Origin: a virus
IMG/VR virus record: IMGVR_UViG_3300033388_005265
Coordinates: 32,001 to 96,000 of that record
Reading direction: 5' to 3' (one strand)
DNA length: 64,000 nt
The translations under genes and the position numbers were made by a program. Positions within the stretch are counted from its first letter, which is position 1. The number at the start of each line of letters is the position of its first letter. Below are positions 1 to 64,000 of this stretch, piece after piece. The notes beneath the pieces were generated by a model. The model was not told the DNA's origin. It did no database searches and worked only from the letters and a program-made list of their open reading frames with translations.

Positions 1-2140
1 TCTTCAGGACGTTCTTAACCATCTTCTCCATATCAGGTAGAAATGTTGAGACGTTTGTAAACTTAAACCATCTCTTAAACATCTCTGCACAATCAACATG
101 ACTTGCTATTGCTACCTGCACTGGAGTGATTCCCATTCCTTCAATGAGATCAATACACTTTTTAGTGTGCTTTACTCCAGCGGATCCTGAATATCCATAC
201 GCCCATGGATTTCCATCAGACAACACAATCATTATCTTTTTGTTGTCCTTCTTCGCTACCTTTAAAAAGTCTTTAGCTATGGCGTGCATTGCTATGCCAT
301 CCATGTTCTGATATCTGGCTCTCAACTCAGATATAGACTCCTTATTAGGGTATCTTCTTATTACAACTTGATTTTCATCTCCATAACCTTCTGATTCTTC
401 TTGAGCACTGTGTCCATATATCTTTAACTCAACTGTCTTAGAGCCCATGAATGCTTCAGAGAATAGACATGCTAATGCTCTTGCTGCATCTATTCCTGGT
501 CCACCCATACTACCAGATTCATCTACAACAAGACATATTGATACACTGTTAGCTATATCAACATATGTTTTCTTATAGATTTTATCAGTGCTATTTGCTA
601 TAGCTAGCTTACCTCTGTCTAATGTTCCACGTCTTTGTGATGTAAGTGTAGTCTTTTTGGTTAAGTCTCTAAACTTCATCATCCTTTTAAGAGGTCCAAC
701 ATATGCATCAATACCTCTTTTAATTATGTCGTAATCATCTCTATCACCTTTCATTGTGTAGAAGTTTACATCAAAATTCTTGAAGTGTGTTAGTCCTTTT
801 TCAACTGGATCCTCTGCTTCATAACTTGAGTAGTCGTAATTCTCAAGCCTTTCAAGAGCAGACATAACTTCTGATTCTCCTTCTGACATTTCTCTTTTAT
901 TCATCATACCTAAAAGACTTTTGTTTGCCTCTAGTCTTTCAAGTACTTCTTGTAATGCTGATTCATTTATTCCGGATACATCTTCTGCTGGAGTTTCAAC
1001 TCCAATCTTACTTTGAGCAGATAGAATAACCATCATAGTCCGGGCAGCTTTTTCAAATATGTTATCCTTAGTAAGGTCAGAGATATCTACTATCCTTTCT
1101 AACATTGTATGTGTATTAACAATATCCGTATAAACTGTAGGATCTGTTGGCTCTATATGTGTCTTAGCAGCATCTAATACATCTTGAATCTTTTCCGGAT
1201 GTCTAATTGCAGTGTATGCTATATCAAGAGCAGTTAATGTCTTGAACTTTGTAACACCGGTGACCAGACGTTCAGCATAATAATAGTCTCTAAAGCTAGT
1301 TATATAATTTCTATACCCTGGACTATTTTTAATAACATCTTCTTCAACCATCTTTTCTGCAAGCATAGAAACAATATACTTAAGAAGCGTTGATACCTTC
1401 TCTGCATGTGCATGCTTTAAAGCATACTCTGATATCTTTCCTTTAGTTGCAGCAGTTATCCCAGTCTTAACAGACGAGTTACTCATGACTGCAGTCATTA
1501 GACATTGTCCACTAAGAATGTCAAGTCTTTCATTGAATGACTTAACAGAACTATCCATTAGAAGAACATCTGCCATGATAGGAACATTACTAGTCACAGG
1601 ACTTAGTATATTTCCAATACCACTGGCTGTATCAGCCTGAAATATGATATGTCTTTTAGTGGAAGAGTCATGTATAGCCATAAGGTTAGACACAAAGCTT
1701 TTTATATCTAGATGCTCACGAAGATTAGATATATCTGTAGCACTTCCTCCATAAGTAGTGGAATATGAAGCAGACCTAGAACTAAAAATAGAATTAGATC
1801 CGCCTGCATAATATGAACGTCCAGTACTGTATCCTGAATAAGCAGAGCCATATCCATCGTATGAGCCAGAACTATATCCTCCGTATGATCCGTATGACGT
1901 AGTGTCATCTTCTTCATCGTCATCTTCGTTTTTTCTGTCTTCCCACCATGATCTAGCAGCAGTCTCATGGGCACTTGGCTCGTGAGATGCAGACTTTTTC
2001 CACCAGGCATCCTTCTCTTCTTTTTCTTTCCCACTATCTTTAGAAGCAAGGTAGTCATCTAGCCAACTATACTTAGAGTCATCCTCTTCGTCAGTCTTTT
2101 TACTCTGTTGTTTTGCTATACTACTAAGCTTACTGCTCAT
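1..2140 (-). CDS. vWA (von Willebrand A) domain protein, CobT/NorD-like partner of the MoxR ATPase; runs off the window edge
   Basis: Not in the ORF track. Hand translation from ATG at 2140 (MSSKLSSIAKQ...); stretches checked at both ends share one frame. C-terminal MIDAS motif LVVDESGSMGG and IVLSDG. Confidence 0.85.
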   Translation of the reverse strand, partial: MSSKLSSIAKQQSKKTDEEDDSKYSWLDDYLASKDSGKEKEEKDAWWKKSASHEPSAHETAARSWWEDRKNEDDDEEDDTTSYGSYGGYSSGSYDGYGSAYSGYSTGRSYYAGGSNSIFSSRSASYSTTYGGSATDISNLREHLDIKSFVSNLMAIHDSSTKRHIIFQADTASGIGNILSPVTSNVPIMADVLLMDSSVKSFNERLDILSGQCLMTAVMSNSSVKTGITAATKGKISEYALKHAHAEKVSTLLKYIVSMLAEKMVEEDVIKNSPGYRNYITSFRDYYYAERLVTGVTKFKTLTALDIAYTAIRHPEKIQDVLDAAKTHIEPTDPTVYTDIVNTHTMLERIVDISDLTKDNIFEKAARTMMVILSAQSKIGVETPAEDVSGINESALQEVLERLEANKSLLGMMNKREMSEGESEVMSALERLENYDYSSYEAEDPVEKGLTHFKNFDVNFYTMKGDRDDYDIIKRGIDAYVGPLKRMMKFRDLTKKTTLTSQRRGTLDRGKLAIANSTDKIYKKTYVDIANSVSICLVVDESGSMGGPGIDAARALACLFSEAFMGSKTVELKIYGHSAQEESEGYGDENQVVIRRYPNKESISELRARYQNMDGIAMHAIAKDFLKVAKKDNKKIMIVLSDGNPWAYGYSGSAGVKHTKKCIDLIEGMGITPVQVAIASHVDCAEMFKRWFKFTNVSTFLPDMEKMVKNVLK

Positions 2141-2142
2141 TA

Positions 2143-3249
2143 TTAGCCCTTCTTCTGTAAAGCTTGTTTAATCTTAGTTGCATCTGATGATGCAGTACCA
2201 TCGTCATCAAAGAAAGGTAGTATTGATGCCTCTATACTTCTATTGAAGCTAAATCCATCAGCTATCATATCTCCAGCCTCGATAGTCATTCTTGTAGACA
2301 CTGGTGAATATACTTCACCTGCCTTCCACATACCTCTGCATGTTTCTGCAAAGTCTGCTACCATTTCTGCATCTTCTGCACTGATACCAGTACGTTCAAT
2401 AAGCAGAGCCTTCTCTTGATCCTTATTAAGATAGTCTATTTCTATGATTGATACTCTATCTTTGAATGCACGGTCAAGTATATTTGTTCCTACATACTCA
2501 TCACCAATGTTTGCTGTTCCTATAAGCACACAAGACTTGCTCTTTTTAACAACTGGAAGCTCAGGATGCTCATCAAGCTCAAGATATCCCTGACCATCAA
2601 GAAGAGTCAACATCATGTTGTTAACTTCTGGATTGCTTCTGTTAATCTCATCCATTAGTATGACTGACTTGTCTCTTTGTATGTCTGTAACAAACCTTGA
2701 CTCTACAAAATTAGTTACATTACATTTTCCAGACTCATCCATAACAAGATTAACAGATCCGATAAGTTTGCTTCTTGGATCCATAGCATTACCTAAGTTA
2801 TAGGCGCTGTAGTTATACTCTAGGACTTCTGCTGCATGCTTAACAAGCTCACTTTTTCCTGATCCTGTAGGACCAACCAGAACTGTATGCTTTCCTTTGA
2901 ATATGTTTCTCAATAGTAGAGTCCATGTTTCGTCATCTACTATGAATCCATCTGGCTTTGGTGCTTCACGAAGAGTTTCATATAGGCTTTTCTTTGCCTT
3001 CTCTACTGCACTCTTTGTTATGCTACCACTTCCATACCAGAAGTTTCCTTTTGCCCTGTGCTTTAGTTTTGTACAGGAGAAGATATCTCCTTCTACCGGG
3101 GATAGACGATCTGAAATCTTTTTATTAATAACAACCTTACTTCCTGCTAGTACCTGTGTACCATCCACGTCAGTGGAGTTGCTCATCAATGAGAACTTTC
3201 TGTTTTTCTCAAATCTTATTTTTACTGCTCCTCTATCTGTATCACTCAT
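2143..3249 (-). CDS. MoxR-family AAA+ ATPase (CbbQ/NorQ/CobS-like)
   Basis: Walker A GPTGSGKS, Walker B ILMDEINR, IGTAN, LDRAFKDR, STR in lid; adjacent to vWA gene. Confidence 0.9.
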   Translation of the reverse strand: MSDTDRGAVKIRFEKNRKFSLMSNSTDVDGTQVLAGSKVVINKKISDRLSPVEGDIFSCTKLKHRAKGNFWYGSGSITKSAVEKAKKSLYETLREAPKPDGFIVDDETWTLLLRNIFKGKHTVLVGPTGSGKSELVKHAAEVLEYNYSAYNLGNAMDPRSKLIGSVNLVMDESGKCNVTNFVESRFVTDIQRDKSVILMDEINRSNPEVNNMMLTLLDGQGYLELDEHPELPVVKKSKSCVLIGTANIGDEYVGTNILDRAFKDRVSIIEIDYLNKDQEKALLIERTGISAEDAEMVADFAETCRGMWKAGEVYSPVSTRMTIEAGDMIADGFSFNRSIEASILPFFDDDGTASSDATKIKQALQKKG

Positions 3250-3272
3250 CTCTCACTCTCTCCTTTACTCTT

Positions 3273-3557
3273 TTATGTTTTTTTTAACTCTGGCTCCCCA
3301 GATATATAACCTGTTTCAAGCTTAGCAGCATGCTTAGCATATGATAGTGTCATACTAACTACTATTCCAACAAGACCAGCAGCTATTAGTGCAGTTGCAG
3401 TTCCACCTAGGAACATATATGTTACTCCAGCAGCTAATGCATCGGTCAGGATGTCACCTTTAAGTAGCATCTTTTTCATCCAGCCTGGCAGCTTTCTATA
3501 TAGTAAAACCATTCCTATAAAAGTTACTGTTGCTAGAGCGAATGCGTTAAATATCAT
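3273..3557 (-). CDS. small membrane protein
   Basis: 2-3 hydrophobic segments; strong SD (aaggag). Confidence 0.65.
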   Translation of the reverse strand: MIFNAFALATVTFIGMVLLYRKLPGWMKKMLLKGDILTDALAAGVTYMFLGGTATALIAAGLVGIVVSMTLSYAKHAAKLETGYISGEPELKKT

Positions 3558-3602
3558 TGTGTATCTCCTTTAAGATTTTTAATAAAGAGATAGAATATTA
3601 TT

Positions 3603-4184
3603 TTAATGAGGTGGCGGTGACATTTTTATTTCATACCCATTATTAATTGTAATATCGTTAATGAGTTTGTAGCTATACTTAAGCTGCTCTATGATCCCTT
3701 TCCAAAAGTCCTTAACGATCTGTGCATTATATATAACATCGTCATACTCTTGAACACCATTACTTGCTATTGTTTGTAGTGTTGTAGAAGCTGGAGCTTT
3801 ACCATCCTTACCTGTTCTTGCATCGGTAGTCTCTCTATACTTTTCTCTGTATGCCTTCTCTCTTTCAGATCCATAAGCTTTTTCAAGGGCGCCTGCTCTA
3901 CTATAATAGAACGATGCTTCTTGATGCTTCTCTGAGAGCTCAGCTAACAACTGCTTACACTTGGATGGATGCGCATCTTTTTCTATCTTAATATAGAAAT
4001 GCTCTCTCCATTCAGGCATAGTCTTACCATCTATTCTGTACTGAGTATAGAACTTTTCGTTAACCCTATTAAAGGTCTCTTTGCTATCTTTAACTTTCTC
4101 TATAAAGTCTTTGGCTTGGTCGTCTTTAAGATCTTTGATTTTAGACATAGCCGATCTAACTAATTTACTATCTGCTGCACCCAT
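3603..4184 (-). CDS. helical hypothetical protein, possibly UvsY-like recombination mediator
   Basis: Helical and charged; C-terminal pattern (IVKDFWKGIIEQLK) loosely recalls UvsY; weak call. Confidence 0.4.
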   Translation of the reverse strand: MGAADSKLVRSAMSKIKDLKDDQAKDFIEKVKDSKETFNRVNEKFYTQYRIDGKTMPEWREHFYIKIEKDAHPSKCKQLLAELSEKHQEASFYYSRAGALEKAYGSEREKAYREKYRETTDARTGKDGKAPASTTLQTIASNGVQEYDDVIYNAQIVKDFWKGIIEQLKYSYKLINDITINNGYEIKMSPPPH

Positions 4185-4200
4185 CTCTCACTCTCTCCTC

Positions 4201-4229
4201 AAAAAACAAGGCTGCCCGGAGGCAGCCTA
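4201..4229 (-). terminator. Rho-independent terminator
   Basis: Minus strand AGGCTGCC-TCCG-GGCAGCCT followed by TGTTTTTT. Confidence 0.85.
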
Positions 4230-4235
4230 GTATTA

Positions 4236-4490
4236 CTAATCAACATTAATAAGATTCTCAATGTTGGTCTTGATGTTCTCGGCTTGCTTCTTACTCTTAC
4301 TGAGACATTCTTTCTTCTCAGTAACATCTTTCTTGACAGTGTTGAATACCTTTTCAGCATCTGAAAGTTTTTCATCTGCTTTGCCATCTTCAACAACCAC
4401 TTCCTCTATACCAAGCTGTAGCTCGGTGATTTGTTTCCTGAAGTTTGATACAACCTTATCAATTCTTGCTACGCCTTTTTCAAAAGCCAT
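4236..4490 (-). CDS. coiled-coil hypothetical protein
   Basis: SD ggag, heptad-like pattern, followed by terminator. Confidence 0.7.
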   Translation of the reverse strand: MAFEKGVARIDKVVSNFRKQITELQLGIEEVVVEDGKADEKLSDAEKVFNTVKKDVTEKKECLSKSKKQAENIKTNIENLINVD

Positions 4491-4514
4491 TTCTTACTCC
4501 TTAAGTGAGTTTAA

Positions 4515-4922
4515 TTACGTTGTTGGCACAGCCGGTACATCAACCTCAAGCATAGATCTCTCGATACTTGTAAGACCTTTTACACTGTCGAAGAATGCAG
4601 ATTTACATTCAGTAAGTCTCCTAAGACCCTTCTCGAATGCACCTACTTTCTGAAGCTGCGTAAGAGCTTCCTCCCTTCTGACAACGTTCTCTGACAGATG
4701 ACTTGAGGTAGCTTCTACTGCTCTACCATGAGCCTTGTCCCTTCCTTTTGTCTTCCTGGGATTCTCAGTTGGAGAACAAATAGCTACTCCTCTGGCGAAC
4801 TTTGTAAGTCTCTTATTGTGCATCAGGCACACGGTGATAATTGGCTTACCATCCTTGTCGCTTAGCGTGTAGAACCTTTCTTTGTAGCCGGCTGGTTGTT
4901 TCCTTACTGTTGTCTTGCTCAT
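4515..4922 (-). CDS. hypothetical phage protein
   Basis: SD aaggag; globular sequence with ARGVAICSP..GR..A.GRA motif. Confidence 0.7.
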   Translation of the reverse strand: MSKTTVRKQPAGYKERFYTLSDKDGKPIITVCLMHNKRLTKFARGVAICSPTENPRKTKGRDKAHGRAVEATSSHLSENVVRREEALTQLQKVGAFEKGLRRLTECKSAFFDSVKGLTSIERSMLEVDVPAVPTT

Positions 4923-4953
4923 CTTACATCTCCTTGTTTTGTTTTTTTTATTT

Positions 4954-5973
4954 TTATATTAAAGATTTTAATCTGTCTATTTCATTTCCACTTATATCTA
5001 ATGCTTCGTGTAAGCCGTCAAGCGATCCATACATTACAGATAAACCATTGTATAAGCAGTGCGTAAATTCTGATATCTTTACATCGTTTACGTCATCGTA
5101 ATCTAAGAAGCTTACAGTGCTTCCTGCCTTACCATTTAACTCTGATTCTGGTACTCTATAAGGACAGCCGGTCATTTTTCCTTCAGGCCATATAGAAACA
5201 TGATCTATTCCAGCTCTACATGTATAAGTTGTATCGTTTATAAGATTTCTTAACACAGTCTTTACACATGCGTCTATATCTATCTTGTCTCCGAATACTT
5301 TCTTGTATTTCATAGCAGTCTTGACATAATCTTCGAATACATCTTTGAACTGCTGCATATGATCGTTGTTGAATAAATTCTTAATTGGTTTATTCATTAT
5401 TAGGTGTATAGAATCTGCAAATGATTCAGCATATGAAAGTGTTAAGTAGTCATGGTCAATCTCTTCATTTGAACTTGCACCAGATGGCTCTAGTAAAAAG
5501 TTTATATTTATATGAAGATCAGGATGATTTGCTATGATCCCTTCCATTGCATCTGTAGCTTCCATTCTTGCACCAAGTCCCATCTTATCCCACTTGACTC
5601 TATCAAATGAGACGTTTAGTGCACTACACTCACTGAAATCTATAATATCTGCGTAAACTTCAATGCTATTTACAGAAAATGCATAATGAACTTTTTCTTT
5701 GTCCATCTTTCTTATAAATGGTTTACATGTTTGATATGACCATACTGCATCACCTTCATCAAGATCATTAAAACTAATAGTTACCTGATTAAACTCAGCC
5801 ATATCTTTACTGACTGCAGTTTCTATCTCAGACATACTCTTGATGAACTCGGCAGAACTATAATCAGATCCTTTCAGAGCATAGCACCCTTTACATCCAA
5901 CATTACATTTGTAATCTGGTTGTACAAACAATGAAGTCTTATGAATTCTGCCTTTTGTGAGATTCTTAATCAT
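4954..5973 (-). CDS. radical SAM protein with SPASM/twitch-like C-terminal Cys motif
   Basis: CNVGCKGCY (CxxxCxxC); CRAG....SIWPEGKMTGCPY twitch-like motif. Confidence 0.85.
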   Translation of the reverse strand: MIKNLTKGRIHKTSLFVQPDYKCNVGCKGCYALKGSDYSSAEFIKSMSEIETAVSKDMAEFNQVTISFNDLDEGDAVWSYQTCKPFIRKMDKEKVHYAFSVNSIEVYADIIDFSECSALNVSFDRVKWDKMGLGARMEATDAMEGIIANHPDLHININFLLEPSGASSNEEIDHDYLTLSYAESFADSIHLIMNKPIKNLFNNDHMQQFKDVFEDYVKTAMKYKKVFGDKIDIDACVKTVLRNLINDTTYTCRAGIDHVSIWPEGKMTGCPYRVPESELNGKAGSTVSFLDYDDVNDVKISEFTHCLYNGLSVMYGSLDGLHEALDISGNEIDRLKSLI

Positions 5974-6048
5974 GTTATCCTTTTTTTTAATTAGTCTTAT
6001 TCTTTCTAGTTAGTGCGCCTCTTTCGAGGCAGACCTTCCAGACTCTTA

Positions 6049-6234
6049 TCAGTCGTCCCTATAGTTCGGCAGCGACTCTCTGTAATGGAACTCTTCCGTT
6101 ACGTTTTCATCCTCGATCTCACGCCCCGCAACGAGCTGTGCAGTAACTTCCGTACAGCTTTCGCCTTTAATTCCGTTGACTTCGAACGTGGTCTTACCAC
6201 TTTTATGATCTATACACACAATTACTTGTGACAT
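6049..6234 (-). CDS. DUF2997-family small protein
   Basis: FEVNGIKGESCTEVT...TEEFH signature; lies next to DUF1257 and Ycf46. Confidence 0.8.
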   Translation of the reverse strand: MSQVIVCIDHKSGKTTFEVNGIKGESCTEVTAQLVAGREIEDENVTEEFHYRESLPNYRDD

Positions 6235-6291
6235 TTTTGTACTCCTTTCAGTCTTAAAAATTTTATTTACAGAACCTAGTATATTAGGATT

Positions 6292-6690
6292 CTAGTTGTG
6301 CGGATTAGTGGCAGTGAACTCAATTTGTCCACGCTCATTGACCTGGAAGTCATCTTCGTTGTCAACGAAATAACCAAGTCCTTCCAGCTTGTCGACGGCA
6401 TCTTCGATGTAATACCTTGTAGACAATTGTTCTGTAAGATCTCTTTGGTTGAACTTACCGTAGTAGAAATCTCCTACGAACGCCAGGTTTCCATCATCCT
6501 CTTTCACAAGACCGAGATGTCCTTTGCCATCTTCAATCTTGATATCTACATTCGCAGTTCTACCTTCAGCTGTAACTGAAAGCTGTTTCTTACTGGTAGA
6601 TACCTCGTGATTTATACCAAGCTTTGTAAGTGCCTTGGAAGCAATTGCTATGTCCTCCAGCTTTGTAGAAACCTTTACCCAATGTGACAT
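6292..6690 (-). CDS. ycf35: DUF1257 / Ycf35-family protein
   Basis: N-terminus MSHWVKVSTKLED...KAL.KLG; GL...DG...FVGD.Y. Confidence 0.8.
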   Translation of the reverse strand: MSHWVKVSTKLEDIAIASKALTKLGINHEVSTSKKQLSVTAEGRTANVDIKIEDGKGHLGLVKEDDGNLAFVGDFYYGKFNQRDLTEQLSTRYYIEDAVDKLEGLGYFVDNEDDFQVNERGQIEFTATNPHN

Positions 6691-6716
6691 TTGAAACTCC
6701 TTTCTTTAATGTTTAA

Positions 6717-8510
6717 TTACGATTTTTTTTCTGTTGTCTTCTTTGCGACAGCGGAACCTTTCACAATACCACCAAGACCTTTCGAGATACTGGTCTTTAC
6801 TTTCTTCTTCTTGCCTGACCTGTTACTAAGAGCTTCGCTAGACGCAAATCTTGCCTTATCATCAGCCCAGCTTCTTAGTGTACCGATCTTATCTGCCATC
6901 TGCTTGGAGATAGGCTTAAGTTCACCACAAGCCTGAAGAACATGCTCAGATGAAACCTTCTTAGCTCCGAGTGTATACGCAGATGCTATAGACTCCTGAA
7001 CGATCTTCTCGATTTCTGCACCGGTATAACCATTAGTCTGTGCAACAATCTCTTTGATATCGAAATCTTCAGGGTTCCTGTCTCTTTTCTTGAGATGGAT
7101 CCTAAGAATCTCTTCTCTTTCAGCATCTACAGGAAGATCAACAAAGAATACTTCATTGAACCTTCTGATAAGCTCAGGTGGCAGCTGGGATACATCGTTT
7201 GCAGTAGCGATTACAACAACATCTTCTTCGCATTCCTGCATCCAGGTAAGCAGAGTACCAAACACTCTTGCTGTAGTTCCACCATCTGTGCTTCCACTGC
7301 TTTGAGTACCGGAGAGACCTTTCTCCATTTCATCTATCCACAGGATACATGGAGCACATGCAGCAGCATGCTTTAGAGCATCTCTCATTCTTTGTTCTGA
7401 CTGTCCAACCAGAGAGCCCATGATCTTACCGACATCCATTCTCAGGAGTGGAAGTTTCCACATGCTTGCAACCGCTTTCGCAGCCAGTGACTTACCTGTA
7501 CCTGCTATACCGGTAAGAACGACACCTTTAAGAGCTTCAACTCCGAATTCTTTTGCTTCGTCGCTGAATGATGAACGATACTTGTCGAAATATCTCTTGA
7601 GCTCATCAAGTCCACCAACATCATCCATAGATGCAGACAGGCTAAGAACTTCAAGTATATCAGACTTTTTGATCGCCTGTTTCTTGTGCTCAAGAACTGC
7701 TTGAACGTCGATTGTACCTGTGTCAATCAGAGATGTTGCCATAGCTCTGGTAAACTCATCGAATGTCATACCCTGACCGGCACGTGCAATCTCTTGTATG
7801 CCATCGTCATCAAGGTCAATAAGATCTGGCAGACCTTCTTCTTTCTTAGCTGCATTGATCTCTACAACCGCAGTCCTTACGATATCTTCAAGCTCATCTC
7901 TATTCAGAAGATCGTAATCGAGAACAACGATATCCTTTTCAAGAGTTATTGGAAGACCGCCACCTCTGTTGCTTTGGCTGAACCCTATCTCTGGAGCTAC
8001 TACAATGATAGAGATCGGAGGACTATCGTCTCTCTTAGCCAGCCAGTTGATTGTATCCCTCATCTGTCTTGGGATAGGCTCATTGAATACAGTGTGCATA
8101 TCTTTCATGAAGAACACTGCGCCATTCGCCTTATCAGTAACCTCGTAGTTGGCAATGTTTCTTAGTGCCAGCGAAGGATTGTAAGACTTAGGGAATTCAG
8201 CTGTGCTTGGCTCATTGTCATCGCATGTAAATCTTTGATCACGCTCTGAATCCCTGATGATACCTGTGAATGATGACCAATGCAGAACCTCTACACCATT
8301 CGGGAATGCTACATGCTCCCTGAAATCCTTAATCAATCTTTCTTCTTCCGACGTTACACAGTATATCAGCTGTGTGTTTGCCATAACCAGGGTCTTAAGT
8401 TCACTAAGAGCCCTTGGAATACCTCCGGACTTCTTAACGACTCGCCGCCTTTTTGATACTGCAGGTGGCTTTACTTCATCTTTAACTGCTACTTCTTTTC
8501 CTGTCGCCAT
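6717..8510 (-). CDS. ycf46: Ycf46-family AAA+ ATPase
   Basis: TSEEER and MKDMH in degenerate N-terminal AAA; DVGGLDELK, GIAGTGKS, LWIDEMEK, ATAN, PPELIRRF, GAEIE. Confidence 0.88.
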   Translation of the reverse strand: MATGKEVAVKDEVKPPAVSKRRRVVKKSGGIPRALSELKTLVMANTQLIYCVTSEEERLIKDFREHVAFPNGVEVLHWSSFTGIIRDSERDQRFTCDDNEPSTAEFPKSYNPSLALRNIANYEVTDKANGAVFFMKDMHTVFNEPIPRQMRDTINWLAKRDDSPPISIIVVAPEIGFSQSNRGGGLPITLEKDIVVLDYDLLNRDELEDIVRTAVVEINAAKKEEGLPDLIDLDDDGIQEIARAGQGMTFDEFTRAMATSLIDTGTIDVQAVLEHKKQAIKKSDILEVLSLSASMDDVGGLDELKRYFDKYRSSFSDEAKEFGVEALKGVVLTGIAGTGKSLAAKAVASMWKLPLLRMDVGKIMGSLVGQSEQRMRDALKHAAACAPCILWIDEMEKGLSGTQSSGSTDGGTTARVFGTLLTWMQECEEDVVVIATANDVSQLPPELIRRFNEVFFVDLPVDAEREEILRIHLKKRDRNPEDFDIKEIVAQTNGYTGAEIEKIVQESIASAYTLGAKKVSSEHVLQACGELKPISKQMADKIGTLRSWADDKARFASSEALSNRSGKKKKVKTSISKGLGGIVKGSAVAKKTTEKKS

Positions 8511-8513
8511 ATT

Positions 8514-8819
8514 CTACTTCTCCTTTTTTATTTTTATAGTTTTTAAATGAATATTTTTTGAATCACAGTTTTCACAACTGGCTTTAAACTTGGCGAACTC
8601 TTTACTAACGTCTTCATCTTCAAACAGAGGCATTATTGTTTCACATTCTTGACAGTAATACTGATACTCCTTTCCTTCAATCACTACTGCTTCAAGAACA
8701 CCTAGTAATGTACGATCTACCTTACTTATCAGTCTAGGTCCATATTTTTTTAGCTGATAGTAGCAGAATGACATTCCGAATTCTGTTATGAGACTTCTTA
8801 CTAATGGGTTTATAATCAT
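8514..8819 (-). CDS. zinc-ribbon hypothetical protein
   Basis: CQEC...CENC. Confidence 0.6.
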   Translation of the reverse strand: MIINPLVRSLITEFGMSFCYYQLKKYGPRLISKVDRTLLGVLEAVVIEGKEYQYYCQECETIMPLFEDEDVSKEFAKFKASCENCDSKNIHLKTIKIKKEK

Positions 8820-9421
8820 GAGGCTTCATCATCTTCCTTTCGTCTTTCAAATTTTATTGTCTTGGCATTGAATCCAAGCACTGATAACATGATTGCTATG
8901 TATTCGTCAACTGTCATAAGAACATCATATGTATTTTCATGTCCTTCAAAGTCTTTAACGCTGTCAAATATACCAATTACATCACCACTATTATTTGTTA
9001 TAACGATTGGTTTTTTATAAGACCTCTTGTAAGTCTCTATGAACGCGGCTATTTTATCCCTGTCTAGTATGTCAGGCAATGAGCCTATGTTAACATCAAG
9101 AATACTTATGTCTGCTCTCTTATTTTTACTTAAGAATTCACTTATATTTAATTTAATTGTTTCAAGAGCTTTAAGCTTTTCATCTGTCTTCATATCACCT
9201 GATACATCTATTAGAGTAGCTCTTTCAAGCTTCTTTAATACTTGTTGATCAGTAGCAAAGACAAGATCATTATCCGGATGTTTCTTGCCGGCATAGCCTT
9301 TTATATCCCTGATTATAATAAAGCCTTCTGGCTCTAAATCTGGTGAGACATCCGAGAACGCTAGAAAGAATGCCTTCTTAGCAGTCTGTACGTCCTTAGT
9401 GTATACATATATCTTACTCAT
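8816..9421 (-). CDS. hypothetical protein
   Basis: Long ORF; start moved to MSKIYV (9421), which has an SD. Confidence 0.65.
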   Translation of the reverse strand: MSKIYVYTKDVQTAKKAFFLAFSDVSPDLEPEGFIIIRDIKGYAGKKHPDNDLVFATDQQVLKKLERATLIDVSGDMKTDEKLKALETIKLNISEFLSKNKRADISILDVNIGSLPDILDRDKIAAFIETYKRSYKKPIVITNNSGDVIGIFDSVKDFEGHENTYDVLMTVDEYIAIMLSVLGFNAKTIKFERRKEDDEAS

Positions 9422-10070
9422 CTTTCTCCTCGTCATCGTCGTCGTCATCTTTCTTATCAAACGCACCAGATTCCTTCATGCTTTGAACAGCCCTATCGAG
9501 AACTTCTGAAAGCTCACCGGTCATAGCTGCCTTTGTTGCAAGGTCTTGAACTTCCCCTCTTGCTTTTATAAGGTCAAGTTCATCTTGAGTGATGTCTTCT
9601 CTGGTAGACTCTATCTGAAGATTACTTTCTCTTAACATGTTACCCATTAGGAATCCATGCATTACAGCAGTGACAGCAATCTCTTTTGCTAATGGATTAG
9701 ACAGTATGAATAGTGCTGTTTCACCTTCGAATGTATCTATTGCCCAGTTAGCTATTGAACTAAACAGGAACGGTTGTACCATACTTGCAAGTGCACTCTT
9801 GCTATCATCCATTTCCTCTTTGATATATTCATTTATATTTTGAACCATCTCTGGCATTGACTGCTCTTCATCATCTTCATCAACTATTCTGGTACTAAGC
9901 TTTACCATGTCCTTAGTGTTAATGATGACTGCTTCTGCACTCTTAAACATATTTAACATGTGCTCAACCATACGCGGATCAAGTCTTGGATGATCTCCTT
10001 CTACATGCTCTGAAGATTCTTCTGAGTCATCGAACTCATATACATTTTTCTTATCCTTTTTATCCGCCAT
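9414..10070 (-). CDS. acidic hypothetical protein
   Basis: Long ORF; start moved to MADKKD (SD ggag). Confidence 0.65.
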   Translation of the reverse strand: MADKKDKKNVYEFDDSEESSEHVEGDHPRLDPRMVEHMLNMFKSAEAVIINTKDMVKLSTRIVDEDDEEQSMPEMVQNINEYIKEEMDDSKSALASMVQPFLFSSIANWAIDTFEGETALFILSNPLAKEIAVTAVMHGFLMGNMLRESNLQIESTREDITQDELDLIKARGEVQDLATKAAMTGELSEVLDRAVQSMKESGAFDKKDDDDDDEEKDE

Positions 10071-10389
10071 TCTGATCTCCTTCAATGTTATTTATATCTA
10101 AGATTTCAAAGTATTTATGTCCTATTACTATTTTTGTAAAGTTTTTTCCTAAAGGACTTTCAACTTTTGCCTCATTGATTAAGCACCATGTTCCTGGGAC
10201 CAGTTCTTCAACAAAATCTTTGCTTTCTTTTGGAACTATAAGTTCACATAAATATGAATGTTCTTTACATATTCTGTGATGAGGGTCAACAGATACTGCT
10301 TGGAACTCAATCCTAGACCAGTATTGACTGGTGTATCCTATTATTGCAGGAGTCGTTACCTTTATAATTCCATGACAAAATAAACTCAT
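10060..10389 (-). CDS. hypothetical protein, possible OB-fold
   Basis: Beta-rich; EELVPGTWCLINEAKV recalls the SSB 'L.kG..V.V.G.L' strand; weak. Confidence 0.4.
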   Translation of the reverse strand: MSLFCHGIIKVTTPAIIGYTSQYWSRIEFQAVSVDPHHRICKEHSYLCELIVPKESKDFVEELVPGTWCLINEAKVESPLGKNFTKIVIGHKYFEILDINNIEGDQNGG

Positions 10390-10391
10390 TC

Positions 10392-11006
10392 TTAATCCTT
10401 GGTCTCTATTTTACTACCACTTTTCTTAAGCCTTTCTTCTGCCTGAACAATGGCTTCTTCATCTTCACCAAATGATACAGTAGGCTTTGATTTTTCCTTA
10501 GCTGACTCTTTGTCACTGCTAAGCTTGATTGACATTACAAGTTCAGGTGGCATAATTACTATAACATTTGTAGTTGTAGAAAATGCTGCCAATCTTTCAA
10601 GATACTCATTCATATCCATTGCATTACAATCAAGAGTCCCTTTGTCTATCTCTACTCTTAAGAACTCTATGTCTGAACTGTTACAACGCAAGGCACAAGT
10701 ATCAAGTATAATACTCATGAGTCCTGGTCCTTTGTCTATGGCTACCCTATCAAGGATCCCATTGTTAAATGCCAGTGTTAGTTTCCCGTCTTCGTATCTT
10801 GCATATGCAGTGTTCTCATCAGTTGGCATCATATGCTTACCTCCACCATGGAACACTTCAAACATTTCTATCGACAGCTCTATGTTATCTATAGTTCTTT
10901 TTATTTCATTATAAACTCCGACTGGTAAATAGGATATCCTATTGGTTCTTCTGAGTTCATTAAGTATTGATTGTAACTCAAGTTTAATTAATGACATTAT
11001 CCCCAC
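10392..11006 (-). CDS. hypothetical protein
   Basis: 204 aa ORF tightly packed in the operon. Confidence 0.65.
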   Translation of the reverse strand: MGIMSLIKLELQSILNELRRTNRISYLPVGVYNEIKRTIDNIELSIEMFEVFHGGGKHMMPTDENTAYARYEDGKLTLAFNNGILDRVAIDKGPGLMSIILDTCALRCNSSDIEFLRVEIDKGTLDCNAMDMNEYLERLAAFSTTTNVIVIMPPELVMSIKLSSDKESAKEKSKPTVSFGEDEEAIVQAEERLKKSGSKIETKD

Positions 11007-11440
11007 CTCAATATCTTTGTTATTGCAGTCTCAAACAAGACTGTTAAAGCAAATACTTCGTCCATGCTCATTGCAACATTGATTCTTTTTACTGGAACCC
11101 TGTCCTTGACAACGCTGACATTCATATAGTATCCAGTAGCTGATCTTTTGAATGATATATTCTTACTGATCTTACCTTTATCATCTGTCCCGGCACCTGG
11201 ATCATGATATATTTTAATCTCTTCTGTCCCGTTGTTGAATCCACTTGCTATCTTAGTCAAGTCAGGAATGCCAAGCTTCACTGTGACCTTATCATCCCAT
11301 AAAAAGCCATCACCTTTAGGTGTATCCGATAGCTCAAGGAATACTCCTGGCCTATCTATGTCAGCCGCAAGCTTAAACTGTGCCGCCGCCTTTCCTTTTC
11401 TATATATATCAAAACTCTTAGGGTATTTCTTATCTGACAT
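10997..11440 (-). CDS. Whirly-family ssDNA-binding protein
   Basis: Collinear with plant Whirly as recalled: IYRKGKAA, FLW..K, YHDP..G..D.G...K, GYYMNVSV, E...L...F......LRW. Confidence 0.85.
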   Translation of the reverse strand: MSDKKYPKSFDIYRKGKAAAQFKLAADIDRPGVFLELSDTPKGDGFLWDDKVTVKLGIPDLTKIASGFNNGTEEIKIYHDPGAGTDDKGKISKNISFKRSATGYYMNVSVVKDRVPVKRINVAMSMDEVFALTVLFETAITKILRWG

Positions 11441-12078
11441 TATTCCTCTCTCCTCACTCTCAATGAATTTCTTAATGCTGTTTTAGATATCACACTACGT
11501 TCTCTAGTAGCTGCTAAAGGCCATAGCTTATTAATCAAATCAACTATTATGTCTCTATTAAACTCTATAAATATGTCCTTTGTTTTATGCTCATAGACTG
11601 AGCCATCATACGGTGTCATTGTTACTGTTTCATTATTTTTACATCCAACTACCTCATGTCTTGTTAGATTGTTATGTATTATTACTAAGCCATTTGGAAT
11701 TAAGATATTATTTCTTGTAACAGTAGATAGCTTAGTTATCATTCCTGAATTACATGAAGCACCATATGATTTAAGTTCTATGTTATCTATTTCAAAGAAG
11801 CTTTCTACATCTATGAACATCGCTTTATCAGGATCTTTAAATATATTAAAGTTTTTATTGTCACGTATTAATCGTAGCATATTTATAAATGCTCCTGTAT
11901 TAGCAGGCACATTAGAATGGTTATGATCATTAATACTTATGAATTGATATACCATGACTGATCCTAGTGACTTATTATTTGTCACTACTACTGCATAGCC
12001 GGCTTCATCGTTACCTAGTAGGCCATTACATAAAACTATATCTCCGCACTCATAATCGTCACTCATTTTTACTTGCAT
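11440..12078 (-). CDS. hypothetical protein
   Basis: 212 aa ORF, translationally coupled. Confidence 0.6.
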   Translation of the reverse strand: MQVKMSDDYECGDIVLCNGLLGNDEAGYAVVVTNNKSLGSVMVYQFISINDHNHSNVPANTGAFINMLRLIRDNKNFNIFKDPDKAMFIDVESFFEIDNIELKSYGASCNSGMITKLSTVTRNNILIPNGLVIIHNNLTRHEVVGCKNNETVTMTPYDGSVYEHKTKDIFIEFNRDIIVDLINKLWPLAATRERSVISKTALRNSLRVRREE

Positions 12079-12289
12079 TCCTTTTTATTAATCCACCTTT
12101 AACAAACTCTTCAAACTGCTTATTATTTATTGGTGTCTTGGTTGAATTTGCTTTGATATATTTTTTTATCTTATCGAAATTTTTATGAGTTACGTAGTAT
12201 TCTGCTTCTGCATACCATGCTTTAGATACTATGTCTATTTCTTTTCCACTCGTCAATTCTATCTTGATCAGATCTGGATTCTTTTTCAT
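12059..12289 (-). CDS. hypothetical protein
   Basis: TATAAT 5 nt upstream of ATG (possibly leaderless). Confidence 0.55.
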   Translation of the reverse strand: MKKNPDLIKIELTSGKEIDIVSKAWYAEAEYYVTHKNFDKIKKYIKANSTKTPINNKQFEEFVKGGLIKRNASKNE

Positions 12290-12318
12290 ATTGTATTATA
12301 ATTTTAAATTAACAGCAT

Positions 12319-12350
12319 AAAAAAAGCCAGACACACGAGGCATCTGGCTT
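12319..12350 (-). terminator. Rho-independent terminator
   Basis: AAGCCAGA/TCTGGCTT stem followed by a T-tract on the minus strand. Confidence 0.85.
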
Positions 12351-12387
12351 TAGTCTGTATAGGCTTACGCCGGTTACAGGATGTTAC

Positions 12388-12714
12388 TTAAAATGGAGCA
12401 TCGTCATCGAGATCCTCATAGGCCTTAGTAACAATCTCACTGATCTTGTTACCAATCTCTTTGTCAATCTTACCATCGTCACCAACAGGTTTTACCATGT
12501 CAAACCATGGAATCTTCCCATCGTCTCCTGCTTCTTTGCCTTGCTTACGAGGCCAAGACACGAAGTATGAGTCTTGATATGCAACGAGTGCAATATCCAC
12601 ACTGATAACTCCACCCAGGATAAGCTGCCCTACAGCAACTTTAGGCTCCCAGTCAACCTTCTTCAGCTTAACATCCGTGATAAGCTTGCTTACATCTACT
12701 TTCTTGTCTGCCAT
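12388..12714 (-). CDS. spoVG: SpoVG-like nucleic-acid-binding protein with acidic DDDAPF tail
   Basis: ITDVKLKKV, FVSWPRK, I...V..AY match SpoVG (VTDVRLRRV, FVAMPSK, I.DAVL.EY). Confidence 0.75.
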   Translation of the reverse strand: MADKKVDVSKLITDVKLKKVDWEPKVAVGQLILGGVISVDIALVAYQDSYFVSWPRKQGKEAGDDGKIPWFDMVKPVGDDGKIDKEIGNKISEIVTKAYEDLDDDAPF

Positions 12715-12737
12715 TCTCTCTCATCTCCTCTCTTTGT

Positions 12738-13412
12738 TTATTGTTTTAGTTTTGCAGTTAAATTTTGTACATATATTTCCTCTTTAATGTAGTTAATACG
12801 CTGCTTATTTCTCTCGACTTTAACCCAGTAGTCTGAATAATTTGCTAAGCCACTACCTTTAATAATTTTATCAACATTCTCGTGACCCATATTGTATGCA
12901 GTTACTGTTGCTTGCCAGTCCCCATCATATCTTTCATGAAGTCTATTGATTTCTGCCATCCCAAGATGTATGTTGTCCCACAATCCCATAAGATTCTTTG
13001 CAGCTTTAATTCCATTATACTTCTTGGCATTCTCTGCTGTAGGCTCAAGTATCTGCATCAAACTATATGCAGGTCCATCTTTATAGTTAAGATCTCCAAG
13101 AGCATTTGGATTAAAATGACTTTCAACACCCATAATGCTTATGGTTATCTCTGTGCCATTCTCTAATACAGAGCCTTCTCCAAAATATCTTGGAGCAAAA
13201 TGCTTTACTGCTGCTATTATTTCTCTAGCAGTCTTCTTATTTAGGCGCGGGTTCTTTTCATCTATAAATCTTAAGTATGCCTGATTACAATTAGTCTGTG
13301 CACAGTTTACTCTAGAATCTAATACTGATCCACCAGGATCACCCGTACTATTACTTACGCTACCAGCCAAAATGGCTATCACTATACATAGTGCTATTGT
13401 AAATGACTTCAA
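12738..13412 (-). CDS. lytic transglycosylase (SLT domain) with N-terminal signal/anchor
   Basis: GVES.FNPNA, SLMQI, NI.LG, AYNMG motifs. Confidence 0.9.
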   Translation of the reverse strand: MKSFTIALCIVIAILAGSVSNSTGDPGGSVLDSRVNCAQTNCNQAYLRFIDEKNPRLNKKTAREIIAAVKHFAPRYFGEGSVLENGTEITISIMGVESHFNPNALGDLNYKDGPAYSLMQILEPTAENAKKYNGIKAAKNLMGLWDNIHLGMAEINRLHERYDGDWQATVTAYNMGHENVDKIIKGSGLANYSDYWVKVERNKQRINYIKEEIYVQNLTAKLKQ

Positions 13413-13430
13413 ATTTGTTCCTCCGTGCTA

Positions 13431-13931
13431 TTATGTTAGAGGAAATCCAGTGTACCCTCTGTTCTTGAGGTCTGTTTTTAATGTATCCTCATGAAATTTA
13501 GCAACAGCATCGAAGAGCTTTCTCTTCTCTGCATAATTACTAAAGTCTATTTTCTGTAGTCTTTTAAACTTATCTTTAGTCATAGGCATTACATTCTCTA
13601 CCCAGGCAAGAAAGTCTTCTTGAGCTACGTTTTCAAGCTTAGTCTGTTTGCCCTTGATGTTCAATTGTATTTCCGGATCCTCATCTTCTTCAGCAAATGG
13701 AACCGTAGCTACTTTTGGTTTACATGAACAGTCAGGACAATCACATTTCTTTTTATCCTCCTTTTTTTCTTCAGTCTTAGTTTCCTTGGGAGCTGCTTCT
13801 TTGGCTTCTTTTTTAACTACTTTGCCAGCAACATCTCCCATGTTAAGACTTAATGATGCCTTCTTTTTCTTCTTAACTTCAGGCTTCTTTGTCTCGCCTT
13901 CTGTCTTGTCGTCCTTCTTTTCGTCAGCCAT
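13431..13931 (-). CDS. hypothetical protein with charged low-complexity N-terminus
   Basis: SD aggaga; CDCPDCSC cluster. Confidence 0.6.
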   Translation of the reverse strand: MADEKKDDKTEGETKKPEVKKKKKASLSLNMGDVAGKVVKKEAKEAAPKETKTEEKKEDKKKCDCPDCSCKPKVATVPFAEEDEDPEIQLNIKGKQTKLENVAQEDFLAWVENVMPMTKDKFKRLQKIDFSNYAEKRKLFDAVAKFHEDTLKTDLKNRGYTGFPLT

Positions 13932-13938
13932 AGTTCTC

Positions 13939-15450
13939 CTATTTCTTCAGCTTACTTTTTCTTTCTACGATGTCAGCCTTGAGAGACCTGTGATGATTCC
14001 ATACTTCTTTCCATACGGTAAACTCATCAGTAAATTCTCCTGCATCTCTCTTCTTCATAAGAGTAGCTGACACTTTTAGAAATCTATCAAGAGTCTTATA
14101 TTTTATTGCCTTTTCATATTCAGCGTCTATAATATTAACAATCTCTTCCACCTGCTTTCTTTCTTTTGTCGTGTGGAATAGAGATCTTTCTACACCTATA
14201 AAAGCAAACACTTCGTCGAGACTCTTAAACTCTTTTTCTATAAGCCTACTAACAACTTTACTGGCATGCTTTTGAGTAAGACCTATTGTATCACAAAGGA
14301 CTTTAGAATGGAAGCACTTATTTATATCAATCCCATTCATCTTAAGTCTTGGAGCATACTTTCTTTTAAGTGAAGCATACTTAGACCATGTAAGTCTACT
14401 CTTTCTGGCTCTTGTAACCCCACTTTCACCGGTGTTAAAATCTCCAGCAAACAGCTCAGATCCAACCCTCATAATATCCTTATAGATACCAAGAACGTTA
14501 GCATCTCTAGCATCTCTAGAGTATGATAGTGCCCAGTCCTTTTCCATCTTAGACAGATAAGCATAGCTTTCATTCTTAGCATGCTTAATAGTACTGCCGT
14601 CAATGTCTTCTTCTTCCCAGCCTAACAAACTGTTACATTCTGCTGTAAACTGTACTTCTACACCATAGTCAGCATCTATCTCTTTCAGATGACCTGATAT
14701 ACAGTCTCTTATAGCCTCTTCAGCAGGATGCTCTGTTGAAATGAATGTACCTATGTCTATGAATGAATTAGCTATTGTTGTCGACATGATAGATCCATTG
14801 TCATGCATAGCTACTACAGTCTCTGTAAAATAATCAGACCAGTTTTCATACCAGTCATACTGAACAAAGTCATGATAGGCGCCAGCATTCTGATCAAATA
14901 TATGCCTTGTATGTACATAATTACTAAGCAATATACTTGCATTCGATCTTAGCATCATCAGGAGCATGTTAATCTTGCCTGATTCAGGATGATCTTCAGG
15001 AAATTCATCGTAGAATACCTGGTTGCTGTTACCGCAATGGATGAACTTTGGTCTTGGAGTTGACGGAATCTCATGTGGTTCTATGTTCTTCTCATAGTCT
15101 TCCACAGATATTGCAGTCATTATACCTGACTCATACATGTCTTCTGGATCAGGGTTCATACATACACCTTTAGCTTCAAGAAAAGCTTCGGCTCCTTCAG
15201 CATCCATATCTCTGAAGTCATGTATAACCTGATACATATTGTCTTCCATTCTCATGATGGTGCCATCTGCAAAGCTAAGCAGCTCATGATATATGGTTCT
15301 GTCTATAGCACGAAGAGAAGACTGATGATTCATCGTAGCATTACCGATCATAGAATGACCTTTATCTTCAGGTGTTGCACCCTCTTGTGTCTCTACAGTA
15401 AAGATTGCTGCATTAGGATTGGTGCCTGCAAAAATAGTATCTGGTGTCAT
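13939..15450 (-). CDS. hypothetical protein, possible C-terminal helix-hairpin-helix
   Basis: 503 aa; IGLTQKHASKVV...FKSLDEV resembles HhH; TATAAT promoter and SD upstream. Confidence 0.65.
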   Translation of the reverse strand: MTPDTIFAGTNPNAAIFTVETQEGATPEDKGHSMIGNATMNHQSSLRAIDRTIYHELLSFADGTIMRMEDNMYQVIHDFRDMDAEGAEAFLEAKGVCMNPDPEDMYESGIMTAISVEDYEKNIEPHEIPSTPRPKFIHCGNSNQVFYDEFPEDHPESGKINMLLMMLRSNASILLSNYVHTRHIFDQNAGAYHDFVQYDWYENWSDYFTETVVAMHDNGSIMSTTIANSFIDIGTFISTEHPAEEAIRDCISGHLKEIDADYGVEVQFTAECNSLLGWEEEDIDGSTIKHAKNESYAYLSKMEKDWALSYSRDARDANVLGIYKDIMRVGSELFAGDFNTGESGVTRARKSRLTWSKYASLKRKYAPRLKMNGIDINKCFHSKVLCDTIGLTQKHASKVVSRLIEKEFKSLDEVFAFIGVERSLFHTTKERKQVEEIVNIIDAEYEKAIKYKTLDRFLKVSATLMKKRDAGEFTDEFTVWKEVWNHHRSLKADIVERKSKLKK

Positions 15451-15488
15451 TCTTTTCTCCTGTATATTATATTTTTAAGAGAGAAAAA

Positions 15489-15866
15489 TTAAATCTTTAA
15501 GTGTATCCCAAGTTTGTTAGCTGATGTAACTTTTGTTGTTACTTTACGTGATTTAGATTTAATATCAGACTTTGCAGAAGCGTCCTTTGCTAGTGGCTTT
15601 CTATCTTTATGCACACACAACTCAATCATCAGGCACTCATCTTTTATGCATTTAGCGCCGGGATTTGTTCCCAATCCACACCTAAGAACATCTGCATCTT
15701 TATCCAGTGTTTCTAAGGCTTCAGTACCAAACCAAGCAGTCACAAGCGTAATCATATCACTGTCATCAAAGACATCAGGATTATCTTTTACTATAGATAA
15801 TGCCTCTTTGTAATTATGCTCACTCTTAGACTGCTGTTTCTTTTTCTTACGCTGCAAGTCCAGCAA
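15489..15866 (-). CDS. hypothetical protein
   Basis: ORF in operon; Cys cluster CG..C..C..C. Confidence 0.55.
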   Translation of the reverse strand: MLDLQRKKKKQQSKSEHNYKEALSIVKDNPDVFDDSDMITLVTAWFGTEALETLDKDADVLRCGLGTNPGAKCIKDECLMIELCVHKDRKPLAKDASAKSDIKSKSRKVTTKVTSANKLGIHLKI

Positions 15867-16104
15867 TTGTTACCTCTACTTCTTCTTTTGTGATAGCAGT
15901 TTCATAACCTTTGCCGGCTTCAATCATCATCTCTTTGACAAAGCCAAGTTTCTTTTCACCAACAATCTTATTGAATGTTCTTGCTGCTGCTCCTGCACCA
16001 TAACCTATACTGTATGCTACTGTAAGAAGTGATGCCTGGACTGCAACCTTGGCTGATGCCACTAAATTCTTAGTTGCTTCTTCAGTTATTTCAGCCTTCT
16101 TCAT
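15847..16104 (-). CDS. hypothetical protein
   Basis: Start moved to MKKAEI (SD aaggag). Confidence 0.55.
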   Translation of the reverse strand: MKKAEITEEATKNLVASAKVAVQASLLTVAYSIGYGAGAAARTFNKIVGEKKLGFVKEMMIEAGKGYETAITKEEVEVTIAGLAA

Positions 16105-16717
16105 CTTGTTGTTCTCCTTTAATGAATGTTCTAGCGAACAGCTCCATGATTTGCATGGTAACTTTAGCCATTTTTTCTCCATCAATTTTACCATCCTCAC
16201 CTTGATACTGGTTCATAATTGAATCATTATACTTCATTGTCTCTTTAGCAAGAGCAGTCTTTTCTTTGACACACTTAGTAGTGTAATGAAACGGAGCAAA
16301 AAACATTTTGATATAGAACGCAATTTTACCACCGTTATTAGCTCGTATTCTTAATGTAATATTCTTTTGTATCTTCTTATTACGTGCTACTCCTATGATT
16401 GCATCCTGCATCATAAACTGTGGAGCCCTCATATAAGGAATCTTTTTCTTTTGGATGTTCTCAAAGTAAATCCTTTGCATCTCGTTATAAACGAGACCTG
16501 AATATGGAATTCCCCAAGGAGCTGAGATTAAAATGCCTATGTTTCTGAGCGTTCCAATCATAGCATCTATAACAGACTTAACCGTACGCCATGCATGCTC
16601 AATCATAAACTTTAGAACACTAGGCTCATGCTCTTCGTATCCTGGTGCATCAGGGCATTCGTTATTGTCACATGTCTTACATTGTTCATCTGGACAGCCT
16701 TCTTTCTTGTCACTCAT
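16091..16717 (-). CDS. hypothetical protein
   Basis: SD aggag; N-terminal Cys cluster. Confidence 0.6.
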   Translation of the reverse strand: MSDKKEGCPDEQCKTCDNNECPDAPGYEEHEPSVLKFMIEHAWRTVKSVIDAMIGTLRNIGILISAPWGIPYSGLVYNEMQRIYFENIQKKKIPYMRAPQFMMQDAIIGVARNKKIQKNITLRIRANNGGKIAFYIKMFFAPFHYTTKCVKEKTALAKETMKYNDSIMNQYQGEDGKIDGEKMAKVTMQIMELFARTFIKGEQQDEEG

Positions 16718-17063
16718 GTAATACTCCTTTATTATATGGAATTTTTATTGAAACTATGCTTACCATGTTATTAAACAAACGTTCACATAAGATAAAACAT
16801 ATGGGTGTCGTAAGTATTTCATAGTAATCATAATTTTTATCAGGAGAAATATTAAGGTTGAATAGACATCTGAGAATAAATGTCATGTCTGCTTCGTGAG
16901 GATTAAACATCCCGCTGACCTGAAGACTTGAATGATACAAGTCATCTAGATCAACGGGCGCCATAGCTTCTTTTCCATTTGGAAGAAGGTAAAACAGCTT
17001 AGGAAAATTTTTTTTCAATTCGCTGTATATTAGATCGAAATTCTGTATTCTATCGAGTTGCAA
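16710..17063 (-). CDS. hypothetical protein
   Basis: Packed ORF. Confidence 0.5.
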   Translation of the reverse strand: MQLDRIQNFDLIYSELKKNFPKLFYLLPNGKEAMAPVDLDDLYHSSLQVSGMFNPHEADMTFILRCLFNLNISPDKNYDYYEILTTPICFILCERLFNNMVSIVSIKIPYNKGVLHE

Positions 17064-17312
17064 TTACCTGAAGCCACCGCTATTATGTATTAGACGAGCT
17101 AATCCAAGAATAGCAAATCCTGCTCCACCAAAACCAGCTACTGCTGTATCATAACTGATACCTATGCCTATAAGAAGTCCTCCTGCTGCAAAACTACCTA
17201 CAGCCGCAATATCAACCACTGTTTTTGCATCTATCTTAGCGATAGACTCTTCAACAGCAGATCCTATCTTCTTTTTAATCTGTGTTATTATACCTTCTTT
17301 TCCTTCAGACAT
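17064..17312 (-). CDS. small membrane protein
   Basis: Two Gly/Ala-rich hydrophobic helices. Confidence 0.6.
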   Translation of the reverse strand: MSEGKEGIITQIKKKIGSAVEESIAKIDAKTVVDIAAVGSFAAGGLLIGIGISYDTAVAGFGGAGFAILGLARLIHNSGGFR

Positions 17313-17481
17313 CTGTTTGCTCCTTAATTAGTTGTTTATCTTCTTGTCTTCTTTTCTTCTTCTTTACAGACTTTTTATCCCTGTCTAGGAGACCTCCCTT
17401 CATAGTAAACAAAGAGCCGTCTGCTACACATGGATTACGTGCTGTTATTTTTTTCTTCTTCTTTTTCTGTCTCTTTTTCAT
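17305..17481 (-). CDS. small basic protein (58 aa)
   Basis: Hand-translated MKKRQKKKKKITARNP...; fills the gap between packed genes. Confidence 0.45.
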   Translation of the reverse strand: MKKRQKKKKKKITARNPCVADGSLFTMKGGLLDRDKKSVKKKKRRQEDKQLIKEQTDV

Positions 17482-17482
17482 C

Positions 17483-17869
17483 TCATCTATGTAATTTCAT
17501 TCCTCTATGTGTTATGTCACCTGATACAGTTCTAATTGCGCCGCCTACTTGTCCACAAATAACATCTCCAGATACTGTCTTAACGTCACCATATACCTTA
17601 CCACACTCTATATCTCCTGACGTAGTATGTACACTTTTTACGTTTCCTTTTATGTTAACTGTATTGCAACAATCTACATCAAGGGTATCTACATCACCCT
17701 CAATAGATATGTTAATATTCTTTGAATCTGGAGTAACATCTTTGCCATTAATAGTAACCTTACCATTGCATATCTGTATGCTACTGCCTGCAACAAGGTC
17801 TCCACTAATTTTTACTCCATTTATGCTTATTCTATTCATAATCTTATTTAAGAATTTTCTTATTCTCAT
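17483..17869 (-). CDS. beta-solenoid repeat protein (DUF4097-like)
   Basis: Repeated V.T.SGD(I/V).C motifs. Confidence 0.7.
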   Translation of the reverse strand: MRIRKFLNKIMNRISINGVKISGDLVAGSSIQICNGKVTINGKDVTPDSKNINISIEGDVDTLDVDCCNTVNIKGNVKSVHTTSGDIECGKVYGDVKTVSGDVICGQVGGAIRTVSGDITHRGMKLHR

Positions 17870-17942
17870 GATATTAATAGCGTCCAGGGGCCAGAATTCA
17901 CTGACCCCCAGACTTGGGGTTGGGCGCTAGTCGCGCGTTGGG

Positions 17943-19169
17943 TTACTTGGTTGACAAGTCGAGTGACAGATCTTTCATGGCCTTTACGGTCAGAGTCTCC
18001 ATCATCGTCTGTGCTGCACTGTATTGTGCTGTTCCGCCTGTTCCACCACCGCCACCGTAGACGATTTGTGGAACCCAGTTACCTTTGTAGTCCCTGATTG
18101 CTTCGGCGTTGATCCTGGCAATTTCCTTCATGGTGTCCATTTTCATCTTCAGAGCACCGTCAGCCTTCATGATCAGCTTACGCTTTTCAGCTATACCTTG
18201 ACCAAGAAGAATGTCTTTGTCTTTGGTAAACCTTGCTGCTTCTTTATCAAGCTTTGCAACTTTCTTGTTCTTTTCAGCAAGAGCAATATCCGTTGCATTC
18301 AACGTTTCCTGTGCCCATTTTGCAGTGGCAGCATTTGCTTTACCTTCTTCAACGGCCTTGATTGCATTCTGCTCAGCTTCTTTAGCCTTTGCAATAGCAG
18401 TCTGAATATCCATGAAGATCTTACGCTGAGCTTCGATCTGACGCTCTACGTTTTTGTCGTACTTGATCTTTTTAACCTGAAGGTTGAAGATCTTAATACC
18501 AAACCTTTCAAGAGGACTTTCTTCAAGTCTAGCTCTCTGGTTAATGGCCTTTACGTCTATAAGAATCGTAGCTACTGTTACTGTTCTTTTTTCGCCGGAA
18601 AGAGGATCTATAATCTCTTCGTCACTTGTCTCTATCTTGTATACGCCGTTGTTTGTCTGGTCTGTAATATATTCTACAAGAACAGGACGCTTTTTCGCTG
18701 TAGATTCTTTTGAACTCATAGTAGGACCAGTCATATAAACTGCCCTTTGAATCGCCGGACGAATTAGTTGTGCCTCAAGCTGCTCCATTGTAGGAAACTC
18801 TGTACGTAAGAGCTTAAGTTCCTTTTCATTTGTAGACAGAGTATATGATGCATCTCCGAATATTACCGCAGCACCCTGGTCGTTAAACCTGATTGGCATA
18901 CCGTAAATCTTCGCATTTGGATCGTCCATTGCCATGCCTTTAGGCGCATTGAACTCAACAAAATCCCTTTTCTTATACGTGGCTATTTGGTCAAACCACC
19001 TTTGCTTGATACCGGCTGTTTGATGTACGGTAAGATCACCACTGATAACGCCCTGGAAAACCTTTACCTCATTTGAGTCGACATTTTCAACTGCCTGGTC
19101 CCAACCTATTCCGATTGCGGCAGCGAGTGCTACGCCAACTACTGCTGACAAAATCTGTTTAGTTGTCAT
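17943..19169 (-). CDS. SPFH/band-7 (prohibitin-like) membrane protein
   Basis: N-terminal TM, IRFND, ERFGIKI.NL, C-terminal coiled coil, VPQIVYGGG. Confidence 0.85.
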   Translation of the reverse strand: MTTKQILSAVVGVALAAAIGIGWDQAVENVDSNEVKVFQGVISGDLTVHQTAGIKQRWFDQIATYKKRDFVEFNAPKGMAMDDPNAKIYGMPIRFNDQGAAVIFGDASYTLSTNEKELKLLRTEFPTMEQLEAQLIRPAIQRAVYMTGPTMSSKESTAKKRPVLVEYITDQTNNGVYKIETSDEEIIDPLSGEKRTVTVATILIDVKAINQRARLEESPLERFGIKIFNLQVKKIKYDKNVERQIEAQRKIFMDIQTAIAKAKEAEQNAIKAVEEGKANAATAKWAQETLNATDIALAEKNKKVAKLDKEAARFTKDKDILLGQGIAEKRKLIMKADGALKMKMDTMKEIARINAEAIRDYKGNWVPQIVYGGGGGTGGTAQYSAAQTMMETLTVKAMKDLSLDLSTK

Positions 19170-19489
19170 TATTTATCCATCTCCTTTTCTTCATTAATTT
19201 TACTTACCTGTTTTATGATCTTCTTGCCCTGCTTTATTGTACTGGACGCAGTCTCTGCGAACTTTAAAGCCTTTTCTTCTGCCACTCCTATGTCACCAAC
19301 CGCTTCCTCCATTTGCGTGATTGATTCATTAAGGTTTTCTTTTGCATCACTAAATTTTTGTATTTGATCGGCATCTTTTTTGTCAAGCTTAGCAGGTTCA
19401 GCCTGAGAAAATGCCGGAATCAACACCTTTTTTACTACAAGTATGACAATTCCCATACTCACTATAAACATTATCAATTTTATTATCAA
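19169..19489 (-). CDS. membrane-anchored coiled-coil protein
   Basis: N-terminal TM; coupled to the SPFH gene. Confidence 0.65.
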   Translation of the reverse strand: MIIKLIMFIVSMGIVILVVKKVLIPAFSQAEPAKLDKKDADQIQKFSDAKENLNESITQMEEAVGDIGVAEEKALKFAETASSTIKQGKKIIKQVSKINEEKEMDK

Positions 19490-19772
19490 CGTTAACCTCC
19501 TGAAAAATTTTTATGAATTTATGGTATATTAGGACTCTTCTTTAGTAAGCCCAAGCTTCTTCAACTGCAATCTTTTTTCTAACTCTGTTCTATAATGCCA
19601 GATAAAGGTATCATACCCACTGTAGAACAGTAATGAATCTGCTATTACGCAAATACTTAAAAAAAACCAAAACATGTTTTTCTCCTTTCTATAATTTCAA
19701 AAAGTGATTAAAAATAATATTTAAAGATATGCGTATTATACACATAGCTTAATATTTTGTAAAGAGTTGAAT

Positions 19773-19859
19773 TGGCGGAGAGGGTAGGATTTGAACCTAC
19801 GCAGGTGTTACCCAGACTCCCATTAGCAGTGGGGCGCCTTACCGCTCGGCCACCTCTCC
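19773..19859 (-). tRNA. trnS: tRNA-Ser(GCT)
   Basis: Cloverleaf, loop CT-GCT-AA, long variable arm, encoded CCA. Confidence 0.92.
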
Positions 19860-19878
19860 TAAAGATATGAAAAAAATC

Positions 19879-20088
19879 TGTTGTTGGCGGAATAACAATA
19901 TTGACCACTTAGCGTTTAAAATCTCATGCTTGCATACCATATGAATCATGTTATGCGATAAAATTTCAACTGTGTTATTCCTTTACCGATGTTACACTAT
20001 ATCGTTCTTAAAAAGCGCCGATAATGTAACAGTTTGTCGTCTCGCTTATTCCCATTAGCTCAGGTCGGGTAATTGGAAACCAACAACA
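19879..20088 (-). ncRNA. candidate structured ncRNA (~210 nt) between two tRNAs
   Basis: 9-bp closing stem TGTTGTTGG/CCAACAACA, internal hairpins, T-tract after the 3' end; no ORF. Confidence 0.5.
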
Positions 20089-20100
20089 AAATTGTATTTA

Positions 20101-20192
20101 TGGTGGAGAGAGGAGGACTCGAACCTCCACAGGCTTATTGGCAATGCGGCGGATTTACAGTCCGTTGAGCTCAACCAGTGCTCAGCCTCTCC
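20101..20192 (-). tRNA. trnY: tRNA-Tyr(GTA)
   Basis: Cloverleaf, CT-GTA-AA, long variable arm, CCA. Confidence 0.92.
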
Positions 20193-20198
20193 ATATGA

Positions 20199-20411
20199 TT
20201 ATACGTACATTTCTACGGATGCTTCACATGATGGACATCCTATATGATCCTCAGTAACAATAACTTCATCAGCTTCAAGATCATCATTACATGAATTACA
20301 ATGAAAATGAAAATGTTCTATTGCTTCATGTATTTCTGTTTCATCTTCGCTAAGACATCTAAGCTCGCAAACCTTTTCAAGTATATCATCTGGTACAGTA
20401 ATAAGTGCCAT
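20199..20411 (-). CDS. zinc-ribbon protein
   Basis: CNSC...CPSC. Confidence 0.6.
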   Translation of the reverse strand: MALITVPDDILEKVCELRCLSEDETEIHEAIEHFHFHCNSCNDDLEADEVIVTEDHIGCPSCEASVEMYV

Positions 20412-20412
20412 T

Positions 20413-21444
20413 TTACGCCTTTATATTAATTAATGGTTTAACATGGTGCATTACATGCACAAGATCACTCTGAGCTTCCATAACCTTAAATGGATCTTTA
20501 TATGCAAGCTTTGATTCATCAAGAGTTCCTTTTTCTACTTTAGCTACAATATCGCTTCTTTTCATTCTATTTCTAAAGGCAGACATACTTAGTCTTTCTC
20601 TTATGACTGCACCGGTAATCTCGTCTCTTTTGCCTTCTTTGGCTTCTCTTCTGCCCATTAATCTTCCAGCTCCATGAGAGCTTGAGCATAGGCTATCAGG
20701 ATTACCTTTTCCTCTGACTATGAATGATCCATCTTCCATATTGCCTGGGATAACTCCCAACATGCCAACTTCAGCATGAGTAGCTCCTTTTCTATGAATC
20801 CATTCGCCATCTTTTAGATCTGCATGGTTATGATTACTATTTATAATTAATTTATCGTTTTTACGTATGAGCCAAGTTGCAAGCTTAACAGATAATGCTT
20901 TAGGTAATATCTTGCCAATAACACCTATAACTCTAGCAGCCATTTGTCTTCTGTTTTCAAGAGCAAATTCAAGACAGAAGTTAAGGTCAGTTATATAGTC
21001 CTTACCATCTTGAGAATTTACATCTAATGCATAGTGACCTTCTCTAGCCTTTCCTACACCAGATGCTGCTTTCATGTAGTGAGTAGCTGAAGAATGACCT
21101 ACATTTCTGCTTCCTGAATGGATAATAATCCATACATCGTCATTCTCGTCATAACCTATTTCTATAAAATGGTTCCCACCACCAAGCGTACACAGCTGTC
21201 TAAATCCACCTTTGTCATTAAACATTTCAACCATAAATGGAGTCGCAGCAGTATCCTTATATGCAGGCCATTTAGACTTCTTATCATTCTTATTGAATCC
21301 AGTAGGAATAGCTTCATATATAGCATCAAAGATTTCCTTCCTATAAGACAGGATATCTTCCTTTGCATCTTTTCTTCTTCTTATATCATCTTTGTGGTCA
21401 TCTGCTGATCCGAATGAACCTCCAAATCCTATATCCCATTCCAT
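20413..21444 (-). CDS. rtcB: RtcB RNA ligase, N-terminally truncated
   Basis: LGGGNHFIE, HSGSR, HRKGAT, SHGAGR present; N-terminal MPDxH and DIGCG Cys motifs absent. Confidence 0.85.
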   Translation of the reverse strand: MEWDIGFGGSFGSADDHKDDIRRRKDAKEDILSYRKEIFDAIYEAIPTGFNKNDKKSKWPAYKDTAATPFMVEMFNDKGGFRQLCTLGGGNHFIEIGYDENDDVWIIIHSGSRNVGHSSATHYMKAASGVGKAREGHYALDVNSQDGKDYITDLNFCLEFALENRRQMAARVIGVIGKILPKALSVKLATWLIRKNDKLIINSNHNHADLKDGEWIHRKGATHAEVGMLGVIPGNMEDGSFIVRGKGNPDSLCSSSHGAGRLMGRREAKEGKRDEITGAVIRERLSMSAFRNRMKRSDIVAKVEKGTLDESKLAYKDPFKVMEAQSDLVHVMHHVKPLINIKA

Positions 21445-21650
21445 TATCCATTGTCCTTTCCTTTACAGTGATCGCCTTTATTATAGCATGGTCCAGCTAA
21501 TGTATTGTGAGCTTCAGTACCACAGAGAACACACATAAACCGATCAGTATGATAGTGTGCATCATCAACCCTATCTGTTGGGATTAAGACGTAACCGGTC
21601 TTAATACATTTCATTTCTCTATTACATTTTAAACAATATGGAACAGACAT
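21444..21650 (-). CDS. zinc-ribbon protein
   Basis: CLKC...CVLC. Confidence 0.55.
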   Translation of the reverse strand: MSVPYCLKCNREMKCIKTGYVLIPTDRVDDAHYHTDRFMCVLCGTEAHNTLAGPCYNKGDHCKGKDNG

Positions 21651-22169
21651 TTAATATTCTCCAAAATGCAGCATATTATGACATATGCCACACATTAAGT
21701 TGCATTTTTCAACTTCTTCAAGTACTTCTACTCTAGTGTTATTCATCATTCCAGCAGTTATGTCAAATTTCTTTTCTTTTGGATCTCTATGATGAAAATC
21801 AAATCCAGCTGCATTTTTACCGTTATATTCAAGACTACATTCTATGCATTTGCTCCCTTTTAATTTGATAAGCTCTATTTTAAACTGTCTGTTTAGTTTA
21901 CGTTTTTCAGCATACTTTTCTTTACTTTCCTTTTTAACTCTTTCTTGGTTTTTTTCATACCAAGCTTTGCTTCGATTGTATCCAACTGGATATTTACGAG
22001 AACTATGTCCATTAATATATTCTTTTTGTCTTCCCCAGTTATCTATGCTTTTTGTCTTTTTTCCACAGCCACATTTACACTCAATTAATGGAGCATCTTT
22101 ATGCATCTGCTTAAATCTTCTTTTTTCGTTTTCGCTAGGTCTCTTATCGTTTCGCTTTTCTTCTAACAT
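21651..22169 (-). CDS. HNH homing endonuclease
   Basis: CIEC, FDFHHRDP, CNLMCGICH; N-terminal C.CGCG. Confidence 0.85.
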   Translation of the reverse strand: MLEEKRNDKRPSENEKRRFKQMHKDAPLIECKCGCGKKTKSIDNWGRQKEYINGHSSRKYPVGYNRSKAWYEKNQERVKKESKEKYAEKRKLNRQFKIELIKLKGSKCIECSLEYNGKNAAGFDFHHRDPKEKKFDITAGMMNNTRVEVLEEVEKCNLMCGICHNMLHFGEY

Positions 22170-22253
22170 TAGCTTCCTCCTTTAAAGGGTTTAGCTAATA
22201 TTAAACAAATTCAGCAACTTATGTCCTAGTATTTATTTCTTTTACTAAAGATG

Positions 22254-22820
22254 CTATCTTTTTCTTGCGGCATCCTTACTGAGGTAGTTTTTATTGTTAG
22301 GCTTAGCTCTCATAATCTCAATGACTTCATCTACATGATATGGATAGAAGTTATTAGTATCAACACCTACATCAAGAATCTTGCCGATCTTATCATAAGT
22401 AGGCCTAAGGTTTCCATGAGAATGCCCATGGCAATGAAATGAATTAAAATGAGATCTATCCCAATGATACATAGGATAATGGGACAATACTATTAATTCT
22501 CCATCATGCTTTAAGTTGTATATTTCTCTTGTATCTGTAAACACTCCATCTAATTTCTTTAATACATTAGAATAATCATGATTTCCTTTAAGAAGAAATA
22601 TATTGCCATTTAGATAAGTTTTAAACTTACCATATAAAGCTTCATCTCCCCATGCAAAATCTCCAAGATGATATACAATATCTCCTTTTCTGACCTTAGC
22701 ATTCCAATGATCTACCAAGCATTCATCCATTTCTTTAATAGATTTAAAGGGTCTGCCTGCATGTTTAATTATATTCTTATGACTAAAATGCGTATCTGCT
22801 GTTATCCATTTATCTGACAA
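22254..22820 (-). CDS. calcineurin-like metallophosphoesterase
   Basis: DTH, GDF, GNHD, SHYP, HGHSH. Confidence 0.9.
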   Translation of the reverse strand: MSDKWITADTHFSHKNIIKHAGRPFKSIKEMDECLVDHWNAKVRKGDIVYHLGDFAWGDEALYGKFKTYLNGNIFLLKGNHDYSNVLKKLDGVFTDTREIYNLKHDGELIVLSHYPMYHWDRSHFNSFHCHGHSHGNLRPTYDKIGKILDVGVDTNNFYPYHVDEVIEIMRAKPNNKNYLSKDAARKR

Positions 22821-23040
22821 CTCCTATTCTCCTCACAAGCCTAGCTATCTTTATGCTAGGTGTATTCTTTTCTATTTCTTTTACAAGTTTTCCAAGCACA
22901 CTTACTTTTTTCTTGAATGCTCTAAGCTCTTTTACTTCTTTTTCAAGTTTCTTATGTTCTACTGCTAATCTTTCATGTTTACTTTCTAATTCTGGATCTC
23001 TAAGATGTACTATCCAGGACACCCACAAGTTTTCACTATG
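22810..23040 (-). pseudogene. coiled-coil ORF with no clear start (probably 5'-truncated)
   Basis: Coding-like 3' half, but no SD/ATG; abuts a degenerate tRNA. Confidence 0.4.
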
Positions 23041-23042
23041 AT

Positions 23043-23111
23043 ATACGTAGCTGGTTTGACCCAGCAACCGTACGCTCTAAAGGCGTATGCTCTACATTGA
23101 GCTATACTTTA
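23043..23111 (-). pseudogene. degenerate tRNA (loop CT-TTA-GA)
   Basis: D arm GCTC/GAGC and anticodon stem TACGC/GCGTA intact; 6-nt T loop, mispaired acceptor, no CCA. Confidence 0.6.
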
Positions 23112-23159
23112 TCATTTGTGGTGATCTAGTTTTAGTCTTTTTATCGAGTAACAAGCTTC

Positions 23160-23260
23160 ATTTTAAAATCCCCACGTATTAACCATTGATACGACACCCC
23201 GTCATTCTCTATCTTTTATTTGGTAGGGGTGACCAGACTCGAACTGGCATTTCAAGTTTA
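23160..23260 (-). ncRNA. circularly permuted tRNA-like module (YrlA/Y-RNA-like topology)
   Basis: Order on minus strand: T arm GCCAG-TTCGAGT-CTGGT, CACCCC(T)-ACCA, linker, GGGGTG, D arm GTAT-CAATGGTTA-ATAC. Confidence 0.65.
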
Positions 23261-23520
23261 GTTTAGGGTACAGTGCCAATTACTCATACTAATTCCGATC
23301 TTAAGCTATAGGGCAATACATCAACGATGATTTTTATCACTACCAATTTGCCATTCATGGCTGCTTAGGTAGATCTGACAACAACGATAAGTTTATCCCA
23401 TATCTTTAACTTATAAAACTATTAACTTAACATCAAGCCTACAGACTGACATATGCTTTATCCAGGCAAGAAAGCGCATCTCGTCAGTCCCTCCACCATC
23501 CTCAGCTAAACGTTAAGGTC

Positions 23521-24279
23521 TTAACCTAACAGGTAATCTACTATTGACTTACCAACTTTCTTATCAACAATCTCGATGTCGTTTGCTCTTTGACGAGCTT
23601 TTTTAACACCACCGATAAGCTTATCTACTCTTCCGAGCATTGTGCTTTTCTCATGAACAGAGATCATACTACACCATTCTTCACGTGTATACTTTCCAAC
23701 TTTCTTGGTGTCATTCCAGGTATGGATCTGTGCAGGCAATGACTGTCCACCTTCACCTTCCTTAGGGAATGTAGGAGGTACGAGTACAGTATTCTGTATC
23801 TCTTTCTCATCCTTGAAAGTTTCTTCAGGATGCACTCTCCTTAGTACTCCGTCTCTTTGACCTTTATCTTCTTCCCAAGCAACTCCAGGTGCAAGAGTAG
23901 GAATCGAGTCTACAAGCTCTCTAACAATCTTAAGCTTTGACTCAAGGCCAAGGAGGAATGTAGCCGGCAGTCCTTCTGCAAGTACTTCTCCGTCAACAAC
24001 CAGATCTGCAACAGCATTCTGATTTGTAGCCTCTTTCTGAAGAACTACATCGTAGTACTTTGAGACCGGACCAAGGGCATAAGCAAGCTTACTAAGCACA
24101 GTATCGACAACATCACTCCTGTCTATTTCTCCGCCTTCATTTGCCTGTCTTACGTCATTAAACATAGCCAGGGTCTTAATGTGACCTTTGAAGTGATCTG
24201 CTCTCTTTGTAAATGTAGAGATTGCCTCCTCAGTAGTCTTCTTTGCAAGACCTGCACGATCTCCTTCTACTGCAAGTAG
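23521..24279 (-). CDS. conserved phage/bacterial protein of unknown function (recalled as DUF7873-like), native start missing
   Basis: NQNAVADLVVDG, LPATFLLGLE, PAQI, RV.KLI..VKKARQRAN. Frame stays open upstream of ATG 24165 to LLAVEG at 24279, then an in-frame TAA. Confidence 0.7.
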   Translation of the reverse strand, partial: LLAVEGDRAGLAKKTTEEAISTFTKRADHFKGHIKTLAMFNDVRQANEGGEIDRSDVVDTVLSKLAYALGPVSKYYDVVLQKEATNQNAVADLVVDGEVLAEGLPATFLLGLESKLKIVRELVDSIPTLAPGVAWEEDKGQRDGVLRRVHPEETFKDEKEIQNTVLVPPTFPKEGEGGQSLPAQIHTWNDTKKVGKYTREEWCSMISVHEKSTMLGRVDKLIGGVKKARQRANDIEIVDKKVGKSIVDYLLG

Positions 24280-24389
24280 TTAATGGTATTATATATTGTG
24301 CTGCATCTTCAATCGTATCAAAAGACCTCATGGTAGAGACATTTAATCTGCCTCTCCAGTATTCTGCTGCTAAATATGTCTCTTGTATG

Positions 24390-24794
24390 TTATTCATTTA
24401 TTACCATATTAGTTTTTCTTCTAAACTCTATCTCATTACGAAATACTTGTCTTATTTCTTCAGATAACTGTAATTGAGTTTCAAGGATAGCATTTATATG
24501 ATTATTTGTCAAGTCTTTTAACAATTTAAGTTTAAAATTCTCAGTACCACTCTTACCATATGTTCCCCAAGTAACTACTTCTCTAATCTGTTCATGAGGA
24601 TCATCAACATACAAAGATAACTCTTCATAGGGAGCTTCTTCGTTTAGATTACGTCTTAAGTAGCTCATGCCTCCGTCTACCATATACTCATGTTTATTTT
24701 TATCTATATAAGTAACATAGTCATGTACACTTCTGCTTACTAGAACTGTACCATCTGGAGTCTGTATGCTATTATGAATTATTCGTCTTGTCAT
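24390..24794 (-). CDS. conserved phage hypothetical protein
   Basis: IQTPDGT.L.SR..HDY....YMVDGG..YLRR motif. Confidence 0.75.
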   Translation of the reverse strand: MTRRIIHNSIQTPDGTVLVSRSVHDYVTYIDKNKHEYMVDGGMSYLRRNLNEEAPYEELSLYVDDPHEQIREVVTWGTYGKSGTENFKLKLLKDLTNNHINAILETQLQLSEEIRQVFRNEIEFRRKTNMVINE

Positions 24795-24966
24795 ACTTCT
24801 TGTTTATCTTTTGTAGTATTCCTATTATTCTATCCGGATCTTTACATAATTTTTCAAGTGGAGTTTCACTTTCAATCACTCTAGTATTTGCTCCACACCA
24901 GTCACACTTCTGATCTTCGTCACCTTCTAGTTCATGATGACATTTTGTGCACTTTAAATAAGGCAT
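24772..24966 (-). CDS. zinc-ribbon protein
   Basis: CTKC...CDWC; start moved to MPYLK. Confidence 0.6.
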   Translation of the reverse strand: MPYLKCTKCHHELEGDEDQKCDWCGANTRVIESETPLEKLCKDPDRIIGILQKINKKYDKTNNS

Positions 24967-24971
24967 CAATA

Positions 24972-25361
24972 TCACCTCACTACAAAATATGGCATTCCGC
25001 CTGGCATTACTTGCCACATATCACGTGGCATTAAAAAAGCAGCTAAGTCAGCAGCAATACCAAGAGAAAGTAACTGTTCTATGTTCATGTGCTCTCCCCA
25101 CTGTATGCCATCTTTATCTACGCATGCATTTAAAAAACTCCAACCGCCACCTGATAACTCCTGAAACTTTTCAGGAAGCTGCTTTAATAGATTATGTATT
25201 TCAGGCTTATGAAGTTCAATTTTTACTGGATCAAATCCAAACTTACATGTTACAGAGTCTACTATCGTAGCATCATCAGTTAAAGACTCTTGACTTGTTC
25301 CATATGGAAATAAGCAATCCTTAAAAATCTCATTTACCTTATCTGCTGTTAATGTAGTCAT
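24972..25361 (-). CDS. conserved phage hypothetical protein
   Basis: FKDCLF, GGGWSFLNAC.D..G.QWGEH motif. Confidence 0.75.
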   Translation of the reverse strand: MTTLTADKVNEIFKDCLFPYGTSQESLTDDATIVDSVTCKFGFDPVKIELHKPEIHNLLKQLPEKFQELSGGGWSFLNACVDKDGIQWGEHMNIEQLLSLGIAADLAAFLMPRDMWQVMPGGMPYFVVR

Positions 25362-25690
25362 CTTCCAAGCTTCCTCAGGCCTTTAAGACCTTTCATATTT
25401 GCCATTCCTTTGGCGCCGACTCTTTCTCTTAAGTCAACTTCTTTTCTACCAAGATCTGAATCAGGAACAAGTCTTATTCCTGTAGGCAGTATATCATGTT
25501 CCTTAACTCTTTTAATAATCTTAATATGCTTACAGCCGTCTGCTGGACGATAATTTATCCATCCAGGACAGCTACATAGCCATTCATCTTTATCTGTATC
25601 ATGAGTAACTTTATACTCTTTTCCCTTCTTGCTTGATGCTGATTTAGCATACCACTGAGGAAACTTACTAAACTTCGTTTTTCTAGCCAT
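25358..25690 (-). CDS. SWIM zinc-finger protein
   Basis: WLCSCP....CKHI. Confidence 0.75.
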   Translation of the reverse strand: MARKTKFSKFPQWYAKSASSKKGKEYKVTHDTDKDEWLCSCPGWINYRPADGCKHIKIIKRVKEHDILPTGIRLVPDSDLGRKEVDLRERVGAKGMANMKGLKGLRKLGR

Positions 25691-26387
25691 GAGTACTCTT
25701 GCTCCTAGGCATAATTTTATTTACACTAATTACTTCTCTTGTAGGCAATATTATTGCACTAAGTTTATTATTGAAGCATCCAGCAGTATCTATGTTTGCA
25801 CCTACTATATCTTGTTTTTCAGCAATAGGATTCCATTTCTGTAAGAACTCTACTTCTTGCTGAGGGGTATGCCCAAATACTTGGAATTTACCTAGATTTT
25901 TAGCCTTGCTACTACGATCCCATACTAACATCTCTTGAGATCTTTCACTACAATCTCTAAAAGTCTTTTCAACATGTATCGGTACACCGGCATGAGACAG
26001 TATAAAATCATCAGTCTCTATGTAGTAAGGCATATTAATCATGTATTCTAAATGGCTATCTGGAATATCTACTATTTTATCTCCATTATCATAAGACTTA
26101 AGAGTAGTTAGTCCACCATTCATTTCAAAGATACCAGGATTATACTTTCCTCTTTCTCCAATATAGTCGATGAACATATCTTCATGGTTGCCTTTAACAC
26201 TGATTATCCCTCTGTCTATACATTCCTGTATAACAGCCTTACTGTCTGGCCCACGATCTATTAGATCGCCGGTAGTGTATACCTGTTCAATATCTGCGGG
26301 CAGTTTTTCAAGCAATTCAAGAAGCTCTGCATGCAAACCATGTATGTCACCTATTATAGCTACTTTACTCATTGTCAATATCCTCAA
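25683..26387 (-). CDS. Ser/Thr protein phosphatase family metallophosphoesterase (lambda NinI/PrpA-like)
   Basis: GDIHG, GDLIDRGP, GNHE, HAG, GHTP, IDT. Confidence 0.92.
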   Translation of the reverse strand: MRILTMSKVAIIGDIHGLHAELLELLEKLPADIEQVYTTGDLIDRGPDSKAVIQECIDRGIISVKGNHEDMFIDYIGERGKYNPGIFEMNGGLTTLKSYDNGDKIVDIPDSHLEYMINMPYYIETDDFILSHAGVPIHVEKTFRDCSERSQEMLVWDRSSKAKNLGKFQVFGHTPQQEVEFLQKWNPIAEKQDIVGANIDTAGCFNNKLSAIILPTREVISVNKIMPRSKSTHG

Positions 26388-26661
26388 CTATGGCTTCTTT
26401 TACTCTACCATCAGTAACCCGAATGCTCATTTGTACTAAATCTGCATCTTGTGTGGTATCTACTCCAAGAAGATTATTAGTCATACCTACCATAGCAAGC
26501 AGAGCATCATAAGTTTCAATATCCTTTTCAGTGATTAGATCTATTGCTCCACACTTTGGACATGATTTATTAAGCCATACTTGCATGTTGTTAATTTCCA
26601 TTTGAAAATCACAATCATCACATACTATTGTGACTCTGTCATTTTGTATAGGCTTACTCAT
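26365..26661 (-). CDS. zinc-ribbon protein
   Basis: CDDC...CPKC. Confidence 0.55.
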   Translation of the reverse strand: MSKPIQNDRVTIVCDDCDFQMEINNMQVWLNKSCPKCGAIDLITEKDIETYDALLAMVGMTNNLLGVDTTQDADLVQMSIRVTDGRVKEAIVEDIDNE

Positions 26662-27164
26662 TGTATAAATACCTCATATATTGCATATAGAATACAAATT
26701 ACTAAGGTTACTTGTGCTACAACCTTCATTCCATCTGCTACTGTGCTAACTGGACTTTCAATGCCTGGGAGATCATCATCATTATATGAGTGGTCTCCAT
26801 CATACATATGATATGGCTCTTTAAAGAAATCATCATCATCAGCTTCTAAGAGTAACTCATTAGCTTTTTCAAGTTCTTCTTCAGACCTTTCTTTTGCTGC
26901 TCTTAAATTACACTTGACTTCGTTAAATACAGCTTCATGAGATATTACCCATTCAAAAAGCTCATCATCTTCTTTATTATCAAGCGTCATTCTTATTTTC
27001 ATTTCTAACATTTCTTCATGACGTGATTCTAGCCACTCTTCAAATGTTTTTAGATCTTTTACATGCGTATCAACCGAGAATTTACCTAAGGGATTCTTAT
27101 TAAGCAACTCAGATAAAGGAGTCATTCCGGCTTCTTTCATTCTTTTGTCAAGATCTTCTTTCAT
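26658..27164 (-). CDS. hypothetical protein with C-terminal TM
   Basis: Packed ORF; hydrophobic C-terminus. Confidence 0.6.
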   Translation of the reverse strand: MKEDLDKRMKEAGMTPLSELLNKNPLGKFSVDTHVKDLKTFEEWLESRHEEMLEMKIRMTLDNKEDDELFEWVISHEAVFNEVKCNLRAAKERSEEELEKANELLLEADDDDFFKEPYHMYDGDHSYNDDDLPGIESPVSTVADGMKVVAQVTLVICILYAIYEVFIQ

Positions 27165-27484
27165 TAGTTAGCCTTTTCTATATGTGTTATATCAAGACAC
27201 AATTTATCTTTTAAGTTTTTAAAGACACGTCCTTTTACAGTAACTCTAATGTCTTCCTTCATAGAGTTAAACTCTATATGGCTGCTCTTACTTATACTTT
27301 CATGCTTAATGTAAACTAATATAGACTCTACTCCATCATGGAGCTCTATAATAGAGGTAGTTCCTTTAGTCCCTTTATTTTTCATTATTCCAGTAACTGA
27401 ATAAAGATCCGCGATCTTTTTAAGCTTCAATTCTGAAGAACCATCATACTTTAACTTAAGCGTCTCTATACATGTATCTTTCAA
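27164..27484 (-). CDS. OB-fold-like protein
   Basis: IELHDGVESILV...VTVKGRV pattern of tRNA_anti-type OB folds. Confidence 0.5.
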   Translation of the reverse strand: MKDTCIETLKLKYDGSSELKLKKIADLYSVTGIMKNKGTKGTTSIIELHDGVESILVYIKHESISKSSHIEFNSMKEDIRVTVKGRVFKNLKDKLCLDITHIEKAN

Positions 27485-27516
27485 TTACTACTCCTACCTG
27501 TTTTATTTTTCTTTTA

Positions 27517-27729
27517 TTAATAGTTTTTGTATAGCTTGTATTGTCGAATAAGTTCTTTATCATTGTCCTCTTTGTTCTTAATTGCAAGACATATAGCTAA
27601 TGGGCAAAATAAAGTGTTCAAAATAAAACATTTTACTTTTTTATCTTGTCTATTTAAAATTGTATGCATTTTTGTAGCAAATATTCCCCACATTATTGCA
27701 GTAAATACATATAATATTATAGATATCAT
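27517..27729 (-). CDS. small membrane protein
   Basis: Two hydrophobic segments. Confidence 0.5.
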   Translation of the reverse strand: MISIILYVFTAIMWGIFATKMHTILNRQDKKVKCFILNTLFCPLAICLAIKNKEDNDKELIRQYKLYKNY

Positions 27730-27825
27730 TTTATCTTCCCCTTTTCTGTTTTCTTTTTATTATGCAATTTAATTATTTTTTGTTTTATACTATAATAAGA
27801 ACATTAACCTACAGGAGACTTAAAT

Positions 27826-28578
27826 ATGTCTAATCCAATTGAAAAACAATGTGCCGGTCCATGTGGACTAATAAAATCTTTATCCGATTTTCATATCCAT
27901 AAGAATGGTTTATATGGACATCGCTCTAGATGTAAGATTTGCAAATCTCAAGAAAGTGCTGAATATCGTAAAAACAATCCTAATCAAGCTATACAGTATC
28001 GTAAAAACAATGCTACTAAAGCAAAAGTCTATGGAGCTAAATACCGTAAAGACAATGCTAACATTCTTAAAGATTATTTTACTCAACATCGCCTAAATAA
28101 TCAAGATACTATTATTAAATGGCGTAAAGACAATCCAGATTATGCCAAATTATACCGACAAGACCATAAGGATACAATTTTAGCAAAAGCAGCTATTTAT
28201 CGTCAAAATAATAAGCAGGCAATTGCTGAACATGCTACTATTTATCGTAAAAACAACAAACAAAAGCTAGCTGAGTACGGCGTTAAGTATCGTCAAGACA
28301 ATCCAGGCAAAGTAAATGAAATAACTGCTAAGCGTAGAGCAGCTAAACTTCAGAGGACAGTAGCTTGGGCAGACTTAAAAGCAATTAAACAAGTTTACGC
28401 TGATTGCGAAGAAATAAACTTAGCTGCTAAAACAGCAGGATGCACCGATATATTTACTGTAGACCATGTTATTCCTCTTCAAGGAGAGTTTGTTTCTGGC
28501 TTACATGTGGAATATAATTTAGATATAATTACTCTTTCAGCAAACTCTTCTAAAGGTAATAGGTTTACTCCTGGCTAA
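27826..28578 (+). CDS. HNH homing endonuclease, YRxxN-repeat family (copy 1)
   Basis: CAGPC...CKIC; YRKNN repeats; VDHVIPLQG..VSGLHV.YNL. Confidence 0.9.
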   Translation: MSNPIEKQCAGPCGLIKSLSDFHIHKNGLYGHRSRCKICKSQESAEYRKNNPNQAIQYRKNNATKAKVYGAKYRKDNANILKDYFTQHRLNNQDTIIKWRKDNPDYAKLYRQDHKDTILAKAAIYRQNNKQAIAEHATIYRKNNKQKLAEYGVKYRQDNPGKVNEITAKRRAAKLQRTVAWADLKAIKQVYADCEEINLAAKTAGCTDIFTVDHVIPLQGEFVSGLHVEYNLDIITLSANSSKGNRFTPG

Positions 28579-28579
28579 T

Positions 28580-29401
28580 TCAGCGTTTCTTTTTTAGTTT
28601 ACCAGCTTTAAGCTTTCTTTTTCTGTTGTCAGGCATCTTACGAAAAGAACATTCGTTAAACCCCTTCTTTTTTATCATACTTTTATCACTTACTTCAACC
28701 AATTCTGGTGTATTTCTAGGAATTACTCCTCCCATATACATAGAGATCTCCTGGTATGCTGTAAATGCATCTATCTTTTCAAAGAAGTGGAGATCTTTTA
28801 GATTGTTATTAATTATTAATCCTCCATTAACTAGATCAGGATGTTTCATTGTGCTATGATCCGAAGGAGTAAGTCCAATTTGTAGCTTCATATGTTGTAC
28901 TACTGTAAAAACGGGAGCCTTATTACCTATAAAGAACTTTTCAAACTCTTTACTACGTTTACCAAGCTTAAAAAACTCCATAGTAGACTTTTTATTAGTG
29001 CCCCAAAGTGAAGTCTTATCTCGTACTTCTTTTAATTTTGACTCTAATTTATACTTTCCTAATATTTCTATTAGTTTTTTGTAACTATATACATATATCA
29101 TCTTATATTTAGCATCCCCAAATATATCTTTTCCAATACGTATTTTTAGCTCCATACCAGGAAACACCCTTCCACAGAAGCCTATTATAAACGGTTCAGC
29201 AGTAAGTTTTATTTCACTCTTATCATAGCGCCATCTATTACTGCTCCACCTAGGAGCACAGCTAAACAGATCCTTAATGAACTTACATTCAAACTCATCC
29301 AGTTTAATCTTACGAGGATGCCTCACATATACTAAGGTTTCATCTATTCCCAATCCTTGGGCTGAATCATAATAATCTCGTTCTTTAGATATAATTCGCA
29401 T
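28580..29401 (-). CDS. conserved phage hypothetical protein
   Basis: MRIIS..RDYYD ... AYQEISMY..G ... KKGF...SFRK. Confidence 0.7.
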   Translation of the reverse strand: MRIISKERDYYDSAQGLGIDETLVYVRHPRKIKLDEFECKFIKDLFSCAPRWSSNRWRYDKSEIKLTAEPFIIGFCGRVFPGMELKIRIGKDIFGDAKYKMIYVYSYKKLIEILGKYKLESKLKEVRDKTSLWGTNKKSTMEFFKLGKRSKEFEKFFIGNKAPVFTVVQHMKLQIGLTPSDHSTMKHPDLVNGGLIINNNLKDLHFFEKIDAFTAYQEISMYMGGVIPRNTPELVEVSDKSMIKKKGFNECSFRKMPDNRKRKLKAGKLKKKR

Positions 29402-29430
29402 ATTCTTACCTGTTTTGTTTTATATTATAT

Positions 29431-30102
29431 ATGTCCAATATAGTAGAAAAAACTTGCTCAGGTCCATGTAGACTGACTAAACTTGTTTCTGATTTCTATG
29501 TCGATCAGATCAACAAGGATCAGTCTATTCGTTATCGCAATAAATGTAAATCTTGTATTTCTAAAGATAAAGCTAAGCATTATCGAAAACATAAAGAAGA
29601 AATCTGCAAGAGATCTTCTGATTATCGTAAAGCTAATCCTGACTACGCTGTGTCTTGGCGAAAAAATAATCCTAATTATAATTCAAAATATAATGCGAAT
29701 AACATTGAAGTCACACAAGCATATAAAAAAACAAATAAAGCTAAAATTAAAGTTCAGAGAGCAGAGCACTATAAAAGAAATAGAAAAACAATCATTGAGC
29801 GTTCTATCAAGTATAGTCTTGACAATCCAGGTAAGACTAGAGCAACTAAAGCTAAGCGTCATGCAGCAAAACTTCAGCGTACGGTAGCTTGGGCCAATCT
29901 AGAAGCAATCAAAGATATCTATAAGGATTGTGAAGAAATTAATTTAGCCGCTAAGACAGCAGGCTGTACAGAAATATTTACTGTAGACCATATAATTCCT
30001 CTTCAAGGAAAGCTAGTATCTGGCCTTCATGTAGAATATAATCTGGATATTATTACTCTTTCTAATAATTGTTCCAAAAGCAATAGTTTTATTCCAAGTT
30101 AA
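29431..30102 (+). CDS. HNH homing endonuclease, YRxxN-repeat family (copy 2)
   Basis: Same C-terminal AKLQRTVAWA...VDHIIPLQGKLVSGLHVEYNL. Confidence 0.9.
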   Translation: MSNIVEKTCSGPCRLTKLVSDFYVDQINKDQSIRYRNKCKSCISKDKAKHYRKHKEEICKRSSDYRKANPDYAVSWRKNNPNYNSKYNANNIEVTQAYKKTNKAKIKVQRAEHYKRNRKTIIERSIKYSLDNPGKTRATKAKRHAAKLQRTVAWANLEAIKDIYKDCEEINLAAKTAGCTEIFTVDHIIPLQGKLVSGLHVEYNLDIITLSNNCSKSNSFIPS

Positions 30103-30144
30103 ACTTTCCTCTCAATGCTGGACGAGTCATAATAGTCTTTTTTC

Positions 30145-30336
30145 TTAGATACGATCTTCATAAGCTATATCCTTACAATGTTGAAGCTCACCTTCATAAT
30201 CAAAGCATATCTTTTCACATGCTTCTTCTAGCTTTGTTAAAGATTGACTAATATGGTTATCACCAGATTTTATGTCATCTATAACTTCGTGTTTAGCATG
30301 CTGGAGTTCTAGGTATTGATCATCAAGTGTACTCAT
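30145..30336 (-). CDS. hypothetical protein
   Basis: Packed small ORF. Confidence 0.5.
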   Translation of the reverse strand: MSTLDDQYLELQHAKHEVIDDIKSGDNHISQSLTKLEEACEKICFDYEGELQHCKDIAYEDRI

Positions 30337-30565
30337 AATCTGTACCTATACTAACAACCTCTATTCTAGAGTGATCGGTAACATGTATCATCTCTTCATT
30401 AGGGTTATTTGTAGGTTGATATGCATTAGCATTATCACATATTTGTTTTGCATTACCATGAGTATATTTGCCAGCCTGTCTTAAGCTACTTGTATAGCCA
30501 CAGTTATTCCGTCTCCACCAGCCATTATGTTCAAAACTCCATATATAGTAATTAAGATCAATCAT
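30323..30565 (-). CDS. hypothetical phage protein
   Basis: IWSFEHNGWWR.N..GYT..L..AG.Y motif. Confidence 0.6.
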   Translation of the reverse strand: MIDLNYYIWSFEHNGWWRRNNCGYTSSLRQAGKYTHGNAKQICDNANAYQPTNNPNEEMIHVTDHSRIEVVSIGTDYEYT

Positions 30566-30788
30566 AATCTTTTATTGCCTCTATTGCTGCGAAGATATTC
30601 TCTGCATCATTAATAGCTTTTACACATTCATGCTCAGATCTAAACTGAGACTGCTTCCATCTATTACCAGCAACTCTATACCATACTCTGCTGCTACCTC
30701 TAAGTCCTCCAGAACCAGGACCATCGAACTCATCTGTAGATTTTATTATTATTTCACTATTGTTTTTACAGTTTATTATTCTACTCAT
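30558..30788 (-). CDS. hypothetical protein
   Basis: Packed small ORF. Confidence 0.5.
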   Translation of the reverse strand: MSRIINCKNNSEIIIKSTDEFDGPGSGGLRGSSRVWYRVAGNRWKQSQFRSEHECVKAINDAENIFAAIEAIKDYD

Positions 30789-31036
30789 ACTTTAACCAGA
30801 TCTTTCAATCTGATTTTACTCCCTTTTGCTGTAACTTTTTTTATTTCTATAATTTTATTTATTACAAATTTTTCATAGAGACGTTTGCTTCCATATCCTT
30901 TAAGTCTTAATGCTTTGGGAATCAAGCCATGTTTTTGGTAACTTTCAAAGCAGCCAATGCTCATAGGAATTCCGAGCGAACCTTTCTTAATCACTTCTTT
31001 AACTATTTCGGCTCTAGTATAAAACTTATCACTCAT
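30785..31036 (-). CDS. MerR-like HTH protein
   Basis: Y.KHGLIPKA.R..GYGS.RLY pattern. Confidence 0.6.
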   Translation of the reverse strand: MSDKFYTRAEIVKEVIKKGSLGIPMSIGCFESYQKHGLIPKALRLKGYGSKRLYEKFVINKIIEIKKVTAKGSKIRLKDLVKV

Positions 31037-31130
31037 TAACTTATTTCTCCCTTATCGAACTATTTTTAGCATATCTTCGTACACTTTGTTTTATATTATA
31101 CTATAGCACGTAGCTAATGGAGACATCAAT

Positions 31131-31733
31131 ATGAATAAGATAACTGAGAAAAAATGTACTGGTCCATGTAGCTTAGTAAAGACTATTAATGAATTCTATA
31201 TTGATAGGAATCCTAAGTCTAAGTCTGGTTATCGTTCTCAATGTAAGACTTGTATAATTGAAAGTCGTACCGAATACTATTATAATAACAAAAAATTAAG
31301 AACAAAATATCTTATAGACAATGCAGAAACAACTGCTATCACACGAGCTGCTTATCGTAAAAACAACAAAGAGAAAATTGCTATTCAAGTGGCGCGAGCT
31401 CGAAAAAAGAATCCTGAGTTATTTCGCAAAAGAAACTCAGATTACAAATCAAATAATAAAGATAAGATTAATGCTGCTACAGCTAAACGTAGAGCAGCAA
31501 AGCTTCAGCGTACAGTAGCTTGGGCAGATCTAGGTAAAATCAGAGACATATATGATCAATGTATTGAAATCAATTTAACAGCTAAAACTGCAGGTTGTAC
31601 TGAAATCTTTGTAGTTGACCATGTCATTCCTCTAGTTGGGAAACTTGTATCTGGTTTGCATGTGGAAAACAATCTACAGATAATGACACTTAAAGATAAT
31701 TGTCGCAAACATAATAAATTTATTCCAGGCTAA
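31131..31733 (+). CDS. HNH homing endonuclease, YRxxN-repeat family (copy 3)
   Basis: CTGPC...CKTC; VDHVIPLVGKLVSGLHVENNL. Confidence 0.9.
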   Translation: MNKITEKKCTGPCSLVKTINEFYIDRNPKSKSGYRSQCKTCIIESRTEYYYNNKKLRTKYLIDNAETTAITRAAYRKNNKEKIAIQVARARKKNPELFRKRNSDYKSNNKDKINAATAKRRAAKLQRTVAWADLGKIRDIYDQCIEINLTAKTAGCTEIFVVDHVIPLVGKLVSGLHVENNLQIMTLKDNCRKHNKFIPG

Positions 31734-31735
31734 TT

Positions 31736-32881
31736 CTAAAGATCAGGTTCAAATACTCCATCTTTATTTATTGCACCTGAACGGAAACTAACTCCAACCG
31801 GAAAACGAGGCAGCCCATCATCCGTAAGGCCGAAATATCGTACTGTAATAAATGATTTTGCTGCAACTATTCTATCTAGATTGTTCCATAGAGCAGCTCG
31901 GTACTCGTGATTCCCACGAGGAACACAGCCAAACTCTTTATTGTCCGTGGTCTTACATATAAATGTGACGTGTCCTTCTGCAGAGCCAGAACCCTCATAA
32001 CCCCCAACCACTTGGTACTCGGCATCATCAAAAGACTTAAGTTTTAAAAGTCTATTTGAACGCTTTTTATATTCATAACCTCCGGTCATTGATCTAATAA
32101 TGGCTCCTTCGTAACCCATTTTTACAATCTCATCATGACACTTGTAAACTTCTTCTTCGTTATATGCTACATATGATTCAACAGTTACTAGTCCTGGAAA
32201 ATCTTTTTTTGAATAGTATTGTCTATATCTATACTTAAAATCTTTTTCTGGATCTACGACATCGTATATCCAGAATTCAATCTTAAGACTGTCTTCTCGC
32301 TCTTTTTTAACAGCTGCTGTTATCTGTTGAAAAGTAAGATCATGTGAATACAACTCTCCATCAAGGGTCTCATCAATCTGCATTTTTTCTAATAGCGATG
32401 GCGTCAAATGACTTACTGTTGTTATAGGTTTGCCCTTTCTAGTTTTATAGGTGATTGTATCGCCATTGATCTTAGTGGCTAGACAACGAATTCCGTCAAG
32501 CTTCATTTGTACCATTACTGGATAATTCACTTTGTTTTTATGGTCCTTATAGTTCTTAGCAAGCATAGGGAGTCGAGGAATAGATAGACTAGTCTGATCC
32601 TCCGAGTACCCTTCTTGCTCTTTCTTCTTCAAATGTTTGCTTGTTATCTCGGCTATAGCCTGTTCATATGAAGAGGTCTGATTTTTCTTGCCAAGATTCT
32701 TTCCTTCTCTTATAATCTTGCCCTGTTCTTGCAGTTTACCGTCTTTAAGCCCATGGAGAGTCTTAAATCCAGCTGTGCCATCTATATCTTCATATGCCCA
32801 AGCGCGCCATACTTTTATTTTACCTTTTGAATCAAGCCCATATAATACTGGTAAGCTGTGTGTTGGTAATTCCATTATCAT
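31736..32881 (-). CDS. ATP-dependent DNA ligase
   Basis: Motif I KLDGIR, LDGELY, EGAIIR, LLKLK; WGR-like N-terminus. Confidence 0.93.
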   Translation of the reverse strand: MIMELPTHSLPVLYGLDSKGKIKVWRAWAYEDIDGTAGFKTLHGLKDGKLQEQGKIIREGKNLGKKNQTSSYEQAIAEITSKHLKKKEQEGYSEDQTSLSIPRLPMLAKNYKDHKNKVNYPVMVQMKLDGIRCLATKINGDTITYKTRKGKPITTVSHLTPSLLEKMQIDETLDGELYSHDLTFQQITAAVKKEREDSLKIEFWIYDVVDPEKDFKYRYRQYYSKKDFPGLVTVESYVAYNEEEVYKCHDEIVKMGYEGAIIRSMTGGYEYKKRSNRLLKLKSFDDAEYQVVGGYEGSGSAEGHVTFICKTTDNKEFGCVPRGNHEYRAALWNNLDRIVAAKSFITVRYFGLTDDGLPRFPVGVSFRSGAINKDGVFEPDL

Positions 32882-32925
32882 TTTCTCTCTCCCTATCTTA
32901 TTCTTTACTCTCTTTTATTTAACGT

Positions 32926-33114
32926 TTATTCTTCACTATCCTTAGCTTCTTTTAGCGCTTCCATAATGTAGCCTACCATTACTTTAGCTCCACTATCATT
33001 CCATTGCTCTTCACCTTCCTTCAATATAGGTGGGTCAAATTCTACATTTATATTTGCTTCATCCTCACCTTCCTTGCCTGTAATTGTTACAATACATTTG
33101 AGATCTTTTTTCAT
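32926..33114 (-). CDS. hypothetical protein
   Basis: SD gagga; packed. Confidence 0.5.
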   Translation of the reverse strand: MKKDLKCIVTITGKEGEDEANINVEFDPPILKEGEEQWNDSGAKVMVGYIMEALKEAKDSEE

Positions 33115-33136
33115 CTTCTCTCCTCATCTCTCTATT

Positions 33137-33655
33137 TTAAAAAGGTACTTCATCATCATCACTACCGTCATCATCACCACAATATTCATCATCACAATCT
33201 GGATCATCACAATGAATACATACTGTTTCTACTTCTCTGCTAGTAGGTCCAGTTACATCCCAAGCTTCAGTTTTTTTTGCGCCATTCTTCATGATTTGAA
33301 CTAATTTTTTACCGTGGGAATTCTTTTCCTCTATTTCCTGTATCTTTATTATCTCCTGTATAGAAGCGTCTTGATGCATTAGTTCAGCTATACGATCTAT
33401 CTCTCTATCTATTTCAGCATACACTCTATATATTGTTCTCTGATCTTTATTAGCAGGAAAAGAATGTTTAACAGATGAAAATTCACCATTATTAAATATT
33501 ATTGTAATCATGTATTGCTTTTTTGTTGTTGTTCTTCTAGGTCTAAGCCCGCTGCTTGAAGTCACTACAACTGATGGAAAATCTTCTTCATTTATATGAT
33601 ACACGAACTCGTCTTTTCTAGTGTGTCTTTGATTCTTTAATAAGTTTTTCTTCAT
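33137..33655 (-). CDS. hypothetical protein with Cys/Asp tail ending DDDEVPF
   Basis: CIHCDDPDC followed by an acidic tail. Confidence 0.6.
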   Translation of the reverse strand: MKKNLLKNQRHTRKDEFVYHINEEDFPSVVVTSSSGLRPRRTTTKKQYMITIIFNNGEFSSVKHSFPANKDQRTIYRVYAEIDREIDRIAELMHQDASIQEIIKIQEIEEKNSHGKKLVQIMKNGAKKTEAWDVTGPTSREVETVCIHCDDPDCDDEYCGDDDGSDDDEVPF

Positions 33656-34052
33656 CTCTCACTCTCTTAAATAGGCTATTTTTTATAACTTTAGCTACAC
33701 TTGACATCTCCTTTCCTTTATCACCAAGCATATTCTTATACATATTAGCTTCTATATTAGATTGTATAGCTTCATCTGTAGCAATTCTTGCAATATCCTG
33801 TAATCTTACAACTTCATCAAGTATAGCATCCATAGCATCTTCAACTTCGTTTCCTAGACGCTCTACATTACGCTTATGCCAATACTTATCATCTCTTGAA
33901 TATTTTTTATACCTTGGACTTTCCTTTATTCTTAATGTAGCATGAATAGTTAAACTATGTAACGTATCCTTAACATCTTGCATTTCATATTCAGGATACT
34001 TTTTTGCATGTCTAGCAGCTTTTCTTCTTAATGTTTTTTTCTTGCTAGCCAT
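33618..34052 (-). CDS. hypothetical protein
   Basis: SD aagga; helical. Confidence 0.6.
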   Translation of the reverse strand: MASKKKTLRRKAARHAKKYPEYEMQDVKDTLHSLTIHATLRIKESPRYKKYSRDDKYWHKRNVERLGNEVEDAMDAILDEVVRLQDIARIATDEAIQSNIEANMYKNMLGDKGKEMSSVAKVIKNSLFKRVRDEEKLIKESKTH

Positions 34053-34066
34053 AATATTCCTTAGAT

Positions 34067-34143
34067 TGGCACCGGAACTAGGACTTGAACCCAGACATCT
34101 TTGGTTTTGGAAACCACTGTTTTACCAATTAAACTATTCCGGC
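34067..34143 (-). tRNA. trnW: tRNA-Trp(CCA)
   Basis: Loop TT-CCA-AA; CCA end. Confidence 0.85.
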
Positions 34144-34442
34144 TCCCTAACTATGTATTCGTATGTACCATCATCTTGTAATGGAATATTAGAATTCTCT
34201 CTACCTACTTCTGTAAGAATACATGTAACAACTTCAGTTTTTACTAATCTTTTAACAGGATGATTATTATACTCGTTACGGTATTCCATGCTTTTTTCTT
34301 CATAGTTTCTATGAGCGCATGCTTGTCCTCTTGCACCACTAATACTATAAAGTTTTCCTCTTTTCAAATAGTAATGAGATCCATCTGAATATACAAGTCT
34401 AACTCTATAAACATATTCTCGTTCCATATTAGTTATTATCAC
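34134..34442 (-). CDS. hypothetical protein (paralogue of 38264-38578); stop codon lies inside tRNA-Trp
   Basis: EYVYRV.L...DG..YY.K.GK.Y. Confidence 0.6.
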   Translation of the reverse strand: MIITNMEREYVYRVRLVYSDGSHYYLKRGKLYSISGARGQACAHRNYEEKSMEYRNEYNNHPVKRLVKTEVVTCILTEVGRENSNIPLQDDGTYEYIVREPE

Positions 34443-34728
34443 CTACCATACTATCTCTGAGGTCTAACAGAGCATAAGTATTCTCATTTCTAGGTAAATC
34501 ATCAATTATCAATACTCTCCTATTATCTGAGCAGCCGCCTCTTCTAGGCTTACTTGGTGTTCTTTGAAATGAATATCGTGCATTTGTATAGAATACAGAC
34601 ACTCTACCAGCATCTACATGATCTACAACACCAAGATCAAGAGCTCCATCGTTACCTTGTCTCTTTCCTATTGCTACTATTTGTCCTCTACTGATTGTTC
34701 TTCCTATTTTATCGTTCATTAAACGCAC
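34429..34728 (-). CDS. hypothetical protein (SH3-like beta)
   Basis: DKIGRTI..GQIV pattern. Confidence 0.55.
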   Translation of the reverse strand: MRLMNDKIGRTISRGQIVAIGKRQGNDGALDLGVVDHVDAGRVSVFYTNARYSFQRTPSKPRRGGCSDNRRVLIIDDLPRNENTYALLDLRDSMVGDNN

Positions 34729-34770
34729 CTATACACTAGTATTAGTCTCTTATTAAAATTTACTTGGAAA

Positions 34771-34845
34771 TGGCTCCGCATCCTAGGTTCGAACTAGGGA
34801 CCTTCTCCTTAACAGGGAGTTGCTCTACCACTGAGCTAATACGGA
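34771..34845 (-). tRNA. trnN: tRNA-Asn(GTT)
   Basis: CT-GTT-AA; CCA. Confidence 0.92.
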
Positions 34846-34916
34846 ACATTAATTTAAACGGTGGGTTCACTAAGATTCGAAGCCACTTTGTCTAATGAAT
34901 TGTTTTATACTATACC

Positions 34917-35534
34917 ATGGGAACATACATAAAGTTAAAATGTCCAACATGTGACATGTCTTTTAATAAACCATTCAAAGAGTACAATAGAGCTAATAAG
35001 CGTGGACATGCACATGTGTGCTCTAGAGCATGTCGTGACAAAAAACGATCATTTGACAACACTACCAAAACACATTGTACTAATTGCGATAAATCACTTA
35101 TTATGGCTAATTCAGCTATAAAAAAGTCTAAATCTGGCAATCATTTTTGTTCTAGATCATGTGCTGCTACTTATAACAACAAAAATAAAACCTATGGTAC
35201 TCGTCGTAGTAAACTTGAAGTATTCATAGAGGACAAACTTCAATCTGAATTACCTGATCTTATTTTTATTGCAAATAGCAAGAAAGTTATAGGTTCAGAA
35301 TTAGATTTTTATTTCCCAGACTTAAAACTAGCCATTGAAGTTAATGGACCACTTCATTATAAACCAATTTATGGAGAAAAAAAATTCTTACAAATTCAAG
35401 CTAATGATCAAATTAAAATATCTGCCTGTCAAAAAGCTAATATTACTCTTGCTATTGTTGATAATTTAAAAGATTATACAAAATCATATGTAAATGATCG
35501 TTGGACTATTATCAAACAGATACTAATTAAATAA
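34917..35534 (+). CDS. PD-(D/E)XK (Vsr/DUF559-like) endonuclease with Zn-binding repeats
   Basis: CPTC, FCSRSCAA, ELDFYFPDLKLAIEVNGPLHY. Confidence 0.8.
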   Translation: MGTYIKLKCPTCDMSFNKPFKEYNRANKRGHAHVCSRACRDKKRSFDNTTKTHCTNCDKSLIMANSAIKKSKSGNHFCSRSCAATYNNKNKTYGTRRSKLEVFIEDKLQSELPDLIFIANSKKVIGSELDFYFPDLKLAIEVNGPLHYKPIYGEKKFLQIQANDQIKISACQKANITLAIVDNLKDYTKSYVNDRWTIIKQILIK

Positions 35535-35536
35535 AA

Positions 35537-35613
35537 TGGTGGGCCTTCCAGGGATTGAACCTGGGATATTCCGCTTATGAGGCGGATGCCTTAACCAACT
35601 AGACGAAAGGCCC
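35537..35613 (-). tRNA. tRNA-Ile2/Met(CAT)
   Basis: CT-CAT-AA; GGGCCTT acceptor; CCA. Confidence 0.88.
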
Positions 35614-35615
35614 AT

Positions 35616-35691
35616 TGGTACTCCGTGCAAGAATTGAACTTGCGACATTCCGATTAAAAGTCGGATGCTCTACCGGTTGAGCTAACGGAGC
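35616..35691 (-). tRNA. trnK: tRNA-Lys(TTT)
   Basis: CT-TTT-AA; CCA. Confidence 0.93.
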
Positions 35692-35910
35692 CTATTGCTT
35701 GAGATACTCAGGTTTGACCATCTCTGTAATTGTTTGTTGTACCATGTCTTCATAAAATATAGCGTAGCTTACATTTTTAGCTACCCAATAAGTACCATAT
35801 AGGAATACACAAAATATTAATGTACCTATTATTGAAACTCCTACTTGCATCTTTGATTCTTTACTCACTATCTTTCTCCCTAAGATTTCTTCTATAAACT
35901 TTTGCTCCAA
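35692..35910 (-). CDS. small membrane protein
   Basis: TM segment; stop abuts tRNA-Lys. Confidence 0.55.
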   Translation of the reverse strand: MEQKFIEEILGRKIVSKESKMQVGVSIIGTLIFCVFLYGTYWVAKNVSYAIFYEDMVQQTITEMVKPEYLKQ

Positions 35911-36211
35911 GTACAGTTACGACTAAAATATATAACGGCCAAGCTATACTTAAAACCATGTGCAGAATAAAAGTTACTGCTATTATTATCAACTCACCAA
36001 AGAATGATACTTCATCTTCTATGAACTTCATAGTCTTCTTATCTAATCTGAAAACTTCACCCATATCATAAAGTGCAAGTTTATTTCCAGTGTATTCAAA
36101 CCCTTTATCATTTATAAAATACCATAGAAATTTACCTATGGCATATATAGCTACCATAAGTAGCAGACAAGCTCCTGGTTTTGCAATTAAATTTACTACT
36201 GTATCGTACAT
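35861..36211 (-). CDS. membrane protein
   Basis: SD aaggag; 2-3 TM segments. Confidence 0.6.
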   Translation of the reverse strand: MYDTVVNLIAKPGACLLLMVAIYAIGKFLWYFINDKGFEYTGNKLALYDMGEVFRLDKKTMKFIEDEVSFFGELIIIAVTFILHMVLSIAWPLYILVVTVLGAKVYRRNLREKDSE

Positions 36212-36250
36212 AACTACTCCTTTGTGTACTCGAACTTAACTTTATTTTTA

Positions 36251-36275
36251 AAAAATTAGGTATACTTTCGTATAC
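36251..36275 (-). terminator. terminator downstream of tRNA-Arg
   Basis: GTATAC-GAAA-GTATAC followed by CTAATTTTTT. Confidence 0.6.
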
Positions 36276-36306
36276 ATTGTTTTATATTAACATAACAGCT
36301 AATCTA

Positions 36307-36391
36307 TGGTCTCCTGGGCAGGACTTGAACCTGCAATGCACAAGGCGACAGCTTAGAAGGCTGTTGGTCTATCCAATTAACCAACCAGGAG
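36307..36391 (-). tRNA. trnR: tRNA-Arg(TCT) with enlarged variable loop
   Basis: ACAGC-CT-TCT-AA-GCTGT; 13-nt extra loop; CCA. Confidence 0.85.
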
Positions 36392-36396
36392 AAATT

Positions 36397-36936
36397 ATGC
36401 TAGTTATGTGCAAAAATTGTAATATCGAATTCAATAAACGTCCAGCTAATGTTAAAAGAACTAAAAATCACTTTTGCTCTAGATCGTGCGCTGCAACATT
36501 TAATAACAAGGGACAACAAAAAAATCCTCCAATTGTCCGAATCTGTAAGCATTGCAAATCTGATTTCATAAGAAACAAAGCTAATAAGCGTTCTGCTACA
36601 TTGTGTGCAGATTGCAGAACTAAATTTGACACTAGATCTGATTTTTTAAAAACATTAACCTTAGGCGAATATCAAGCTAAAGAATCTGTTGCCGGTAAAC
36701 ATCCATCATGGATAAACTCTCATGTTAGGGTTCTTAACCGTTCATGGAACAAAGATATGACTAAGCTTCCATGTGCTAACTGTAACTATAGCAAGCATGT
36801 AGAGCTATGTCATAAAAAAGCAATTACCAGTTTCCCTCTTACTACAACTCTTGGAGAGATAAATGCCAGAGAGAACAATATTCAACTATGCAGAAATTGC
36901 CATTGGGAATATGATCATGGTCTGCTAAAAATTTAA
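36397..36936 (+). CDS. HNH homing endonuclease
   Basis: Start moved to MLVMCKNC; FCSRSCAA module; HVELCH...NNIQLCRNCHWEYDH. Confidence 0.85.
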   Translation: MLVMCKNCNIEFNKRPANVKRTKNHFCSRSCAATFNNKGQQKNPPIVRICKHCKSDFIRNKANKRSATLCADCRTKFDTRSDFLKTLTLGEYQAKESVAGKHPSWINSHVRVLNRSWNKDMTKLPCANCNYSKHVELCHKKAITSFPLTTTLGEINARENNIQLCRNCHWEYDHGLLKI

Positions 36937-37012
36937 TGGTGGAGCTAGAGGGAATCAAACCCACGACCTCTTGATTGCAAGTCAAGCGCTCTCTCAACTG
37001 AGCTATAGCCCC
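36937..37012 (-). tRNA. trnA: tRNA-Ala(TGC)
   Basis: CT-TGC-AA; G3:U70; CCA. Confidence 0.93.
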
Positions 37013-37036
37013 AAATATATTCTTTTTTATGACAAT

Positions 37037-37110
37037 TGGGGTGAAGCCGGGAATCGAACCCTGGTCTCCTGATCCACAGTCAAGCGTTCTACCACTGAAC
37101 TAGCGACACC
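37037..37110 (-). tRNA. trnH: tRNA-His(GTG), imperfect acceptor stem
   Basis: CT-GTG-GA; G-1/C73; two mismatches, 3' strand appears 1 nt short. Confidence 0.75.
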
Positions 37111-37268
37111 ATATTATATTGTTTGCCAGTGTCCAACAATTATACACGCTAACTGGCTGCCATGATTTTTGGAGCACAATAGGCATTAAAATATTACGGA
37201 CTCTACCTATTGAAAGACAATGCGCATTGTTGACAACTACGTCCAATTACATGTGAGTCCTAAATTAT

Positions 37269-37349
37269 TGGTACCAGCGGGGAGACTCGAACTCCCACCC
37301 GAAGACTAGATCCTAAGTCTAGCGTGTCTACCAATTCCACCACGCTGGC
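37269..37349 (-). tRNA. trnL: tRNA-Leu(TAG)
   Basis: CTAGA-CT-TAG-GA-TCTAG; variable arm; CCA. Confidence 0.92.
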
Positions 37350-37358
37350 ACATATTAT

Positions 37359-37568
37359 TTAAGCATTTTGCAGCTTACAATGTGCTAAGAAGCCATCATT
37401 ATATTCTATTGCTTTACTGTCTCTAAAGCATGTTGCACCTGCAAGTATATTAGTCTTATCTTTAAGACGAAAGAATGGACATTCATTTCCACAATGACCG
37501 TCTCTATCTACAATAGACTTTGCTTTCCTATCTGAAATCTTTCCTGAACTTATCACTTGACACCTCAT
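37359..37568 (-). CDS. small Cys-rich protein
   Basis: CG.ECPF...C...C. Confidence 0.5.
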   Translation of the reverse strand: MRCQVISSGKISDRKAKSIVDRDGHCGNECPFFRLKDKTNILAGATCFRDSKAIEYNDGFLAHCKLQNA

Positions 37569-37999
37569 TTGTAATTTCGTGCTATAGCACTTGCAATTTT
37601 GCCGTCATATTTTCCTGGGTATTTAGCAGCCAGATCTTTCATGACTTTACCCATGTCTTTTGGCATAGTATATTTGTTTTCAGTCACCATAACAGATATT
37701 ATAGTCTTTAATTCATCTTCTGTCAACTGTTTTGGCAAGTATCTTTCAATAAGTTTTTTTTCTGCTTGCAAAGGCTCTGTTTGTACTTCCGGAGGACATA
37801 CTTTTAAAGTCTCATCAATATGCTTTATAAAGCTTTTAGCTATCTTGATTACTTCTTCATCAGTAGACTCTCTATTGCCTTTGGTTTTACCAACCATGGC
37901 AGCTTCACTATATAGGACTGTTAATGTTGCAGCTTTACGCTTATCTCCAGCCTTTCTGCATGCAACTTGATCATCCTTTATTTCTTGTATTAGACTCAT
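37565..37999 (-). CDS. yqeY: YqeY (GatB/YqeY domain) protein
   Basis: TDEEVIK, YLPKQLTEDEL, KDMGKVMK, DGK..S. Confidence 0.9.
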   Translation of the reverse strand: MSLIQEIKDDQVACRKAGDKRKAATLTVLYSEAAMVGKTKGNRESTDEEVIKIAKSFIKHIDETLKVCPPEVQTEPLQAEKKLIERYLPKQLTEDELKTIISVMVTENKYTMPKDMGKVMKDLAAKYPGKYDGKIASAIARNYK

Positions 38000-38282
38000 C
38001 TTCTTCTCCTGGTTTAACCAGTCTTATTTTTTCTCGTCTTTCTTCTGGTGTCTTTGTTCTAGTTAAATTTGCAGGATGTTGTTGTCCTTCAAAATCTACA
38101 TGCATTACATTGCAATCATGTCTTATACACCATACTTGCAATCCATCAGGAGTCCATCCTACTTCATAACGAGCGTATTCCTTCATAGATGTATTGCCGG
38201 GTTTTTCTTTAAAACATCTAGTACAATGTAAATATTGTAAAATCTCGTTATTATGCCCAACCATTATTCTTGCTCCGCACAC
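37971..38282 (-). CDS. conserved hypothetical protein
   Basis: HC..C...EVGWT..GLQVWC.RH..NV.H.DFEG..HPAN. Confidence 0.65.
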   Translation of the reverse strand: MCGARIMVGHNNEILQYLHCTRCFKEKPGNTSMKEYARYEVGWTPDGLQVWCIRHDCNVMHVDFEGQQHPANLTRTKTPEERREKIRLVKPGEEDESNTRNKG

Positions 38283-38578
38283 TCATAAAGAAATTTTCCC
38301 TTAGGTAGAGATTGAATAGTATTATCATTAGTTTCTTGTAATGCATATGGAATCACTTTTGCTGACTTTAACTTAATCCTATCTCGGACAATATAGTCAG
38401 GATTTCTTTCCAGTCTTCTTAATGTAATTCTAGCTTCTCTTTCTTCTATCCCTATTCTGTATGAAGCCGTTCTTCTTGCCGGACCTATGTTTTGATAGAT
38501 TTTACCGTCCTTCATATAATAGCTGGTTCCATCTTCAAATGTCAACAGTACTCTGTAAACGTATTCTTTCTCTTTCAT
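38264..38578 (-). CDS. hypothetical protein (paralogue of 34134-34442)
   Basis: EYVYRVLL...DG.SYYMKDGKIY. Confidence 0.6.
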   Translation of the reverse strand: MKEKEYVYRVLLTFEDGTSYYMKDGKIYQNIGPARRTASYRIGIEEREARITLRRLERNPDYIVRDRIKLKSAKVIPYALQETNDNTIQSLPKGKFLYECAEQE

Positions 38579-38591
38579 ACAGCCTCTAAAA

Positions 38592-38666
38592 TGGAGCGGG
38601 AGAAGGGACTCGAACCCTCAGCAGTCTGCTTGGAAGGCAGAAACTCTACCATTGAGTTACTCCCGC
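38592..38666 (-). tRNA. trnG: tRNA-Gly(TCC)
   Basis: CT-TCC-AA; CCA. Confidence 0.93.
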
Positions 38667-39145
38667 TCATGTTCTTTAAAATGTAACACAGTATGACATC
38701 TAGTACAATATAACGTACATTGTTGTATTTCTTTTAATATCCTTTCCCATGACCATCCTTTCATTCTAGCAAAATTTGGATCTTTTGCAGTAGGATCAAG
38801 ATGGTGAATAGCTAATGCACATTCGTACTCGTCATATCCACATTCTATGCATTTTCCGCCTAAATAGGCTATTGCTTTACTTCTGTTTTTTTTAAAGCGT
38901 TTTATAGATAGCTGATTATGACAGTTCTTACATGTTGTTTTTCCTTTTCCGTAAAATTTATCTGGACTAGTTTCTCCACACTTACATCTATATTCATGCT
39001 TATCTTTTATGTGTACCTTGCTTGTATTATGCTCACCCCATGGTGAACAAGTTAAACAATACTTTCTGTTACATAGGTTTTTTGTCTTTCCGTCTATCTT
39101 AATTCTATTTGGAAATTTATTATTGCACTTCTTGCATACTGGCAT
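38657..39145 (-). CDS. HNH homing endonuclease; stop inside tRNA-Gly
   Basis: CKKC, YCLTCSPWG, GGKCIECG, HHLDP, LYCTRCH. Confidence 0.85.
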   Translation of the reverse strand: MPVCKKCNNKFPNRIKIDGKTKNLCNRKYCLTCSPWGEHNTSKVHIKDKHEYRCKCGETSPDKFYGKGKTTCKNCHNQLSIKRFKKNRSKAIAYLGGKCIECGYDEYECALAIHHLDPTAKDPNFARMKGWSWERILKEIQQCTLYCTRCHTVLHFKEHERE

Positions 39146-39290
39146 CTATGGAATCCTCCTAAGGGTTTCCATAGTATTAAACAAGAGCGCAACTTAAATG
39201 CTAATTTATTTTACTTTTCATCTAAGCTACGCTCTTAATCTATAATCCTGTGCTGACTTCTTTAGCTATTTTAGTCAGCAATTTTGCCAT

Positions 39291-40211
39291 TCAATCGGGC
39301 ATATCATCGCCACATTCCTCACATATTGCTTTAAATGGAGGAAGAAAAGCCGAAGGATTTCCATAATTATAATCCTTTGCTACTTCAGAAAAACTCTTTG
39401 CGATATCTACCGCTTGCTCAAGAGTTTTCTTGTAAACAAGCATGTAAGTCATAACTGCTTTTACATGGTCTATTGATAGTCCTGCAGTTTGTTCTGCAAG
39501 TTCAACCATATCAATCTTTTCCTGAGCTTCTATAGGTAGCTTAGCTTTCAAGATCTGAGCTCTATGATCAGCAGACGGAAGTGGAATCTCCTTTACAAAG
39601 TTAAACCTTGACGGGCGATTCTTTATTCTATCTGAAACCTTATGCATATAATTGGTTGCAGCAAGATAAATAACTCCAGGCTCAGACAGATGTCCATCAA
39701 GGAAGTTCAAGATATCCATCTCAGCATTACCTCTTGAATGCTTTTCAAACTCATCTGCAACGATCATGATCAGTCTATCTGGATCACCATCTCTTATAGT
39801 CTCCACAATAGTAGAGTACATATTTGTAGCTGGACCATATATGACTATTGCATCATGCTTAGCTATAAACCATTCGATCAGCTGATGCATAAACGATGTC
39901 TTACCGGTTCCTGGCTTACCATACAACAGTATACCAGTTTTCCATAGTGTGCCTAGTGTCCTGTGAGCTTCCTTTCCTTCATCTGAAGCAAAGTTATCCA
40001 CATATGTTCTAAGCTCATCATATATACCACCTTCAAGCTTGATTAGCTCGTCAAAGTTCATTTCCATCTCTGTGAATAGCGGAGGACTGAACATTGGAAT
40101 ACTAAAATGATATGTTCCAGCTGGTAATCTTTTTGCAACTTTGCCTTCTTTTGGGGTAGGCTGATAACTAAACTGCTTTTCTTTGAACTCATTGTTTATT
40201 CTATATGACAT
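39291..40211 (-). CDS. AAA+ ATPase
   Basis: GILLYGKPGTGKT, VADEFE, AATN, RPSRF. Confidence 0.9.
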   Translation of the reverse strand: MSYRINNEFKEKQFSYQPTPKEGKVAKRLPAGTYHFSIPMFSPPLFTEMEMNFDELIKLEGGIYDELRTYVDNFASDEGKEAHRTLGTLWKTGILLYGKPGTGKTSFMHQLIEWFIAKHDAIVIYGPATNMYSTIVETIRDGDPDRLIMIVADEFEKHSRGNAEMDILNFLDGHLSEPGVIYLAATNYMHKVSDRIKNRPSRFNFVKEIPLPSADHRAQILKAKLPIEAQEKIDMVELAEQTAGLSIDHVKAVMTYMLVYKKTLEQAVDIAKSFSEVAKDYNYGNPSAFLPPFKAICEECGDDMPD

Positions 40212-40248
40212 TTTTTCTCCTATTTTGATTTTTATTAAATTATATTTT

Positions 40249-40339
40249 TGGCGGAGGGAGAGAGGATCGAACTCTCAAGGCTGTTACACTCGGCGGTTTT
40301 CAAGACCGCTGCCGTCGCCAACCGTCGGCTTGCCCCTCC
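40249..40339 (-). tRNA. trnS: tRNA-Ser(TGA)
   Basis: CT-TGA-AA; long arm; CCA. Confidence 0.93.
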
Positions 40340-40492
40340 ATTCTTAAAACTTAAACACAAACATGTCTTCACAAGTTGTAGTATAGCTATCAGTTGTATC
40401 CATTTTTAACGTGCTCTCTGGATCACATCCATTAAATGAAGCACATCCTGTTGATGTTAACAGTATAATTAGTAATAATATTTTTTTCATAA

Positions 40493-40912
40493 CTACCAAC
40501 TGTTCTGCCTATGATTTGTTGCCCACTTTATACGGCCAGTATTATTTATGCCACCAGTATTATCAAAAGCAGCTCTTTTTTTGTCAATACTTTTATCTAT
40601 TGTAGCTTTTTCTTGTTCTGCTAAAGCTATTAATTTAGCTTCTTTAGCTTTTCTTTCTCTTTCTGCATCTTCTTCTGCTACTACGTTAGCACCAAGTCTT
40701 TTTATTCTTAACTTTTTGATCAGTTCTTTCTTAGCACTTATAGTCATACTACATAAAGACTTACCTTCATCTGATCTCCACCATTCATTAAAATCAGAAG
40801 TGACTTTTTCTGATAGCCTGAGTTCAGAAAACAACGCTTTATTCCAACTCATATCAACAGTAGCACAACCAAATGACATTAAAATTATAATTAACAATAT
40901 TACTTTTTTCAT
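40493..40912 (-). CDS. putative lipoprotein
   Basis: MKK + hydrophobic stretch + lipobox SFGC. Confidence 0.65.
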   Translation of the reverse strand: MKKVILLIIILMSFGCATVDMSWNKALFSELRLSEKVTSDFNEWWRSDEGKSLCSMTISAKKELIKKLRIKRLGANVVAEEDAERERKAKEAKLIALAEQEKATIDKSIDKKRAAFDNTGGINNTGRIKWATNHRQNSW

Positions 40913-40922
40913 TAATTCTCCT

Positions 40923-41000
40923 TGGAGGGCCCTACAGGACTCGAACCTGTGACCTCTTGGTTCGTAGCCAAGCGCTCTAATCCAACTGAGCTAAGGACCC
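40923..41000 (-). tRNA. trnR: tRNA-Arg(ACG)
   Basis: CT-ACG-AA; CCA. Confidence 0.93.
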
Positions 41001-41206
41001 AGATCTTTTTTAACATCAGTAAGAATCTGTTTAAATGTTTTCTTTAAGTCTGGCCAAATACTCTTCCATTCTTTAATCAATACTTTTATTTCATCTGAAT
41101 TAAATATCCAGAAGTATGGAATTGATCCTCCAGATACAGCCGGTATAAAGATTTGTGTTATGAATAAAAATATTATTAAAAATACAATAAATGCTACAGC
41201 TATCAT
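40991..41206 (-). CDS. small membrane protein; stop inside tRNA-Arg(ACG)
   Basis: Start moved to MIAVAF (SD aggaga); N-terminal TM. Confidence 0.6.
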   Translation of the reverse strand: MIAVAFIVFLIIFLFITQIFIPAVSGGSIPYFWIFNSDEIKVLIKEWKSIWPDLKKTFKQILTDVKKDLGP

Positions 41207-41224
41207 CTTTTCTCCTTTCTTAAA

Positions 41225-41300
41225 TGGTAGACGAAGCAGGGTTCGAACCTGCGACATCAGCCTTGTAAAAGCTGCGCTCTCCCAGCTGAGCTATTCGTCC
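41225..41300 (-). tRNA. trnV: tRNA-Val(TAC)
   Basis: TT-TAC-AA; CCA. Confidence 0.93.
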
Positions 41301-41848
41301 ATTTTTAATTTATTACGTGTTCTTCTGCCTTTTCCTTTATTAAGAGCTCCAAATGTTGGTGTTAACGAATGACAACTAGGGCAAATTAACTCCATATTTT
41401 TTGGAATTGTATTTTGAAAGTCTCCATCCTTGTGTTCTGCTTGCACTGGAACTTTACCTGTAGCCGGATTAACTTCCTTCCAACCACATCTTTCGCATTT
41501 ATCTCCTCTTGTTTCTCTAAGCCAACGTTTTACATTATTAGAGATCTGATCTTGTGCTTTTCCTATATTTCCAGTCTCAAGTCCTTTTAACCATCTTTCT
41601 ATATATAATTTGTATTGAAAATCACTTTTACATGTAGAGCTACAATATTTAGCTTCATATCTTCCTACTATATTTTCACAGTTAAGACATTTTCCTTTTT
41701 TTCTATCTTTTTCATGTATTTGCTTTGTATTGTGTTCACCCCATGGCGAACAATCTAAACAGTACTTTCTATTGCCTAAATTTTTCTGTACTCCTTCTAT
41801 TCTTATTTTAAACGGAAACTTCTCATTACACTTCTTACATATCGGCAT
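41291..41848 (-). CDS. HNH homing endonuclease; stop inside tRNA-Val
   Basis: N-terminus shared with 38657; CERCG, AEHKDG...N.ELICPSCHSLT. Confidence 0.87.
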   Translation of the reverse strand: MPICKKCNEKFPFKIRIEGVQKNLGNRKYCLDCSPWGEHNTKQIHEKDRKKGKCLNCENIVGRYEAKYCSSTCKSDFQYKLYIERWLKGLETGNIGKAQDQISNNVKRWLRETRGDKCERCGWKEVNPATGKVPVQAEHKDGDFQNTIPKNMELICPSCHSLTPTFGALNKGKGRRTRNKLKMDE

Positions 41849-41945
41849 CCTATGGATCCTCCTTTAAAGGGTTTCCATAGTATTAAACCAAAGCGTAACT
41901 TAAATGACTAGTTTATTTATTTTTATTGCAAGATTGCAGACTAAG

Positions 41946-42182
41946 TTACTCGTCCACATCTTTTTTAGTATTCCTAAATTTCATTGAACTTGCACTATAA
42001 GCAGCTTGGTAGAAATCAACCATCTTCTCTGCTATCTCATCAGCCATCTTTTTTAATTCAGGCTGTTCATCAAGCATTTCATGTTGAGATATATTAGTAT
42101 CCCAAGAATCCTGCAAGACACTTGCTCTATCCATTACTTCATGATATCCAAACTCATCATTCGCAGGCATTATCTTTTTCAT
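41946..42182 (-). CDS. hypothetical protein
   Basis: GYHEVMDRA motif; helical. Confidence 0.55.
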   Translation of the reverse strand: MKKIMPANDEFGYHEVMDRASVLQDSWDTNISQHEMLDEQPELKKMADEIAEKMVDFYQAAYSASSMKFRNTKKDVDE

Positions 42183-42339
42183 CCTTGATTATCTTATCGC
42201 TTTCCCTTCTTCTTGCTTTGTTTATCATTTTTTTGAAATATTTAGTAATACCATTTTTACTTGCATTTTTAGACCAATCGTATCTAAACATTTTAAAGTG
42301 AGCTTCACTCTTAGTCCCCGGTTTCATCTTTTCCTTATT

Positions 42340-42414
42340 TGGAGGGCAAAGAGGGAATCGAACCCCCGTAAACTGGGTTGCAATCAGTCACCTAAGCCAC
42401 TCGGACACTTGCCC
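42340..42414 (-). tRNA. trnC: tRNA-Cys(GCA)
   Basis: TT-GCA-AC; U73; CCA. Confidence 0.88.
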
Positions 42415-42418
42415 TTAT

Positions 42419-42496
42419 TGGTGGAGAGAGGAGGAGTCGAACCTCAGGCCTCCTGTGCTTCAAACAGGCGCTCTACCACAGCTGAGCTACCTCTCC
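42419..42496 (-). tRNA. trnF: tRNA-Phe(GAA)
   Basis: TT-GAA-GC; CCA. Confidence 0.9.
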
Positions 42497-42509
42497 ATAT
42501 TTTAAATAA

Positions 42510-42585
42510 TGTAGGCGGGCAAGATTTGAACTTGCGTCCTCCAGCTAAACCGCTGGCGCTCTACCGGACTGAGCTACCAACCTAC
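42510..42585 (-). pseudogene. tRNA-like element with 6-nt anticodon loop
   Basis: D and T arms normal; CCAGC-GGTTTA-GCTGG; no full CCA. Confidence 0.65.
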
Positions 42586-42602
42586 CTTCACATAAATAGA
42601 GT

Positions 42603-42673
42603 AAATACGCAAGAGTCGAACTTGCCATCTCCCGGCTTGTGCCAGGTGCCCTGCCCGCTTAGGCCACTATCTA
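42603..42673 (-). pseudogene. tRNA-like element with 6-nt anticodon loop
   Basis: CCTGG-CACAAG-CCGGG; T arm GCAAG-TTCGACT-CTTGC; no CCA. Confidence 0.6.
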
Positions 42674-43167
42674 CATCTATGTAAATTCTGTTTTTTCTTC
42701 TTTATGTTTCTGCCTGTGAATGTGTCCAATTGACTATCACAATGCGGACATACCATTCTTAGATTCTCTATCCTATTGTCATTATTTGTGCCATTAATAT
42801 GATCTAATCTTAGTACTAATGGTTTTCCTTGCCACTCTGGTCTTATGCCACATATTTGGCATTTATTTTTTAACAATCCTTTTTCAAATAGTCTTTTTTT
42901 TAAATTAGTATTATTGTTATATGTACTATTTTCGACTAATATCTTTTCTAATGGAATTTTTTTAGCCCAATCGTGTTTTCTATCTTTTAAATAGCCTTGT
43001 CCTGTGAAATGAGATACATCTAAATTAAGTCTTTTAATAGCGTTGTTTAAAGTATTATAATTTCCTCCAGCTGGAATTAATCCTAATTTCTTTATTGCTG
43101 CCGCCTTTGAAAAACATGCCTTAACTGCTTTTGATACATCGTCATCTGTATATGATTTTTCTCTCAT
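42667..43167 (-). CDS. HNH homing endonuclease
   Basis: CQICG, LRLDHINGTNNDNRIENLRMVCPHCDSQ. Confidence 0.9.
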   Translation of the reverse strand: MREKSYTDDDVSKAVKACFSKAAAIKKLGLIPAGGNYNTLNNAIKRLNLDVSHFTGQGYLKDRKHDWAKKIPLEKILVENSTYNNNTNLKKRLFEKGLLKNKCQICGIRPEWQGKPLVLRLDHINGTNNDNRIENLRMVCPHCDSQLDTFTGRNIKKKKQNLHRCR

Positions 43168-43190
43168 CTTATTGACCTCATTATATTATT

Positions 43191-43267
43191 TGGTAGGAGT
43201 GATGGGATTCCAACCCACACTTAATAGGGCTTAAACCTATTGCCTCTGGCAATTGGGCTACACTCCT
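43191..43267 (-). tRNA. trnL: tRNA-Leu(TAA), atypical (short variable loop)
   Basis: ATAGG-TT-TAA-GC-CCTAT; D loop lacks GG; T loop TTGGAAT; CCA. Confidence 0.75.
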
Positions 43268-43445
43268 ATACTCTAATATAAACAAAATCAACTAAATGGA
43301 AGACTTATTTTTTTATTATTCTCTTACGTCTACCTGTTCCTTTTATCCGAATATCAAAAATAATACTATGGAAGCTACTAATATTGCACCTGCCACCTTT
43401 GTTAGTATCATTGTAGTCCTACATGTATCTGTTTTACATTCCATC

Positions 43446-43982
43446 TTACCATCCATCACTATTCCTATTTGACCAATTAGTTCTTTTTCCGTCATCCTTT
43501 ATCGCATTCTTTATCGGACTTGACATCCCTGATACTTTTAACTTTTCTTCTGGAGGTTGAAAACTTGGTTCTACTCCATTACTCCAAGGAGACTCTGTCC
43601 AAACGTATCCTTCTGGTGTTGCCTTTATTCTTATTTTTCCTTCAATGGCATCTCTCTGTCCTTCGAAATATGCCTCTTCCATTGCTTTTCCAATGGGAGT
43701 ATCTGATAATCTAGCTTTTTTTACAGCCTTGCCACTTTCAACTCTATCTTTAATATCCCTGTACTCTTTTAAAGAGTTTGTTCCACGAGTCTTTAAAGAA
43801 GCTAACCATGCTTTCTTTGTTAATGTAGTAACATTATTTTCAACAGCATAATTATAATATGCTCTTTCTCTATAACTAGCAAACTGTGGAATAGCTATAG
43901 CTGCAAGCATACCTACAATAACCACAACAATTAACAATTCTATAAGGGTAAAGCCACATGGATCTTCTTTACTATACATCAT
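43446..43982 (-). CDS. type IV pilin-like protein (prepilin N-terminal methylation site)
   Basis: G|FTLIELLIVVVIVGMLAAIAIPQFASYRERAY with E5; SD aaggag. Confidence 0.9.
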   Translation of the reverse strand: MMYSKEDPCGFTLIELLIVVVIVGMLAAIAIPQFASYRERAYYNYAVENNVTTLTKKAWLASLKTRGTNSLKEYRDIKDRVESGKAVKKARLSDTPIGKAMEEAYFEGQRDAIEGKIRIKATPEGYVWTESPWSNGVEPSFQPPEEKLKVSGMSSPIKNAIKDDGKRTNWSNRNSDGW

Positions 43983-43997
43983 AACTACTCCTTAAAT

Positions 43998-44072
43998 TGG
44001 TAGGACTACCTGGGTTCGAACCAGGGACCTTCTGCTTATCAGGCAGATGCTCTACCGCTGAGCTATAGTCCT
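43998..44072 (-). tRNA. trnI: tRNA-Ile(GAT)
   Basis: CT-GAT-AA; CCA. Confidence 0.93.
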
Positions 44073-44078
44073 AAATTA

Positions 44079-44333
44079 TTAACGATATTCTACTATTCCG
44101 CCTTCACTATTAGCGACATACATCTTATCTCCTACAGTAATAAAATATATGGCAATCCAAGGATCACTAATGGCTCTTTTCATAGTGAATTTAATTGGCT
44201 GCTCTTTCTTAGTCGCCTCATGACATCCGTTGCATCCATAATCCCAGTCACCTGCGTGAGCATAAGAAAATATACCAAGTACTGCTAACATTACTATAGA
44301 CATTATCAGTGTGTTCTTAAGCATTCTAATCAT
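44079..44333 (-). CDS. small secreted protein with one CxxCH motif
   Basis: Start moved to MIRMLK; Sec signal ending AHA|G; CNGCH. Confidence 0.6.
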   Translation of the reverse strand: MIRMLKNTLIMSIVMLAVLGIFSYAHAGDWDYGCNGCHEATKKEQPIKFTMKRAISDPWIAIYFITVGDKMYVANSEGGIVEYR

Positions 44334-44355
44334 TTCTAACTCCTTTGTTAAGGTC

Positions 44356-44389
44356 AAAAAAAATCCCACGCTCTTATGAGACATGGGAT
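44356..44389 (-). terminator. Rho-independent terminator after tRNA-Thr
   Basis: ATCCCA...TGGGAT stem followed by TTTTTT. Confidence 0.75.
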
Positions 44390-44394
44390 GGTAG

Positions 44395-44470
44395 TGGAGC
44401 CGAAGGAGGGATTCAAACCCCCGACAAGCTGATTACAAATCAGCTGCTCTATCAGCTGAGCTACATCGGC
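44395..44470 (-). tRNA. trnT: tRNA-Thr(TGT)
   Basis: TT-TGT-AA; CCA. Confidence 0.92.
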
Positions 44471-44731
44471 CTAATCTACCATCTTCTTTAGTTGCCATGA
44501 AGGTAATGTTTTTACACCACCCATAATTTTTTCATCACCGGTAATCGGCAATATCTTTCCATAACTATCATGGTCATATCTATTATCGCCATGGCACATC
44601 GAGCCAAAAGCGTATAATCCAGGTTTATCTGCATTAATATCTGTTGTGTCTATATCTTCTTGAGTTATATCTAATACAACCCAAAATCTATCGTGTCCTT
44701 CTTTTTTTACTAAAGCTCCAGAGTATAACAT
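44471..44731 (-). CDS. hypothetical protein
   Basis: SD aagga; stop abuts tRNA-Thr. Confidence 0.55.
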   Translation of the reverse strand: MLYSGALVKKEGHDRFWVVLDITQEDIDTTDINADKPGLYAFGSMCHGDNRYDHDSYGKILPITGDEKIMGGVKTLPSWQLKKMVD

Positions 44732-44772
44732 GTTCTTCCTTCTGTGTCAATTTATTATTGAAAAAAAATAAG

Positions 44773-44850
44773 TGTAGGCATGGTAGGATTCGAACCTACG
44801 GCCCTTGGGTTTATGAGCCCAAGTTCTACCTCTGATATACACTGCCTACA
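44773..44850 (-). pseudogene. tRNA-Met/Ile(CAT)-like element with 8-nt anticodon loop
   Basis: TTGGG-CTCATAAA-CCCAA; good T arm; bulged acceptor, weak D stem, no CCA. Confidence 0.65.
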
Positions 44851-45016
44851 ACTGGAATTTTGCAAGTCAAACCCTGTTATTAGGCAATTAATACTACACG
44901 ATGACTTTATAACAGATAAATACTGCTCACCAGCAAGTTCTTGGATAACCAAGAACGACCCCATAAATTACTTAATAATAAGACATATTTATTGTTATTT
45001 TGTTTTATATTATAGT

Positions 45017-45634
45017 ATGGGAGCTACAATATCATTAAAATGTCCAACATGCCTTTGTATTTTTGACAAACAAATGACAGCATATAGGCGAAGCAATAAA
45101 CGTGGCTATAATCACTTTTGTTCCAGAGAATGTGGCTTTAAAAATCACACTTCTGAAGGAACATCAAAAGTAATTTGTCGCAATTGTGATAATGTTTTCA
45201 CTAAACATAACAGTGAAATTCTAAAAAGTACTAATAATTTTTGTTCTAAATCATGTGCTGCTACATATAACAATAAGAACAAGTCTTATGGAATTCGTCG
45301 CAGTAAACTTGAAATTCATATTGAAAATAAAATTAAATCTGAATTCCCACACATATCATTCGTATCAAACTGTAAAAAAATCATAGGATCAGAACTTGAT
45401 CTATATTTTCCAAGTTTAAATCTAGCTATTGAAATCAATGGACCACTTCATTATGAGCCTATATACGGTGAAGAAAAACTTCTTCAAATTCAAGCCAACG
45501 ACAAACTTAAAATAAATGCATGTAGTGATGCTAACATTAAATTAGTTACCGTAGATAATTTACAAACCTTTTCAAAAACGTATTCTAATAAATGTTGGAA
45601 AACAATAAAACCATATTTAATTGGTGACCTATAA
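45017..45634 (+). CDS. PD-(D/E)XK endonuclease, paralogue of 34917-35534
   Basis: Start moved to MGATISLKCPTC; ELDLYFPSLNLAIEINGPLHY. Confidence 0.82.
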   Translation: MGATISLKCPTCLCIFDKQMTAYRRSNKRGYNHFCSRECGFKNHTSEGTSKVICRNCDNVFTKHNSEILKSTNNFCSKSCAATYNNKNKSYGIRRSKLEIHIENKIKSEFPHISFVSNCKKIIGSELDLYFPSLNLAIEINGPLHYEPIYGEEKLLQIQANDKLKINACSDANIKLVTVDNLQTFSKTYSNKCWKTIKPYLIGDL

Positions 45635-45696
45635 GGGGATCGAACCCTTGCTGCCTGATAGAAAGTCAGGTGTCCTAGCCACTAGACGAATAGGTC
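45622..45696 (-). tRNA. trnE: tRNA-Glu(TTC)
   Basis: CCTGA-CT-TTC-TA-TCAGG; CCA. Confidence 0.9.
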
Positions 45697-45704
45697 ATTA
45701 AATT

Positions 45705-45782
45705 TGGTCTGGATGGCAAGATTTGAACTTGCGACATCTCGCGTCCAAGGCGAGAACTCTGACCAAACTGAGCTACATCCCG
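45705..45782 (-). tRNA. trnP: tRNA-Pro(TGG)
   Basis: CT-TGG-AC; CCA. Confidence 0.9.
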
Positions 45783-46096
45783 TTATCATTATCTCCAGCA
45801 GAGTATTCTCTTAGAACCTTCTCTACCTTATTTAGTTCACTTCTTTTTTTATTTATTAAAGCAATCATATCATAAAATGGTACGACTGTCAAGTCAATTT
45901 TCTTTACAGGATCAACTGCCTTATGTATTCTTTTAGTGAGCCTACCTGAAATTATCTTTCTTATTAGAACCATATCGAAATCATTTCCAGGTTCATAATA
46001 CTTAGGGTCTTCAACCACATAATATCCTGGCTCAAAAGGCCATGATGCTGTTACTATGTCTCCTTTATGGAGTGGCTCAGTCTTTTTCATTCCCAT
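45773..46096 (-). CDS. hypothetical protein; stop inside tRNA-Pro
   Basis: KGDIV...G.YVV SH3-like start. Confidence 0.6.
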   Translation of the reverse strand: MGMKKTEPLHKGDIVTASWPFEPGYYVVEDPKYYEPGNDFDMVLIRKIISGRLTKRIHKAVDPVKKIDLTVVPFYDMIALINKKRSELNKVEKVLREYSAGDNDNGM

Positions 46097-46376
46097 TCCA
46101 TCCCCAAGTCTGCTCTATTCGTGGTCCATTATCTTCTTCAGCATATTCAATTTCTTTTGTCTCAGTAATATTGATCTTCGGAACTTCAGATGTCTCAATA
46201 ACTTGTTCCTGTACTTGAGGAGTAACTCCTGTCTCAGTTTCTTGTTCGTCGTCTCCAAAATCAAAAGCTCCAAATATTAGTAATACGAATCCTATCCACA
46301 TAGCATTATCTAGGTCTATTATATCTAGTGCAATAAAGAACCCCATAATCACAATGAATATTAATAACATTTCCAT
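46077..46376 (-). CDS. membrane protein with acidic tail
   Basis: Two N-terminal TM segments. Confidence 0.6.
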   Translation of the reverse strand: MEMLLIFIVIMGFFIALDIIDLDNAMWIGFVLLIFGAFDFGDDEQETETGVTPQVQEQVIETSEVPKINITETKEIEYAEEDNGPRIEQTWGWNGNEKD

Positions 46377-46377
46377 A

Positions 46378-46731
46378 TTATTTCCAATCTATTCTCTTAT
46401 TACCAGAATTATCTGATGCTGCATCCTTTTTACTGCCAAGTAATATATAAGTTCCACTAAAGAAAACTTTTTTCTTATCTTTAGTTCTTCCTTCCCATTC
46501 TGTTGGCGTTCCTGCATGACCGCAGATTGTACCATACATCAATATGGTATATCCAGGAATTGTCAATGTCCATGGTTTATCACTAGCATCAGATCCTGGT
46601 ACACAATCTTCTTCTGCCGCCTTTGCAGCAGTGCTTACAAACAATGTCAGGATCATTAGAACCATAAACATTACAAAACCTTTCTTAGCATTATCACTCA
46701 TTTGTATGTCCCCATTATAAATTCTTTCCAA
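46378..46731 (-). CDS. secreted protein
   Basis: Signal ending AKA|A; two Cys; true start probably MSDNAK. Confidence 0.6.
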   Translation of the reverse strand: MERIYNGDIQMSDNAKKGFVMFMVLMILTLFVSTAAKAAEEDCVPGSDASDKPWTLTIPGYTILMYGTICGHAGTPTEWEGRTKDKKKVFFSGTYILLGSKKDAASDNSGNKRIDWK

Positions 46732-47675
46732 AATTCAAAGTTAGGCTCTTCTGAAAAGCCACTATTTTCTGATAGCACTTCTATTTGATCCATTTTCTCT
46801 TCTATTAGCGGCGCCACTTCAGTCGTATAGTCTAGTTCACCTAGTTTTACTTGTCTTAAAAAGTCTGCCGATTTTAATGGAAACACTATGGTTCCAGTAG
46901 TAAATAGCTCTTCAAGCTGAAATGCAGCTCTTAATGCATGACTTAAGGCTTTCCAGTCTATATTCTCGTTGTTCTTAGCTGCCATAGCTCTAGCGCCATA
47001 TTTTTCATACACTAATTGAAGTGCATCTCTAGTGTATTTTACCTTAGCTGTTTCCTGGAACTTCCTATTACAGACCTCATACATTCTGTATCTATCTGGC
47101 TTAACACTATCATCTGTAGCTGGATGCTGAGCTATATGCTCTCCTAAAGGAAGGCAATCCCATATATCAGCAAGCTTTTCATCATCAGGACGAGTGTTCA
47201 AATATTCAATTGCCCTAGTTACTGCATCCAGTCTGGAACCTTTTATTCCATATTTAGCAGCCTGCTTTCTTGCATAGTCAACGAATGCACTTAGATTCTT
47301 ATGATAAAATTGTTCTTTGTTTATAGTAATATAGGACCAATGTAAGCTAGACTCTATTATCATTTCACAAGGAGCATGTATCATATCTATTTGTGCTGTT
47401 TGTCCTTCACATGCAAGCTTTATAAACTGATGTAAAGAGAACAATTCAACATCTATGTCATCCTTAGTATTTTTCCCTTTTTCATCACCGCTACTATGAT
47501 TTATAGTTGGCTGTGCTTTTTGCAATATTAAGTCTTCTTTAGATGGAAGAAATACTCCTTTATAATCTACGTCACTATGCTCAGTATCAGTACCATATAA
47601 ATGGCTACCAAATTTCATAAGAACTACTAGTTCTCGTCCATCAAGCAATTCACGTACAACTTCCATGTCAGTCAT
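46698..47675 (-). CDS. DNA polymerase-beta superfamily nucleotidyltransferase (RlaP-like)
   Basis: FGSHLYGT....SDVDYKGVF; WKAL.HA.R; LR.VK.G. Confidence 0.85.
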   Translation of the reverse strand: MTDMEVVRELLDGRELVVLMKFGSHLYGTDTEHSDVDYKGVFLPSKEDLILQKAQPTINHSSGDEKGKNTKDDIDVELFSLHQFIKLACEGQTAQIDMIHAPCEMIIESSLHWSYITINKEQFYHKNLSAFVDYARKQAAKYGIKGSRLDAVTRAIEYLNTRPDDEKLADIWDCLPLGEHIAQHPATDDSVKPDRYRMYEVCNRKFQETAKVKYTRDALQLVYEKYGARAMAAKNNENIDWKALSHALRAAFQLEELFTTGTIVFPLKSADFLRQVKLGELDYTTEVAPLIEEKMDQIEVLSENSGFSEEPNFEFWKEFIMGTYK

Positions 47676-47923
47676 CTTTTAATTCCTTTCAGCATTGAAC
47701 TGTTAAAGATCCCGGCGGGCTTCTTTTCCTCTATGACTTCTTCTTCTACTATTACTTCCTCTATCTTCTTATTAAGAAATCTTTCTGGAGGATTGCTAAG
47801 CTTTATCTTAGTCTTACTATTAACAATTGCAAAAGAGTTTATTTCCAATATATGTCTAAATGCTGCCTCTGCTCTTTCAGCATCAGCTGCGGTATCATAT
47901 TCAATTGAATAAGACGGACTCAC
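47672..47923 (-). CDS. hypothetical protein
   Basis: C-terminal IFNSSMLKGIKR. Confidence 0.55.
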   Translation of the reverse strand: MSPSYSIEYDTAADAERAEAAFRHILEINSFAIVNSKTKIKLSNPPERFLNKKIEEVIVEEEVIEEKKPAGIFNSSMLKGIKR

Positions 47924-47934
47924 CTTATCTATAT

Positions 47935-48270
47935 CTAGTAATGATCTATATCTAGTAATGTCGTCAATATTATAGATGTTTTAGAAGGAGCATTATCTAT
48001 ATTGTTATAGAGGGTATTTCCTCTTCCATAATAATATGTAGATGGAGAGCCATAATTACTACCTCTTTTAGATAGAACTTCAATCGTATACTGAACATCT
48101 CCTATTGTTCCAGCAGCATAAGGAGTATGATGATCATAAAATCTATCCTTAAGATCTTCAGCTAATATCTTGGTTGCTACTTTTAACTTTTTACCACTAA
48201 CTGTAAGCTTTACAGCTCCAAAATACTCTTCTTTTGTGAAATATAAAGTGTTAGTATCTTTATCTAGCAT
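47935..48270 (-). CDS. hypothetical protein
   Basis: SD ggaggg. Confidence 0.55.
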   Translation of the reverse strand: MLDKDTNTLYFTKEEYFGAVKLTVSGKKLKVATKILAEDLKDRFYDHHTPYAAGTIGDVQYTIEVLSKRGSNYGSPSTYYYGRGNTLYNNIDNAPSKTSIILTTLLDIDHY

Positions 48271-48271
48271 T

Positions 48272-48862
48272 CTATCCCTCCTCTATTATGGTGCCAGCAC
48301 CTATAACATGAGATATATTTCCTACGCTAGACTCTGACTCTTCTTGTTCAGTGTTATCGACAAGCGAAGCTAAAGACTTTTTATTAAATATCTTTAGTTT
48401 CTTTGGCTTTTTAATTCTTCGCCTCATTCTTGTCATTTTAAGTTTTTCTTCTTTATCTGGATCAGTGGTAAGTCTTTCTCCTTTGCCTAGGACTTGACCT
48501 CCAAGCTCCTCTATCATCATTTTAAACTTTTCATATGACTTTAAAGCAGCATTTCCTCCACCATATACCATGCATCTGCTAGACTTGCCAACTCTATCGT
48601 CCATATTAGGAAATGTCAAGCAATTACTTCCAATACTAGGTCCCCAATTACTGGTCTTTATCATAAATACTTCATTATGTCTTGGAGGTATTCTACAGGT
48701 TATGAGAAAACCTTTTCCCATTAATCTTTTCGGTATTTTAGTGGCTGTTAAGCATAATGATCTTCTTCCGTAAGCTCCAGTCATATCACTAACATACATT
48801 CGCACTACTAAATCTTTTCCTTCATCCATAACCCATTTGGTTACGGTTTTTCTCTTAGCCAT
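48272..48862 (-). CDS. hypothetical protein
   Basis: 196 aa; first gene after the ncRNA region. Confidence 0.6.
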   Translation of the reverse strand: MAKRKTVTKWVMDEGKDLVVRMYVSDMTGAYGRRSLCLTATKIPKRLMGKGFLITCRIPPRHNEVFMIKTSNWGPSIGSNCLTFPNMDDRVGKSSRCMVYGGGNAALKSYEKFKMMIEELGGQVLGKGERLTTDPDKEEKLKMTRMRRRIKKPKKLKIFNKKSLASLVDNTEQEESESSVGNISHVIGAGTIIEEG

Positions 48863-48869
48863 TCTCTCA

Positions 48870-49890
48870 TTTCTCCTCTCGTCTTACTACATCATCCTCT
48901 CAAAGATGTGCCCAAGTCAGGCGTTCTTGGGCTCCTATAGAATTACCACGGCTAGACCGTCATACAACGGGTTTTCGCTTCGTACCTACATGGATGCTGG
49001 TTCTTTATTTATTATAAATTCTTTTATGGTATTATTACTGTATCAGCTATATGTTAAGGGACAGACAAATGGACTAGACATCTCTTGCTGCTTCGACCCA
49101 ATCCCACTAGAGCTCTGACTGTTTAGGTCTTTCCCTAATGTTTTGGTCCACAGCAATTAACTGAGAAGCTCCAACATCTCAGGTTGCCTCTAATCGTTAA
49201 TACTCTAAGCATAAGCTATTATGGAGCCGATATAATGGAAACGTACACCGTCATTAAGGCTTTCACCGTTGAAGGTTCGTCCATCCGTCCCGAAACATTT
49301 TTCTTTCCAAGTGTGAGTTATACCATTTCACCGCTTTAATCAACTCTGATTAAATCGGGATTTTCAAAGAAAATCACAAGGTGAAACTCCGGTAATAACT
49401 AACAGTTCTAAGTCTACCCGAATATTTATCTCTCTTTGACACTTCTAATAGTACACTTTAGTGCCAATAAAGATTCTTAAAAAGTAATTTATCAAAGATA
49501 TTACTAAAAGAACATATGTCAAGATAAGATAAACCGGGGGTCTGACTTTTCTTACAATGCCGATACAGCATTGATTGCCCATAGGCCGCAGTTCTTACCG
49601 AGGCCTATAGGACTTCTATTAAGTTAATCAATTATTATACTTCTACTGTCTTAGTTTGCCTACCGTGTCTTGCCGCCGGCGTTCACAAAACCTTATAGGA
49701 CTTTGTATGTGTTGCTCTGATCATCATAGTATGAGGCATGTTTCAGCCTAGACTTTACCTACTCCTACGCTACCTCGCAGGGAGTATTATTTTTTTATAA
49801 GTAGGCACTAGGTCTAAATCTACATCGGAACCTCCATTTAGGCATAATTAAGATAATTTAGGTACTTTAATATTAATTTTTGTTACTTTT
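48870..49890 (-). ncRNA. candidate large structured ncRNA(s)
   Basis: About 1 kb with no credible ORF on the coding strand; dense perfect hairpins; upstream sigma70 promoter. Confidence 0.55.
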
Positions 49891-49895
49891 ACTTA

Positions 49896-49924
49896 ATAAT
49901 AACATAACTGCTTTTAATAATCAA
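49896..49924 (-). promoter_or_regulatory. sigma70-type promoter
   Basis: TTGATT-17 nt-TATTAT with TG extended -10. Confidence 0.65.
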
Positions 49925-49999
49925 TACTTACATTACATAACACCTTATGGCATTCTAATGATTTAGGCGTCTTTTATTATGGAGATTTTGCCTGTATCA

Positions 50000-50482
50000 C
50001 TATGGAGATTTTATATTCTTTATGACTGTTCTTCCAAAGAGCTTTCTTTTCTTTGGCGCGACATCTTTATTAAACATGGTAGTCTTAGCCCCTGGCTTAG
50101 GATATGTCATTACTGCTGCAACATTTGATCTGTCTATGAATACATATGACCCATCAGCCATGTTTATAATAAATCCATCTGAAGACTCAGTTACACTATA
50201 CTCATTATATTCGTGTTCTTCTCCTAATGATAATGAACAGTGTTGTAACATTTTAATACTACTATCACTAGGCATATCTTCTAGTGCAATTAAGCATTGA
50301 GACCATGATCCTTGATATAAGGCATCATATGTTACTGAGATACCTGCATCCATACATATTTCATTACTGCAGTCTTGATTACACAGGTCCTTAATGGTTA
50401 TCTGAACTGAATTTCCTCTTTTAATCTCTGCATTAATAAGATCTCTATTAGTCATCTTAGCTATGTAATCCACTAAGTTCAC
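50000..50482 (-). CDS. hypothetical protein
   Basis: C-terminal LFGRTVIKNIKSP. Confidence 0.55.
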   Translation of the reverse strand: MNLVDYIAKMTNRDLINAEIKRGNSVQITIKDLCNQDCSNEICMDAGISVTYDALYQGSWSQCLIALEDMPSDSSIKMLQHCSLSLGEEHEYNEYSVTESSDGFIINMADGSYVFIDRSNVAAVMTYPKPGAKTTMFNKDVAPKKRKLFGRTVIKNIKSP

Positions 50483-50777
50483 TAAGGAATTCCTTTTTCT
50501 TCATTCTTTTTGTCACAGGCTCAACAGCTGCTACTTTTTCTATCTTTCTTATAGCGCAGATCTTACTATTTATATTGGCGCCTACTTCACTAAGAGCATT
50601 TGTAACACGCCCATCTTCAACATGCTTAAAGACACCATCATATGTCATAAGCATATCGCCTTCATGAACTAAACCGTCACCTTCTTCTGCGAAAACAATT
50701 CTCCAATCATCATGAATAATAGTTACTTTCCCTGAATAGTCAACTGATCTACCGTCATGTGTCGCATACTTTGACAT
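50457..50777 (-). CDS. hypothetical protein
   Basis: SD aggaga; C-terminal KEFLSELSGL. Confidence 0.55.
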   Translation of the reverse strand: MSKYATHDGRSVDYSGKVTIIHDDWRIVFAEEGDGLVHEGDMLMTYDGVFKHVEDGRVTNALSEVGANINSKICAIRKIEKVAAVEPVTKRMKKKEFLSELSGLHS

Positions 50778-51156
50778 CTTTCTTTGCTCTCCTCATTTTA
50801 TTAATCATATCAGTGGAACCTGTACTCATATCAACTCTGAATACAACAGCTGCATCTGAATAGTCACGCATATCTCCGTTCCTATCAATACCTGCTTTGG
50901 CATTATACTTCTTGCCATACTTGTTAGTCTTTATAATTGCACCTGGAGCATCTAAGTTATCCCAGTCTGCTGCAAATCTTTTCCAGCTATAACCTTTTTC
51001 TAAAGCATATCTGTGCCCCATGTCATCAGCACCACGAGCCTTACCATCAACGATCTGTATATCGTCTTTGATATCCTTTAAAAACTTGTCCAATTCTGCC
51101 GATAAAAGTTTGTAATTCCTGAACCCTCTGCTCCCCGCCACTATTACTTTGTACAT
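50755..51156 (-). CDS. SLOG family protein (DUF2493/YspA-like)
   Basis: Start moved to MYKVIVAGSR; GKARGAD; RN..M...D....F....GS..MI. Confidence 0.85.
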   Translation of the reverse strand: MYKVIVAGSRGFRNYKLLSAELDKFLKDIKDDIQIVDGKARGADDMGHRYALEKGYSWKRFAADWDNLDAPGAIIKTNKYGKKYNAKAGIDRNGDMRDYSDAAVVFRVDMSTGSTDMINKMRRAKKDVKVCDT

Positions 51157-51373
51157 GATCTTCTCCCTCTTTAATAGTTTTGCAATTAGAGAAAGAATAT
51201 TTAGTTTTAAGGGATTGCACGAACTCATCTACATAGCCATCTATTACACTGATTACTACGTATCTCTTTATTTTAGAAGACCCTTTAAGTTTCTGATTTA
51301 AAAAAGCTTTTAGCTCTTCTTTTATTTTATTTTCATCTATATACATGGTTATCTCCTTTATAGTGGAGAAAGA

Positions 51374-51571
51374 TTAAGATTCTCTTGTTTCATCACATAT
51401 ATATTTAGGACATTCAGTAATGATTTTTGTAAGAACTGGAGAGTCCTCTGGTTTTGGACCAAAGAATTCCATGTTCTTTAACAGAGAATACCTGGAGGCT
51501 TCATCTGTATCTGGTGGTACAGGACACTTATCTGCAAAATTGCAGCTGTAACACAGGTCTTTATATCTCAT
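51374..51571 (-). CDS. small Cys-rich protein
   Basis: CYSC....CP...ECPKY. Confidence 0.5.
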   Translation of the reverse strand: MRYKDLCYSCNFADKCPVPPDTDEASRYSLLKNMEFFGPKPEDSPVLTKIITECPKYICDETRES

Positions 51572-52257
51572 GCTTGATTCCTCACAGCCTTAACTAATCT
51601 GCTTCTTATTTTACTTACTTCTCCATCTTCTTCGAAGCATGCAAGTTTACGTTTTAACTCAGCATTTTCTATTTGTAGTCTTGCTGTTTCATTTTTATAC
51701 AGACCATTACTTTTACTAAGCTTATTTTTTTCTGCTCTTTCTTTTCTTATTGTTCCATCTCGTGTCTTTATTCCAGTATCAAGCACTGTTACTTCTCTTA
51801 ATGCCTGCTTAACAAAGGTGACATGATCTCCTACTTCTCTTCTAAATTTACTATATATAGTATTAGCCTTTTTTCTATTCGGCTTCTCTCTATCTAATTG
51901 ATTTTTTAGCTGATTTAACAGCTCATACAGATAGTCAGGATCAATCTTGTCATTATCTCTATTAGTCCTGGCTTGAAGACCCATTAACTTAAGAGTCTTG
52001 GCAGCTTCAGCACCCATCATTGATTTGCCGCCAGCACCAATCGTGACACCAGCACCAATCATAGAACCAACATGCATATCACTTATTAGTATTGGAGTAC
52101 AGTTATAATCAGCTACGATATAGCCTTCGTTATCGTCTACAGCTTCACTTCTAAGCTGAATCATTTGCTCAGACATTGTCATGTCTTCAAACTTCTTTTT
52201 AGGAGTATAATATTCTCTATACTTCTGTCCTTTAGGCCAACATCCTTCCATTGTCAT
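51568..52257 (-). CDS. coiled-coil hypothetical protein
   Basis: 229 aa. Confidence 0.6.
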   Translation of the reverse strand: MTMEGCWPKGQKYREYYTPKKKFEDMTMSEQMIQLRSEAVDDNEGYIVADYNCTPILISDMHVGSMIGAGVTIGAGGKSMMGAEAAKTLKLMGLQARTNRDNDKIDPDYLYELLNQLKNQLDREKPNRKKANTIYSKFRREVGDHVTFVKQALREVTVLDTGIKTRDGTIRKERAEKNKLSKSNGLYKNETARLQIENAELKRKLACFEEDGEVSKIRSRLVKAVRNQA

Positions 52258-52445
52258 AGCATGCTCGCAATCTTTAATTTATATTTGACTTATTTATTTA
52301 TTTGTGATATAATCCGTCTTTAGTATTAAGACATACAGTTATGCTTGCACTTCGTGCTTAACTGAGACATATAGAGACTACTAGCTTCTAGAGATAAAAC
52401 CATAGGAAGGATCCATTATAATATCCCCTAATTGGAAATCTTTTA

Positions 52446-52946
52446 TTACTCTTCTATTACTTTATACGGGTGTAATACTCTTGTACAGTCTATTGCGGAT
52501 TCAATATACGATGCTAAATCGTTTACTGCATCATCCAGATCACTCCAAACATCAGTGTATTCTTGTTCTTCTTTAGCTTCTCTGATGTTAGCTTCACTTG
52601 GCACCTGGACAAACTTGATGTCTTCTAGATCTGATAGTCCATCTTGAAGTGTTGAAATTCTATCATCCATATCCTCATATCTACTGGTATCGCTATACTT
52701 CACTCCCATAGTTATGATCCAGCTATGAAGCTCCTCATGCACTCTTCTCATTGATACGTATACATAAGATCCTACTTCTACGGACTTCTTTATATTCTCA
52801 ATTATTCTAGCTACATCTGCTTTATCAAATGTACCATCATCTTGAAGTAGTTTAGCAACCTCTTCCTTTAAGCTTTCAGCAGTTGTATATATTTGTTCAA
52901 GAACAGCTAATGATTTGTCTAGTTCTTGGCCGGCAGTTGATTTCAT
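52446..52946 (-). CDS. coiled-coil hypothetical protein
   Basis: SD ggaga; helical. Confidence 0.6.
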   Translation of the reverse strand: MKSTAGQELDKSLAVLEQIYTTAESLKEEVAKLLQDDGTFDKADVARIIENIKKSVEVGSYVYVSMRRVHEELHSWIITMGVKYSDTSRYEDMDDRISTLQDGLSDLEDIKFVQVPSEANIREAKEEQEYTDVWSDLDDAVNDLASYIESAIDCTRVLHPYKVIEE

Positions 52947-53456
52947 TTATTTCTCCATTAAGTTACTTAAATTATTAAGAAATTCTTTCTGAGATACTCG
53001 TTTAACTTCTGGTTTTCCTGGTAGCTCTGGTGTAGTACCAATAGGTCTAAACACATGACCATCTATTAAATCATATTTCAACACATTAAGATCACTGATT
53101 AATTCAAACTTAGAGAACGGAACTACATGAGGCATTCCTCCATGTTCTATTTCCAGCCATCTTCTTTCAAGCTCATAGCTATTCCCTATTGTAGAAGCAT
53201 ATACTCCCATGAAATTATCATGAGCAACACATCTAGTTTCTTCTGGCATGCTACTTACGACATGATCGTAATCACCTTTATAGATATGTAGAGTTCCTCT
53301 GAATGTTTTGCCTGGTGTTTTCAATGGACATTCGTCATCAAATTCACATTCATTACTACAATAGGTAAGATCTCTAGCTTGGACTAAAACAGTAGGAGCC
53401 TCTATTTCTGTATCAGCAGTAAATTGTTTTAATGGTATCTGATCGTTAGTTCCCAT
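52947..53456 (-). CDS. hypothetical protein
   Basis: Cys cluster; C-terminal KEFLNNLSNL. Confidence 0.6.
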   Translation of the reverse strand: MGTNDQIPLKQFTADTEIEAPTVLVQARDLTYCSNECEFDDECPLKTPGKTFRGTLHIYKGDYDHVVSSMPEETRCVAHDNFMGVYASTIGNSYELERRWLEIEHGGMPHVVPFSKFELISDLNVLKYDLIDGHVFRPIGTTPELPGKPEVKRVSQKEFLNNLSNLMEK

Positions 53457-53859
53457 TTCTATTCCCTTTCACTAATCTAGTTAGCTTACTTGTAGATCTA
53501 GCTACATCTTTTACCTTTTCTGCCTTCTCTGCATATTGTGCAAGCGTATTGCCAAGGCCTTGATTACTAGCAAGAAGCACGCTTACTTTAGACTCTAAGA
53601 TTTCTATCTGTTCTCTCTTTCTTTTGACGCTTCTTTGTAGGTTTCTCATGTGCTCTATGTTCACATCAGTATTAGGTTTTTCATATCGACTTATAGTCCC
53701 ACATATGATATCAGTATGGAATGATATGACAGAAATCTTTTCTTTAGCGAACTCTACATGCCCATCCTCTACATGTGCGCTAAGTTCATTAATAGCATTC
53801 ATTATTAAACCTGCTGATTCTTGCCAATCAGGTGCATCGCTACGTCCCATTATGAGCAA
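53446..53859 (-). CDS. coiled-coil hypothetical protein
   Basis: Packed ORF. Confidence 0.55.
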   Translation of the reverse strand: MLIMGRSDAPDWQESAGLIMNAINELSAHVEDGHVEFAKEKISVISFHTDIICGTISRYEKPNTDVNIEHMRNLQRSVKRKREQIEILESKVSVLLASNQGLGNTLAQYAEKAEKVKDVARSTSKLTRLVKGNRNGN

Positions 53860-54116
53860 CCAGCTCCAAGTGACTTCAGAATGTCACCGAAGTTCCATAT
53901 AAGTGTTATGATCCATGCTATTAACATTATAGCTGCAATAACAATCTGTCCTCCAGCTATGTACCAGCCATATTCTGCTACCTTCTCTACAGTCTCTTGT
54001 TTAGCTTTAGCTACTTCTTCAAGAAACTTTAGATCAGTAAGAATATGAGTAATACCACCTGAAATAACTGCAGTTACAATTAAAGTTAATACTCCTTTAA
54101 ATAGCAATGTCATCAT
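53850..54116 (-). CDS. membrane protein
   Basis: Two TM segments. Confidence 0.6.
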   Translation of the reverse strand: MMTLLFKGVLTLIVTAVISGGITHILTDLKFLEEVAKAKQETVEKVAEYGWYIAGGQIVIAAIMLIAWIITLIWNFGDILKSLGAGCS

Positions 54117-54121
54117 GATGT

Positions 54122-54616
54122 TTACTTCTCCTTTAAGTCTTCTGGGTTTATTATACAGCCTCTGTCTTCATCAATCAAGGACACATGACCACCTACAATG
54201 TTAATTCTAACAGTCATATTGACCATTGGATCCTTTTCATACACAAGCTCTCCGCTCTGCACTCTTGCAACTGCTTCGCTAAGCTCGTTCATATCTTTCC
54301 ACTTGCTTTTAGCTATTTCAAGAGCTATTAGCTCTTCTTTCTTGGTGCTGTATACAGGAACCTTCTTAACATTCTTTAGTTCTTCTTCGAATACTTTTCC
54401 ACCAAATACCATGGCATCTAAGCTTATACCAGTATGTATAGATATATTTTTAAGAGCTCCCAGGCATACTCTGGAATCTTCATAATTTCTATATGTGCCA
54501 TAAGACACATCAACCGCATTAGCAAATGTCCTTTGGGCGCCTCTCACATCACCACAAACCGCATTTCTAATAGCCTTAACTCTACTGCATATCTCTTCTC
54601 TCTCACTCTTCGTCAA
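54122..54616 (-). CDS. XRE/Cro-C1-type HTH protein
   Basis: RVKAIR....Q..FA.AV.VS..TY.NYE...L..I....GISLDAMVFG. Confidence 0.75.
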   Translation of the reverse strand: MTKSEREEICSRVKAIRNAVCGDVRGAQRTFANAVDVSYGTYRNYEDSRVCLGALKNISIHTGISLDAMVFGGKVFEEELKNVKKVPVYSTKKEELIALEIAKSKWKDMNELSEAVARVQSGELVYEKDPMVNMTVRINIVGGHVSLIDEDRGCIINPEDLKEK

Positions 54617-54822
54617 TGGCTAACTCCTTTTTTATCATTCTTTCTACGTCTCATTTGTGTTGTAACTCGTCTTGCTTCAGACATAGAAACAGCACTTTTT
54701 ACATTTTTATTTTGACATATAGGACATTCATCTTTATTGTCCTCTCCCACTCTATGCCATCTTGCGAAACAATTCCTGCATATTGAGATCATTTCTCTCT
54801 CCTCAGTTTTATTTAATCGCAC
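54613..54822 (-). CDS. zinc-ribbon protein
   Basis: CRNC...CPIC. Confidence 0.55.
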   Translation of the reverse strand: MRLNKTEEREMISICRNCFARWHRVGEDNKDECPICQNKNVKSAVSMSEARRVTTQMRRRKNDKKGVSH

Positions 54823-54885
54823 TCCTCCATTATGTATATATCGCCTACCTTTTGCTTAAGCTTCAGGGTTCTTCCTTTATCATCC

Positions 54886-55467
54886 TTAAAAAGGTTGCTC
54901 CCATTCTTCAATAGGACCATCTCCTGGCCATCCTCCAAGTTCTGAGTTAAAAGTGATCTTGGGTCCTCGCTCTTCGACACTCTCAACTTTATCATTATTG
55001 CTCCCTTGTTTAACTATATTAACTAATCTTCGCATACTTCTGATATCGCTATTTTTAACGATATTTAATTTTTCTTCAAGCCCTCTTTTCTGTGTGCTTA
55101 AAGTATTCTCTCTATCTATAGACGCATAGAGATCCTGTCTTAATTTTCTTCCTTCTTTTTCTATCCATCTTGCATCTTCTATTAGCGTTCTCATATCTTG
55201 AAGCATATACATTATATCTTTTGCTGTATCAAGCTGAACATTTATTTTATCAATATTCCCTATTGAACAAGTTAAACTATCCATAGCTAACATAGCTGCA
55301 TCAAGCAATGGATCAGCAGAATATCTAGGTTTTTGTATCTGGTTATAATGATCTGCATAGTCGTCATAGCTATCAACAACATTTCCATATTGATCCATTT
55401 GTAGATTTTGCCAATCCATGTCTGGAGCAGCAGCACTGGTTGACTTAAGCTTCATCTTTGACCTCAT
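54886..55467 (-). CDS. coiled-coil hypothetical protein
   Basis: 193 aa. Confidence 0.55.
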   Translation of the reverse strand: MRSKMKLKSTSAAAPDMDWQNLQMDQYGNVVDSYDDYADHYNQIQKPRYSADPLLDAAMLAMDSLTCSIGNIDKINVQLDTAKDIMYMLQDMRTLIEDARWIEKEGRKLRQDLYASIDRENTLSTQKRGLEEKLNIVKNSDIRSMRRLVNIVKQGSNNDKVESVEERGPKITFNSELGGWPGDGPIEEWEQPF

Positions 55468-55826
55468 GATAAACCCTTTCTAAACAATTTAGCAGTCTTA
55501 TTAGCAGCAGAGAACTGTTCTCCAATCTTTTTGTATTGTCTTAAGTCTTTTTCTAGCTGAACTACATGTTTTTCTATATTGATTATTTTTACTGTTAAGT
55601 CTTCATTTTCTCTTGTTAAATCAGACAAGTTTTCACATTCTTCTTTCCAGTATGCCACTTCGCTATGAGCATCGCTTAGCTCTTCTTCTAGACGTTCTGT
55701 AATATCTGTATCAATAAGATTTACAGTATCATGTATTCTAGTTAGTTCATCTGTAACTTTTTGCGGCATCTTTTCATAACATAGTAGATACCATAATCTG
55801 TTTGAAATACTATTCAGATAGTCCAT
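55464..55826 (-). CDS. coiled-coil hypothetical protein
   Basis: Packed ORF. Confidence 0.55.
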   Translation of the reverse strand: MDYLNSISNRLWYLLCYEKMPQKVTDELTRIHDTVNLIDTDITERLEEELSDAHSEVAYWKEECENLSDLTRENEDLTVKIINIEKHVVQLEKDLRQYKKIGEQFSAANKTAKLFRKGLS

Positions 55827-56385
55827 TTTTAGCTACCTTTCTCAGGTTCTTTATATTTGTAGTTCTTCTAATACCACCAAATACATCTTTTAAAGTCTCT
55901 ATTTCCTTTGCTAGTATCTTAAGTTCTTTATCCTTATCCTTAGCATGCTTATGTAATGCAGAGTTCTCTTTTCTTAAGCGATCTATTGTAGTAAGTACTG
56001 GTCCTTTGTCTCCTTTAGCACCAGCTACTCTTCTAACTCTACGTCTCACTGTATTCTCTCTTGATTCATCCTTAACAATAGTCTCAATTTTATCTTGATC
56101 TTCAAATGTCTTAGCCATATCCATAGCCATAGTCTTTACATCAGCTATTGATAGTCCCAAGGACAATATACTATTACTAAGGTCGTCATGTCCCATCATC
56201 CTCTCTTCATCAAGAATATTGATGACCTTGCTCCATAGTCTCTTTACTTCTTTATTAGCTTCTGTAACGTCTTGCTTAGAGTATACATCTTTTCTCTTGT
56301 CACCACTGGTAAGGGTTCCATTATCTTTGGCATCATCATACTTCTTCCTTATCTTTTTAAATTCATCACTACGTTTGGTTGCCAT
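55810..56385 (-). CDS. coiled-coil hypothetical protein
   Basis: 191 aa. Confidence 0.6.
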   Translation of the reverse strand: MATKRSDEFKKIRKKYDDAKDNGTLTSGDKRKDVYSKQDVTEANKEVKRLWSKVINILDEERMMGHDDLSNSILSLGLSIADVKTMAMDMAKTFEDQDKIETIVKDESRENTVRRRVRRVAGAKGDKGPVLTTIDRLRKENSALHKHAKDKDKELKILAKEIETLKDVFGGIRRTTNIKNLRKVAKNGLSE

Positions 56386-56662
56386 TCTGTATCACTCTTT
56401 TCCATCCGGATATAGGCTTATCTTTTTCATATACAGGATTAGCGAGGTACTCAAGTACCTCCTCAATATCATAGCATGGGTTAACACTTAAACTGTTCTC
56501 ACCCATTGTATAATCAGTACCATAGTCATGGTTCTTAAACCTATGAGCTTCAGCATTCATCCATGCAACAGCCCTAGCAGTAGACAGGTATATCTTAAGC
56601 CAATTATCAAGTATCGTATCCCGTCTTACTATGATCTCTTGTTTAGGCTCTGGTCTTTTCAT
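56369..56662 (-). CDS. hypothetical protein
   Basis: Packed ORF. Confidence 0.5.
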   Translation of the reverse strand: MKRPEPKQEIIVRRDTILDNWLKIYLSTARAVAWMNAEAHRFKNHDYGTDYTMGENSLSVNPCYDIEEVLEYLANPVYEKDKPISGWKRVIQNGNQT

Positions 56663-56825
56663 CTATTTCTTTGTTCAATTGTTTAAGTCTTTCTGTAACC
56701 TTGGCTAACTCTTCAGTAGCCTCTGCTTTAGCAGCCTTTACGTCAAACCGGTGCTTTACAAGCACACGTATAGTTCTCCATGAAGCCCATAGGTTATCGT
56801 ATATCTTCTCAAGTTTCTTTTTCAT
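56643..56825 (-). CDS. hypothetical protein
   Basis: Packed ORF. Confidence 0.45.
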   Translation of the reverse strand: MKKKLEKIYDNLWASWRTIRVLVKHRFDVKAAKAEATEELAKVTERLKQLNKEIDEKTRA

Positions 56826-57012
56826 CTCTTTCTCCGTTCCACTCCCAGTGCTTACATGCAGGCATATACATTCCTAGACCACATACATCAGTGTCCTTCT
56901 CATAGAATCTGCAGTTATTACATGTCTTTGCCGGCAAGTTTTTATTACAGTAGTAATATATGGTTAAAAATATAACAAGTATAACTATTCCTGTTACTAT
57001 GTATCCAATCAT
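56809..57012 (-). CDS. membrane-anchored Cys-rich protein
   Basis: TM segment followed by CNNC..C..C. Confidence 0.55.
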   Translation of the reverse strand: MIGYIVTGIVILVIFLTIYYYCNKNLPAKTCNNCRFYEKDTDVCGLGMYMPACKHWEWNGERDEKET

Positions 57013-57187
57013 TATGCTTCTCCTTTAATACGTTGTGGAGCTACTCCATCCTTTAGGATTACCCAAACGGTAACACAAGGAATTAAGTTAATACAGAACC
57101 TCTTAGTATTATCTGAATAATGAACACCTATCCAGAAGCTTCTAAGTCGGAATAATATTCCTATTGATTTTAGTCTAAACATTGTAT

Positions 57188-57439
57188 TTATTCTTCTTTA
57201 TATGCCTCAAAGTATTTCTTTATCTTATCATTTTCTGCTTTTGCTATGGCATCTATAACATGGCCTTGTTTTGTTACAACAAGATACACTATGTATGGTG
57301 CACATAGCAACAGAAGCATTGACGTAAAGCTAGCTTTCTTAGCCTTAGTTTCTCTAACTGCATGAATTCCTGCAGCAATAAGTATATTTAAGATAAATAT
57401 TTCTACACATGTTAACAATACTGTTATTATGACTGGCAT
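57188..57439 (-). CDS. membrane protein
   Basis: Two TM segments. Confidence 0.55.
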   Translation of the reverse strand: MPVIITVLLTCVEIFILNILIAAGIHAVRETKAKKASFTSMLLLLCAPYIVYLVVTKQGHVIDAIAKAENDKIKKYFEAYKEE

Positions 57440-57753
57440 TCTTCTTCTCCTGCTTTACCTGGCGGCATGCCTACTGCTATGTAGCATTCTGTACAATAGA
57501 ATTCACCAGTCTCTTCGTTATATGTGCCTTCTTCTTTCTTGACATACTCGACAGGAGTTATGCCTTCTTCTCTAGAGAAGCTAACATACTCATCTATCTC
57601 GTCAGGTGTACATCCACACTTTCTGCATGTTATTGGTTCTATGAACTCACAATGCTCATTACACTGAGGACACAAGCCTAATGTTGACCAATCAGGACCA
57701 TCTTCAGATACTAGTCCATCTTCTGACCAGCAGCAGTTGCTAACCTTTTCCAT
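57427..57753 (-). CDS. multi-zinc-finger protein
   Basis: CPQC.EHC, CRKC, CTEC. Confidence 0.6.
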   Translation of the reverse strand: MEKVSNCCWSEDGLVSEDGPDWSTLGLCPQCNEHCEFIEPITCRKCGCTPDEIDEYVSFSREEGITPVEYVKKEEGTYNEETGEFYCTECYIAVGMPPGKAGEEECQS

Positions 57754-58118
57754 TACTTTCTCCTGTGTCTAGCTTTTACTCTTTTCTTAACACGCAGCCT
57801 ATTGACTTTCTTTTTCCTGCCTCTATGTGAAGGTCTTGATGATCTGGCATCTGTTAAGAACATACTTCTTGAGAAGTCTTTTCTTAATGCCCATGGATCC
57901 ATGTACCCTTTCATATCTTCAACAGATCTTAGTATCATTCTTAATGGCTCTATATATCGCATCTGTTCAGTCTCCTTAAATGTACCTAATGTGTCTATTA
58001 CTATAACACCACCTTTAGATTCTTCACTAACACGCATATTTGCATAAGCTTGACGTAGAGCAGCTAACAATACTTCTCGTGATCCTGCTCCATCATGCAC
58101 CATTAATATTCTGCCCAT
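57753..58118 (-). CDS. hypothetical protein with basic tail
   Basis: Packed ORF. Confidence 0.5.
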   Translation of the reverse strand: MGRILMVHDGAGSREVLLAALRQAYANMRVSEESKGGVIVIDTLGTFKETEQMRYIEPLRMILRSVEDMKGYMDPWALRKDFSRSMFLTDARSSRPSHRGRKKKVNRLRVKKRVKARHRRK

Positions 58119-58175
58119 GCCTTCTCCGCGCCGCTTATTTCATAGCTCACTCCCAAGCTGTCTTGGTATAGTTCG

Positions 58176-58430
58176 CTATGTCTTTTTTCTGATTCCTGCT
58201 TTGATAACTTTTCTTAACACTGACTTAGAATCTTCTGGTTTCTTTCTTATTGCAAACCATTGGCCACCTGTTGGAAAACCAACATGCTGTAAGTTTGCAT
58301 ATTTGAATGTGCCACTGTTTCTATACCATAGTTTATCACCATGGTGTACAACGCCAAATTCACCTACTTCTTCCCATCCTTTTGGGATAAACTTTCTTGC
58401 AAATCTAGCCATTTTACTTTTAGTTCCCAT
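58176..58430 (-). CDS. hypothetical protein
   Basis: Packed ORF. Confidence 0.5.
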   Translation of the reverse strand: MGTKSKMARFARKFIPKGWEEVGEFGVVHHGDKLWYRNSGTFKYANLQHVGFPTGGQWFAIRKKPEDSKSVLRKVIKAGIRKKT

Positions 58431-58434
58431 AGTA

Positions 58435-58629
58435 TCACCAAGTAAACACTATCTGCTCGTCATCAGTAATAAGTAGTATTTTATATCCTTCTTTCAGAAG
58501 TATATCATTTATAAAGATACTTGTATCTCCCAGGTCGACATACAATGCATTCTTGTTCTGATCAATAGCATCAGATATCTTTACACGGATATCCTGTAGC
58601 TTTTCTTGATCCTTCTTATCCAGCCTCAT
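58435..58629 (-). CDS. hypothetical protein
   Basis: Packed ORF. Confidence 0.45.
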   Translation of the reverse strand: MRLDKKDQEKLQDIRVKISDAIDQNKNALYVDLGDTSIFINDILLKEGYKILLITDDEQIVFTW

Positions 58630-58816
58630 CTTCTTTCTTTTCCTCTTCTTTTGGTTTTAAGAGCGCTTTGATTTCTTCAAGCTCATAACTAAGCAGGAGA
58701 TATGCGATGACTATTGCAAGTAGTTCCATGATTCTGGTACCTCTATCTTTTTTAGGTAAATAAGTATTTTTCATGTTTATATTATAGTAAGATATAAGTT
58801 ACTATAAGGAGAAAAT

Positions 58817-59308
58817 ATGAGCGAATACTATAAAGCATGGCGAGCAGCTAATATGGATCATATAAGAGAGTATGATAAAGAATATCATAATACTCATAAA
58901 GATCGAATTAATAAAAATCGTAGAGCATGGAAAGCGGCCAATTCAGACAAAGTAGCAGCAACTAGGAAAAAGCATCATGAACGTAATAAGGATAAAATGA
59001 ACGCAAAAACTAAAGCATATAAAATAGCTAATCCAGACAAAGTAAAAGCATGGAATGCTAAACGTCGTGCTGCTAAACTTCAACGAACAGTAGCTTGGGC
59101 TGATGATCAAGCAATCAAAGATATCTATAAAGATTGTGAAGAAATCAACTTAGCTTTTAAAGCAGCCGGTTGTACTGAAACTTTTGTAGTAGACCATGTT
59201 GTTCCTCTTGTAGGTAAACTTGTATCTGGCTTACACGTGGAATATAACCTAGATATTATTACTACAGCCGAAAACTTATCTAAGAATAATAAATTTATCC
59301 CGCACTAA
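58817..59308 (+). CDS. HNH homing endonuclease, YRxxN-repeat family (copy 4, no N-terminal Zn finger)
   Basis: RRAAKLQRTVAWAD...VDHVVPLVGKLVSGLHVEYNL. Confidence 0.9.
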   Translation: MSEYYKAWRAANMDHIREYDKEYHNTHKDRINKNRRAWKAANSDKVAATRKKHHERNKDKMNAKTKAYKIANPDKVKAWNAKRRAAKLQRTVAWADDQAIKDIYKDCEEINLAFKAAGCTETFVVDHVVPLVGKLVSGLHVEYNLDIITTAENLSKNNKFIPH

Positions 59309-60267
59309 ACGGGAATTTCCATCCATTCTTCAGGCACATAGCCTGAGTCGGTTAGTCTATCGTTATGAATATTTATCCAATCATCTCTATACTCAGGATT
59401 AAATATAGCCACGGTATAGAATTTCGGATAGGTGAGCATGCCACTGTCACCGCGTACCATAATATATCTATTTTTAGGAGCAGTGTCTATTGGTTTCCAC
59501 TTTGACTCTGACTCCGGCTTAACTACCTCTTCTTTGGTAGGTATCTTGGCAACTATGTTGTTGAAATCAATACCAAGAGCACCTCTTTTCTTTACAGGCT
59601 TTAGATACTCTTCAGCACTAACAATTTTACAGCCACGATTCACACAATCTGATTTTTGATCGAAGCCTTCACCGGTATCAACATAGATACACTTCTGGTT
59701 GTAATGATTTAGTCCATCCCAGTCTGGAACGTCTTGAGTTCTTTTTCTAGCTCTTCTTCTAACTGCATTCCATTCTTCTTTTGTTTCACAGAGCACAGCT
59801 CTTTCTTTAATTGTTCTTCTTGGTGGATGCAGATATTCTGATGCTGTTAATACTTCATAGTTATTTCTAAGACAGTCATCTCTTCTATCGAAGCCATTAT
59901 GTCTATCAAGATAGATACATATGTCACCATAGTGACTAACAGCTCCCCAGTCTGCTACACTAGGTAAATTAGCCTTAGCTTTAACTGCGTCCCACTCAGT
60001 TCCTGTTTTACATAGTACTGCTATTTTTTTATCCATTCTTCTTGAGGTTGGTCCTTTATATTGGTCTGCTGTAATGATCTCATAGCCATTGCGAATACAA
60101 GCTTCTTGTGGATCACAGCCTTTATGCTCATCATAAACATAGACACATATATCATTATAGTGTCTAGCTGTTCTCCAATTCATTATGCCGGATTTACCAG
60201 CTTTAAGCTTGGTATCTTCCCACTCTTGCTCGTTTTTACACAATACTGCTACTTTTTCATTAGCCAT
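59305..60267 (-). CDS. three tandem ~70-aa domains plus C-terminal DUF551-like domain
   Basis: 3x AVLC....EW.....A....DW....HY...C.Y.....G.D...C....Y....A..Y; WKPIDTAPK...WMEIP. Confidence 0.75.
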   Translation of the reverse strand: MANEKVAVLCKNEQEWEDTKLKAGKSGIMNWRTARHYNDICVYVYDEHKGCDPQEACIRNGYEIITADQYKGPTSRRMDKKIAVLCKTGTEWDAVKAKANLPSVADWGAVSHYGDICIYLDRHNGFDRRDDCLRNNYEVLTASEYLHPPRRTIKERAVLCETKEEWNAVRRRARKRTQDVPDWDGLNHYNQKCIYVDTGEGFDQKSDCVNRGCKIVSAEEYLKPVKKRGALGIDFNNIVAKIPTKEEVVKPESESKWKPIDTAPKNRYIMVRGDSGMLTYPKFYTVAIFNPEYRDDWINIHNDRLTDSGYVPEEWMEIPV

Positions 60268-60274
60268 GATTGTA

Positions 60275-60688
60275 TTAACTTCTTTTAAGCTGACTTAACA
60301 GCGAGCTTATTGCCATTGCCTTAGGAGCTACAATACGTTCAATATTACATAGTGTCATTAATATGCCACCAGCTGATATGAAGCATCCAATCAAAACAGC
60401 AATTGTTACGCTTTCTGAATAGTCGTTATACAGAGTAGTCTTGAAGTTACTGCTGCCAATAGTATAATACTTGTCAGCCTGTGCTATTGCATCAGGATAC
60501 ATCAGGAATATAAATATTGGGCCTAATAGGCATAAGAATATCCCACCGCCTGTCCATACAAAGCCGCGTATCTTTTCAAGTACCGTATACTCAGGGATGA
60601 TTGCAGTAGCACCCATGCCAAGCTTTTCAGCGATCTTATCAATTGTATTGGTTAGCTCAAGTGAGAACTCTATTTCTTTCTTAGCCAT
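60275..60688 (-). CDS. membrane protein
   Basis: Two TM segments. Confidence 0.6.
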   Translation of the reverse strand: MAKKEIEFSLELTNTIDKIAEKLGMGATAIIPEYTVLEKIRGFVWTGGGIFLCLLGPIFIFLMYPDAIAQADKYYTIGSSNFKTTLYNDYSESVTIAVLIGCFISAGGILMTLCNIERIVAPKAMAISSLLSQLKRS

Positions 60689-61010
60689 GATATTACTCCC
60701 GGTTAATTGATTAATTACTTACGTATATACAGAAGGCTATTCCCAGGAAGAATCCTGAGAGCAGATATCCAGCGCCATTACCTAGACCAGTGAATACACC
60801 TGCTAACACCAGGCATCCTATACCGATCTTATTGTCGGTACTGATAGCTTTCATATCCTGTTACCAGCTTTAGTCTTAAGCTCAGTAGTTATAGCACTAC
60901 CACCTTTTTCAATATACCTGGCAGTATTACTTACGTTAATGATGCCATAGTATGCTAGCAGTATTGCTACAATAAACCCAGCCGTGAATCCTATTCCAAG
61001 TCTTATCATC

Positions 61011-61439
61011 CTATTCGCCTCCGTCTCTTATTTCCATAAGCATTTTGCCTAGGTGATTTTGACCAGTTCCTGACTTACATCTAGAGCATACACAGTTGCC
61101 CCAGTAATTATCATGCCAGTTATTGGTCTCTACTATTTCGCCTTTACTGGCGTCAAGCCTTGTTCTCCACGTAGTTCCACGAGCAAACTTTTGATTCAAT
61201 GCTTTACGCATTACTATCAGCTTGCCAAGACTCCAGTCAGGCCTATATTCAAAGTCCTTTACCTTTCTCTTGGCATCATAAGGATTCATCTTAGCGATAG
61301 CTTCTCTGTCTGGCATCCTGGCGCATTTAGCAGCCTGGTACATGTTTTCAACAGTCTTATGCGATATACCATCGTCATCAATGATAGGCTTATCACATTC
61401 CAGCATGTTACTGAACCAGTTCTTAATCCATTTAGGCAT
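61011..61439 (-). CDS. NADAR (YbiA-like) protein
   Basis: WFSN, TVENMYQAAK, M..AL..KF, E.N.WHD.YWG, G.NHLGK.LMEIR. Confidence 0.9.
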   Translation of the reverse strand: MPKWIKNWFSNMLECDKPIIDDDGISHKTVENMYQAAKCARMPDREAIAKMNPYDAKRKVKDFEYRPDWSLGKLIVMRKALNQKFARGTTWRTRLDASKGEIVETNNWHDNYWGNCVCSRCKSGTGQNHLGKMLMEIRDGGE

Positions 61440-61441
61440 GA

Positions 61442-61702
61442 TTATTTCTCCTCATTGGCTAATTCTGCTAATACATCTCCATGGCATGCCCTTGGTGCAC
61501 ACCAACAACCTAAAGTTTTTCCTTTAAGCTCATGTAATGAGCTCATAAGAACCGGTTGTTCTACAACCCACGCTCTATACTTCTTTACGACATCCTCACG
61601 TGTACCGTCTTTACCAATCTCAAAAGGGTTGCCCCATTTGCCAGGTCTTCCTATGTACACATCGAACTTCTTTTTTTTGCAATGAACTACGTTATCTCCC
61701 AT
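61442..61702 (-). CDS. DUF4326 protein
   Basis: VYIGRPGKWGNPF, L.ELKGK.LGCWC.P..CHGDVL. Confidence 0.9.
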   Translation of the reverse strand: MGDNVVHCKKKKFDVYIGRPGKWGNPFEIGKDGTREDVVKKYRAWVVEQPVLMSSLHELKGKTLGCWCAPRACHGDVLAELANEEK

Positions 61703-61735
61703 GTCTTTCTCCTCTCTTGAATTACCAAGGAGAAA

Positions 61736-61999
61736 TCATAAGAGTGGGTGTAGTACCCAGGTTGTACCAGAGTTGAATATTGGGGAGGGGACAGCAGTAA
61801 GACCACACTCATGTATGATCTTTAATGCGTCTTCTTTTTTGATAGTTACTTTTACTCCATCTACTTCAGTGAGCCTGTATTCGTCTTTCCATTGTAACAC
61901 AGCTACATTAGTATCGAACAACTCTATGATTGCATCGACATCTATGTCACATGGCCCAGTACTGGGCATATGTATGAGTTTATCTTTAACTCTGCTCAT
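61736..61999 (-). CDS. hypothetical protein
   Basis: Packed ORF. Confidence 0.5.
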   Translation of the reverse strand: MSRVKDKLIHMPSTGPCDIDVDAIIELFDTNVAVLQWKDEYRLTEVDGVKVTIKKEDALKIIHECGLTAVPSPIFNSGTTWVLHPLL

Positions 62000-62233
62000 C
62001 TTCTTTTATCTTCCTTAGTTCTATAACAGCATTAACCATTGAATAGGTCTGATTCATAGCAGCCATAGCAAAGTCTGATGCGTAGTTATACACTCCACAC
62101 TCACCTATTATAGCTAATAGTCCTTCTGCTATCTCTTCTTCAGACTTTCCCATAAGTTCTTTGAACTTTGGAGTTATCTTTTCATCTATTTTATATTTCT
62201 TAAGAGAAAGAATAAGAGTTTGCGGGCATCTTT

Positions 62234-62524
62234 TTAAATAATACTCTTAATCATGTTACGCTTAAACACTCTATTGTCATCTTCTTTTATAACAACAATA
62301 GGACCTTCAACAGGTTTAACTTTATCGAATGTCTCATCAGCTGTACACACTATATATTGCATTGTACGCTGAGTAAATTCGTTATACTTACATTCACTAC
62401 AAGCAATAGATCCTATTCTAGTTCCTTCTATTCCTGATATATCTACAGATGGCATATGAGAATATGGGCATAGCTCTTGACAATGCCCCAGGTCATCTTC
62501 TGTATAATGTAACTCTCTACTCAT
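62234..62524 (-). CDS. Cys-rich hypothetical protein
   Basis: C..LCP, CSEC; C-terminal VFKRNMIKSII. Confidence 0.55.
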   Translation of the reverse strand: MSRELHYTEDDLGHCQELCPYSHMPSVDISGIEGTRIGSIACSECKYNEFTQRTMQYIVCTADETFDKVKPVEGPIVVIKEDDNRVFKRNMIKSII

Positions 62525-62777
62525 TTTTATTTATCTCTAGAATACCAGAGGTAACCAGTGCATATCTGTCACCATAATGACACATGCCTCTGCTACATAT
62601 GTTGCCTATAAAATCACAGGCACTATCAGGTAGCTTAATAGCTACTCTATCATGAAGAACAAGAGAAGCTTCTTTGTTCTGTATTTCTAACACAACCTTG
62701 TATGGTCTGAACTCACCGTCCTTAGGTACAGTAACCTTACCAGTTAAATCTTCTATTTTGTATGGTATTAATGTCAT
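62517..62777 (-). CDS. hypothetical protein
   Basis: Packed ORF. Confidence 0.5.
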   Translation of the reverse strand: MTLIPYKIEDLTGKVTVPKDGEFRPYKVVLEIQNKEASLVLHDRVAIKLPDSACDFIGNICSRGMCHYGDRYALVTSGILEINKNE

Positions 62778-62792
62778 TATTTCACCATTGCA

Positions 62793-63347
62793 TTAGTAAT
62801 CATCTATACCATCATCAAACATGTCATCGTCGTCATCGAATACAGGCTTAATATCATTACTATTATTGTGATTGTACCTTGATCTAGCACACTGAGTGAT
62901 ATCAAATACTCTGTCACAATTGTTCTCTTGAATATCACTAAAGTCATCACATCCACTATTAAAACAGCGTATGTCTTCGACTTTTGATATAGTTGTTGAT
63001 ATTTCTATATTTTCTTTTGCTTCTATGATTGTATCATCTGTTTTACTGGCAGCATGTCTCTGTGCTACATCAACAAGCCTTCTTACTTCTTCTGGTATAT
63101 ATCTTCTTATGACACATGTCCTGCTACCCACTTCACCAGGATACTTATCAAGGTTATCTATTAACACAAAGCGATTGTTTCTTTTGCTGTATGCCATATC
63201 ACCAGACTTAAGATCTGATCCTGAGTAGTTACCAGTCTCAAACATCACAACGTATCCCTCTGGTACACGTATTATCTTATCATTAATAGATACGAAGTGT
63301 CCTTGTTGCTCACAGCTACATATCTCTTTGTCTAATTCAGTTTGCAT
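62793..63347 (-). CDS. hypothetical protein with Cys-rich segment and acidic tail
   Basis: 184 aa. Confidence 0.55.
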   Translation of the reverse strand: MQTELDKEICSCEQQGHFVSINDKIIRVPEGYVVMFETGNYSGSDLKSGDMAYSKRNNRFVLIDNLDKYPGEVGSRTCVIRRYIPEEVRRLVDVAQRHAASKTDDTIIEAKENIEISTTISKVEDIRCFNSGCDDFSDIQENNCDRVFDITQCARSRYNHNNSNDIKPVFDDDDDMFDDGIDDY

Positions 63348-63550
63348 ACAGTTGCTTTGATCTTTTTCCTTCTTGGTTTTCTTTGTTTAACCGGTCTCTC
63401 ATTAGGAGACACCTCTTTATTCTCATAGTAAGTTCTAACTGAGTGTCTAACAAATACTAGTTTACAGTTTTTACAACTATAAAACCTTGTATAGTACGCA
63501 TGTAGATTAGTTATCTTACAAGCTGGACATTTAATGTCAGTCTCTTTCAT
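63332..63550 (-). CDS. zinc-ribbon protein
   Basis: CPAC...CKNC. Confidence 0.55.
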   Translation of the reverse strand: MKETDIKCPACKITNLHAYYTRFYSCKNCKLVFVRHSVRTYYENKEVSPNERPVKQRKPRRKKIKATVCKLN

Positions 63551-63746
63551 CTTTTCTCCTTATATCGCGGGCACCTTTTTGAAGTATGACTATCTTAGTC
63601 CTAGTCCTTCTCCATACATTACACCAACAAGACATCTTATACCTATTAGTATTAAGACTCTTATACAGAGAGAACATATAACCATTAACCATTACATGGA
63701 TAGAACTACTAGTTATACTAAAGTAACTACCGTATTTCATATTCAT
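63537..63746 (-). CDS. hypothetical protein
   Basis: Packed small ORF. Confidence 0.4.
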   Translation of the reverse strand: MNMKYGSYFSITSSSIHVMVNGYMFSLYKSLNTNRYKMSCWCNVWRRTRTKIVILQKGARDIRRKDERD

Positions 63747-64000
63747 TCACCTAATTAGCTATAAGCTATACACCATATAACTGTACCAATACATACTACT
63801 ACATACATGACAACAAATACTGGTCTAACACTAGTTTGCTTTTTCATCTCTTTCCCCTTATACTAGCATCAACAACCTTCTTAAGTATACTTGGAGTCTT
63901 ACGTATAGTAATTGAATATTTAATTGGAGTACCTGGTGATGGACTATGTCTATGCTCCCATTTACCATCATCTTCATATACTTCTAACCAGTTACCACCT

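Follow-up and report, generated by a model that had tools for sequence, protein, structure and literature searches.

A minimal Whirly-domain protein encoded by an uncultured marine-sediment tailed phage, a candidate single-stranded DNA-binding accessory factor

The Whirly gene and its surroundings

The Whirly-family gene lies on the minus strand at positions 10997–11440 of the window, the 64,000-nucleotide stretch of DNA analyzed here, which corresponds to positions 32001–96000 of the 119,163 bp IMG/VR record IMGVR_UViG_3300033388_005265 (61% complete according to CheckV). The ORF starts with an ATG at 11440, stops with a TAA at 10999–10997 and encodes a compact, tag-free protein of 147 aa and 16 kDa with a pI of 9.3. 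A preliminary description of this DNA had placed a 147-aa ORF here with no mention of its strand; the ORF exists on the minus strand, and the plus-strand frame across 10997–11440 is riddled with stops. The six motif blocks that had been listed as collinear with plant Whirly sequence are all present in the order given: IYRKGKAA at residues 12–19, with the KGKAA motif itself at residues 15–19, VFLEL at residues 33–37, FLWDDK at residues 46–51, YHDPGAGTDDKGKISK at residues 78–93, GYYMNVSV at residues 103–110 and DEVFALTVLF...ILRW at residues 127–146. Eight residues precede strand 1 and a single residue follows the terminal Trp, the protein ending in ...ILRWG with no acidic tail.

The gene is joined to both of its neighbors by TAATG overlaps of one base each. 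The upstream 212-aa ORF (11440–12078, minus strand) ends in a TAA that overlaps the Whirly ATG, and a GAGGAG-type Shine-Dalgarno site is located inside its 3' end. The downstream 201-aa ORF (10392–10997, minus strand) begins with an ATG at 10997 that overlaps the Whirly TAA. Searches of Pfam, PHROGs and the ESM Atlas identified no family for either product. The 212-aa ORF is fast-evolving, with only one relative found by phmmer, and residues 6–125 provide a weak PemK/MazF-like structural lead from a poor model (pLDDT 0.52). The start of the 212-aa ORF is in turn overlapped by a 76-aa ORF (12059–12289, minus strand) that is kept in relatives and is the first gene past a terminator-like hairpin at 12323–12351 (minus strand). 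This hairpin has a 12-bp stem and a T run and is situated in the gap after the SpoVG-like gene. Because a strong terminator-like hairpin follows the preceding gene, the transcription unit that holds the Whirly gene probably starts with the 76-aa ORF at 12289, with the hairpin as its probable boundary; the region holds no more hairpin-type sites than chance would give, and the intergenic location of this one is no more than suggestive. The gene on the other side of the hairpin (12388–12714, minus strand) encodes an acidic SpoVG-fold protein of 108 aa (pI 4.7) that ends in DDDAPF.

The block leading to the Whirly gene is composed of genes encoding proteins of 503 aa and 166 aa, an SLT transglycosylase, the SpoVG-like protein and the 76-aa and 212-aa products. 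Following the Whirly gene are ORFs of 201, 109, 223, 216 and 101 aa, an AAA+ ATPase and a DUF1257 protein, and the order continues on to CobS/CobT. The 223-aa product (9414–10085, minus strand) is acidic, has no assigned family and stays next to the Whirly protein even in a distant phage, L012. The AAA+ ATPase (6717–8510, minus strand; 597 aa; PF00004, phrog_8638) is the last member of the conserved block, and the 132-aa DUF1257 protein (6292–6690, minus strand) is encoded directly after it and is conserved alongside. A literature search on DUF1257 and DUF2997 returned nothing about this phage block.

Four relatives, on contigs of 47–188 kb from several studies, have the genes of the block in collinear order. 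The AAA+ ATPase gene is found 1.7–2.5 kb downstream of the Whirly gene in the window, in the relatives L002, L004, L010 and L011 and also in L012. The L012 contig (195 kb) encodes a Whirly protein that is about 25% identical to that of the window, yet the 223-aa protein, the AAA ATPase, the DUF1257 protein and two further ORFs are still its neighbors. The link between the Whirly gene and the AAA block is old, since it is partly kept in this distant phage. A possible further case, in which Mycobacterium phage Dylan would encode a Whirly-fold protein upstream of its AAA ATPase, was rejected, since gp100 and gp101 both gave hhalign probabilities below 1% against the family. The Whirly gene lies outside the replication cluster and is not beside a polymerase or helicase gene. 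No recombinase gene is adjacent to it, the RecA-like gene being about 21 kb away, and searches of its neighbors against Pfam, PHROGs and the ESM Atlas revealed no Rad52-like or other annealase.

Among the products of the record are a large terminase (TerL), a DNA polymerase divided between an exonuclease ORF and a polymerase ORF, a primase-helicase, an Mre11-like exonuclease, a UvsX/RecA-like recombinase (positions 20789–21790 of the record) and a ribonucleotide reductase. Further genes encode an ATP-dependent DNA ligase, RtcB, RlaP and CobS/CobT-like proteins, and 22 tRNA genes are present in the window. The RtcB gene seems to be N-terminally short, and the upstream ORFs yielded no N-terminal piece. 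The terminase is 27–35% identical to those of large myoviruses, the nearest being from Moorella phage MTATph1, Bacillus phage 0305phi8-36 and Acinetobacter phage ME3 rather than from PhiKZ-like phages. Because of the terminase, the phage replication genes, the Shine-Dalgarno sites and the TAATG coupling, the record is assigned to a tailed phage rather than to a eukaryotic virus or to contamination from a plant or alga. The source is an uncultured marine-sediment tailed phage with a genome of about 190 kb. Relatives at about 85–93% identity occur in marine-sediment and cold-seep metagenomes, with only small word shares in sequencing runs and no RNA contig covering the Whirly gene. Neither megablast of 5 kb nor tblastn of the Whirly protein against GenBank phages gave a match.

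Family membership, fold and predicted assembly

The Pfam profile PF08536 matches the 147-aa protein with 35.6 bits (E 9.7e-9) over profile positions 27–134 of 136, where the curated gathering cut-off is 23 bits. A six-frame search of the whole record with PF08536 recovered the same match, and none of 14 control genomes was matched. A phmmer search of the PDB sequences identified StWhy2 at an E-value of 2.9e-5, and all six hits were plant Whirlies. When a profile was built from 52 metagenomic relatives, AtWHY2 was recovered over the whole domain at an E-value of 3.3e-24, and values for AtWHY2, StWhy2, PBF-2 p24, AtWHY1 and AtWHY3 ranged from 3e-24 to 2e-21, each over the full domain.

The KGKAAL hallmark of the family reads K15-G-K17-A-A-A in the phage protein, and its columns align with the plant YKGKAAL. 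Both G16 and K17, the second lysine of KGKAA, are invariant in 8/8 close orthologues, which are 60–95% identical and have many invariant positions in common. The remaining hallmark positions tested are all present as well, namely the aromatic residue before the motif, D-W, F-H-D-P, the Glu at the start of helix 2 and the terminal G/R-W. Among 52 phage-type sequences, no or almost no variation is seen at Y13, A19, W48, K51, H79, E128 and W146; Y13, W48, K51, H79, E128 and W146, each either invariant or at least 90% conserved in this set, are also found in the plant sequences. The pI of 9.3 is the same as that of the domain of a plant WHY2 protein from Heracleum (P0166). Judged by its sequence, the 147-aa product truly belongs to the Whirly family, in a minimal form that consists of the domain alone.

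An AlphaFold2 model built from the eight orthologues (pLDDT 89, pTM 0.83) is ordered as far as residue 145 of 147 and has the element order ββββα-ββββα, which corresponds to two β4-α repeats. Foldseek analysis of this model against the PDB placed plant Whirlies in all of the best twelve matches (TM 0.73–0.81), with StWhy2, WHY3 and PBF-2 at the top (E 1e-9, TM 0.76–0.81). Trypanosome MRP1/2 (TM about 0.64) and then PUR-alpha follow far behind. The best structural match in BFVD is A0A6J5NR37 (TM 0.71–0.74, 24% identity), and no ChmC-like protein is present among the confident BFVD matches.

Prediction of four copies together gave an ipSAE of 0.93 in three runs, compared with 0.00 for the best of three controls. 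The contacts agree to at least 97% and the partner pLDDT is 90. The predicted interface is formed by helices 58–70 and 126–147, like that of the plant whirligig. In the calibration of this score, 20 of 30 solved one-chain pairs and 1 of 23 solved single chains reached the mark; because plant tetramers are already solved, the high score may reflect likeness to them and is no proof of assembly. According to the models, the phage protein is most likely a whirligig homotetramer held together by its two helices. The preliminary description had proposed a stand-alone viral Whirly, to be checked against PF08536, against the StWhy2 structures and by phylogeny; the proposal is borne out by the sequence, the profile, the fold, with a TM of about 0.8 to the plant structures, and the predicted tetramer.

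Phage relatives and the position of the eukaryotic clade

The protein is part of a large radiation of the family among phages that is so far unpublished. An exhaustive search identified at least 150 clusters at 50% identity, with proteins that are mostly 140–200 aa in length and mostly end at the terminal Trp. The members that were checked come from phage contigs, namely L012 (195 kb) and L013 (an IMG/VR UViG of 136 kb). PHROGs holds no family for the phage Whirly. A tblastn search of 50,697 GenBank phage records with four diverse family members gave no match, and the lack of a matching sequenced cultured phage sets a limit on bench work. Pattern scans of 185,579 species genomes for the window's clade and for the clade nearest to plants also gave no match; this method detects close relatives only, so the result is no proof of absence from bacteria.

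The preliminary description had noted that the family is usually described as plant/green-algal. Papers up to late 2026 do still call Whirly plant-specific or plant-unique (PMC11712025, PMC11359715, bioRxiv 10.64898/2026.10.24.761589), and our literature search found no paper discussing PF08536 members in phages. The only traces already known are an automatic name in UniProt, where A0A6J5NR37 from an uncultured Caudovirales phage is called 'Whirly transcription factor', and the structural analogue ChmC.

The phylogeny is a quick maximum-likelihood tree of 155 sequences that is unrooted and has many weak deep branches. The window's clade contains seven representatives and has 100% support. The eukaryotic clade (98%) is composed of 12 named land-plant sequences, the EukProt sequence P0213 and four unlabelled metagenomic rows, of which P0167, the only one with its contig examined, lies amid split, eukaryote-like genes. 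Eukaryotic sequences thus form one small twig among many metagenomic and phage lineages, and the window's clade stands apart from it and is not its sister. Because so small a eukaryotic clade sits amid many phage lineages, plant organelles may have gained Whirly from a phage. The suggestion in the preliminary description that the organellar family has a phage origin is compatible with the unrooted tree; it is not demonstrated, and the plant sequences have their sister group elsewhere than in the window's clade. The organellar RNA polymerase, Twinkle and the PolI-like enzymes, all phage-derived, provide the parallel that eukaryotic Whirly would follow if the phage radiation were its source pool. 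The place of the eukaryotic clade amid phage lineages raises a question of origin that is open to rooted analyses.

Proposed function and comparison with known systems

The phage Whirly probably works as a four-subunit binder of DNA (or RNA) in recombination or replication. The explanation that we favor overall, at a probability of approximately 55%, is a minimal Whirly tetramer that binds single-stranded DNA, serves as an accessory recombination or repair factor and is produced in coupling with two ORFs. The tetramer would bind single-stranded nucleic acid on its basic β-sheet faces with no sequence preference, as StWhy2 does. The second lysine of the motif in StWhy2 (K67) is required for assembly of 24-mers and for cooperative binding of single-stranded DNA (PMC3245945). 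In the weakest step of this proposal, the protein would act as an accessory single-stranded DNA-binding factor in recombination-dependent replication or repair, where it may coat resected or displaced strands and aid the phage RecA/UvsX-like recombinase in the way that plant Whirlies aid organellar RecAs. In vitro, plant Whirlies have a stimulatory effect on strand exchange by RecA (bioRxiv 10.64898/2026.10.24.761589), and a more distant Whirly (P0162) is encoded between RecA/RlaP and PolA on the 136-kb IMG/VR phage contig. Translational coupling would allow the protein to be made together with the 212-aa and 201-aa products, within an early-type block that ends in the AAA+ ATPase. The phage Whirly offers a simple system in which to study whirligig binding of single-stranded DNA, assembly on long DNA and aid to a RecA-type recombinase.

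Several points speak against this explanation. The gene is placed away from the replication cluster, in a block whose other products (those of the two coupled ORFs, the 223-aa protein, the AAA ATPase and the DUF1257 protein) have no assigned function, and neither an annealase nor a recombinase gene adjoins it. Proteins with the Whirly fold can also favor RNA, as ChmC does (PMC11077065).

The preliminary description had offered two roles, phage SSB or recombination factor. A principal replicative SSB, standing in for the usual OB-fold protein, would agree with the high-affinity, sequence-independent binding of single-stranded DNA by a plant Whirly (PMC3245945) and with the results of the SSB searches. 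Searches of the 119-kb record and of G001, a relative of 145 kb, gave no match to PF00436 or to the phrog_44 SSB family, and the same holds for gp32 (PF08804) and Enc34/gp2.5-type proteins (PF10991), although these last two were searched for without a positive control. The TerL gene is located about 73 kb upstream of the Whirly gene in the record (G000) and about 113 kb downstream of it in G001; as these positions close a circle, the two sequences together would span the whole circular map of about 190 kb, if collinearity is assumed. Divergent OB folds can nevertheless escape HMMs, and the host SSB serves many phages. The gene's distance from the polymerase and helicase also argues against a central replicative role.

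Features of a canonical SSB are missing from the protein itself, which has the Whirly rather than the OB fold and lacks an acidic, partner-recruiting tail. The tip of E. coli SSB is DDDIPF, and a tip of this bacterial SSB type is instead found on the SpoVG-fold protein encoded two genes upstream, as DDDAPF in the window and DMDDDIPF in relatives. The tip is DDD[IAG]PF-like in 8/8 orthologues, with the P-F invariant, and the top 10 hits for the model of this protein (pLDDT 80) are all SpoVG structures (TM 0.65–0.80, normalised by target). A second tip-bearing ORF of 172 aa adjoins the ligase gene and ends in DDDEVPF. Because the Whirly protein is tail-less and its SpoVG-fold neighbor bears a DDDxPF tip, the role of main SSB is less likely than that of an accessory single-stranded DNA or recombination factor, and we regard it as unlikely; of the two roles in the preliminary description, the recombination or accessory role remains plausible. 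In our favored explanation, the Whirly protein would not be the protein-recruiting SSB hub. A broader picture, which we put forward tentatively, is that this lineage has no OB-fold SSB, that single-stranded DNA is handled by a tail-less Whirly tetramer together with the SpoVG-fold tip protein, and that the phage Whirly radiation is the source pool of the single eukaryotic clade.

The protein could alternatively be mainly RNA-binding, as an mRNA or tRNA chaperone or protector similar to ChmC of jumbo phages or MRP1/2 of trypanosomes. Both of these are Whirly-fold tetramers that bind RNA (PMC11077065), and MRP1/2 are the next structural matches behind the plant Whirlies. The genome also contains much that relates to RNA, with the 22 tRNA genes, the RNA-repair genes RtcB and RlaP and the SpoVG-fold protein all in the window, and the title of PMC4959528 describes SpoVG as RNA-binding. 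In sequence, the phage Whirly is nevertheless kin to the plant family that binds single-stranded DNA, and this extends to the KGKAA motif. For ChmC, no similarity to known proteins is detectable in sequence, its disordered C-terminal tail is absent here, and BFVD yielded no confident match of its kind. A mainly RNA-binding role is judged improbable.

A very improbable alternative is compaction or coating of DNA, or control of transcription, as a nucleoid-associated or PBF-2-like protein that targets the chromosome of the phage or the host and takes no part in recombination. It draws on the first description of plant WHY1/PBF-2 as a transcription factor, on bacterial Whirly-related proteins that bind and compact the nucleoid according to the ChmC study (PMC11077065), and on the retention of the second motif lysine, which drives the formation of 24-mers on long DNA (PMC3245945). 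Finally, an artefact, whether a chance ORF, eukaryotic contamination or a recent non-functional pick-up from an alga, has no supporting point and is refuted by the eight orthologues at 60–95% identity with their many invariant positions, by the fixed place of the gene in collinear phage contigs of 47–188 kb from several studies and by a clade with 100% SH-aLRT support far from the eukaryotic one, while the start-stop overlaps are prokaryotic in type.

Compared with known systems, the bacterial and phage OB-fold SSBs (PF00436) are likely analogous in activity, as tetramers that bind single-stranded DNA with no sequence preference; their fold is unrelated, and the acidic C-terminal tip is absent from the phage Whirly. 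ChmC of the Chimalliviridae (PhiPA3 gp61, PhiKZ gp67, Goslar gp176) is by experiment a Whirly-fold homotetramer that binds single-stranded nucleic acid (PMC11077065). It is built of βββα repeats and prefers RNA, and a disordered, N/G-rich C-terminal tail drives the formation of condensates (PMC11077065). Both proteins are phage-encoded and have the Whirly fold, whereas the window's protein is a member of PF08536 at the level of sequence, has no disordered N/G-rich and S/D/E-rich C-terminal tail, and comes from a phage with a terminase that is not PhiKZ-like.

The other Whirlies of uncultured phages are likewise short, stand-alone proteins of 140–200 aa that end at ...LGW/LRW. The window's clade keeps the contiguous, plant-like KGKAA, whereas many other phage lineages show either an insert-bearing YKGxxGKxGAxQF or an insert that is Cys-rich and resembles a zinc ribbon. 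The gene context differs as well, since some other phage Whirlies are encoded beside RecA and PolA and those of the window's clade are found in the block running from the SLT transglycosylase to the AAA ATPase.

The closest known systems are the plant Whirlies (StWhy1, which is PBF-2 p24, StWhy2 and AtWHY1/2/3; PDB entries 1l3a, 3n1h, 4koo, 4kop and 4koq), to which the phage protein is homologous over the whole domain, at only 19–22% identity. They have in common the ββββα-ββββα fold, the KGKAA motif including its second lysine, the D-W, H-D-P, Glu and terminal Trp positions, a basic pI and a helix-mediated homotetramer, which for the phage protein is predicted. Unlike the plant Whirlies, the phage protein comes from a tailed phage, and its gene shows translational coupling to two ORFs and linkage to an AAA+ ATPase block; within the tree its lineage is not the phage lineage closest to the plant clade. 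The plant transit peptide, the β2-β3 hairpin extension of approximately 12 residues and the C-terminal extension that closes with the conserved E-W are all absent from it. Since it lacks the transit peptide and the C-terminal extension and falls outside the eukaryotic clade, it is classified here as a Whirly-domain protein rather than as an orthologue of WHY1, WHY2 or WHY3.

Proteins ending in an SSB-type tip

The gene at window 12388-12714 (-) encodes an acidic protein of 108 aa that is predicted to adopt a SpoVG fold, with an AF2 model of pLDDT 80 and SpoVG structures accounting for all ten of its best ten PDB matches. This protein terminates in the C-terminal tip of bacterial SSB (DDDIPF in E. 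coli), which reads DDDAPF in the window and DMDDDIPF in relatives; the P-F of the tip is invariant across eight orthologues. A terminator-like hairpin lies 3' of the gene. Positions 12483-12666 of the gene are matched at approximately 97% identity by a marine-sediment metatranscriptome contig of 227 nt, although DNA carry-over into that library is possible. The protein may serve as an unconventional SSB-like hub, or it may act as a decoy that draws in the partners of the host SSB. A second SSB-type tail is found on a 172-aa ORF (33137-33655, -) immediately upstream of the ATP-dependent DNA ligase gene, where a Cys/Asp-rich stretch is followed by DDDEVPF at the C-terminus. This ORF has no family match in Pfam or PHROG.

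tRNA genes and apparent endonuclease insertions

Dispersed between small ORFs at 19773-45782 (-) are 22 tRNA genes, one of which (42510-42585, -) is called as 'tRNA-???' and has an irregular anticodon loop. They are accompanied by genes for a 343-aa RtcB, whose Pfam match is confined to the C-terminal two thirds of the model, and an RlaP nucleotidyltransferase, which together with the tRNA genes suggests a tRNA-repair set. Near the DNA ligase gene, three endonuclease VII/HNH-like genes that are paralogues of one another (phrog_1035 plus phrog_26577; 27826-28578, 29431-30102 and 31131-31733) are encoded on the plus strand within an otherwise minus-strand gene array. The AT skew reverses at these genes, which look like homing-endonuclease-type insertions.

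Interrupted and split genes

The large terminase gene of the 145-kb IMG/VR relative G001 (118830-121835, -) is a single 1016-aa open frame with no stops, in which the two matching pieces, residues 1-205 and 203-626, lie approximately 1.1 kb apart. The terminase of the window's own phage is uninterrupted at 626 aa, and the interruption in G001 looks like an inserted intein. The DNA polymerase (phrog_405), located outside the window at 17208-20557 of the full 119,163-bp record, is split into two overlapping ORFs encoding an exonuclease part (302 aa) and a polymerase part (818 aa).

The AAA+ ATPase block

Window 6292-8510 (-) holds the gene for a 600-aa AAA+ ATPase (phrog_8638) and, directly after it, that for a DUF1257 protein; the same order is observed in relatives, one of which (L004) additionally has a weak DUF2997 match after the ATPase. 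In one relative, the 188-kb L002, the conserved Whirly-to-AAA block is interrupted by an IS605-type TnpB gene (OrfB_IS605/Cas12f-like TNB; L002 12587-13681, -) that is absent from the window. AAA ATPases at 31-38% identity are encoded by Rhizobium phage L338C, Agrobacterium phage JP1 and Mycobacterium Corndog-like phages.

What the first reader, a model, noticed from the sequence alone, without database searches (positions are those of the whole stretch)
23160..23510. Circularly permuted tRNA-like RNA with the Y-RNA (YrlA) topology
Seen on the minus strand, in order: a T arm with canonical TTCGAGT loop; acceptor 3' strand CACCCC(T) followed by exactly A-CCA; a ~20-nt linker; the matching GGGGTG; a D arm GTAT-CAATGGTTA-ATAC with the conserved GG. 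Flanks TTGAAAT/ATTTTAA can close a stem where the anticodon arm would be. The 250 nt upstream are also non-coding and structured (GACTGAC/GTCAGTC). Known: bacterial YrlA Y RNAs have this T-arm > acceptor > D-arm order and associate with Ro60/RtcB; two-piece tmRNA genes also place the 3' half first. Inference: a phage Y-like or new permuted tRNA-mimic RNA, possibly cut by RNase P into an aminoacylatable two-piece molecule.
Basis: partly seen in the sequence, partly recalled or inferred. Interest (0 to 1): 0.8.

Follow-up and report, generated by a model that had tools for sequence, protein, structure and literature searches.

The report
Phage tRNA-mimic RNA beside DUF7873
The flagged stretch is a real, conserved RNA domain shaped like a transfer RNA with its two halves in swapped order and no anticodon loop, and it belongs to a widespread, apparently undescribed RNA family that always follows one unknown protein gene (DUF7873) rather than Ro60, the partner of the only known RNAs of this shape.

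Summary
Observation confirmed. On the minus strand, 23268-23170 holds a T arm, a 3' acceptor strand followed by A-CCA, a 19-nt linker, the matching 5' acceptor strand, U8 and a D arm with GG. A helix closes it where the anticodon stem would be. A strict pattern scan finds this order once in 128 kb.

It is not chance. The same order lies within 700 nt downstream of DUF7873 genes in 60 of 73 distinct viral loci, 100 times denser than elsewhere. It also occurs in cultured phages of seven or more host genera and in bacterial chromosomes. All stems covary. A covariance model built without the window scores it 51.1 bits (E 7e-21), the best hit in its genome.

The topology is that of YrlA Y RNAs, but membership fails. 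Rfam YrlA gives no hit on the window and 29-38 bits (cut-off 69) on relatives. Ro60/TROVE is absent from the contig and from five complete phage genomes. The Ro-binding motif is absent. It is not a tmRNA and not a decoding tRNA. The RtcB 2 kb away is not a family feature (1 of 5 genomes).

An encoded NCCA (65 of 82 modules), a 7-bp acceptor and a tRNA-like leader suggest RNase P nicking; this is inferred. The DUF7873 fold matches nothing solved.

This scan has noted the same family before on other DNA (108 notes, 83 or more genomes).

The parts
23521..24165 (-). DUF7873 (PF25283) gene, the conserved partner gene. As called it is 214 aa and lacks about 50 N-terminal residues. Homology continues upstream to about 24285 but is broken by two in-frame TAA codons.
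   Evidence: Pfam E 3.6e-48. Relatives are 250-265 aa. N-terminus examined.
23444..23489 (-). 5' domain hairpin GACTGAC ... GTCAGTC with an inner ATGC/GCAT helix.
   Evidence: Pairing is kept through changes in L038 (GTTGAC/GTCAAT, ATAC/GTAT).
23381..23392 (-). Conserved ACTTATCGTTGT motif. The same 'TTATYG' motif occurs in other members of the family.
   Evidence: same motif in L026, L029, L030, L032-L035, L037.
23264..23268 (-). CCCUA, the likely 5' strand of the closing ('anticodon-stem') helix. It is followed by an unusual 15-nt spacer (23263-23249).
   Evidence: Family rule and swap control.
23232..23248 (-). T arm GCCAG-TTCGAGT-CTGGT.
   Evidence: Covaries with GCCGG/CCGGT in L038 and GTGAG/CTCAT in L040. 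Family covariation.
23221..23231 (-). 3' acceptor strand CACCCCT, discriminator A, CCA.
   Evidence: CCA follows the discriminator in 65 of 82 family modules.
23202..23220 (-). Linker that closes the acceptor stem; predicted to be excised. It ends in ..AUGA before position +1.
   Evidence: Family linkers are 6-93 nt with a conserved U(-3) R(-2) U(-1) leader.
23195..23201 (-). 5' acceptor strand CGGGGTG.
23176..23194 (-). U8 C9 and the D arm GTAT-CAATGGTTA-ATAC, with the conserved GG.
   Evidence: The D stem is fully compensated in L040 (GCTC/GAGC).
23170..23174 (-). UGGGG, the 3' strand of the closing helix, one nucleotide (G26) after the D stem.
23150..23259 (-). Extent of the match to covariance model R1 (family tRNA-like module plus the 3' motif AUUUUAAAAUGAAG).
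   Evidence: 51.1 bits, E 6.8e-21; best hit in the window and in the whole contig.
23123..23140 (-). Short period-6 tract AAG ACU AAA ACU AGA UC. It is the weak local counterpart of the family's NAG-N3 arrays.
   Evidence: Family signal z 10.7 at spacing 6.
23047..23107 (-). Second tRNA-like element in normal order: D arm, anticodon arm with loop CUUUAGA (anticodon UUA), T arm with a 6-nt loop, weak acceptor. It is part of the same conserved non-coding tract.
   Evidence: Rfam tRNA 42.8 bits, model positions 5-66. Conserved in L040 with loop CUCAAAA. Not called by ARAGORN.

Best explanation
The element is the tRNA-like head of a non-coding RNA of about 500 nt (about 23520 to 23020, minus strand). 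The RNA is encoded directly after a DUF7873 gene and, in this phage, is probably transcribed with it. It belongs to a widespread family of DUF7873-associated RNAs.

Shown:
- It forms a four-way junction of T arm, 7-bp acceptor stem closed by a linker, D arm, and an open helix in place of the anticodon stem that joins it to the rest of the RNA. This is a circularly permuted tRNA of the YrlA type.
- The gene-RNA pair is conserved across phages of many hosts.
- The pair also stands alone as a two-part cassette in bacterial chromosomes.

Inferred, with my odds:
- It folds into a tRNA L-shape (about 0.8).
- RNase P cuts at the 5' acceptor strand and the linker is trimmed back to the encoded CCA. 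This would give a nicked, two-piece tRNA mimic, as shown for M. smegmatis YrlA (about 0.5).
- The RNA works with the DUF7873 protein as a Ro60-independent ribonucleoprotein or autoregulatory pair. The protein would sit on conserved single-stranded tracts (period-6 NAG arrays in most members), and the tRNA-like head would engage some tRNA-binding enzyme or factor during infection (about 0.35).
For: - A strict scan gives one hit in 128 kb of window.
- The same order lies downstream of DUF7873 in Rhizobium, Vibrio, Klebsiella, Ralstonia, Gordonia, Arthrobacter, Rhodococcus and Pseudanabaena phages.
- 60 of 73 distinct IMG/VR loci carry it within 700 nt of the stop codon: 1.25 per kb against 0.012 per kb elsewhere.
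- RNAalifold on 58 modules predicts the T arm, acceptor and D arm, and all 16 pairs show compensatory changes.
- Model R1, built without the window or L040, scores the window 51.1 bits. Tandem-tRNA junctions reach at most 37 bits.
- On 26 sequences not in the seed, 99% of cells pair, against 65% when shuffled and 41-49% when slid. The covariation score is 0.985 against 0.25.
- The closing helix was not used for selection. It averages 4.5 bp, against 1.75 when partners are swapped.
- Within the window's own lineage the T stem, D stem and 5' hairpin change in a compensatory way.
- In Cytophagaceae and Aureispira contigs the cassette is flanked by unrelated cellular genes.
- For processing: NCCA is present in 65 of 82 modules, U8 in 81 of 82, and the leader resembles that of true tRNAs in the same loci. 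[quoted passage not shown]
- For a protein track: AG-AG spacing of 6 nt occurs 136 times against 62 +/- 7 expected.
Against: - I have no transcript, end-mapping, binding or processing data for any member.
- Folding energy of the window element is not better than shuffles.
- The window copy is atypical. Pair 1:72 is a C/U mismatch, the 5' strand of the closing helix lies 15 nt from the T arm, and the period-6 arrays are almost absent.
- Its DUF7873 gene looks damaged at the 5' end, so this copy of the pair may be decaying.
- The DUF7873 fold gave no match that suggests RNA binding.
- Synteny alone fits a purely cis-acting 3' UTR element equally well. Only 7 of 70 loci have a terminator-like site between gene and RNA.
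- An earlier check within this scan priced the ribonucleoprotein reading at only 22 in 100.
Confidence: 0.6

Rival explanations
1. It is a true Y RNA (YrlA) that is loaded onto the host's Ro60/Rsr during infection and tethers it to an effector such as PNPase.
For: The topology is the same. The Rfam YrlA model aligns end to end with module 2 of L029 and L034 and with the window's relative L040, at E 3e-5 to 0.01. YrlA RNAs are known in 22 Ro60-encoding phages (PMC4201824).
Against: All scores are far below the gathering score of 69 bits, and the window has no hit at E up to 10. TROVE is absent from the contig and from 5 of 5 complete phage genomes with the RNA. The GNCGAAN0-1G motif is absent from the window and occurs in 7 of 58 5' regions against 3.7 expected. 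The conserved neighbour is DUF7873, also in cellular genomes.
Confidence: 0.1
2. It is only a cis-acting 3' UTR device of the DUF7873 mRNA. RNase P cutting at the tRNA-like fold would define and protect the mRNA 3' end, as mascRNA does for MALAT1, with no trans-acting RNA and no protein-RNA particle.
For: The RNA always lies downstream on the same strand. Only 7 of 70 loci have a terminator-like site between gene and RNA, and none is seen in the window. The leader and CCA look like processing signals.
Against: The RNA is long (300-500 nt) and has conserved domains on both sides of the tRNA-like head, tandem modules in many phages and period-6 arrays. This is far more than an end-processing signal needs. 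In the cyanophages a strong terminator separates gene and RNA.
Confidence: 0.15
3. It is a decoy or sponge: a tRNA look-alike that soaks up a host tRNA-directed nuclease or other tRNA-sensing defence, or a tRNA-modifying enzyme. DUF7873 would act as helper or be unrelated.
For: It lies in the phage's tRNA and RNA-repair region, with RtcB, phosphoesterases and 22 tRNAs. In many phages it sits inside tRNA clusters. tRNA identity nucleotides (U8, GG, TTCRA) are strictly kept.
Against: There is no anticodon loop, which is the usual target of anticodon nucleases. The cassette also occurs in bacterial chromosomes outside any phage context. DUF7873 is not in PADLOC. There is no direct evidence.
Confidence: 0.1
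4. It is a two-piece tmRNA or a permuted tRNA gene that matures into a decoding, aminoacylated adaptor.
For: The acceptor-piece-first order with an encoded CCA is as in permuted tmRNA genes. The permuted-tmRNA model gives a weak local match of 13 bits.
Against: Pair 3:70 is G-C, not G-U. No tag frame or pseudoknots are found by ARAGORN or Rfam. A full D arm is present, unlike tmRNA. No anticodon loop can be rebuilt, because the 'anticodon stem' strands run on into other RNA domains in all members.
Confidence: 0.03
5. It is a chance juxtaposition or the decayed remains of tandem tRNA genes.
For: Tandem tRNA junctions do score with such models (caveat in PMC4201824). The acceptor sequence equals that of many phage tRNA-Leu(UAA) genes.
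Against: The position is syntenic and 100-fold enriched, all four helices covary, and no flanking tRNA halves exist.
Confidence: 0.02

Closest known systems
YrlA (Y RNA-like A, Rfam RF02553), above all the M. smegmatis form (Chen et al. 2014, PMC4201824; Wang et al. 2018, bioRxiv 10.1101/312249)
   Same: Both are circularly permuted tRNA-like four-way junctions: T arm, acceptor-like stem closed by a loop, D arm, and an open 'anticodon stem' that runs into the rest of the RNA. Both are encoded next to a protein partner gene and are found in phages as well as bacteria. M. smegmatis YrlA has a 7-bp acceptor, is cut by RNase P and receives CCA.
   Different: The neighbour gene is DUF7873, not Ro60/TROVE. 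There is no Ro-binding GNCGAA motif and scores fall below the Rfam threshold. NCCA is encoded in the gene in most members, followed by a linker of 6-93 nt, whereas most YrlAs have a short closed loop, no CCA and a 6-bp stem. The RNA is much larger (300-500 nt against about 110), often carries two modules, and has period-6 NAG arrays.
Two-piece (permuted) tmRNA genes of alpha- and betaproteobacteria and cyanobacteria (Rfam RF04321, RF01849, RF01850)
   Same: The gene order puts T arm, 3' acceptor strand and CCA before the 5' acceptor strand. The intervening segment is removed to give two base-paired pieces.
   Different: There is no G3-U70, no tag reading frame and no pseudoknots. A full D arm is present. 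The models give only 11-13 bits.
mascRNA/MALAT1-type tRNA-like 3' end elements and viral 3' tRNA-like structures
   Same: [quoted passage not shown]
   Different: Those elements are in normal, not permuted, order, and are eukaryotic or from plant viruses. Here a cut would leave both products base-paired.
Permuted tRNA genes of Cyanidioschyzon merolae and some algae
   Same: The 3' half of the tRNA is encoded before the 5' half.
   Different: Those mature through a circular intermediate into complete decoding tRNAs with an anticodon loop. Here no anticodon loop exists.

Membership tests
YrlA / bacterial Y RNA (RF02553) | Permuted order T arm > acceptor-like stem-loop > D arm, closed by a helix in place of the anticodon stem | tested here: met
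YrlA / bacterial Y RNA (RF02553) | Reaches the Rfam gathering score (69 bits) | tested here: not met
   The window has no YrlA hit at E up to 10. Relatives score 37.6, 37.1 and 28.8 bits.
YrlA / bacterial Y RNA (RF02553) | Encoded within about 4 kb of a Ro60/TROVE gene on the same strand | tested here: not met
   No TROVE in the 119-kb contig, which is 61% complete. None in 5 of 5 complete phage genomes with the RNA. The neighbour is DUF7873.
YrlA / bacterial Y RNA (RF02553) | Ro-binding motif GNCGAAN0-1G near the 5' end | tested here: not met
   Absent from the window tract. Present in 7 of 58 family 5' regions against 3.7 expected.
YrlA / bacterial Y RNA (RF02553) | Bound by Ro60/Rsr | not testable with these tools
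   Needs immunoprecipitation.
Two-piece tmRNA | G3-U70 alanine identity pair | tested here: not met
   Pair 3:70 is G-C in the window. G-U is rare at that position in the family.
Two-piece tmRNA | Tag reading frame and pseudoknots recognised by tmRNA models | tested here: not met
   ARAGORN finds none. Rfam permuted tmRNA gives 13 bits against 47, beta tmRNA 11.2 against 84.
Permuted decoding tRNA gene | A complete anticodon stem-loop can be rebuilt from the two halves | tested here: not met
   The strands of the closing helix continue into other conserved RNA domains, and no 7-nt anticodon loop exists.
DUF7873-associated tRNA-mimic RNA (family defined by this analysis and earlier notes of this scan; not in Rfam 15) | Lies downstream of a DUF7873 gene on the same strand | tested here: met
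   The T loop lies 277 nt after the stop codon at 23521. The family median is 169 nt.
DUF7873-associated tRNA-mimic RNA (family defined by this analysis and earlier notes of this scan; not in Rfam 15) | Matches a covariance model of the family built without it | tested here: met
   R1 gives 51.1 bits, E 6.8e-21, the best hit in the genome.
DUF7873-associated tRNA-mimic RNA (family defined by this analysis and earlier notes of this scan; not in Rfam 15) | 7-bp acceptor followed by an encoded NCCA, then a linker, with U8 and GG in the D loop | tested here: met
   6 bp plus a C/U mismatch, A-CCA, 19-nt linker, U8, GG. The relative L038 has 7 bp.
DUF7873-associated tRNA-mimic RNA (family defined by this analysis and earlier notes of this scan; not in Rfam 15) | Closing helix 3-5 nt before the T arm and 0-1 nt after the D arm | tested here: inconclusive
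   The 3' strand fits (G then UGGGG). The 5' strand CCCUA lies 15 nt upstream. The relative L040 fits the rule with GACUG/UAGUC.
DUF7873-associated tRNA-mimic RNA (family defined by this analysis and earlier notes of this scan; not in Rfam 15) | Period-6 NAG arrays in the 5' domain | tested here: not met
   Only one three-unit tract, and it is 3' of the module. The family signal is z 10.7. This feature holds for most members, not all.

The most novel reading that the evidence does not exclude
DUF7873 and this RNA form a previously unknown, Ro60-independent ribonucleoprotein that phages and some bacteria share. RNase P nicks the permuted tRNA head, and its CCA end is kept or rebuilt. The particle then uses the tRNA mimic to engage the tRNA machinery (a synthetase, a modification enzyme, EF-Tu or a tRNA-directed defence nuclease), while DUF7873 multimers read the six-base repeat track.
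Probability: 0.22. Interest if true: 0.9.

Novelty: new variant of a known kind. Interest (0 to 1): 0.72.

Why it matters
Permuted tRNA mimics were known only as Ro60-bound YrlA Y RNAs. This is the same design with a different, uncharacterised protein partner. The pair is conserved from jumbo phages of proteobacteria, actinobacteria and cyanobacteria to Bacteroidota chromosomes.

It would be a second class of tRNA-mimic particle. It would give a first functional handle on DUF7873. It would also offer a natural case in which RNase P and the CCA end may be used to build a two-piece RNA.

Several cultured phages carry it, so the predictions can be tested directly. The family is missing from Rfam 15, so these tracts are left blank in phage annotation.

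Tried and rejected
- **Group I intron or split tRNA:** I looked for the missing 5' half upstream and 3' half downstream. No matching acceptor strands exist, so I rejected this.
- **attP-type copy of a host tRNA 3' end:** rejected, because the matching 5' half and D arm follow it and the unit is conserved in lytic jumbo phages.
- **Exact-pattern scan of viral contigs with the T loop plus acceptor plus CCA:** it returned only ordinary tRNA-Leu(UAA) genes with the same acceptor. This was not informative for the element.
- **blastn of the tract against the phage collection:** no match.
- **DUF7873 function:** nothing was informative from the PDB sequence profile, Foldseek against PDB, VIA wide search (only generic helical matches, Z at most 8.7), BFVD, NCBIfam, PADLOC and PHROGs, or the ESM Atlas (only its own family).
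- **RtcB, Band-7 and Ro60 as family-wide partners:** found in 1 of 5, 1 of 5 and 0 of 5 complete phage genomes, so I rejected them as defining neighbours.
- **Genome-wide TAA recoding, to explain the broken N-terminus:** rejected, because TAA is the commonest stop.
- **Burroughs and Aravind 2016 (PMC5062991) and Sim et al. 2020 (PMC10870794):** neither could be read because they are not held. I cannot say how close they come to this family.

Full report
**What is there.** The window is part of a 119-kb IMG/VR viral contig, about 61% complete. Almost all genes are on the minus strand, along with 22 or more tRNA genes.

Between the stop codon of a 214-aa ORF (23521) and the next ORF (ATG at 22976) lie about 545 non-coding bases.
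- T arm GCCAG-TTCGAGT-CTGGT (23248-23232)
- 3' acceptor strand CACCCCT (23231-23225), then A and CCA (23224-23221)
- a 19-nt linker
- 5' acceptor strand CGGGGTG (23201-23195)
- U8 C9
- D arm GTAT-CAATGGTTA-ATAC (23192-23176)

ARAGORN and Rfam find no ordinary tRNA over it. Rfam gives only weak local matches of permuted-tmRNA models over the T arm and acceptor (13 and 11 bits), and no YrlA match at E up to 10.

My strict pattern scan for this order finds exactly one hit in both strands of the 64-kb window.

**Is it more than chance?** Folding energy does not say so (z -0.6 and -0.36). Comparison with other genomes does.

The upstream ORF is a DUF7873 protein (PF25283, E 3.6e-48). tblastn finds homologues in 74 phage records. 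I fetched the loci and scanned them. The same permuted order lies in the unannotated gap after the gene in phages of Rhizobium, Vibrio, Klebsiella, Ralstonia, Gordonia, Arthrobacter, Rhodococcus and Pseudanabaena. It often occurs as two tandem modules about 150-200 nt apart.

Among 80 IMG/VR loci found with a DUF7873 profile, 60 of 73 distinct loci have a module within 700 nt after the stop codon. That is 1.25 per kb, against 0.012 per kb elsewhere in the same loci on both strands.

The 82 distinct modules have 70 different acceptor sequences. U8 is present in 81, and CCA follows the discriminator in 65.

A closing helix was not part of the search criteria. It starts 0-1 nt after the D stem and ends 3-5 nt before the T stem. 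It averages 4.5 bp, against 1.75 +/- 0.13 when partners are swapped between modules.

RNAalifold on a MAFFT alignment of 58 modules predicts the T arm, the 7-bp acceptor across the linker and the D arm. All 16 pairs show compensatory changes.

I built covariance model R1 from that alignment, leaving out the window and its relative L040.
- It scores the window element 51.1 bits (E 6.8e-21), the best hit in the window and in the whole contig.
- Junctions of tandem tRNAs are the known false-positive class for such models (PMC4201824). They reach at most 37 bits.

On 26 matches outside the seed:
- 99% of cells pair, against 65% in shuffles and 41-49% with slid partners.
- The covariation score is 0.985 against 0.25.
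- The caveat is that this alignment is fitted to the model.

**The window's own lineage.** Close relatives of the protein (91% and 71% identity) come from contigs L038 and L040. The whole tract aligns with them.

| Feature | Window | L038 | L040 |
|---|---|---|---|
| T stem | GCCAG/CTGGT | GCCGG/CCGGT | GTGAG/CTCAT |
| D stem | GTAT/ATAC | contig ends here | GCTC/GAGC |
| Acceptor pair 1:72 | C/U mismatch | C-G | C-G |
| 5' hairpin | GACTGAC/GTCAGTC | GTTGAC/GTCAAT | not aligned |

So the window copy is a true, slightly atypical member. It has one module, a 15-nt spacer between the closing helix and the T arm, and a 5' hairpin where many members carry a first module or repeat arrays.

The tract also contains a second tRNA-like element in normal order (23107-23047; Rfam tRNA 42.8 bits over model positions 5-66). 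It is conserved in L040 but with a different anticodon: UUA here, CAA there.

**What it is not.**
- *Not a tmRNA.* Pair 3:70 is G-C, there is no tag frame, and a full D arm is present.
- *Not a decoding tRNA.* No anticodon loop can be rebuilt, because the closing-helix strands run on into other conserved domains.
- *Not shown to be a Y RNA.*
  - The Rfam YrlA model aligns end to end with relatives at only 28.8-37.6 bits against a cut-off of 69.
  - TROVE/Ro60 is absent from the contig and from five complete phage genomes with the RNA.
  - The GNCGAAN0-1G motif is absent from the window and not enriched in the family.
Only one of five complete genomes has RtcB, and there it is about 150 kb from the RNA. 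Band-7 is likewise present in 1 of 5.

**The partner.** DUF7873 homologues are 250-265 aa with many invariant residues. AlphaFold gives a confident model (pLDDT 90, pTM 0.79) of four long helices plus long beta hairpins. Nothing informative matches it in PDB or BFVD. It is absent from PADLOC, PHROGs and NCBIfam.

In the species-genome collection the gene occurs in Cytophagales, Saprospiraceae, Aureispira, Burkholderiaceae and other contigs. R1 finds the RNA directly downstream on the same strand in 25 or more of 47 loci. In two contigs I examined, the flanks are unrelated cellular genes. Gene plus RNA therefore behave as a self-contained two-part cassette.

**How it probably works.** Three points are shown: a permuted tRNA cloverleaf, synteny with DUF7873, and strict retention of tRNA tertiary nucleotides. 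The rest below is inferred.

The linker varies from 6 to 93 nt and is poorly conserved. Its first four bases are NCCA in 79% of modules. Its last three resemble the 5' leaders of true tRNA genes in the same loci (U at -3 in 70%, purine at -2 in 95%, U at -1 in 51%). With a 7-bp acceptor, this is what an RNase P substrate looks like. M. smegmatis YrlA, the one YrlA with a 7-bp stem, is cut by RNase P and receives CCA in vivo (PMC4201824; 10.1101/312249). I therefore expect a nicked two-piece tRNA mimic, at about even odds.

In most members the 5' domain carries NAG triplets at exact 6-nt spacing (136 AG-AG pairs at distance 6 against 62 +/- 7 expected, z 10.7). From general knowledge, this resembles the triplet-repeat sites of multimeric RNA-binding proteins such as TRAP or HutP. 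It suggests a protein track, and DUF7873 is the obvious candidate. The window copy has almost none of these repeats.

Only 7 of 70 loci have a terminator-like site between gene and RNA, and none is seen here. So the RNA is probably made from the same transcript. This keeps the purely cis-acting 3' UTR reading alive.

**Comparison and novelty.** The closest known family is YrlA. It has the same architecture, and it likely shares the processing shown for its M. smegmatis form. It differs in protein partner, size and accessory domains, and in the encoded CCA.

I found no paper that names DUF7873. I found none describing a permuted tRNA-like RNA in phages outside the Ro60 context. Rfam 15 has no family that reaches threshold on 13 such loci.

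I found the DUF7873 link independently. I then saw that this scan holds 108 notes on the same family in 83 or more other genomes, with the same verdicts. One note reports a later check that priced the ribonucleoprotein reading at 22 in 100 and names Burroughs and Aravind 2016 as nearest in print. I could not read that paper.

**Verdict.**
- The Y-RNA label is not supported as membership, but it is right as architecture.
- The element is a new variant of a known kind.
- It is interesting mainly as a member of a large undescribed RNA-protein family.

Noticed in passing
window 24310-24270 (minus strand): The DUF7873 gene is broken at its 5' end. In frame it reads ATG (24306) CAG CAC AAT ATA TAA (24291-24289) TAC CAT TAA (24282-24280) CTA CTT GCA..., that is MQHNI*YH*LLAVEGD, where relatives have ..KLHELLAVEGD. 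A 55-aa ORF (24397-24230) overlaps in another frame. TAA is the commonest stop in the window, so there is no general recoding. The cause could be decay, a frameshift fusion, an assembly error or local read-through; this is unresolved.
   Followed up: partly
window 23047-23107 (minus strand): A normal-order tRNA-like element with anticodon UUA (it would read UAA), a 6-nt T loop and a weak acceptor stem. It is conserved in L040 (3792-3853) but there has anticodon CAA. It lies in the same RNA tract as the permuted module, and downstream of a gene with two in-frame TAA codons.
   Followed up: partly
family loci L044-L123, 5' domains between the DUF7873 stop codon and the module: Arrays of NAG triplets at exact 6-nt spacing (for example CAG CGT CAG CCT TAG TCT CAG), usually inside a long hairpin closed by GGGnCA...TTGACCC. 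AG-AG distance 6 has z 10.7, and distance 12 has z 4.0.
   Followed up: yes
window 20413-22169 (minus strand): The RtcB ORF (343 aa) matches only Pfam profile positions 139-425 of 426. A 68-aa ORF (21444-21650) and an HNH endonuclease gene (21651-22169) lie directly upstream. The gene may be split or N-terminally replaced.
   Followed up: no
L036 2309-2518 (Microcoleus phage My-WqHQDG): A HEARO RNA (RF02033, 129 bits) lies downstream of this phage's DUF7873 gene. A T arm plus acceptor hairpin lies just before it, but my scanner found no D arm.
   Followed up: no
L003 6159-6547 (IMGVR_UViG_3300009008_000004): A full-length standard tmRNA (RF00023, 102 bits) is encoded about 2.5 kb downstream of the DUF7873-RNA pair in a 183-kb viral contig.
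   Followed up: no
L001 5468-5688: In this viral contig the permuted module (57.7 bits) lies 1.9 kb after the DUF7873 gene, behind an array of 11 tRNA genes. It carries a linker of about 137 nt inside its acceptor stem.
   Followed up: partly
window 42510-42585 and 44776-44846 (minus strand): ARAGORN calls a tRNA with an abnormal two-base anticodon at 42510-42585. Rfam calls a weak tRNA (31.4 bits) at 44776-44846 that ARAGORN does not report.
   Followed up: no

Follow-up and report, generated by a model that had tools for sequence, protein, structure and literature searches.

Stop codons located within tRNA genes

The window analysed here is a stretch of 64,000 nucleotides of viral DNA (positions 32,001 to 96,000 of the IMG/VR record IMGVR_UViG_3300033388_005265), and all coordinates refer to it. 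It contains a tRNA array in which the stop codons of five ORFs coincide with nucleotides 8-10 of tRNA-Trp, tRNA-Gly, tRNA-Arg(ACG), tRNA-Val and tRNA-Pro. This coincidence was the starting point of the original prediction and is confirmed by ARAGORN, by Rfam and by the ORF table. At each junction, a co-oriented ORF lies directly upstream and its stop codon is within the tRNA gene, as in junctions of the T5 type. The tRNA genes and the ORFs ending in them are the following:

34067-34143, minus strand: tRNA-Trp(CCA), 5' end at 34143 (ARAGORN; Rfam 59.5 bits)
38592-38666, minus strand: tRNA-Gly(UCC), 5' end at 38666 (ARAGORN, Rfam); the allele differs from that of a relative by TAA and a different D-loop
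40923-41000, minus strand: tRNA-Arg(ACG), 5' end at 41000 (ARAGORN, Rfam)
41225-41300, minus strand: tRNA-Val(UAC), 5' end at 41300 (ARAGORN, Rfam); the allele differs from that of the relatives by a compensated 7:66 pair
45705-45782, minus strand: tRNA-Pro(UGG), 5' end at 45782 (ARAGORN, Rfam)
34134-34442, minus strand: ORF of 102 amino acids, no family; TAG (34136-34134) is nt 8-10 of tRNA-Trp
38657-39145, minus strand: HNH endonuclease, cassette copy 1 (phrog_2255, E 2e-35); TAA (38659-38657) is nt 8-10 of tRNA-Gly
40991-41206, minus strand: ORF of 71 amino acids; hydrophobic N-terminus, strong Shine-Dalgarno sequence; TAG (40993-40991) is nt 8-10 of tRNA-Arg(ACG)
41291-41848, minus strand: HNH endonuclease, cassette copy 2 (PHROG match); TAG (41293-41291) is nt 8-10 of tRNA-Val
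45773-46096, minus strand: ORF of 107 amino acids, no family; TAG (45775-45773) is nt 8-10 of tRNA-Pro
35692-35910, minus strand: ORF of 72 amino acids; TAG directly before nt 1 of tRNA-Lys
44471-44731, minus strand: ORF of 86 amino acids; TAG directly before nt 1 of tRNA-Thr

With Rfam scores of 58.6 to 69.5 bits (threshold 29) and encoded CCA ends, the tRNAs at the overlap junctions are canonical and probably functional. The overlapping ORFs also look real: their codon-usage scores are within the range of known genes, three ORFs match HNH families, and the Trp and Pro ORFs have metagenome homologues that are 54-93% identical. The zero spacing predicted at tRNA-Lys and tRNA-Thr was found as well.

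HNH cassettes and remnants of tRNA genes

The homing-nuclease domain is recognisable by matches to PHROG HNH families with E values of 1e-14 to 1e-47, and six HNH-like genes are present within the 12-kb array. The features associated with the HNH genes are the following:

39143-39174, minus strand: hairpin over the Shine-Dalgarno sequence and the start codon of HNH copy 1 (-12.4 kcal/mol)
39221-39232, minus strand: leftover of the 5' end of the resident tRNA-Gly, upstream of the HNH cassette
41940-41955, minus strand: fossil of nt 1-12(16) of the resident tRNA-Val, whose nt 8-10 (TAA) still end an ORF
41946-42182, minus strand: ORF of 78 amino acids ending in the tRNA-Val fossil
42599-42674, minus strand: degenerate tRNA-like gene, its anticodon loop 6 nt long (relaxed ARAGORN)
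42667-43167, minus strand: HNH endonuclease of another family (phrog_10822), with its stop on nt 6-8 of the degenerate tRNA

The cassettes at tRNA-Gly (copy 1) and tRNA-Val (copy 2) encode paralogues that are 37% identical, and their 5' UTRs have a hairpin in common. The hairpin at 39143-39174 is conserved in copy 2 and in the copy carried by L251, one of the two relatives (L250 and L251) compared here. Copy 2 is an insertion relative to both L250 and L251, and copy 1 is absent at its site in L250. In this phage without either cassette, the AAA ATPase gene stops 14 nt short of tRNA-Gly, and at the Val site the 78-aa ORF ends on nt 8-10 of tRNA-Val. The leader preceding the leftover of tRNA-Gly in the window is the leader of the intact tRNA-Gly of L250. 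At the Val site, the orthologue of ORF 41946-42182 ends in the relatives on nt 8-10 of an intact tRNA-Val; in the window it represents a sixth case, its stop being nt 8-10 of the 12-16 nt fossil (41955-41940). The tRNA beside each cassette is an allele different from that of the leftover and of the relatives' tRNA. This difference fits a possible co-conversion of flanking markers.

The third HNH gene (42667-43167), whose Pfam HNH match is just under the cut-off, ends as predicted within a tRNA-like element, but in the relaxed ARAGORN model its stop occupies nt 6-8 and not nt 5-7. The element at 42599-42674 is not detected by Rfam and is called by ARAGORN only at a relaxed threshold; its orthologues in L250 and L251 are tRNAs at default ARAGORN settings. 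L250 lacks all three co-oriented HNH genes at the corresponding sites, and L251 shares one of them with the window. This is the third gene, where a 1-nt indel (in an unrooted comparison) puts the stop of L251 in the leader and not in the tRNA-like gene. L251 also has a third copy of the cassette, located inside tRNA-Arg, which destroys that tRNA and has its own TAA stop. Among nine distant HNH homologues, eight are within tRNA arrays, and the stop codons of these homologues occupy positions as different as 2-16 nt upstream of the tRNA and nt 17-19 or 37-39 within it.

Small ORFs at the tRNA junctions

The overlap of the Trp ORF is kept in homologues at 93% and 78% identity. The homologue at 54% identity has its own TAA, and an 8-nt indel toggles between this TAA and the TAG of the tRNA in an unrooted comparison. 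The longest version of the Arg ORF begins at 41257, within tRNA-Val; the start at 41206 (71 amino acids) is located after tRNA-Val and is preceded by the strong Shine-Dalgarno sequence. The whole 217-nt segment of the Arg ORF is absent in L250, where tRNA-Val and tRNA-Arg are 7 nt apart. The overlap of the Pro ORF is retained in the relatives, as TAG in L250 and TAA in L251. One further feature lies in this ORF:

45864-45892, minus strand: sigma-70-type promoter close to the consensus, within the Pro ORF and some 75 nt upstream of tRNA-Pro

This promoter is unchanged in the three phages except for a few spacer substitutions. The stops at the Lys and Thr junctions slide by 1-3 nt among the relatives: the stop at the Lys junction is one codon earlier, and at the Thr junction the G of the TAG is nt 1 of the tRNA.

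Frequency of the shared stop codon in viral tRNA arrays

The background rate called for in the original prediction was obtained from 1,682 tRNAs of 234 random viral contigs (IMG/VR loci), by counting the ORFs of at least 80 amino acids that end at most 12 nt from a tRNA or on its nt 8-10. The 96 junctions are distributed among the frames A, B and C as 36:30:30. Stops on nt 8-10 represent 10 of the 96 junctions, and this is the commonest overlap position, the 28 other stops inside tRNAs being located elsewhere. Of the frame-A ORFs facing a tRNA whose nt 8-10 form a stop triplet, 10 use this triplet and 10 have their own stop. The stop codon common to an ORF and a tRNA is thus a recurrent and countable feature, found at about 10% of the tight junctions in phage tRNA arrays.

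In the window, 11 tight junctions fall into the frames as 5 A, 5 B and 1 C (chi-square p 0.23). Stops on nt 8-10 are found at 5 of 10 junctions, against 10 of 96 in the background (binomial p of about 0.002, uncorrected for the selection of the window on account of this feature). Given frame A and an available stop triplet, the triplet is used in 5 of 5 cases in the window and in 10 of 20 in the survey (p 0.06). The comparison with a frame-random count divides: frame use is that of chance, whereas the tally on nt 8-10 is above background. Homing-endonuclease genes account for 15 of 27 tRNA-overlapping ORFs and for 5 of 20 ORFs stopping just short of the tRNA (p 0.044). The feature is tied largely to homing-endonuclease genes, which live in tRNA genes and sometimes break them.

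Comparison with known systems

Ojala, Montoya and Attardi reportedly described in 1981 the punctuation of mitochondrial transcripts by tRNAs, with incomplete stop codons. In mitochondria, the leftover U or UA is completed to UAA by polyadenylation. In both systems the ORF reaches the tRNA, and tRNA excision sets the 3' end of the upstream mRNA. However, in the window the whole stop codon is within the tRNA, at nt 8-10 after seven bases of acceptor stem, and cleavage would remove it; nothing points to a mechanism for completing it, and punctuation of the mitochondrial type was rejected. Integrative elements that insert into tRNA genes rely on integrases, duplicate the tRNA 3' end and bring with them a replacement copy of the end that they displace. 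The HNH cassettes are similar in that the target tRNA stays intact and a partial copy is found at the other border, but here it is the 5' end of the tRNA that is left over, and an HNH cassette would have entered by break repair.

The tRNA region of phage T5 (NC_005859) is also a same-strand array interspersed with small ORFs and HNH genes (hegC, hegD, T5.069, T5.057, T5.065), and it also holds tRNA-like stable RNAs. The genes hegD, hegC and T5.069 end at nt 23, 14 and 24 of the next tRNA, respectively, and T5.065 abuts tRNA-Lys. In contrast to the window, these overlaps use the other two frames, reach nt 14-24 and never stop on nt 8-10. The HNH proteins of T5 display no detectable similarity with those of the window, and the phage of the window is not a T5 relative. 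The survey and T5 together show that overlaps of this kind are not confined to the phage of the window.

The gene segB of phage T4 encodes a free-standing GIY-YIG homing endonuclease located in the tRNA cluster (Brok-Volchanskaya et al. 2008, PMC2330249). In that article, two brakes on SegB are proposed, a hairpin at the start and the processing of the tRNA-Arg precursor, which would cut between the last codon and the stop; its Discussion suggests the same regulation for the T5 F-Tfl nucleases. The off-switch idea thus exists in print for segB of T4 and as a suggestion for the nucleases of T5, and the ORF-tRNA overlap architecture was already seen in T5. As in T4, the nuclease genes of the window lie between tRNA genes, would be co-transcribed with them and appear to have tRNA genes as target. 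All three co-oriented HNH genes also show presence/absence polymorphism at the same site (L250, L251), a trait expected of free-standing homing endonucleases of the SegB / F-Tfl type. The differences are that the window nucleases are of the HNH and not the GIY-YIG type, that the present T4 record places the end of segB 5 nt upstream of tRNA-Arg and not inside it, and that SegB recognises the T-arm whereas the cassettes break the tRNA in the D-stem, further in in one relative. Both brakes are proposals, for SegB as for the cassettes of the window. The junctions described here offer a natural series for the 2008 proposal on SegB and F-Tfl, with or without a cassette and with an own, a tRNA or a fossil stop.

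Origin and consequence of the overlaps

We consider that the overlaps are probably a structural by-product of the way the tRNA array is built, from homing-endonuclease cassettes and small ORFs packed flush. Homing-endonuclease genes and small accessory ORFs would have colonised the array, lying flush against the tRNAs. Two of the five cases are copies of one mobile HNH cassette, which would sit within the 5' part of a tRNA gene. On its upstream side a remnant of about the first 12 nt of the resident tRNA is left, and on its downstream side there is a complete tRNA belonging to another allele; the nuclease ORF ends in nt 8-10 of this tRNA. An ORF in frame 2-5-8 would run on to the near-universal U8-A9-R10 because this is the first in-frame stop. 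The remaining overlaps may have arisen, or may persist, through small indels or flush insertions.

The ORF and the tRNA share DNA and would therefore be co-transcribed. RNase P cleaves at nt 1 of the tRNA, and this cut would leave an upstream RNA without a stop codon. Such ORFs would then terminate properly only on the unprocessed precursor RNA, and ribosomes translating the cut RNA later would stall at its end, with rescue by tmRNA or ArfA. The loss of the stop probably lowers the yield of these proteins, and selection for this effect is not required. Combined with the hairpin that the HNH cassettes carry over the ribosome-binding site (RBS), this effect recalls the pair of controls put forward for SegB of T4. 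Several observations run counter to the by-product reading. Half of the window junctions (5 of 10) are on nt 8-10 for a background of 10%, and all five frame-A ORFs lack an own stop. Relatives whose proteins are about 80% identical retain the Pro, Trp and Val overlaps, even where they differ by an in-frame 3-nt indel or by G10-to-A10 changes that preserve the stop. The nuclease enrichment would also be predicted by a selected brake on toxic nucleases.

A more specific model is put forward tentatively, as a possibility. HNH homing cassettes would target the 5' half of the tRNA (D-stem), leaving a dead copy of about 12 nt upstream and an intact tRNA downstream, with the ORF ending on its U8-A9-R10. 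Their output would be tied to pre-tRNA processing by the RBS hairpin and the stop loss, and ORF-tRNA overlaps in phage tRNA arrays would stem mainly from homing-endonuclease genes.

The original prediction proposed that the stop is kept in the tRNA as a selected off-switch: the non-stop mRNA made by RNase P would keep toxic products low and let their amount depend on RNase P activity. Its premise, the removal of the stop by RNase P, would hold, but the evidence favours the simpler alternative, and we regard the off-switch as unlikely. The excess of 8-10 stops in the window, the conserved Pro, Trp and Val overlaps and the nuclease enrichment argue for it, and its combination with the RBS hairpin of the HNH cassettes would be the pair of controls proposed for T4 SegB in the 2008 article (PMC2330249). 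However, junction frames are random in the 234 contigs, the HNH homologues stop at many positions, several with their own stop, and the Trp-ORF homologue at 54% identity also has its own. Moreover, no nuclease can be recognised in three of the five ORFs, ORF 41946-42182 functions with a stop in a tRNA fossil, beyond removal by RNase P, and cassettes inserting into tRNA genes explain the nuclease enrichment equally well.

The simpler alternative mentioned in the original prediction, mere compaction, is favoured by the random frames, by the variable HNH stops and by the related phages, in which cassette insertion and small indels are seen to create the overlaps, but needs to be extended by the biology of mobile elements. 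In its pure form, where deletion bias alone pushed the ORFs against the tRNAs by chance and mobile elements had no role, it is improbable. Random frame use, the tight spacing of the tRNAs on both sides, Shine-Dalgarno sequences in tRNA trailers, the many gene-gene overlaps of the region and the 8-nt indel at the Trp junction are consistent with it. By contrast, two of the five cases and the tRNA-like case are HNH insertions absent in relatives, with tRNA leftovers, and neither the six HNH-like genes of the 12-kb array nor the nuclease enrichment among overlapping ORFs agrees with it. Recoding of TAG as a sense codon, by which four of the five "stops" would be sense codons, is extremely improbable: odd tRNA-like genes are present in the array, but standard-code ORFs of at least 80 amino acids already cover 86% of the contig, TAG as sense is no more helpful than TGA or TAA as sense, no tRNA with a CUA anticodon was found by searches including ARAGORN, code 11 leaves the large replication genes intact, and TAG and TAA alternate at the same junctions in relatives.

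For annotation, pipelines that forbid the overlap of a CDS with a tRNA will mis-call such gene ends.

ORF-tRNA junctions in the array

The virus contig around the window is 119,163 bp long, with a G+C content of 38% and 22 tRNA genes, of which 20 were located by ARAGORN in one 12-kb minus-strand array (34067-45782). The tRNAs and their 5' ends are supported by Rfam. The ORF table and the print-out of the junctions bear out all the coordinates of the original prediction, according to which five ORFs use nucleotides 8-10 of the next tRNA as stop codon:

34134-34442, minus strand: ORF, stop TAG at nt 8-10 of tRNA-Trp
38657-39145, minus strand: ORF (HNH gene), stop TAA at nt 8-10 of tRNA-Gly
40991-41206/41257, minus strand: ORF, stop TAG at nt 8-10 of tRNA-Arg(ACG)
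41291-41848, minus strand: ORF (HNH gene), stop TAG at nt 8-10 of tRNA-Val
45773-46096, minus strand: ORF, stop TAG at nt 8-10 of tRNA-Pro

Two other ORFs have no spacer at all, 35692-35910 ending directly before tRNA-Lys and 44471-44731 directly before tRNA-Thr. A further HNH gene (42667-43167) does stop inside a degenerate tRNA-like gene (42599-42674) as announced, at nt 6-8 and not at nt 5-7; this tRNA-like gene is called by ARAGORN at a relaxed threshold only, and its orthologues in related phages are called as tRNAs. The overlapping ORFs look real from their sequences: their codon usage falls within the range of known genes, 38657-39145, 41291-41848 and 42667-43167 match HNH families in PHROG, and metagenomic homologues were found for the ORFs of the Pro and Trp junctions. 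A tblastn search with three small ORFs as queries gave no match. Recoding of TAG as a sense codon was checked and rejected.

Comparison of the junctions in related phages

The related phages L250 and L252 (both from one sample), L251, L253 and L254 were reached through sequences homologous to the ORFs of the Pro and Trp junctions. The Pro overlap is kept in 3 of 3 phages (stops TAG, TAG and TAA) and survives an in-frame 3-nt indel. The Trp overlap is present in homologues displaying 93% and 78% identity, while a relative with 54% identity has its own TAA; a single 8-nt indel separates this state from the one using the tRNA stop.

At the Val junction of L250 and L251, a 78-aa ORF stops on nt 8-10 of tRNA-Val. 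Its counterpart in the window (41946-42182) stops on the same triplet, located in a tRNA-Val fossil (41955-41940) that is followed by a leader of about 90 nt, the HNH gene and then a complete tRNA-Val, representing another allele in which the 7:66 pair is compensated. At the Gly junction, 14 nt lie between the end of the AAA ATPase gene and tRNA-Gly in L250; the window contains the L250-type leader and a 5' leftover of tRNA-Gly (39232-39221), then a paralogous HNH cassette, and the tRNA-Gly downstream is again a different allele. The 71-aa ORF of the Arg junction belongs to a 217-nt segment that L250 lacks, its tRNA-Val and tRNA-Arg being separated by 7 nt. The sequences show shared DNA, insertion polymorphisms, tRNA leftovers and indels. 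We consider it fairly probable that the overlaps are a by-product.

HNH cassettes and other nucleases

The proteins encoded by the two cassette copies of the window, at tRNA-Gly and tRNA-Val, are 37% identical, and the leader common to both cassettes contains a hairpin over the Shine-Dalgarno sequence and the start codon (-12.4 and -17.2 kcal/mol). A third copy (L251:15171-15880; 64% identical) has its own TAA stop and is located inside tRNA-Arg(ACG), of which nt 1-30 remain at one border and the last 7 nt at the other. In the L251 stretch analysed, which extends about 1.5 kb beyond this point, ARAGORN detects no intact tRNA-Arg(ACG); the cassette can therefore also destroy its target. An exact universal insertion point is not supported, the window copies breaking the tRNA after nt 12-16 and the L251 copy after about nt 30. 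This HNH cassette may target tRNA genes and is possibly new.

The HNH gene 42667-43167, which belongs to another HNH family, is missing in L250, and its last codons correspond to a spacer that exists without the gene. Relative to L251, where its stop lies in the leader, a 1-nt indel places the stop within the tRNA-like gene of the window. Of nine distant HNH homologues, eight are part of tRNA arrays and precede a tRNA, with stops that vary between a position 2-16 nt short of it and nt 17-19 or 37-39 within it. The 5' UTR of the cassettes is not conserved in these homologues; tRNA 5' fragments were also found upstream of those in L124 and L127. Three more ORFs on the opposite strand bring the nuclease-like genes of the 12-kb array to six:

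34917-35534, plus strand: HNH or homing-endonuclease-like ORF ending at or inside the 3' end of minus-strand tRNA-Met
36277-36936, plus strand: the same, for tRNA-Ala
44780-45634, plus strand: the same, for tRNA-Glu

Census of ORF-tRNA junctions

A sample of 234 IMG/VR loci containing 1,682 tRNAs was retrieved with two D-arm patterns. We retained ORFs of at least 80 aa that cross no other tRNA and whose stop lies on nt 8-10 of a tRNA or at most 12 nt before its first nucleotide. The original prediction had proposed a count against a frame-random expectation; in this sample the frames (36:30:30) are uniform (p 0.69). Nucleotides 8-10 are the commonest single overlap position (10 ORFs), and 28 more ORFs end elsewhere inside a tRNA. 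When the ORF is in the 2-5-8 frame and a stop triplet is available at nt 8-10, the tRNA stop is used in 10 cases and an own stop a few bases upstream in 10. These counts indicate that the arrangement is widespread and that the frame giving nt 8-10 stops is not generally preferred.

The frames of the window (5:5:1) show no significant bias. Stops on nt 8-10 represent 5 of its 10 junctions against a background of 10% (p 0.002) and, given the frame and an available stop, 5/5 against 10/20 (p 0.06), both p values being uncorrected for a window picked as striking. An apparent TAA enrichment at overlapped tRNAs of three related phages (3/10 versus 0/18, p 0.037) was dropped because L252 has a non-overlapped tRNA-Lys with TAA and the background nt 8-10 cases include none with TAA. 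In the random sample of loci, homing-endonuclease families account for 15 of 27 tRNA-overlapping ORFs versus 5 of 20 stopping just short (p 0.044), an enrichment that would fit cassette insertion and selection to throttle nucleases equally well.

Regulatory interpretation and precedents

RNase P processing and ribosome rescue are established biology, and the off-switch interpretation is built on them. A full-length mRNA of such an ORF would necessarily include the tRNA, and cleavage at nt 1 would take the stop codon away. Normal protein would then be released only by ribosomes finishing before cleavage; those arriving later would stall and undergo rescue. That this brake by stop removal is adaptive seems unlikely to us. 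Three phages share a near-consensus promoter within the Pro ORF, with no more than a few substitutions in its spacer; this suggests a tRNA supply independent of the ORF transcript. Promoter-like and terminator-like sites show no enrichment over shuffled sequences, and the argument uses only the conserved Pro-ORF site.

The same architecture is found in the T5 record: the stops of hegD, hegC and T5.069 lie within the tRNA that follows (nt 23, 14 and 24, respectively), there is an overlap between T5.057 and tRNA-Met, and T5.065 directly adjoins tRNA-Lys. The window HNH proteins have no homology with T5 hegC or hegD, and PMC3017599 and PMC10448857 contain nothing on the nucleases of the T5 tRNA region. 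For T4 segB, Brok-Volchanskaya et al. (2008, PMC2330249) propose two restraints in their Discussion: on one hand a hairpin over the start and, on the other hand, maturation of tRNA-Arg, during which a cut in the precursor would separate the last codon from the stop codon. The regulatory idea is thus not new and is still a proposal. According to the T4 record in its current version, 5 nt separate the end of segB from tRNA-Arg. The observed overlaps stand, and their reading as an off-switch, proposed before for T4 and T5, is supported in part.

Other features of the array and contig

Two tandem tRNA-like genes (42510-42585 and 42599-42674, minus strand) have anticodon loops of 6 nt and extended acceptor stems of 8 bp. 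They keep their position in L250 and L251, with anticodon loops that vary by phage and the ARAGORN names 'His atg', 'His gtg' and '???'. The T5 array is likewise annotated with tRNA-like stable RNAs. A 77-nt tRNA with anticodon UAA (43191-43267, minus strand; Rfam 53.7 bits) is without the long variable arm. This short-arm form occurs with the HNH gene 42667-43167 (window and L251); in L250, from which that gene is absent, the same place is occupied by a tRNA-Leu(UAA) of the canonical long-arm type. Another tRNA-like element (44774-44847, minus strand; Rfam 31.4 bits, just above threshold) has an 8-nt anticodon loop containing CAT and overlaps the antisense HNH-like ORF 44780-45634; the corresponding position in L251 is called as tRNA-Met by ARAGORN.

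The contig has no close relative at the DNA level among GenBank phages, which gave distant protein matches only, for the AAA+ ATPase, the nucleotidyltransferase and a DnaE-like polymerase. A search for related loci with the AAA ATPase as query recovered a single, irrelevant locus. The longest ORFs are replication or nucleotide-metabolism genes, together with a terminase gene located at the end of the contig; none of the eight longest was recognisable as encoding a portal, capsid or tail protein. Two contigs, 111 and 70 kb long, come from the related sample. The contig studied here may belong to a larger (jumbo) phage genome. Genes for tRNA-related enzymes lie in or flank the array:

20413-21444, minus strand: RtcB-like tRNA ligase
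37565-37999, minus strand: 'tRNA amidotransferase'/YqeY-like protein
46698-47675, minus strand: NrdC.11/RlaP-type nucleotidyltransferase

A 'tRNA amidotransferase'/YqeY-like gene likewise adjoins the T5 tRNA array. Finally, a 178-aa ORF located mid-array (43446-43982, minus strand) displays a type IV pilin-like N-terminal methylation motif (Pfam N_methyl, E 7.5e-07) and is kept in both relatives.
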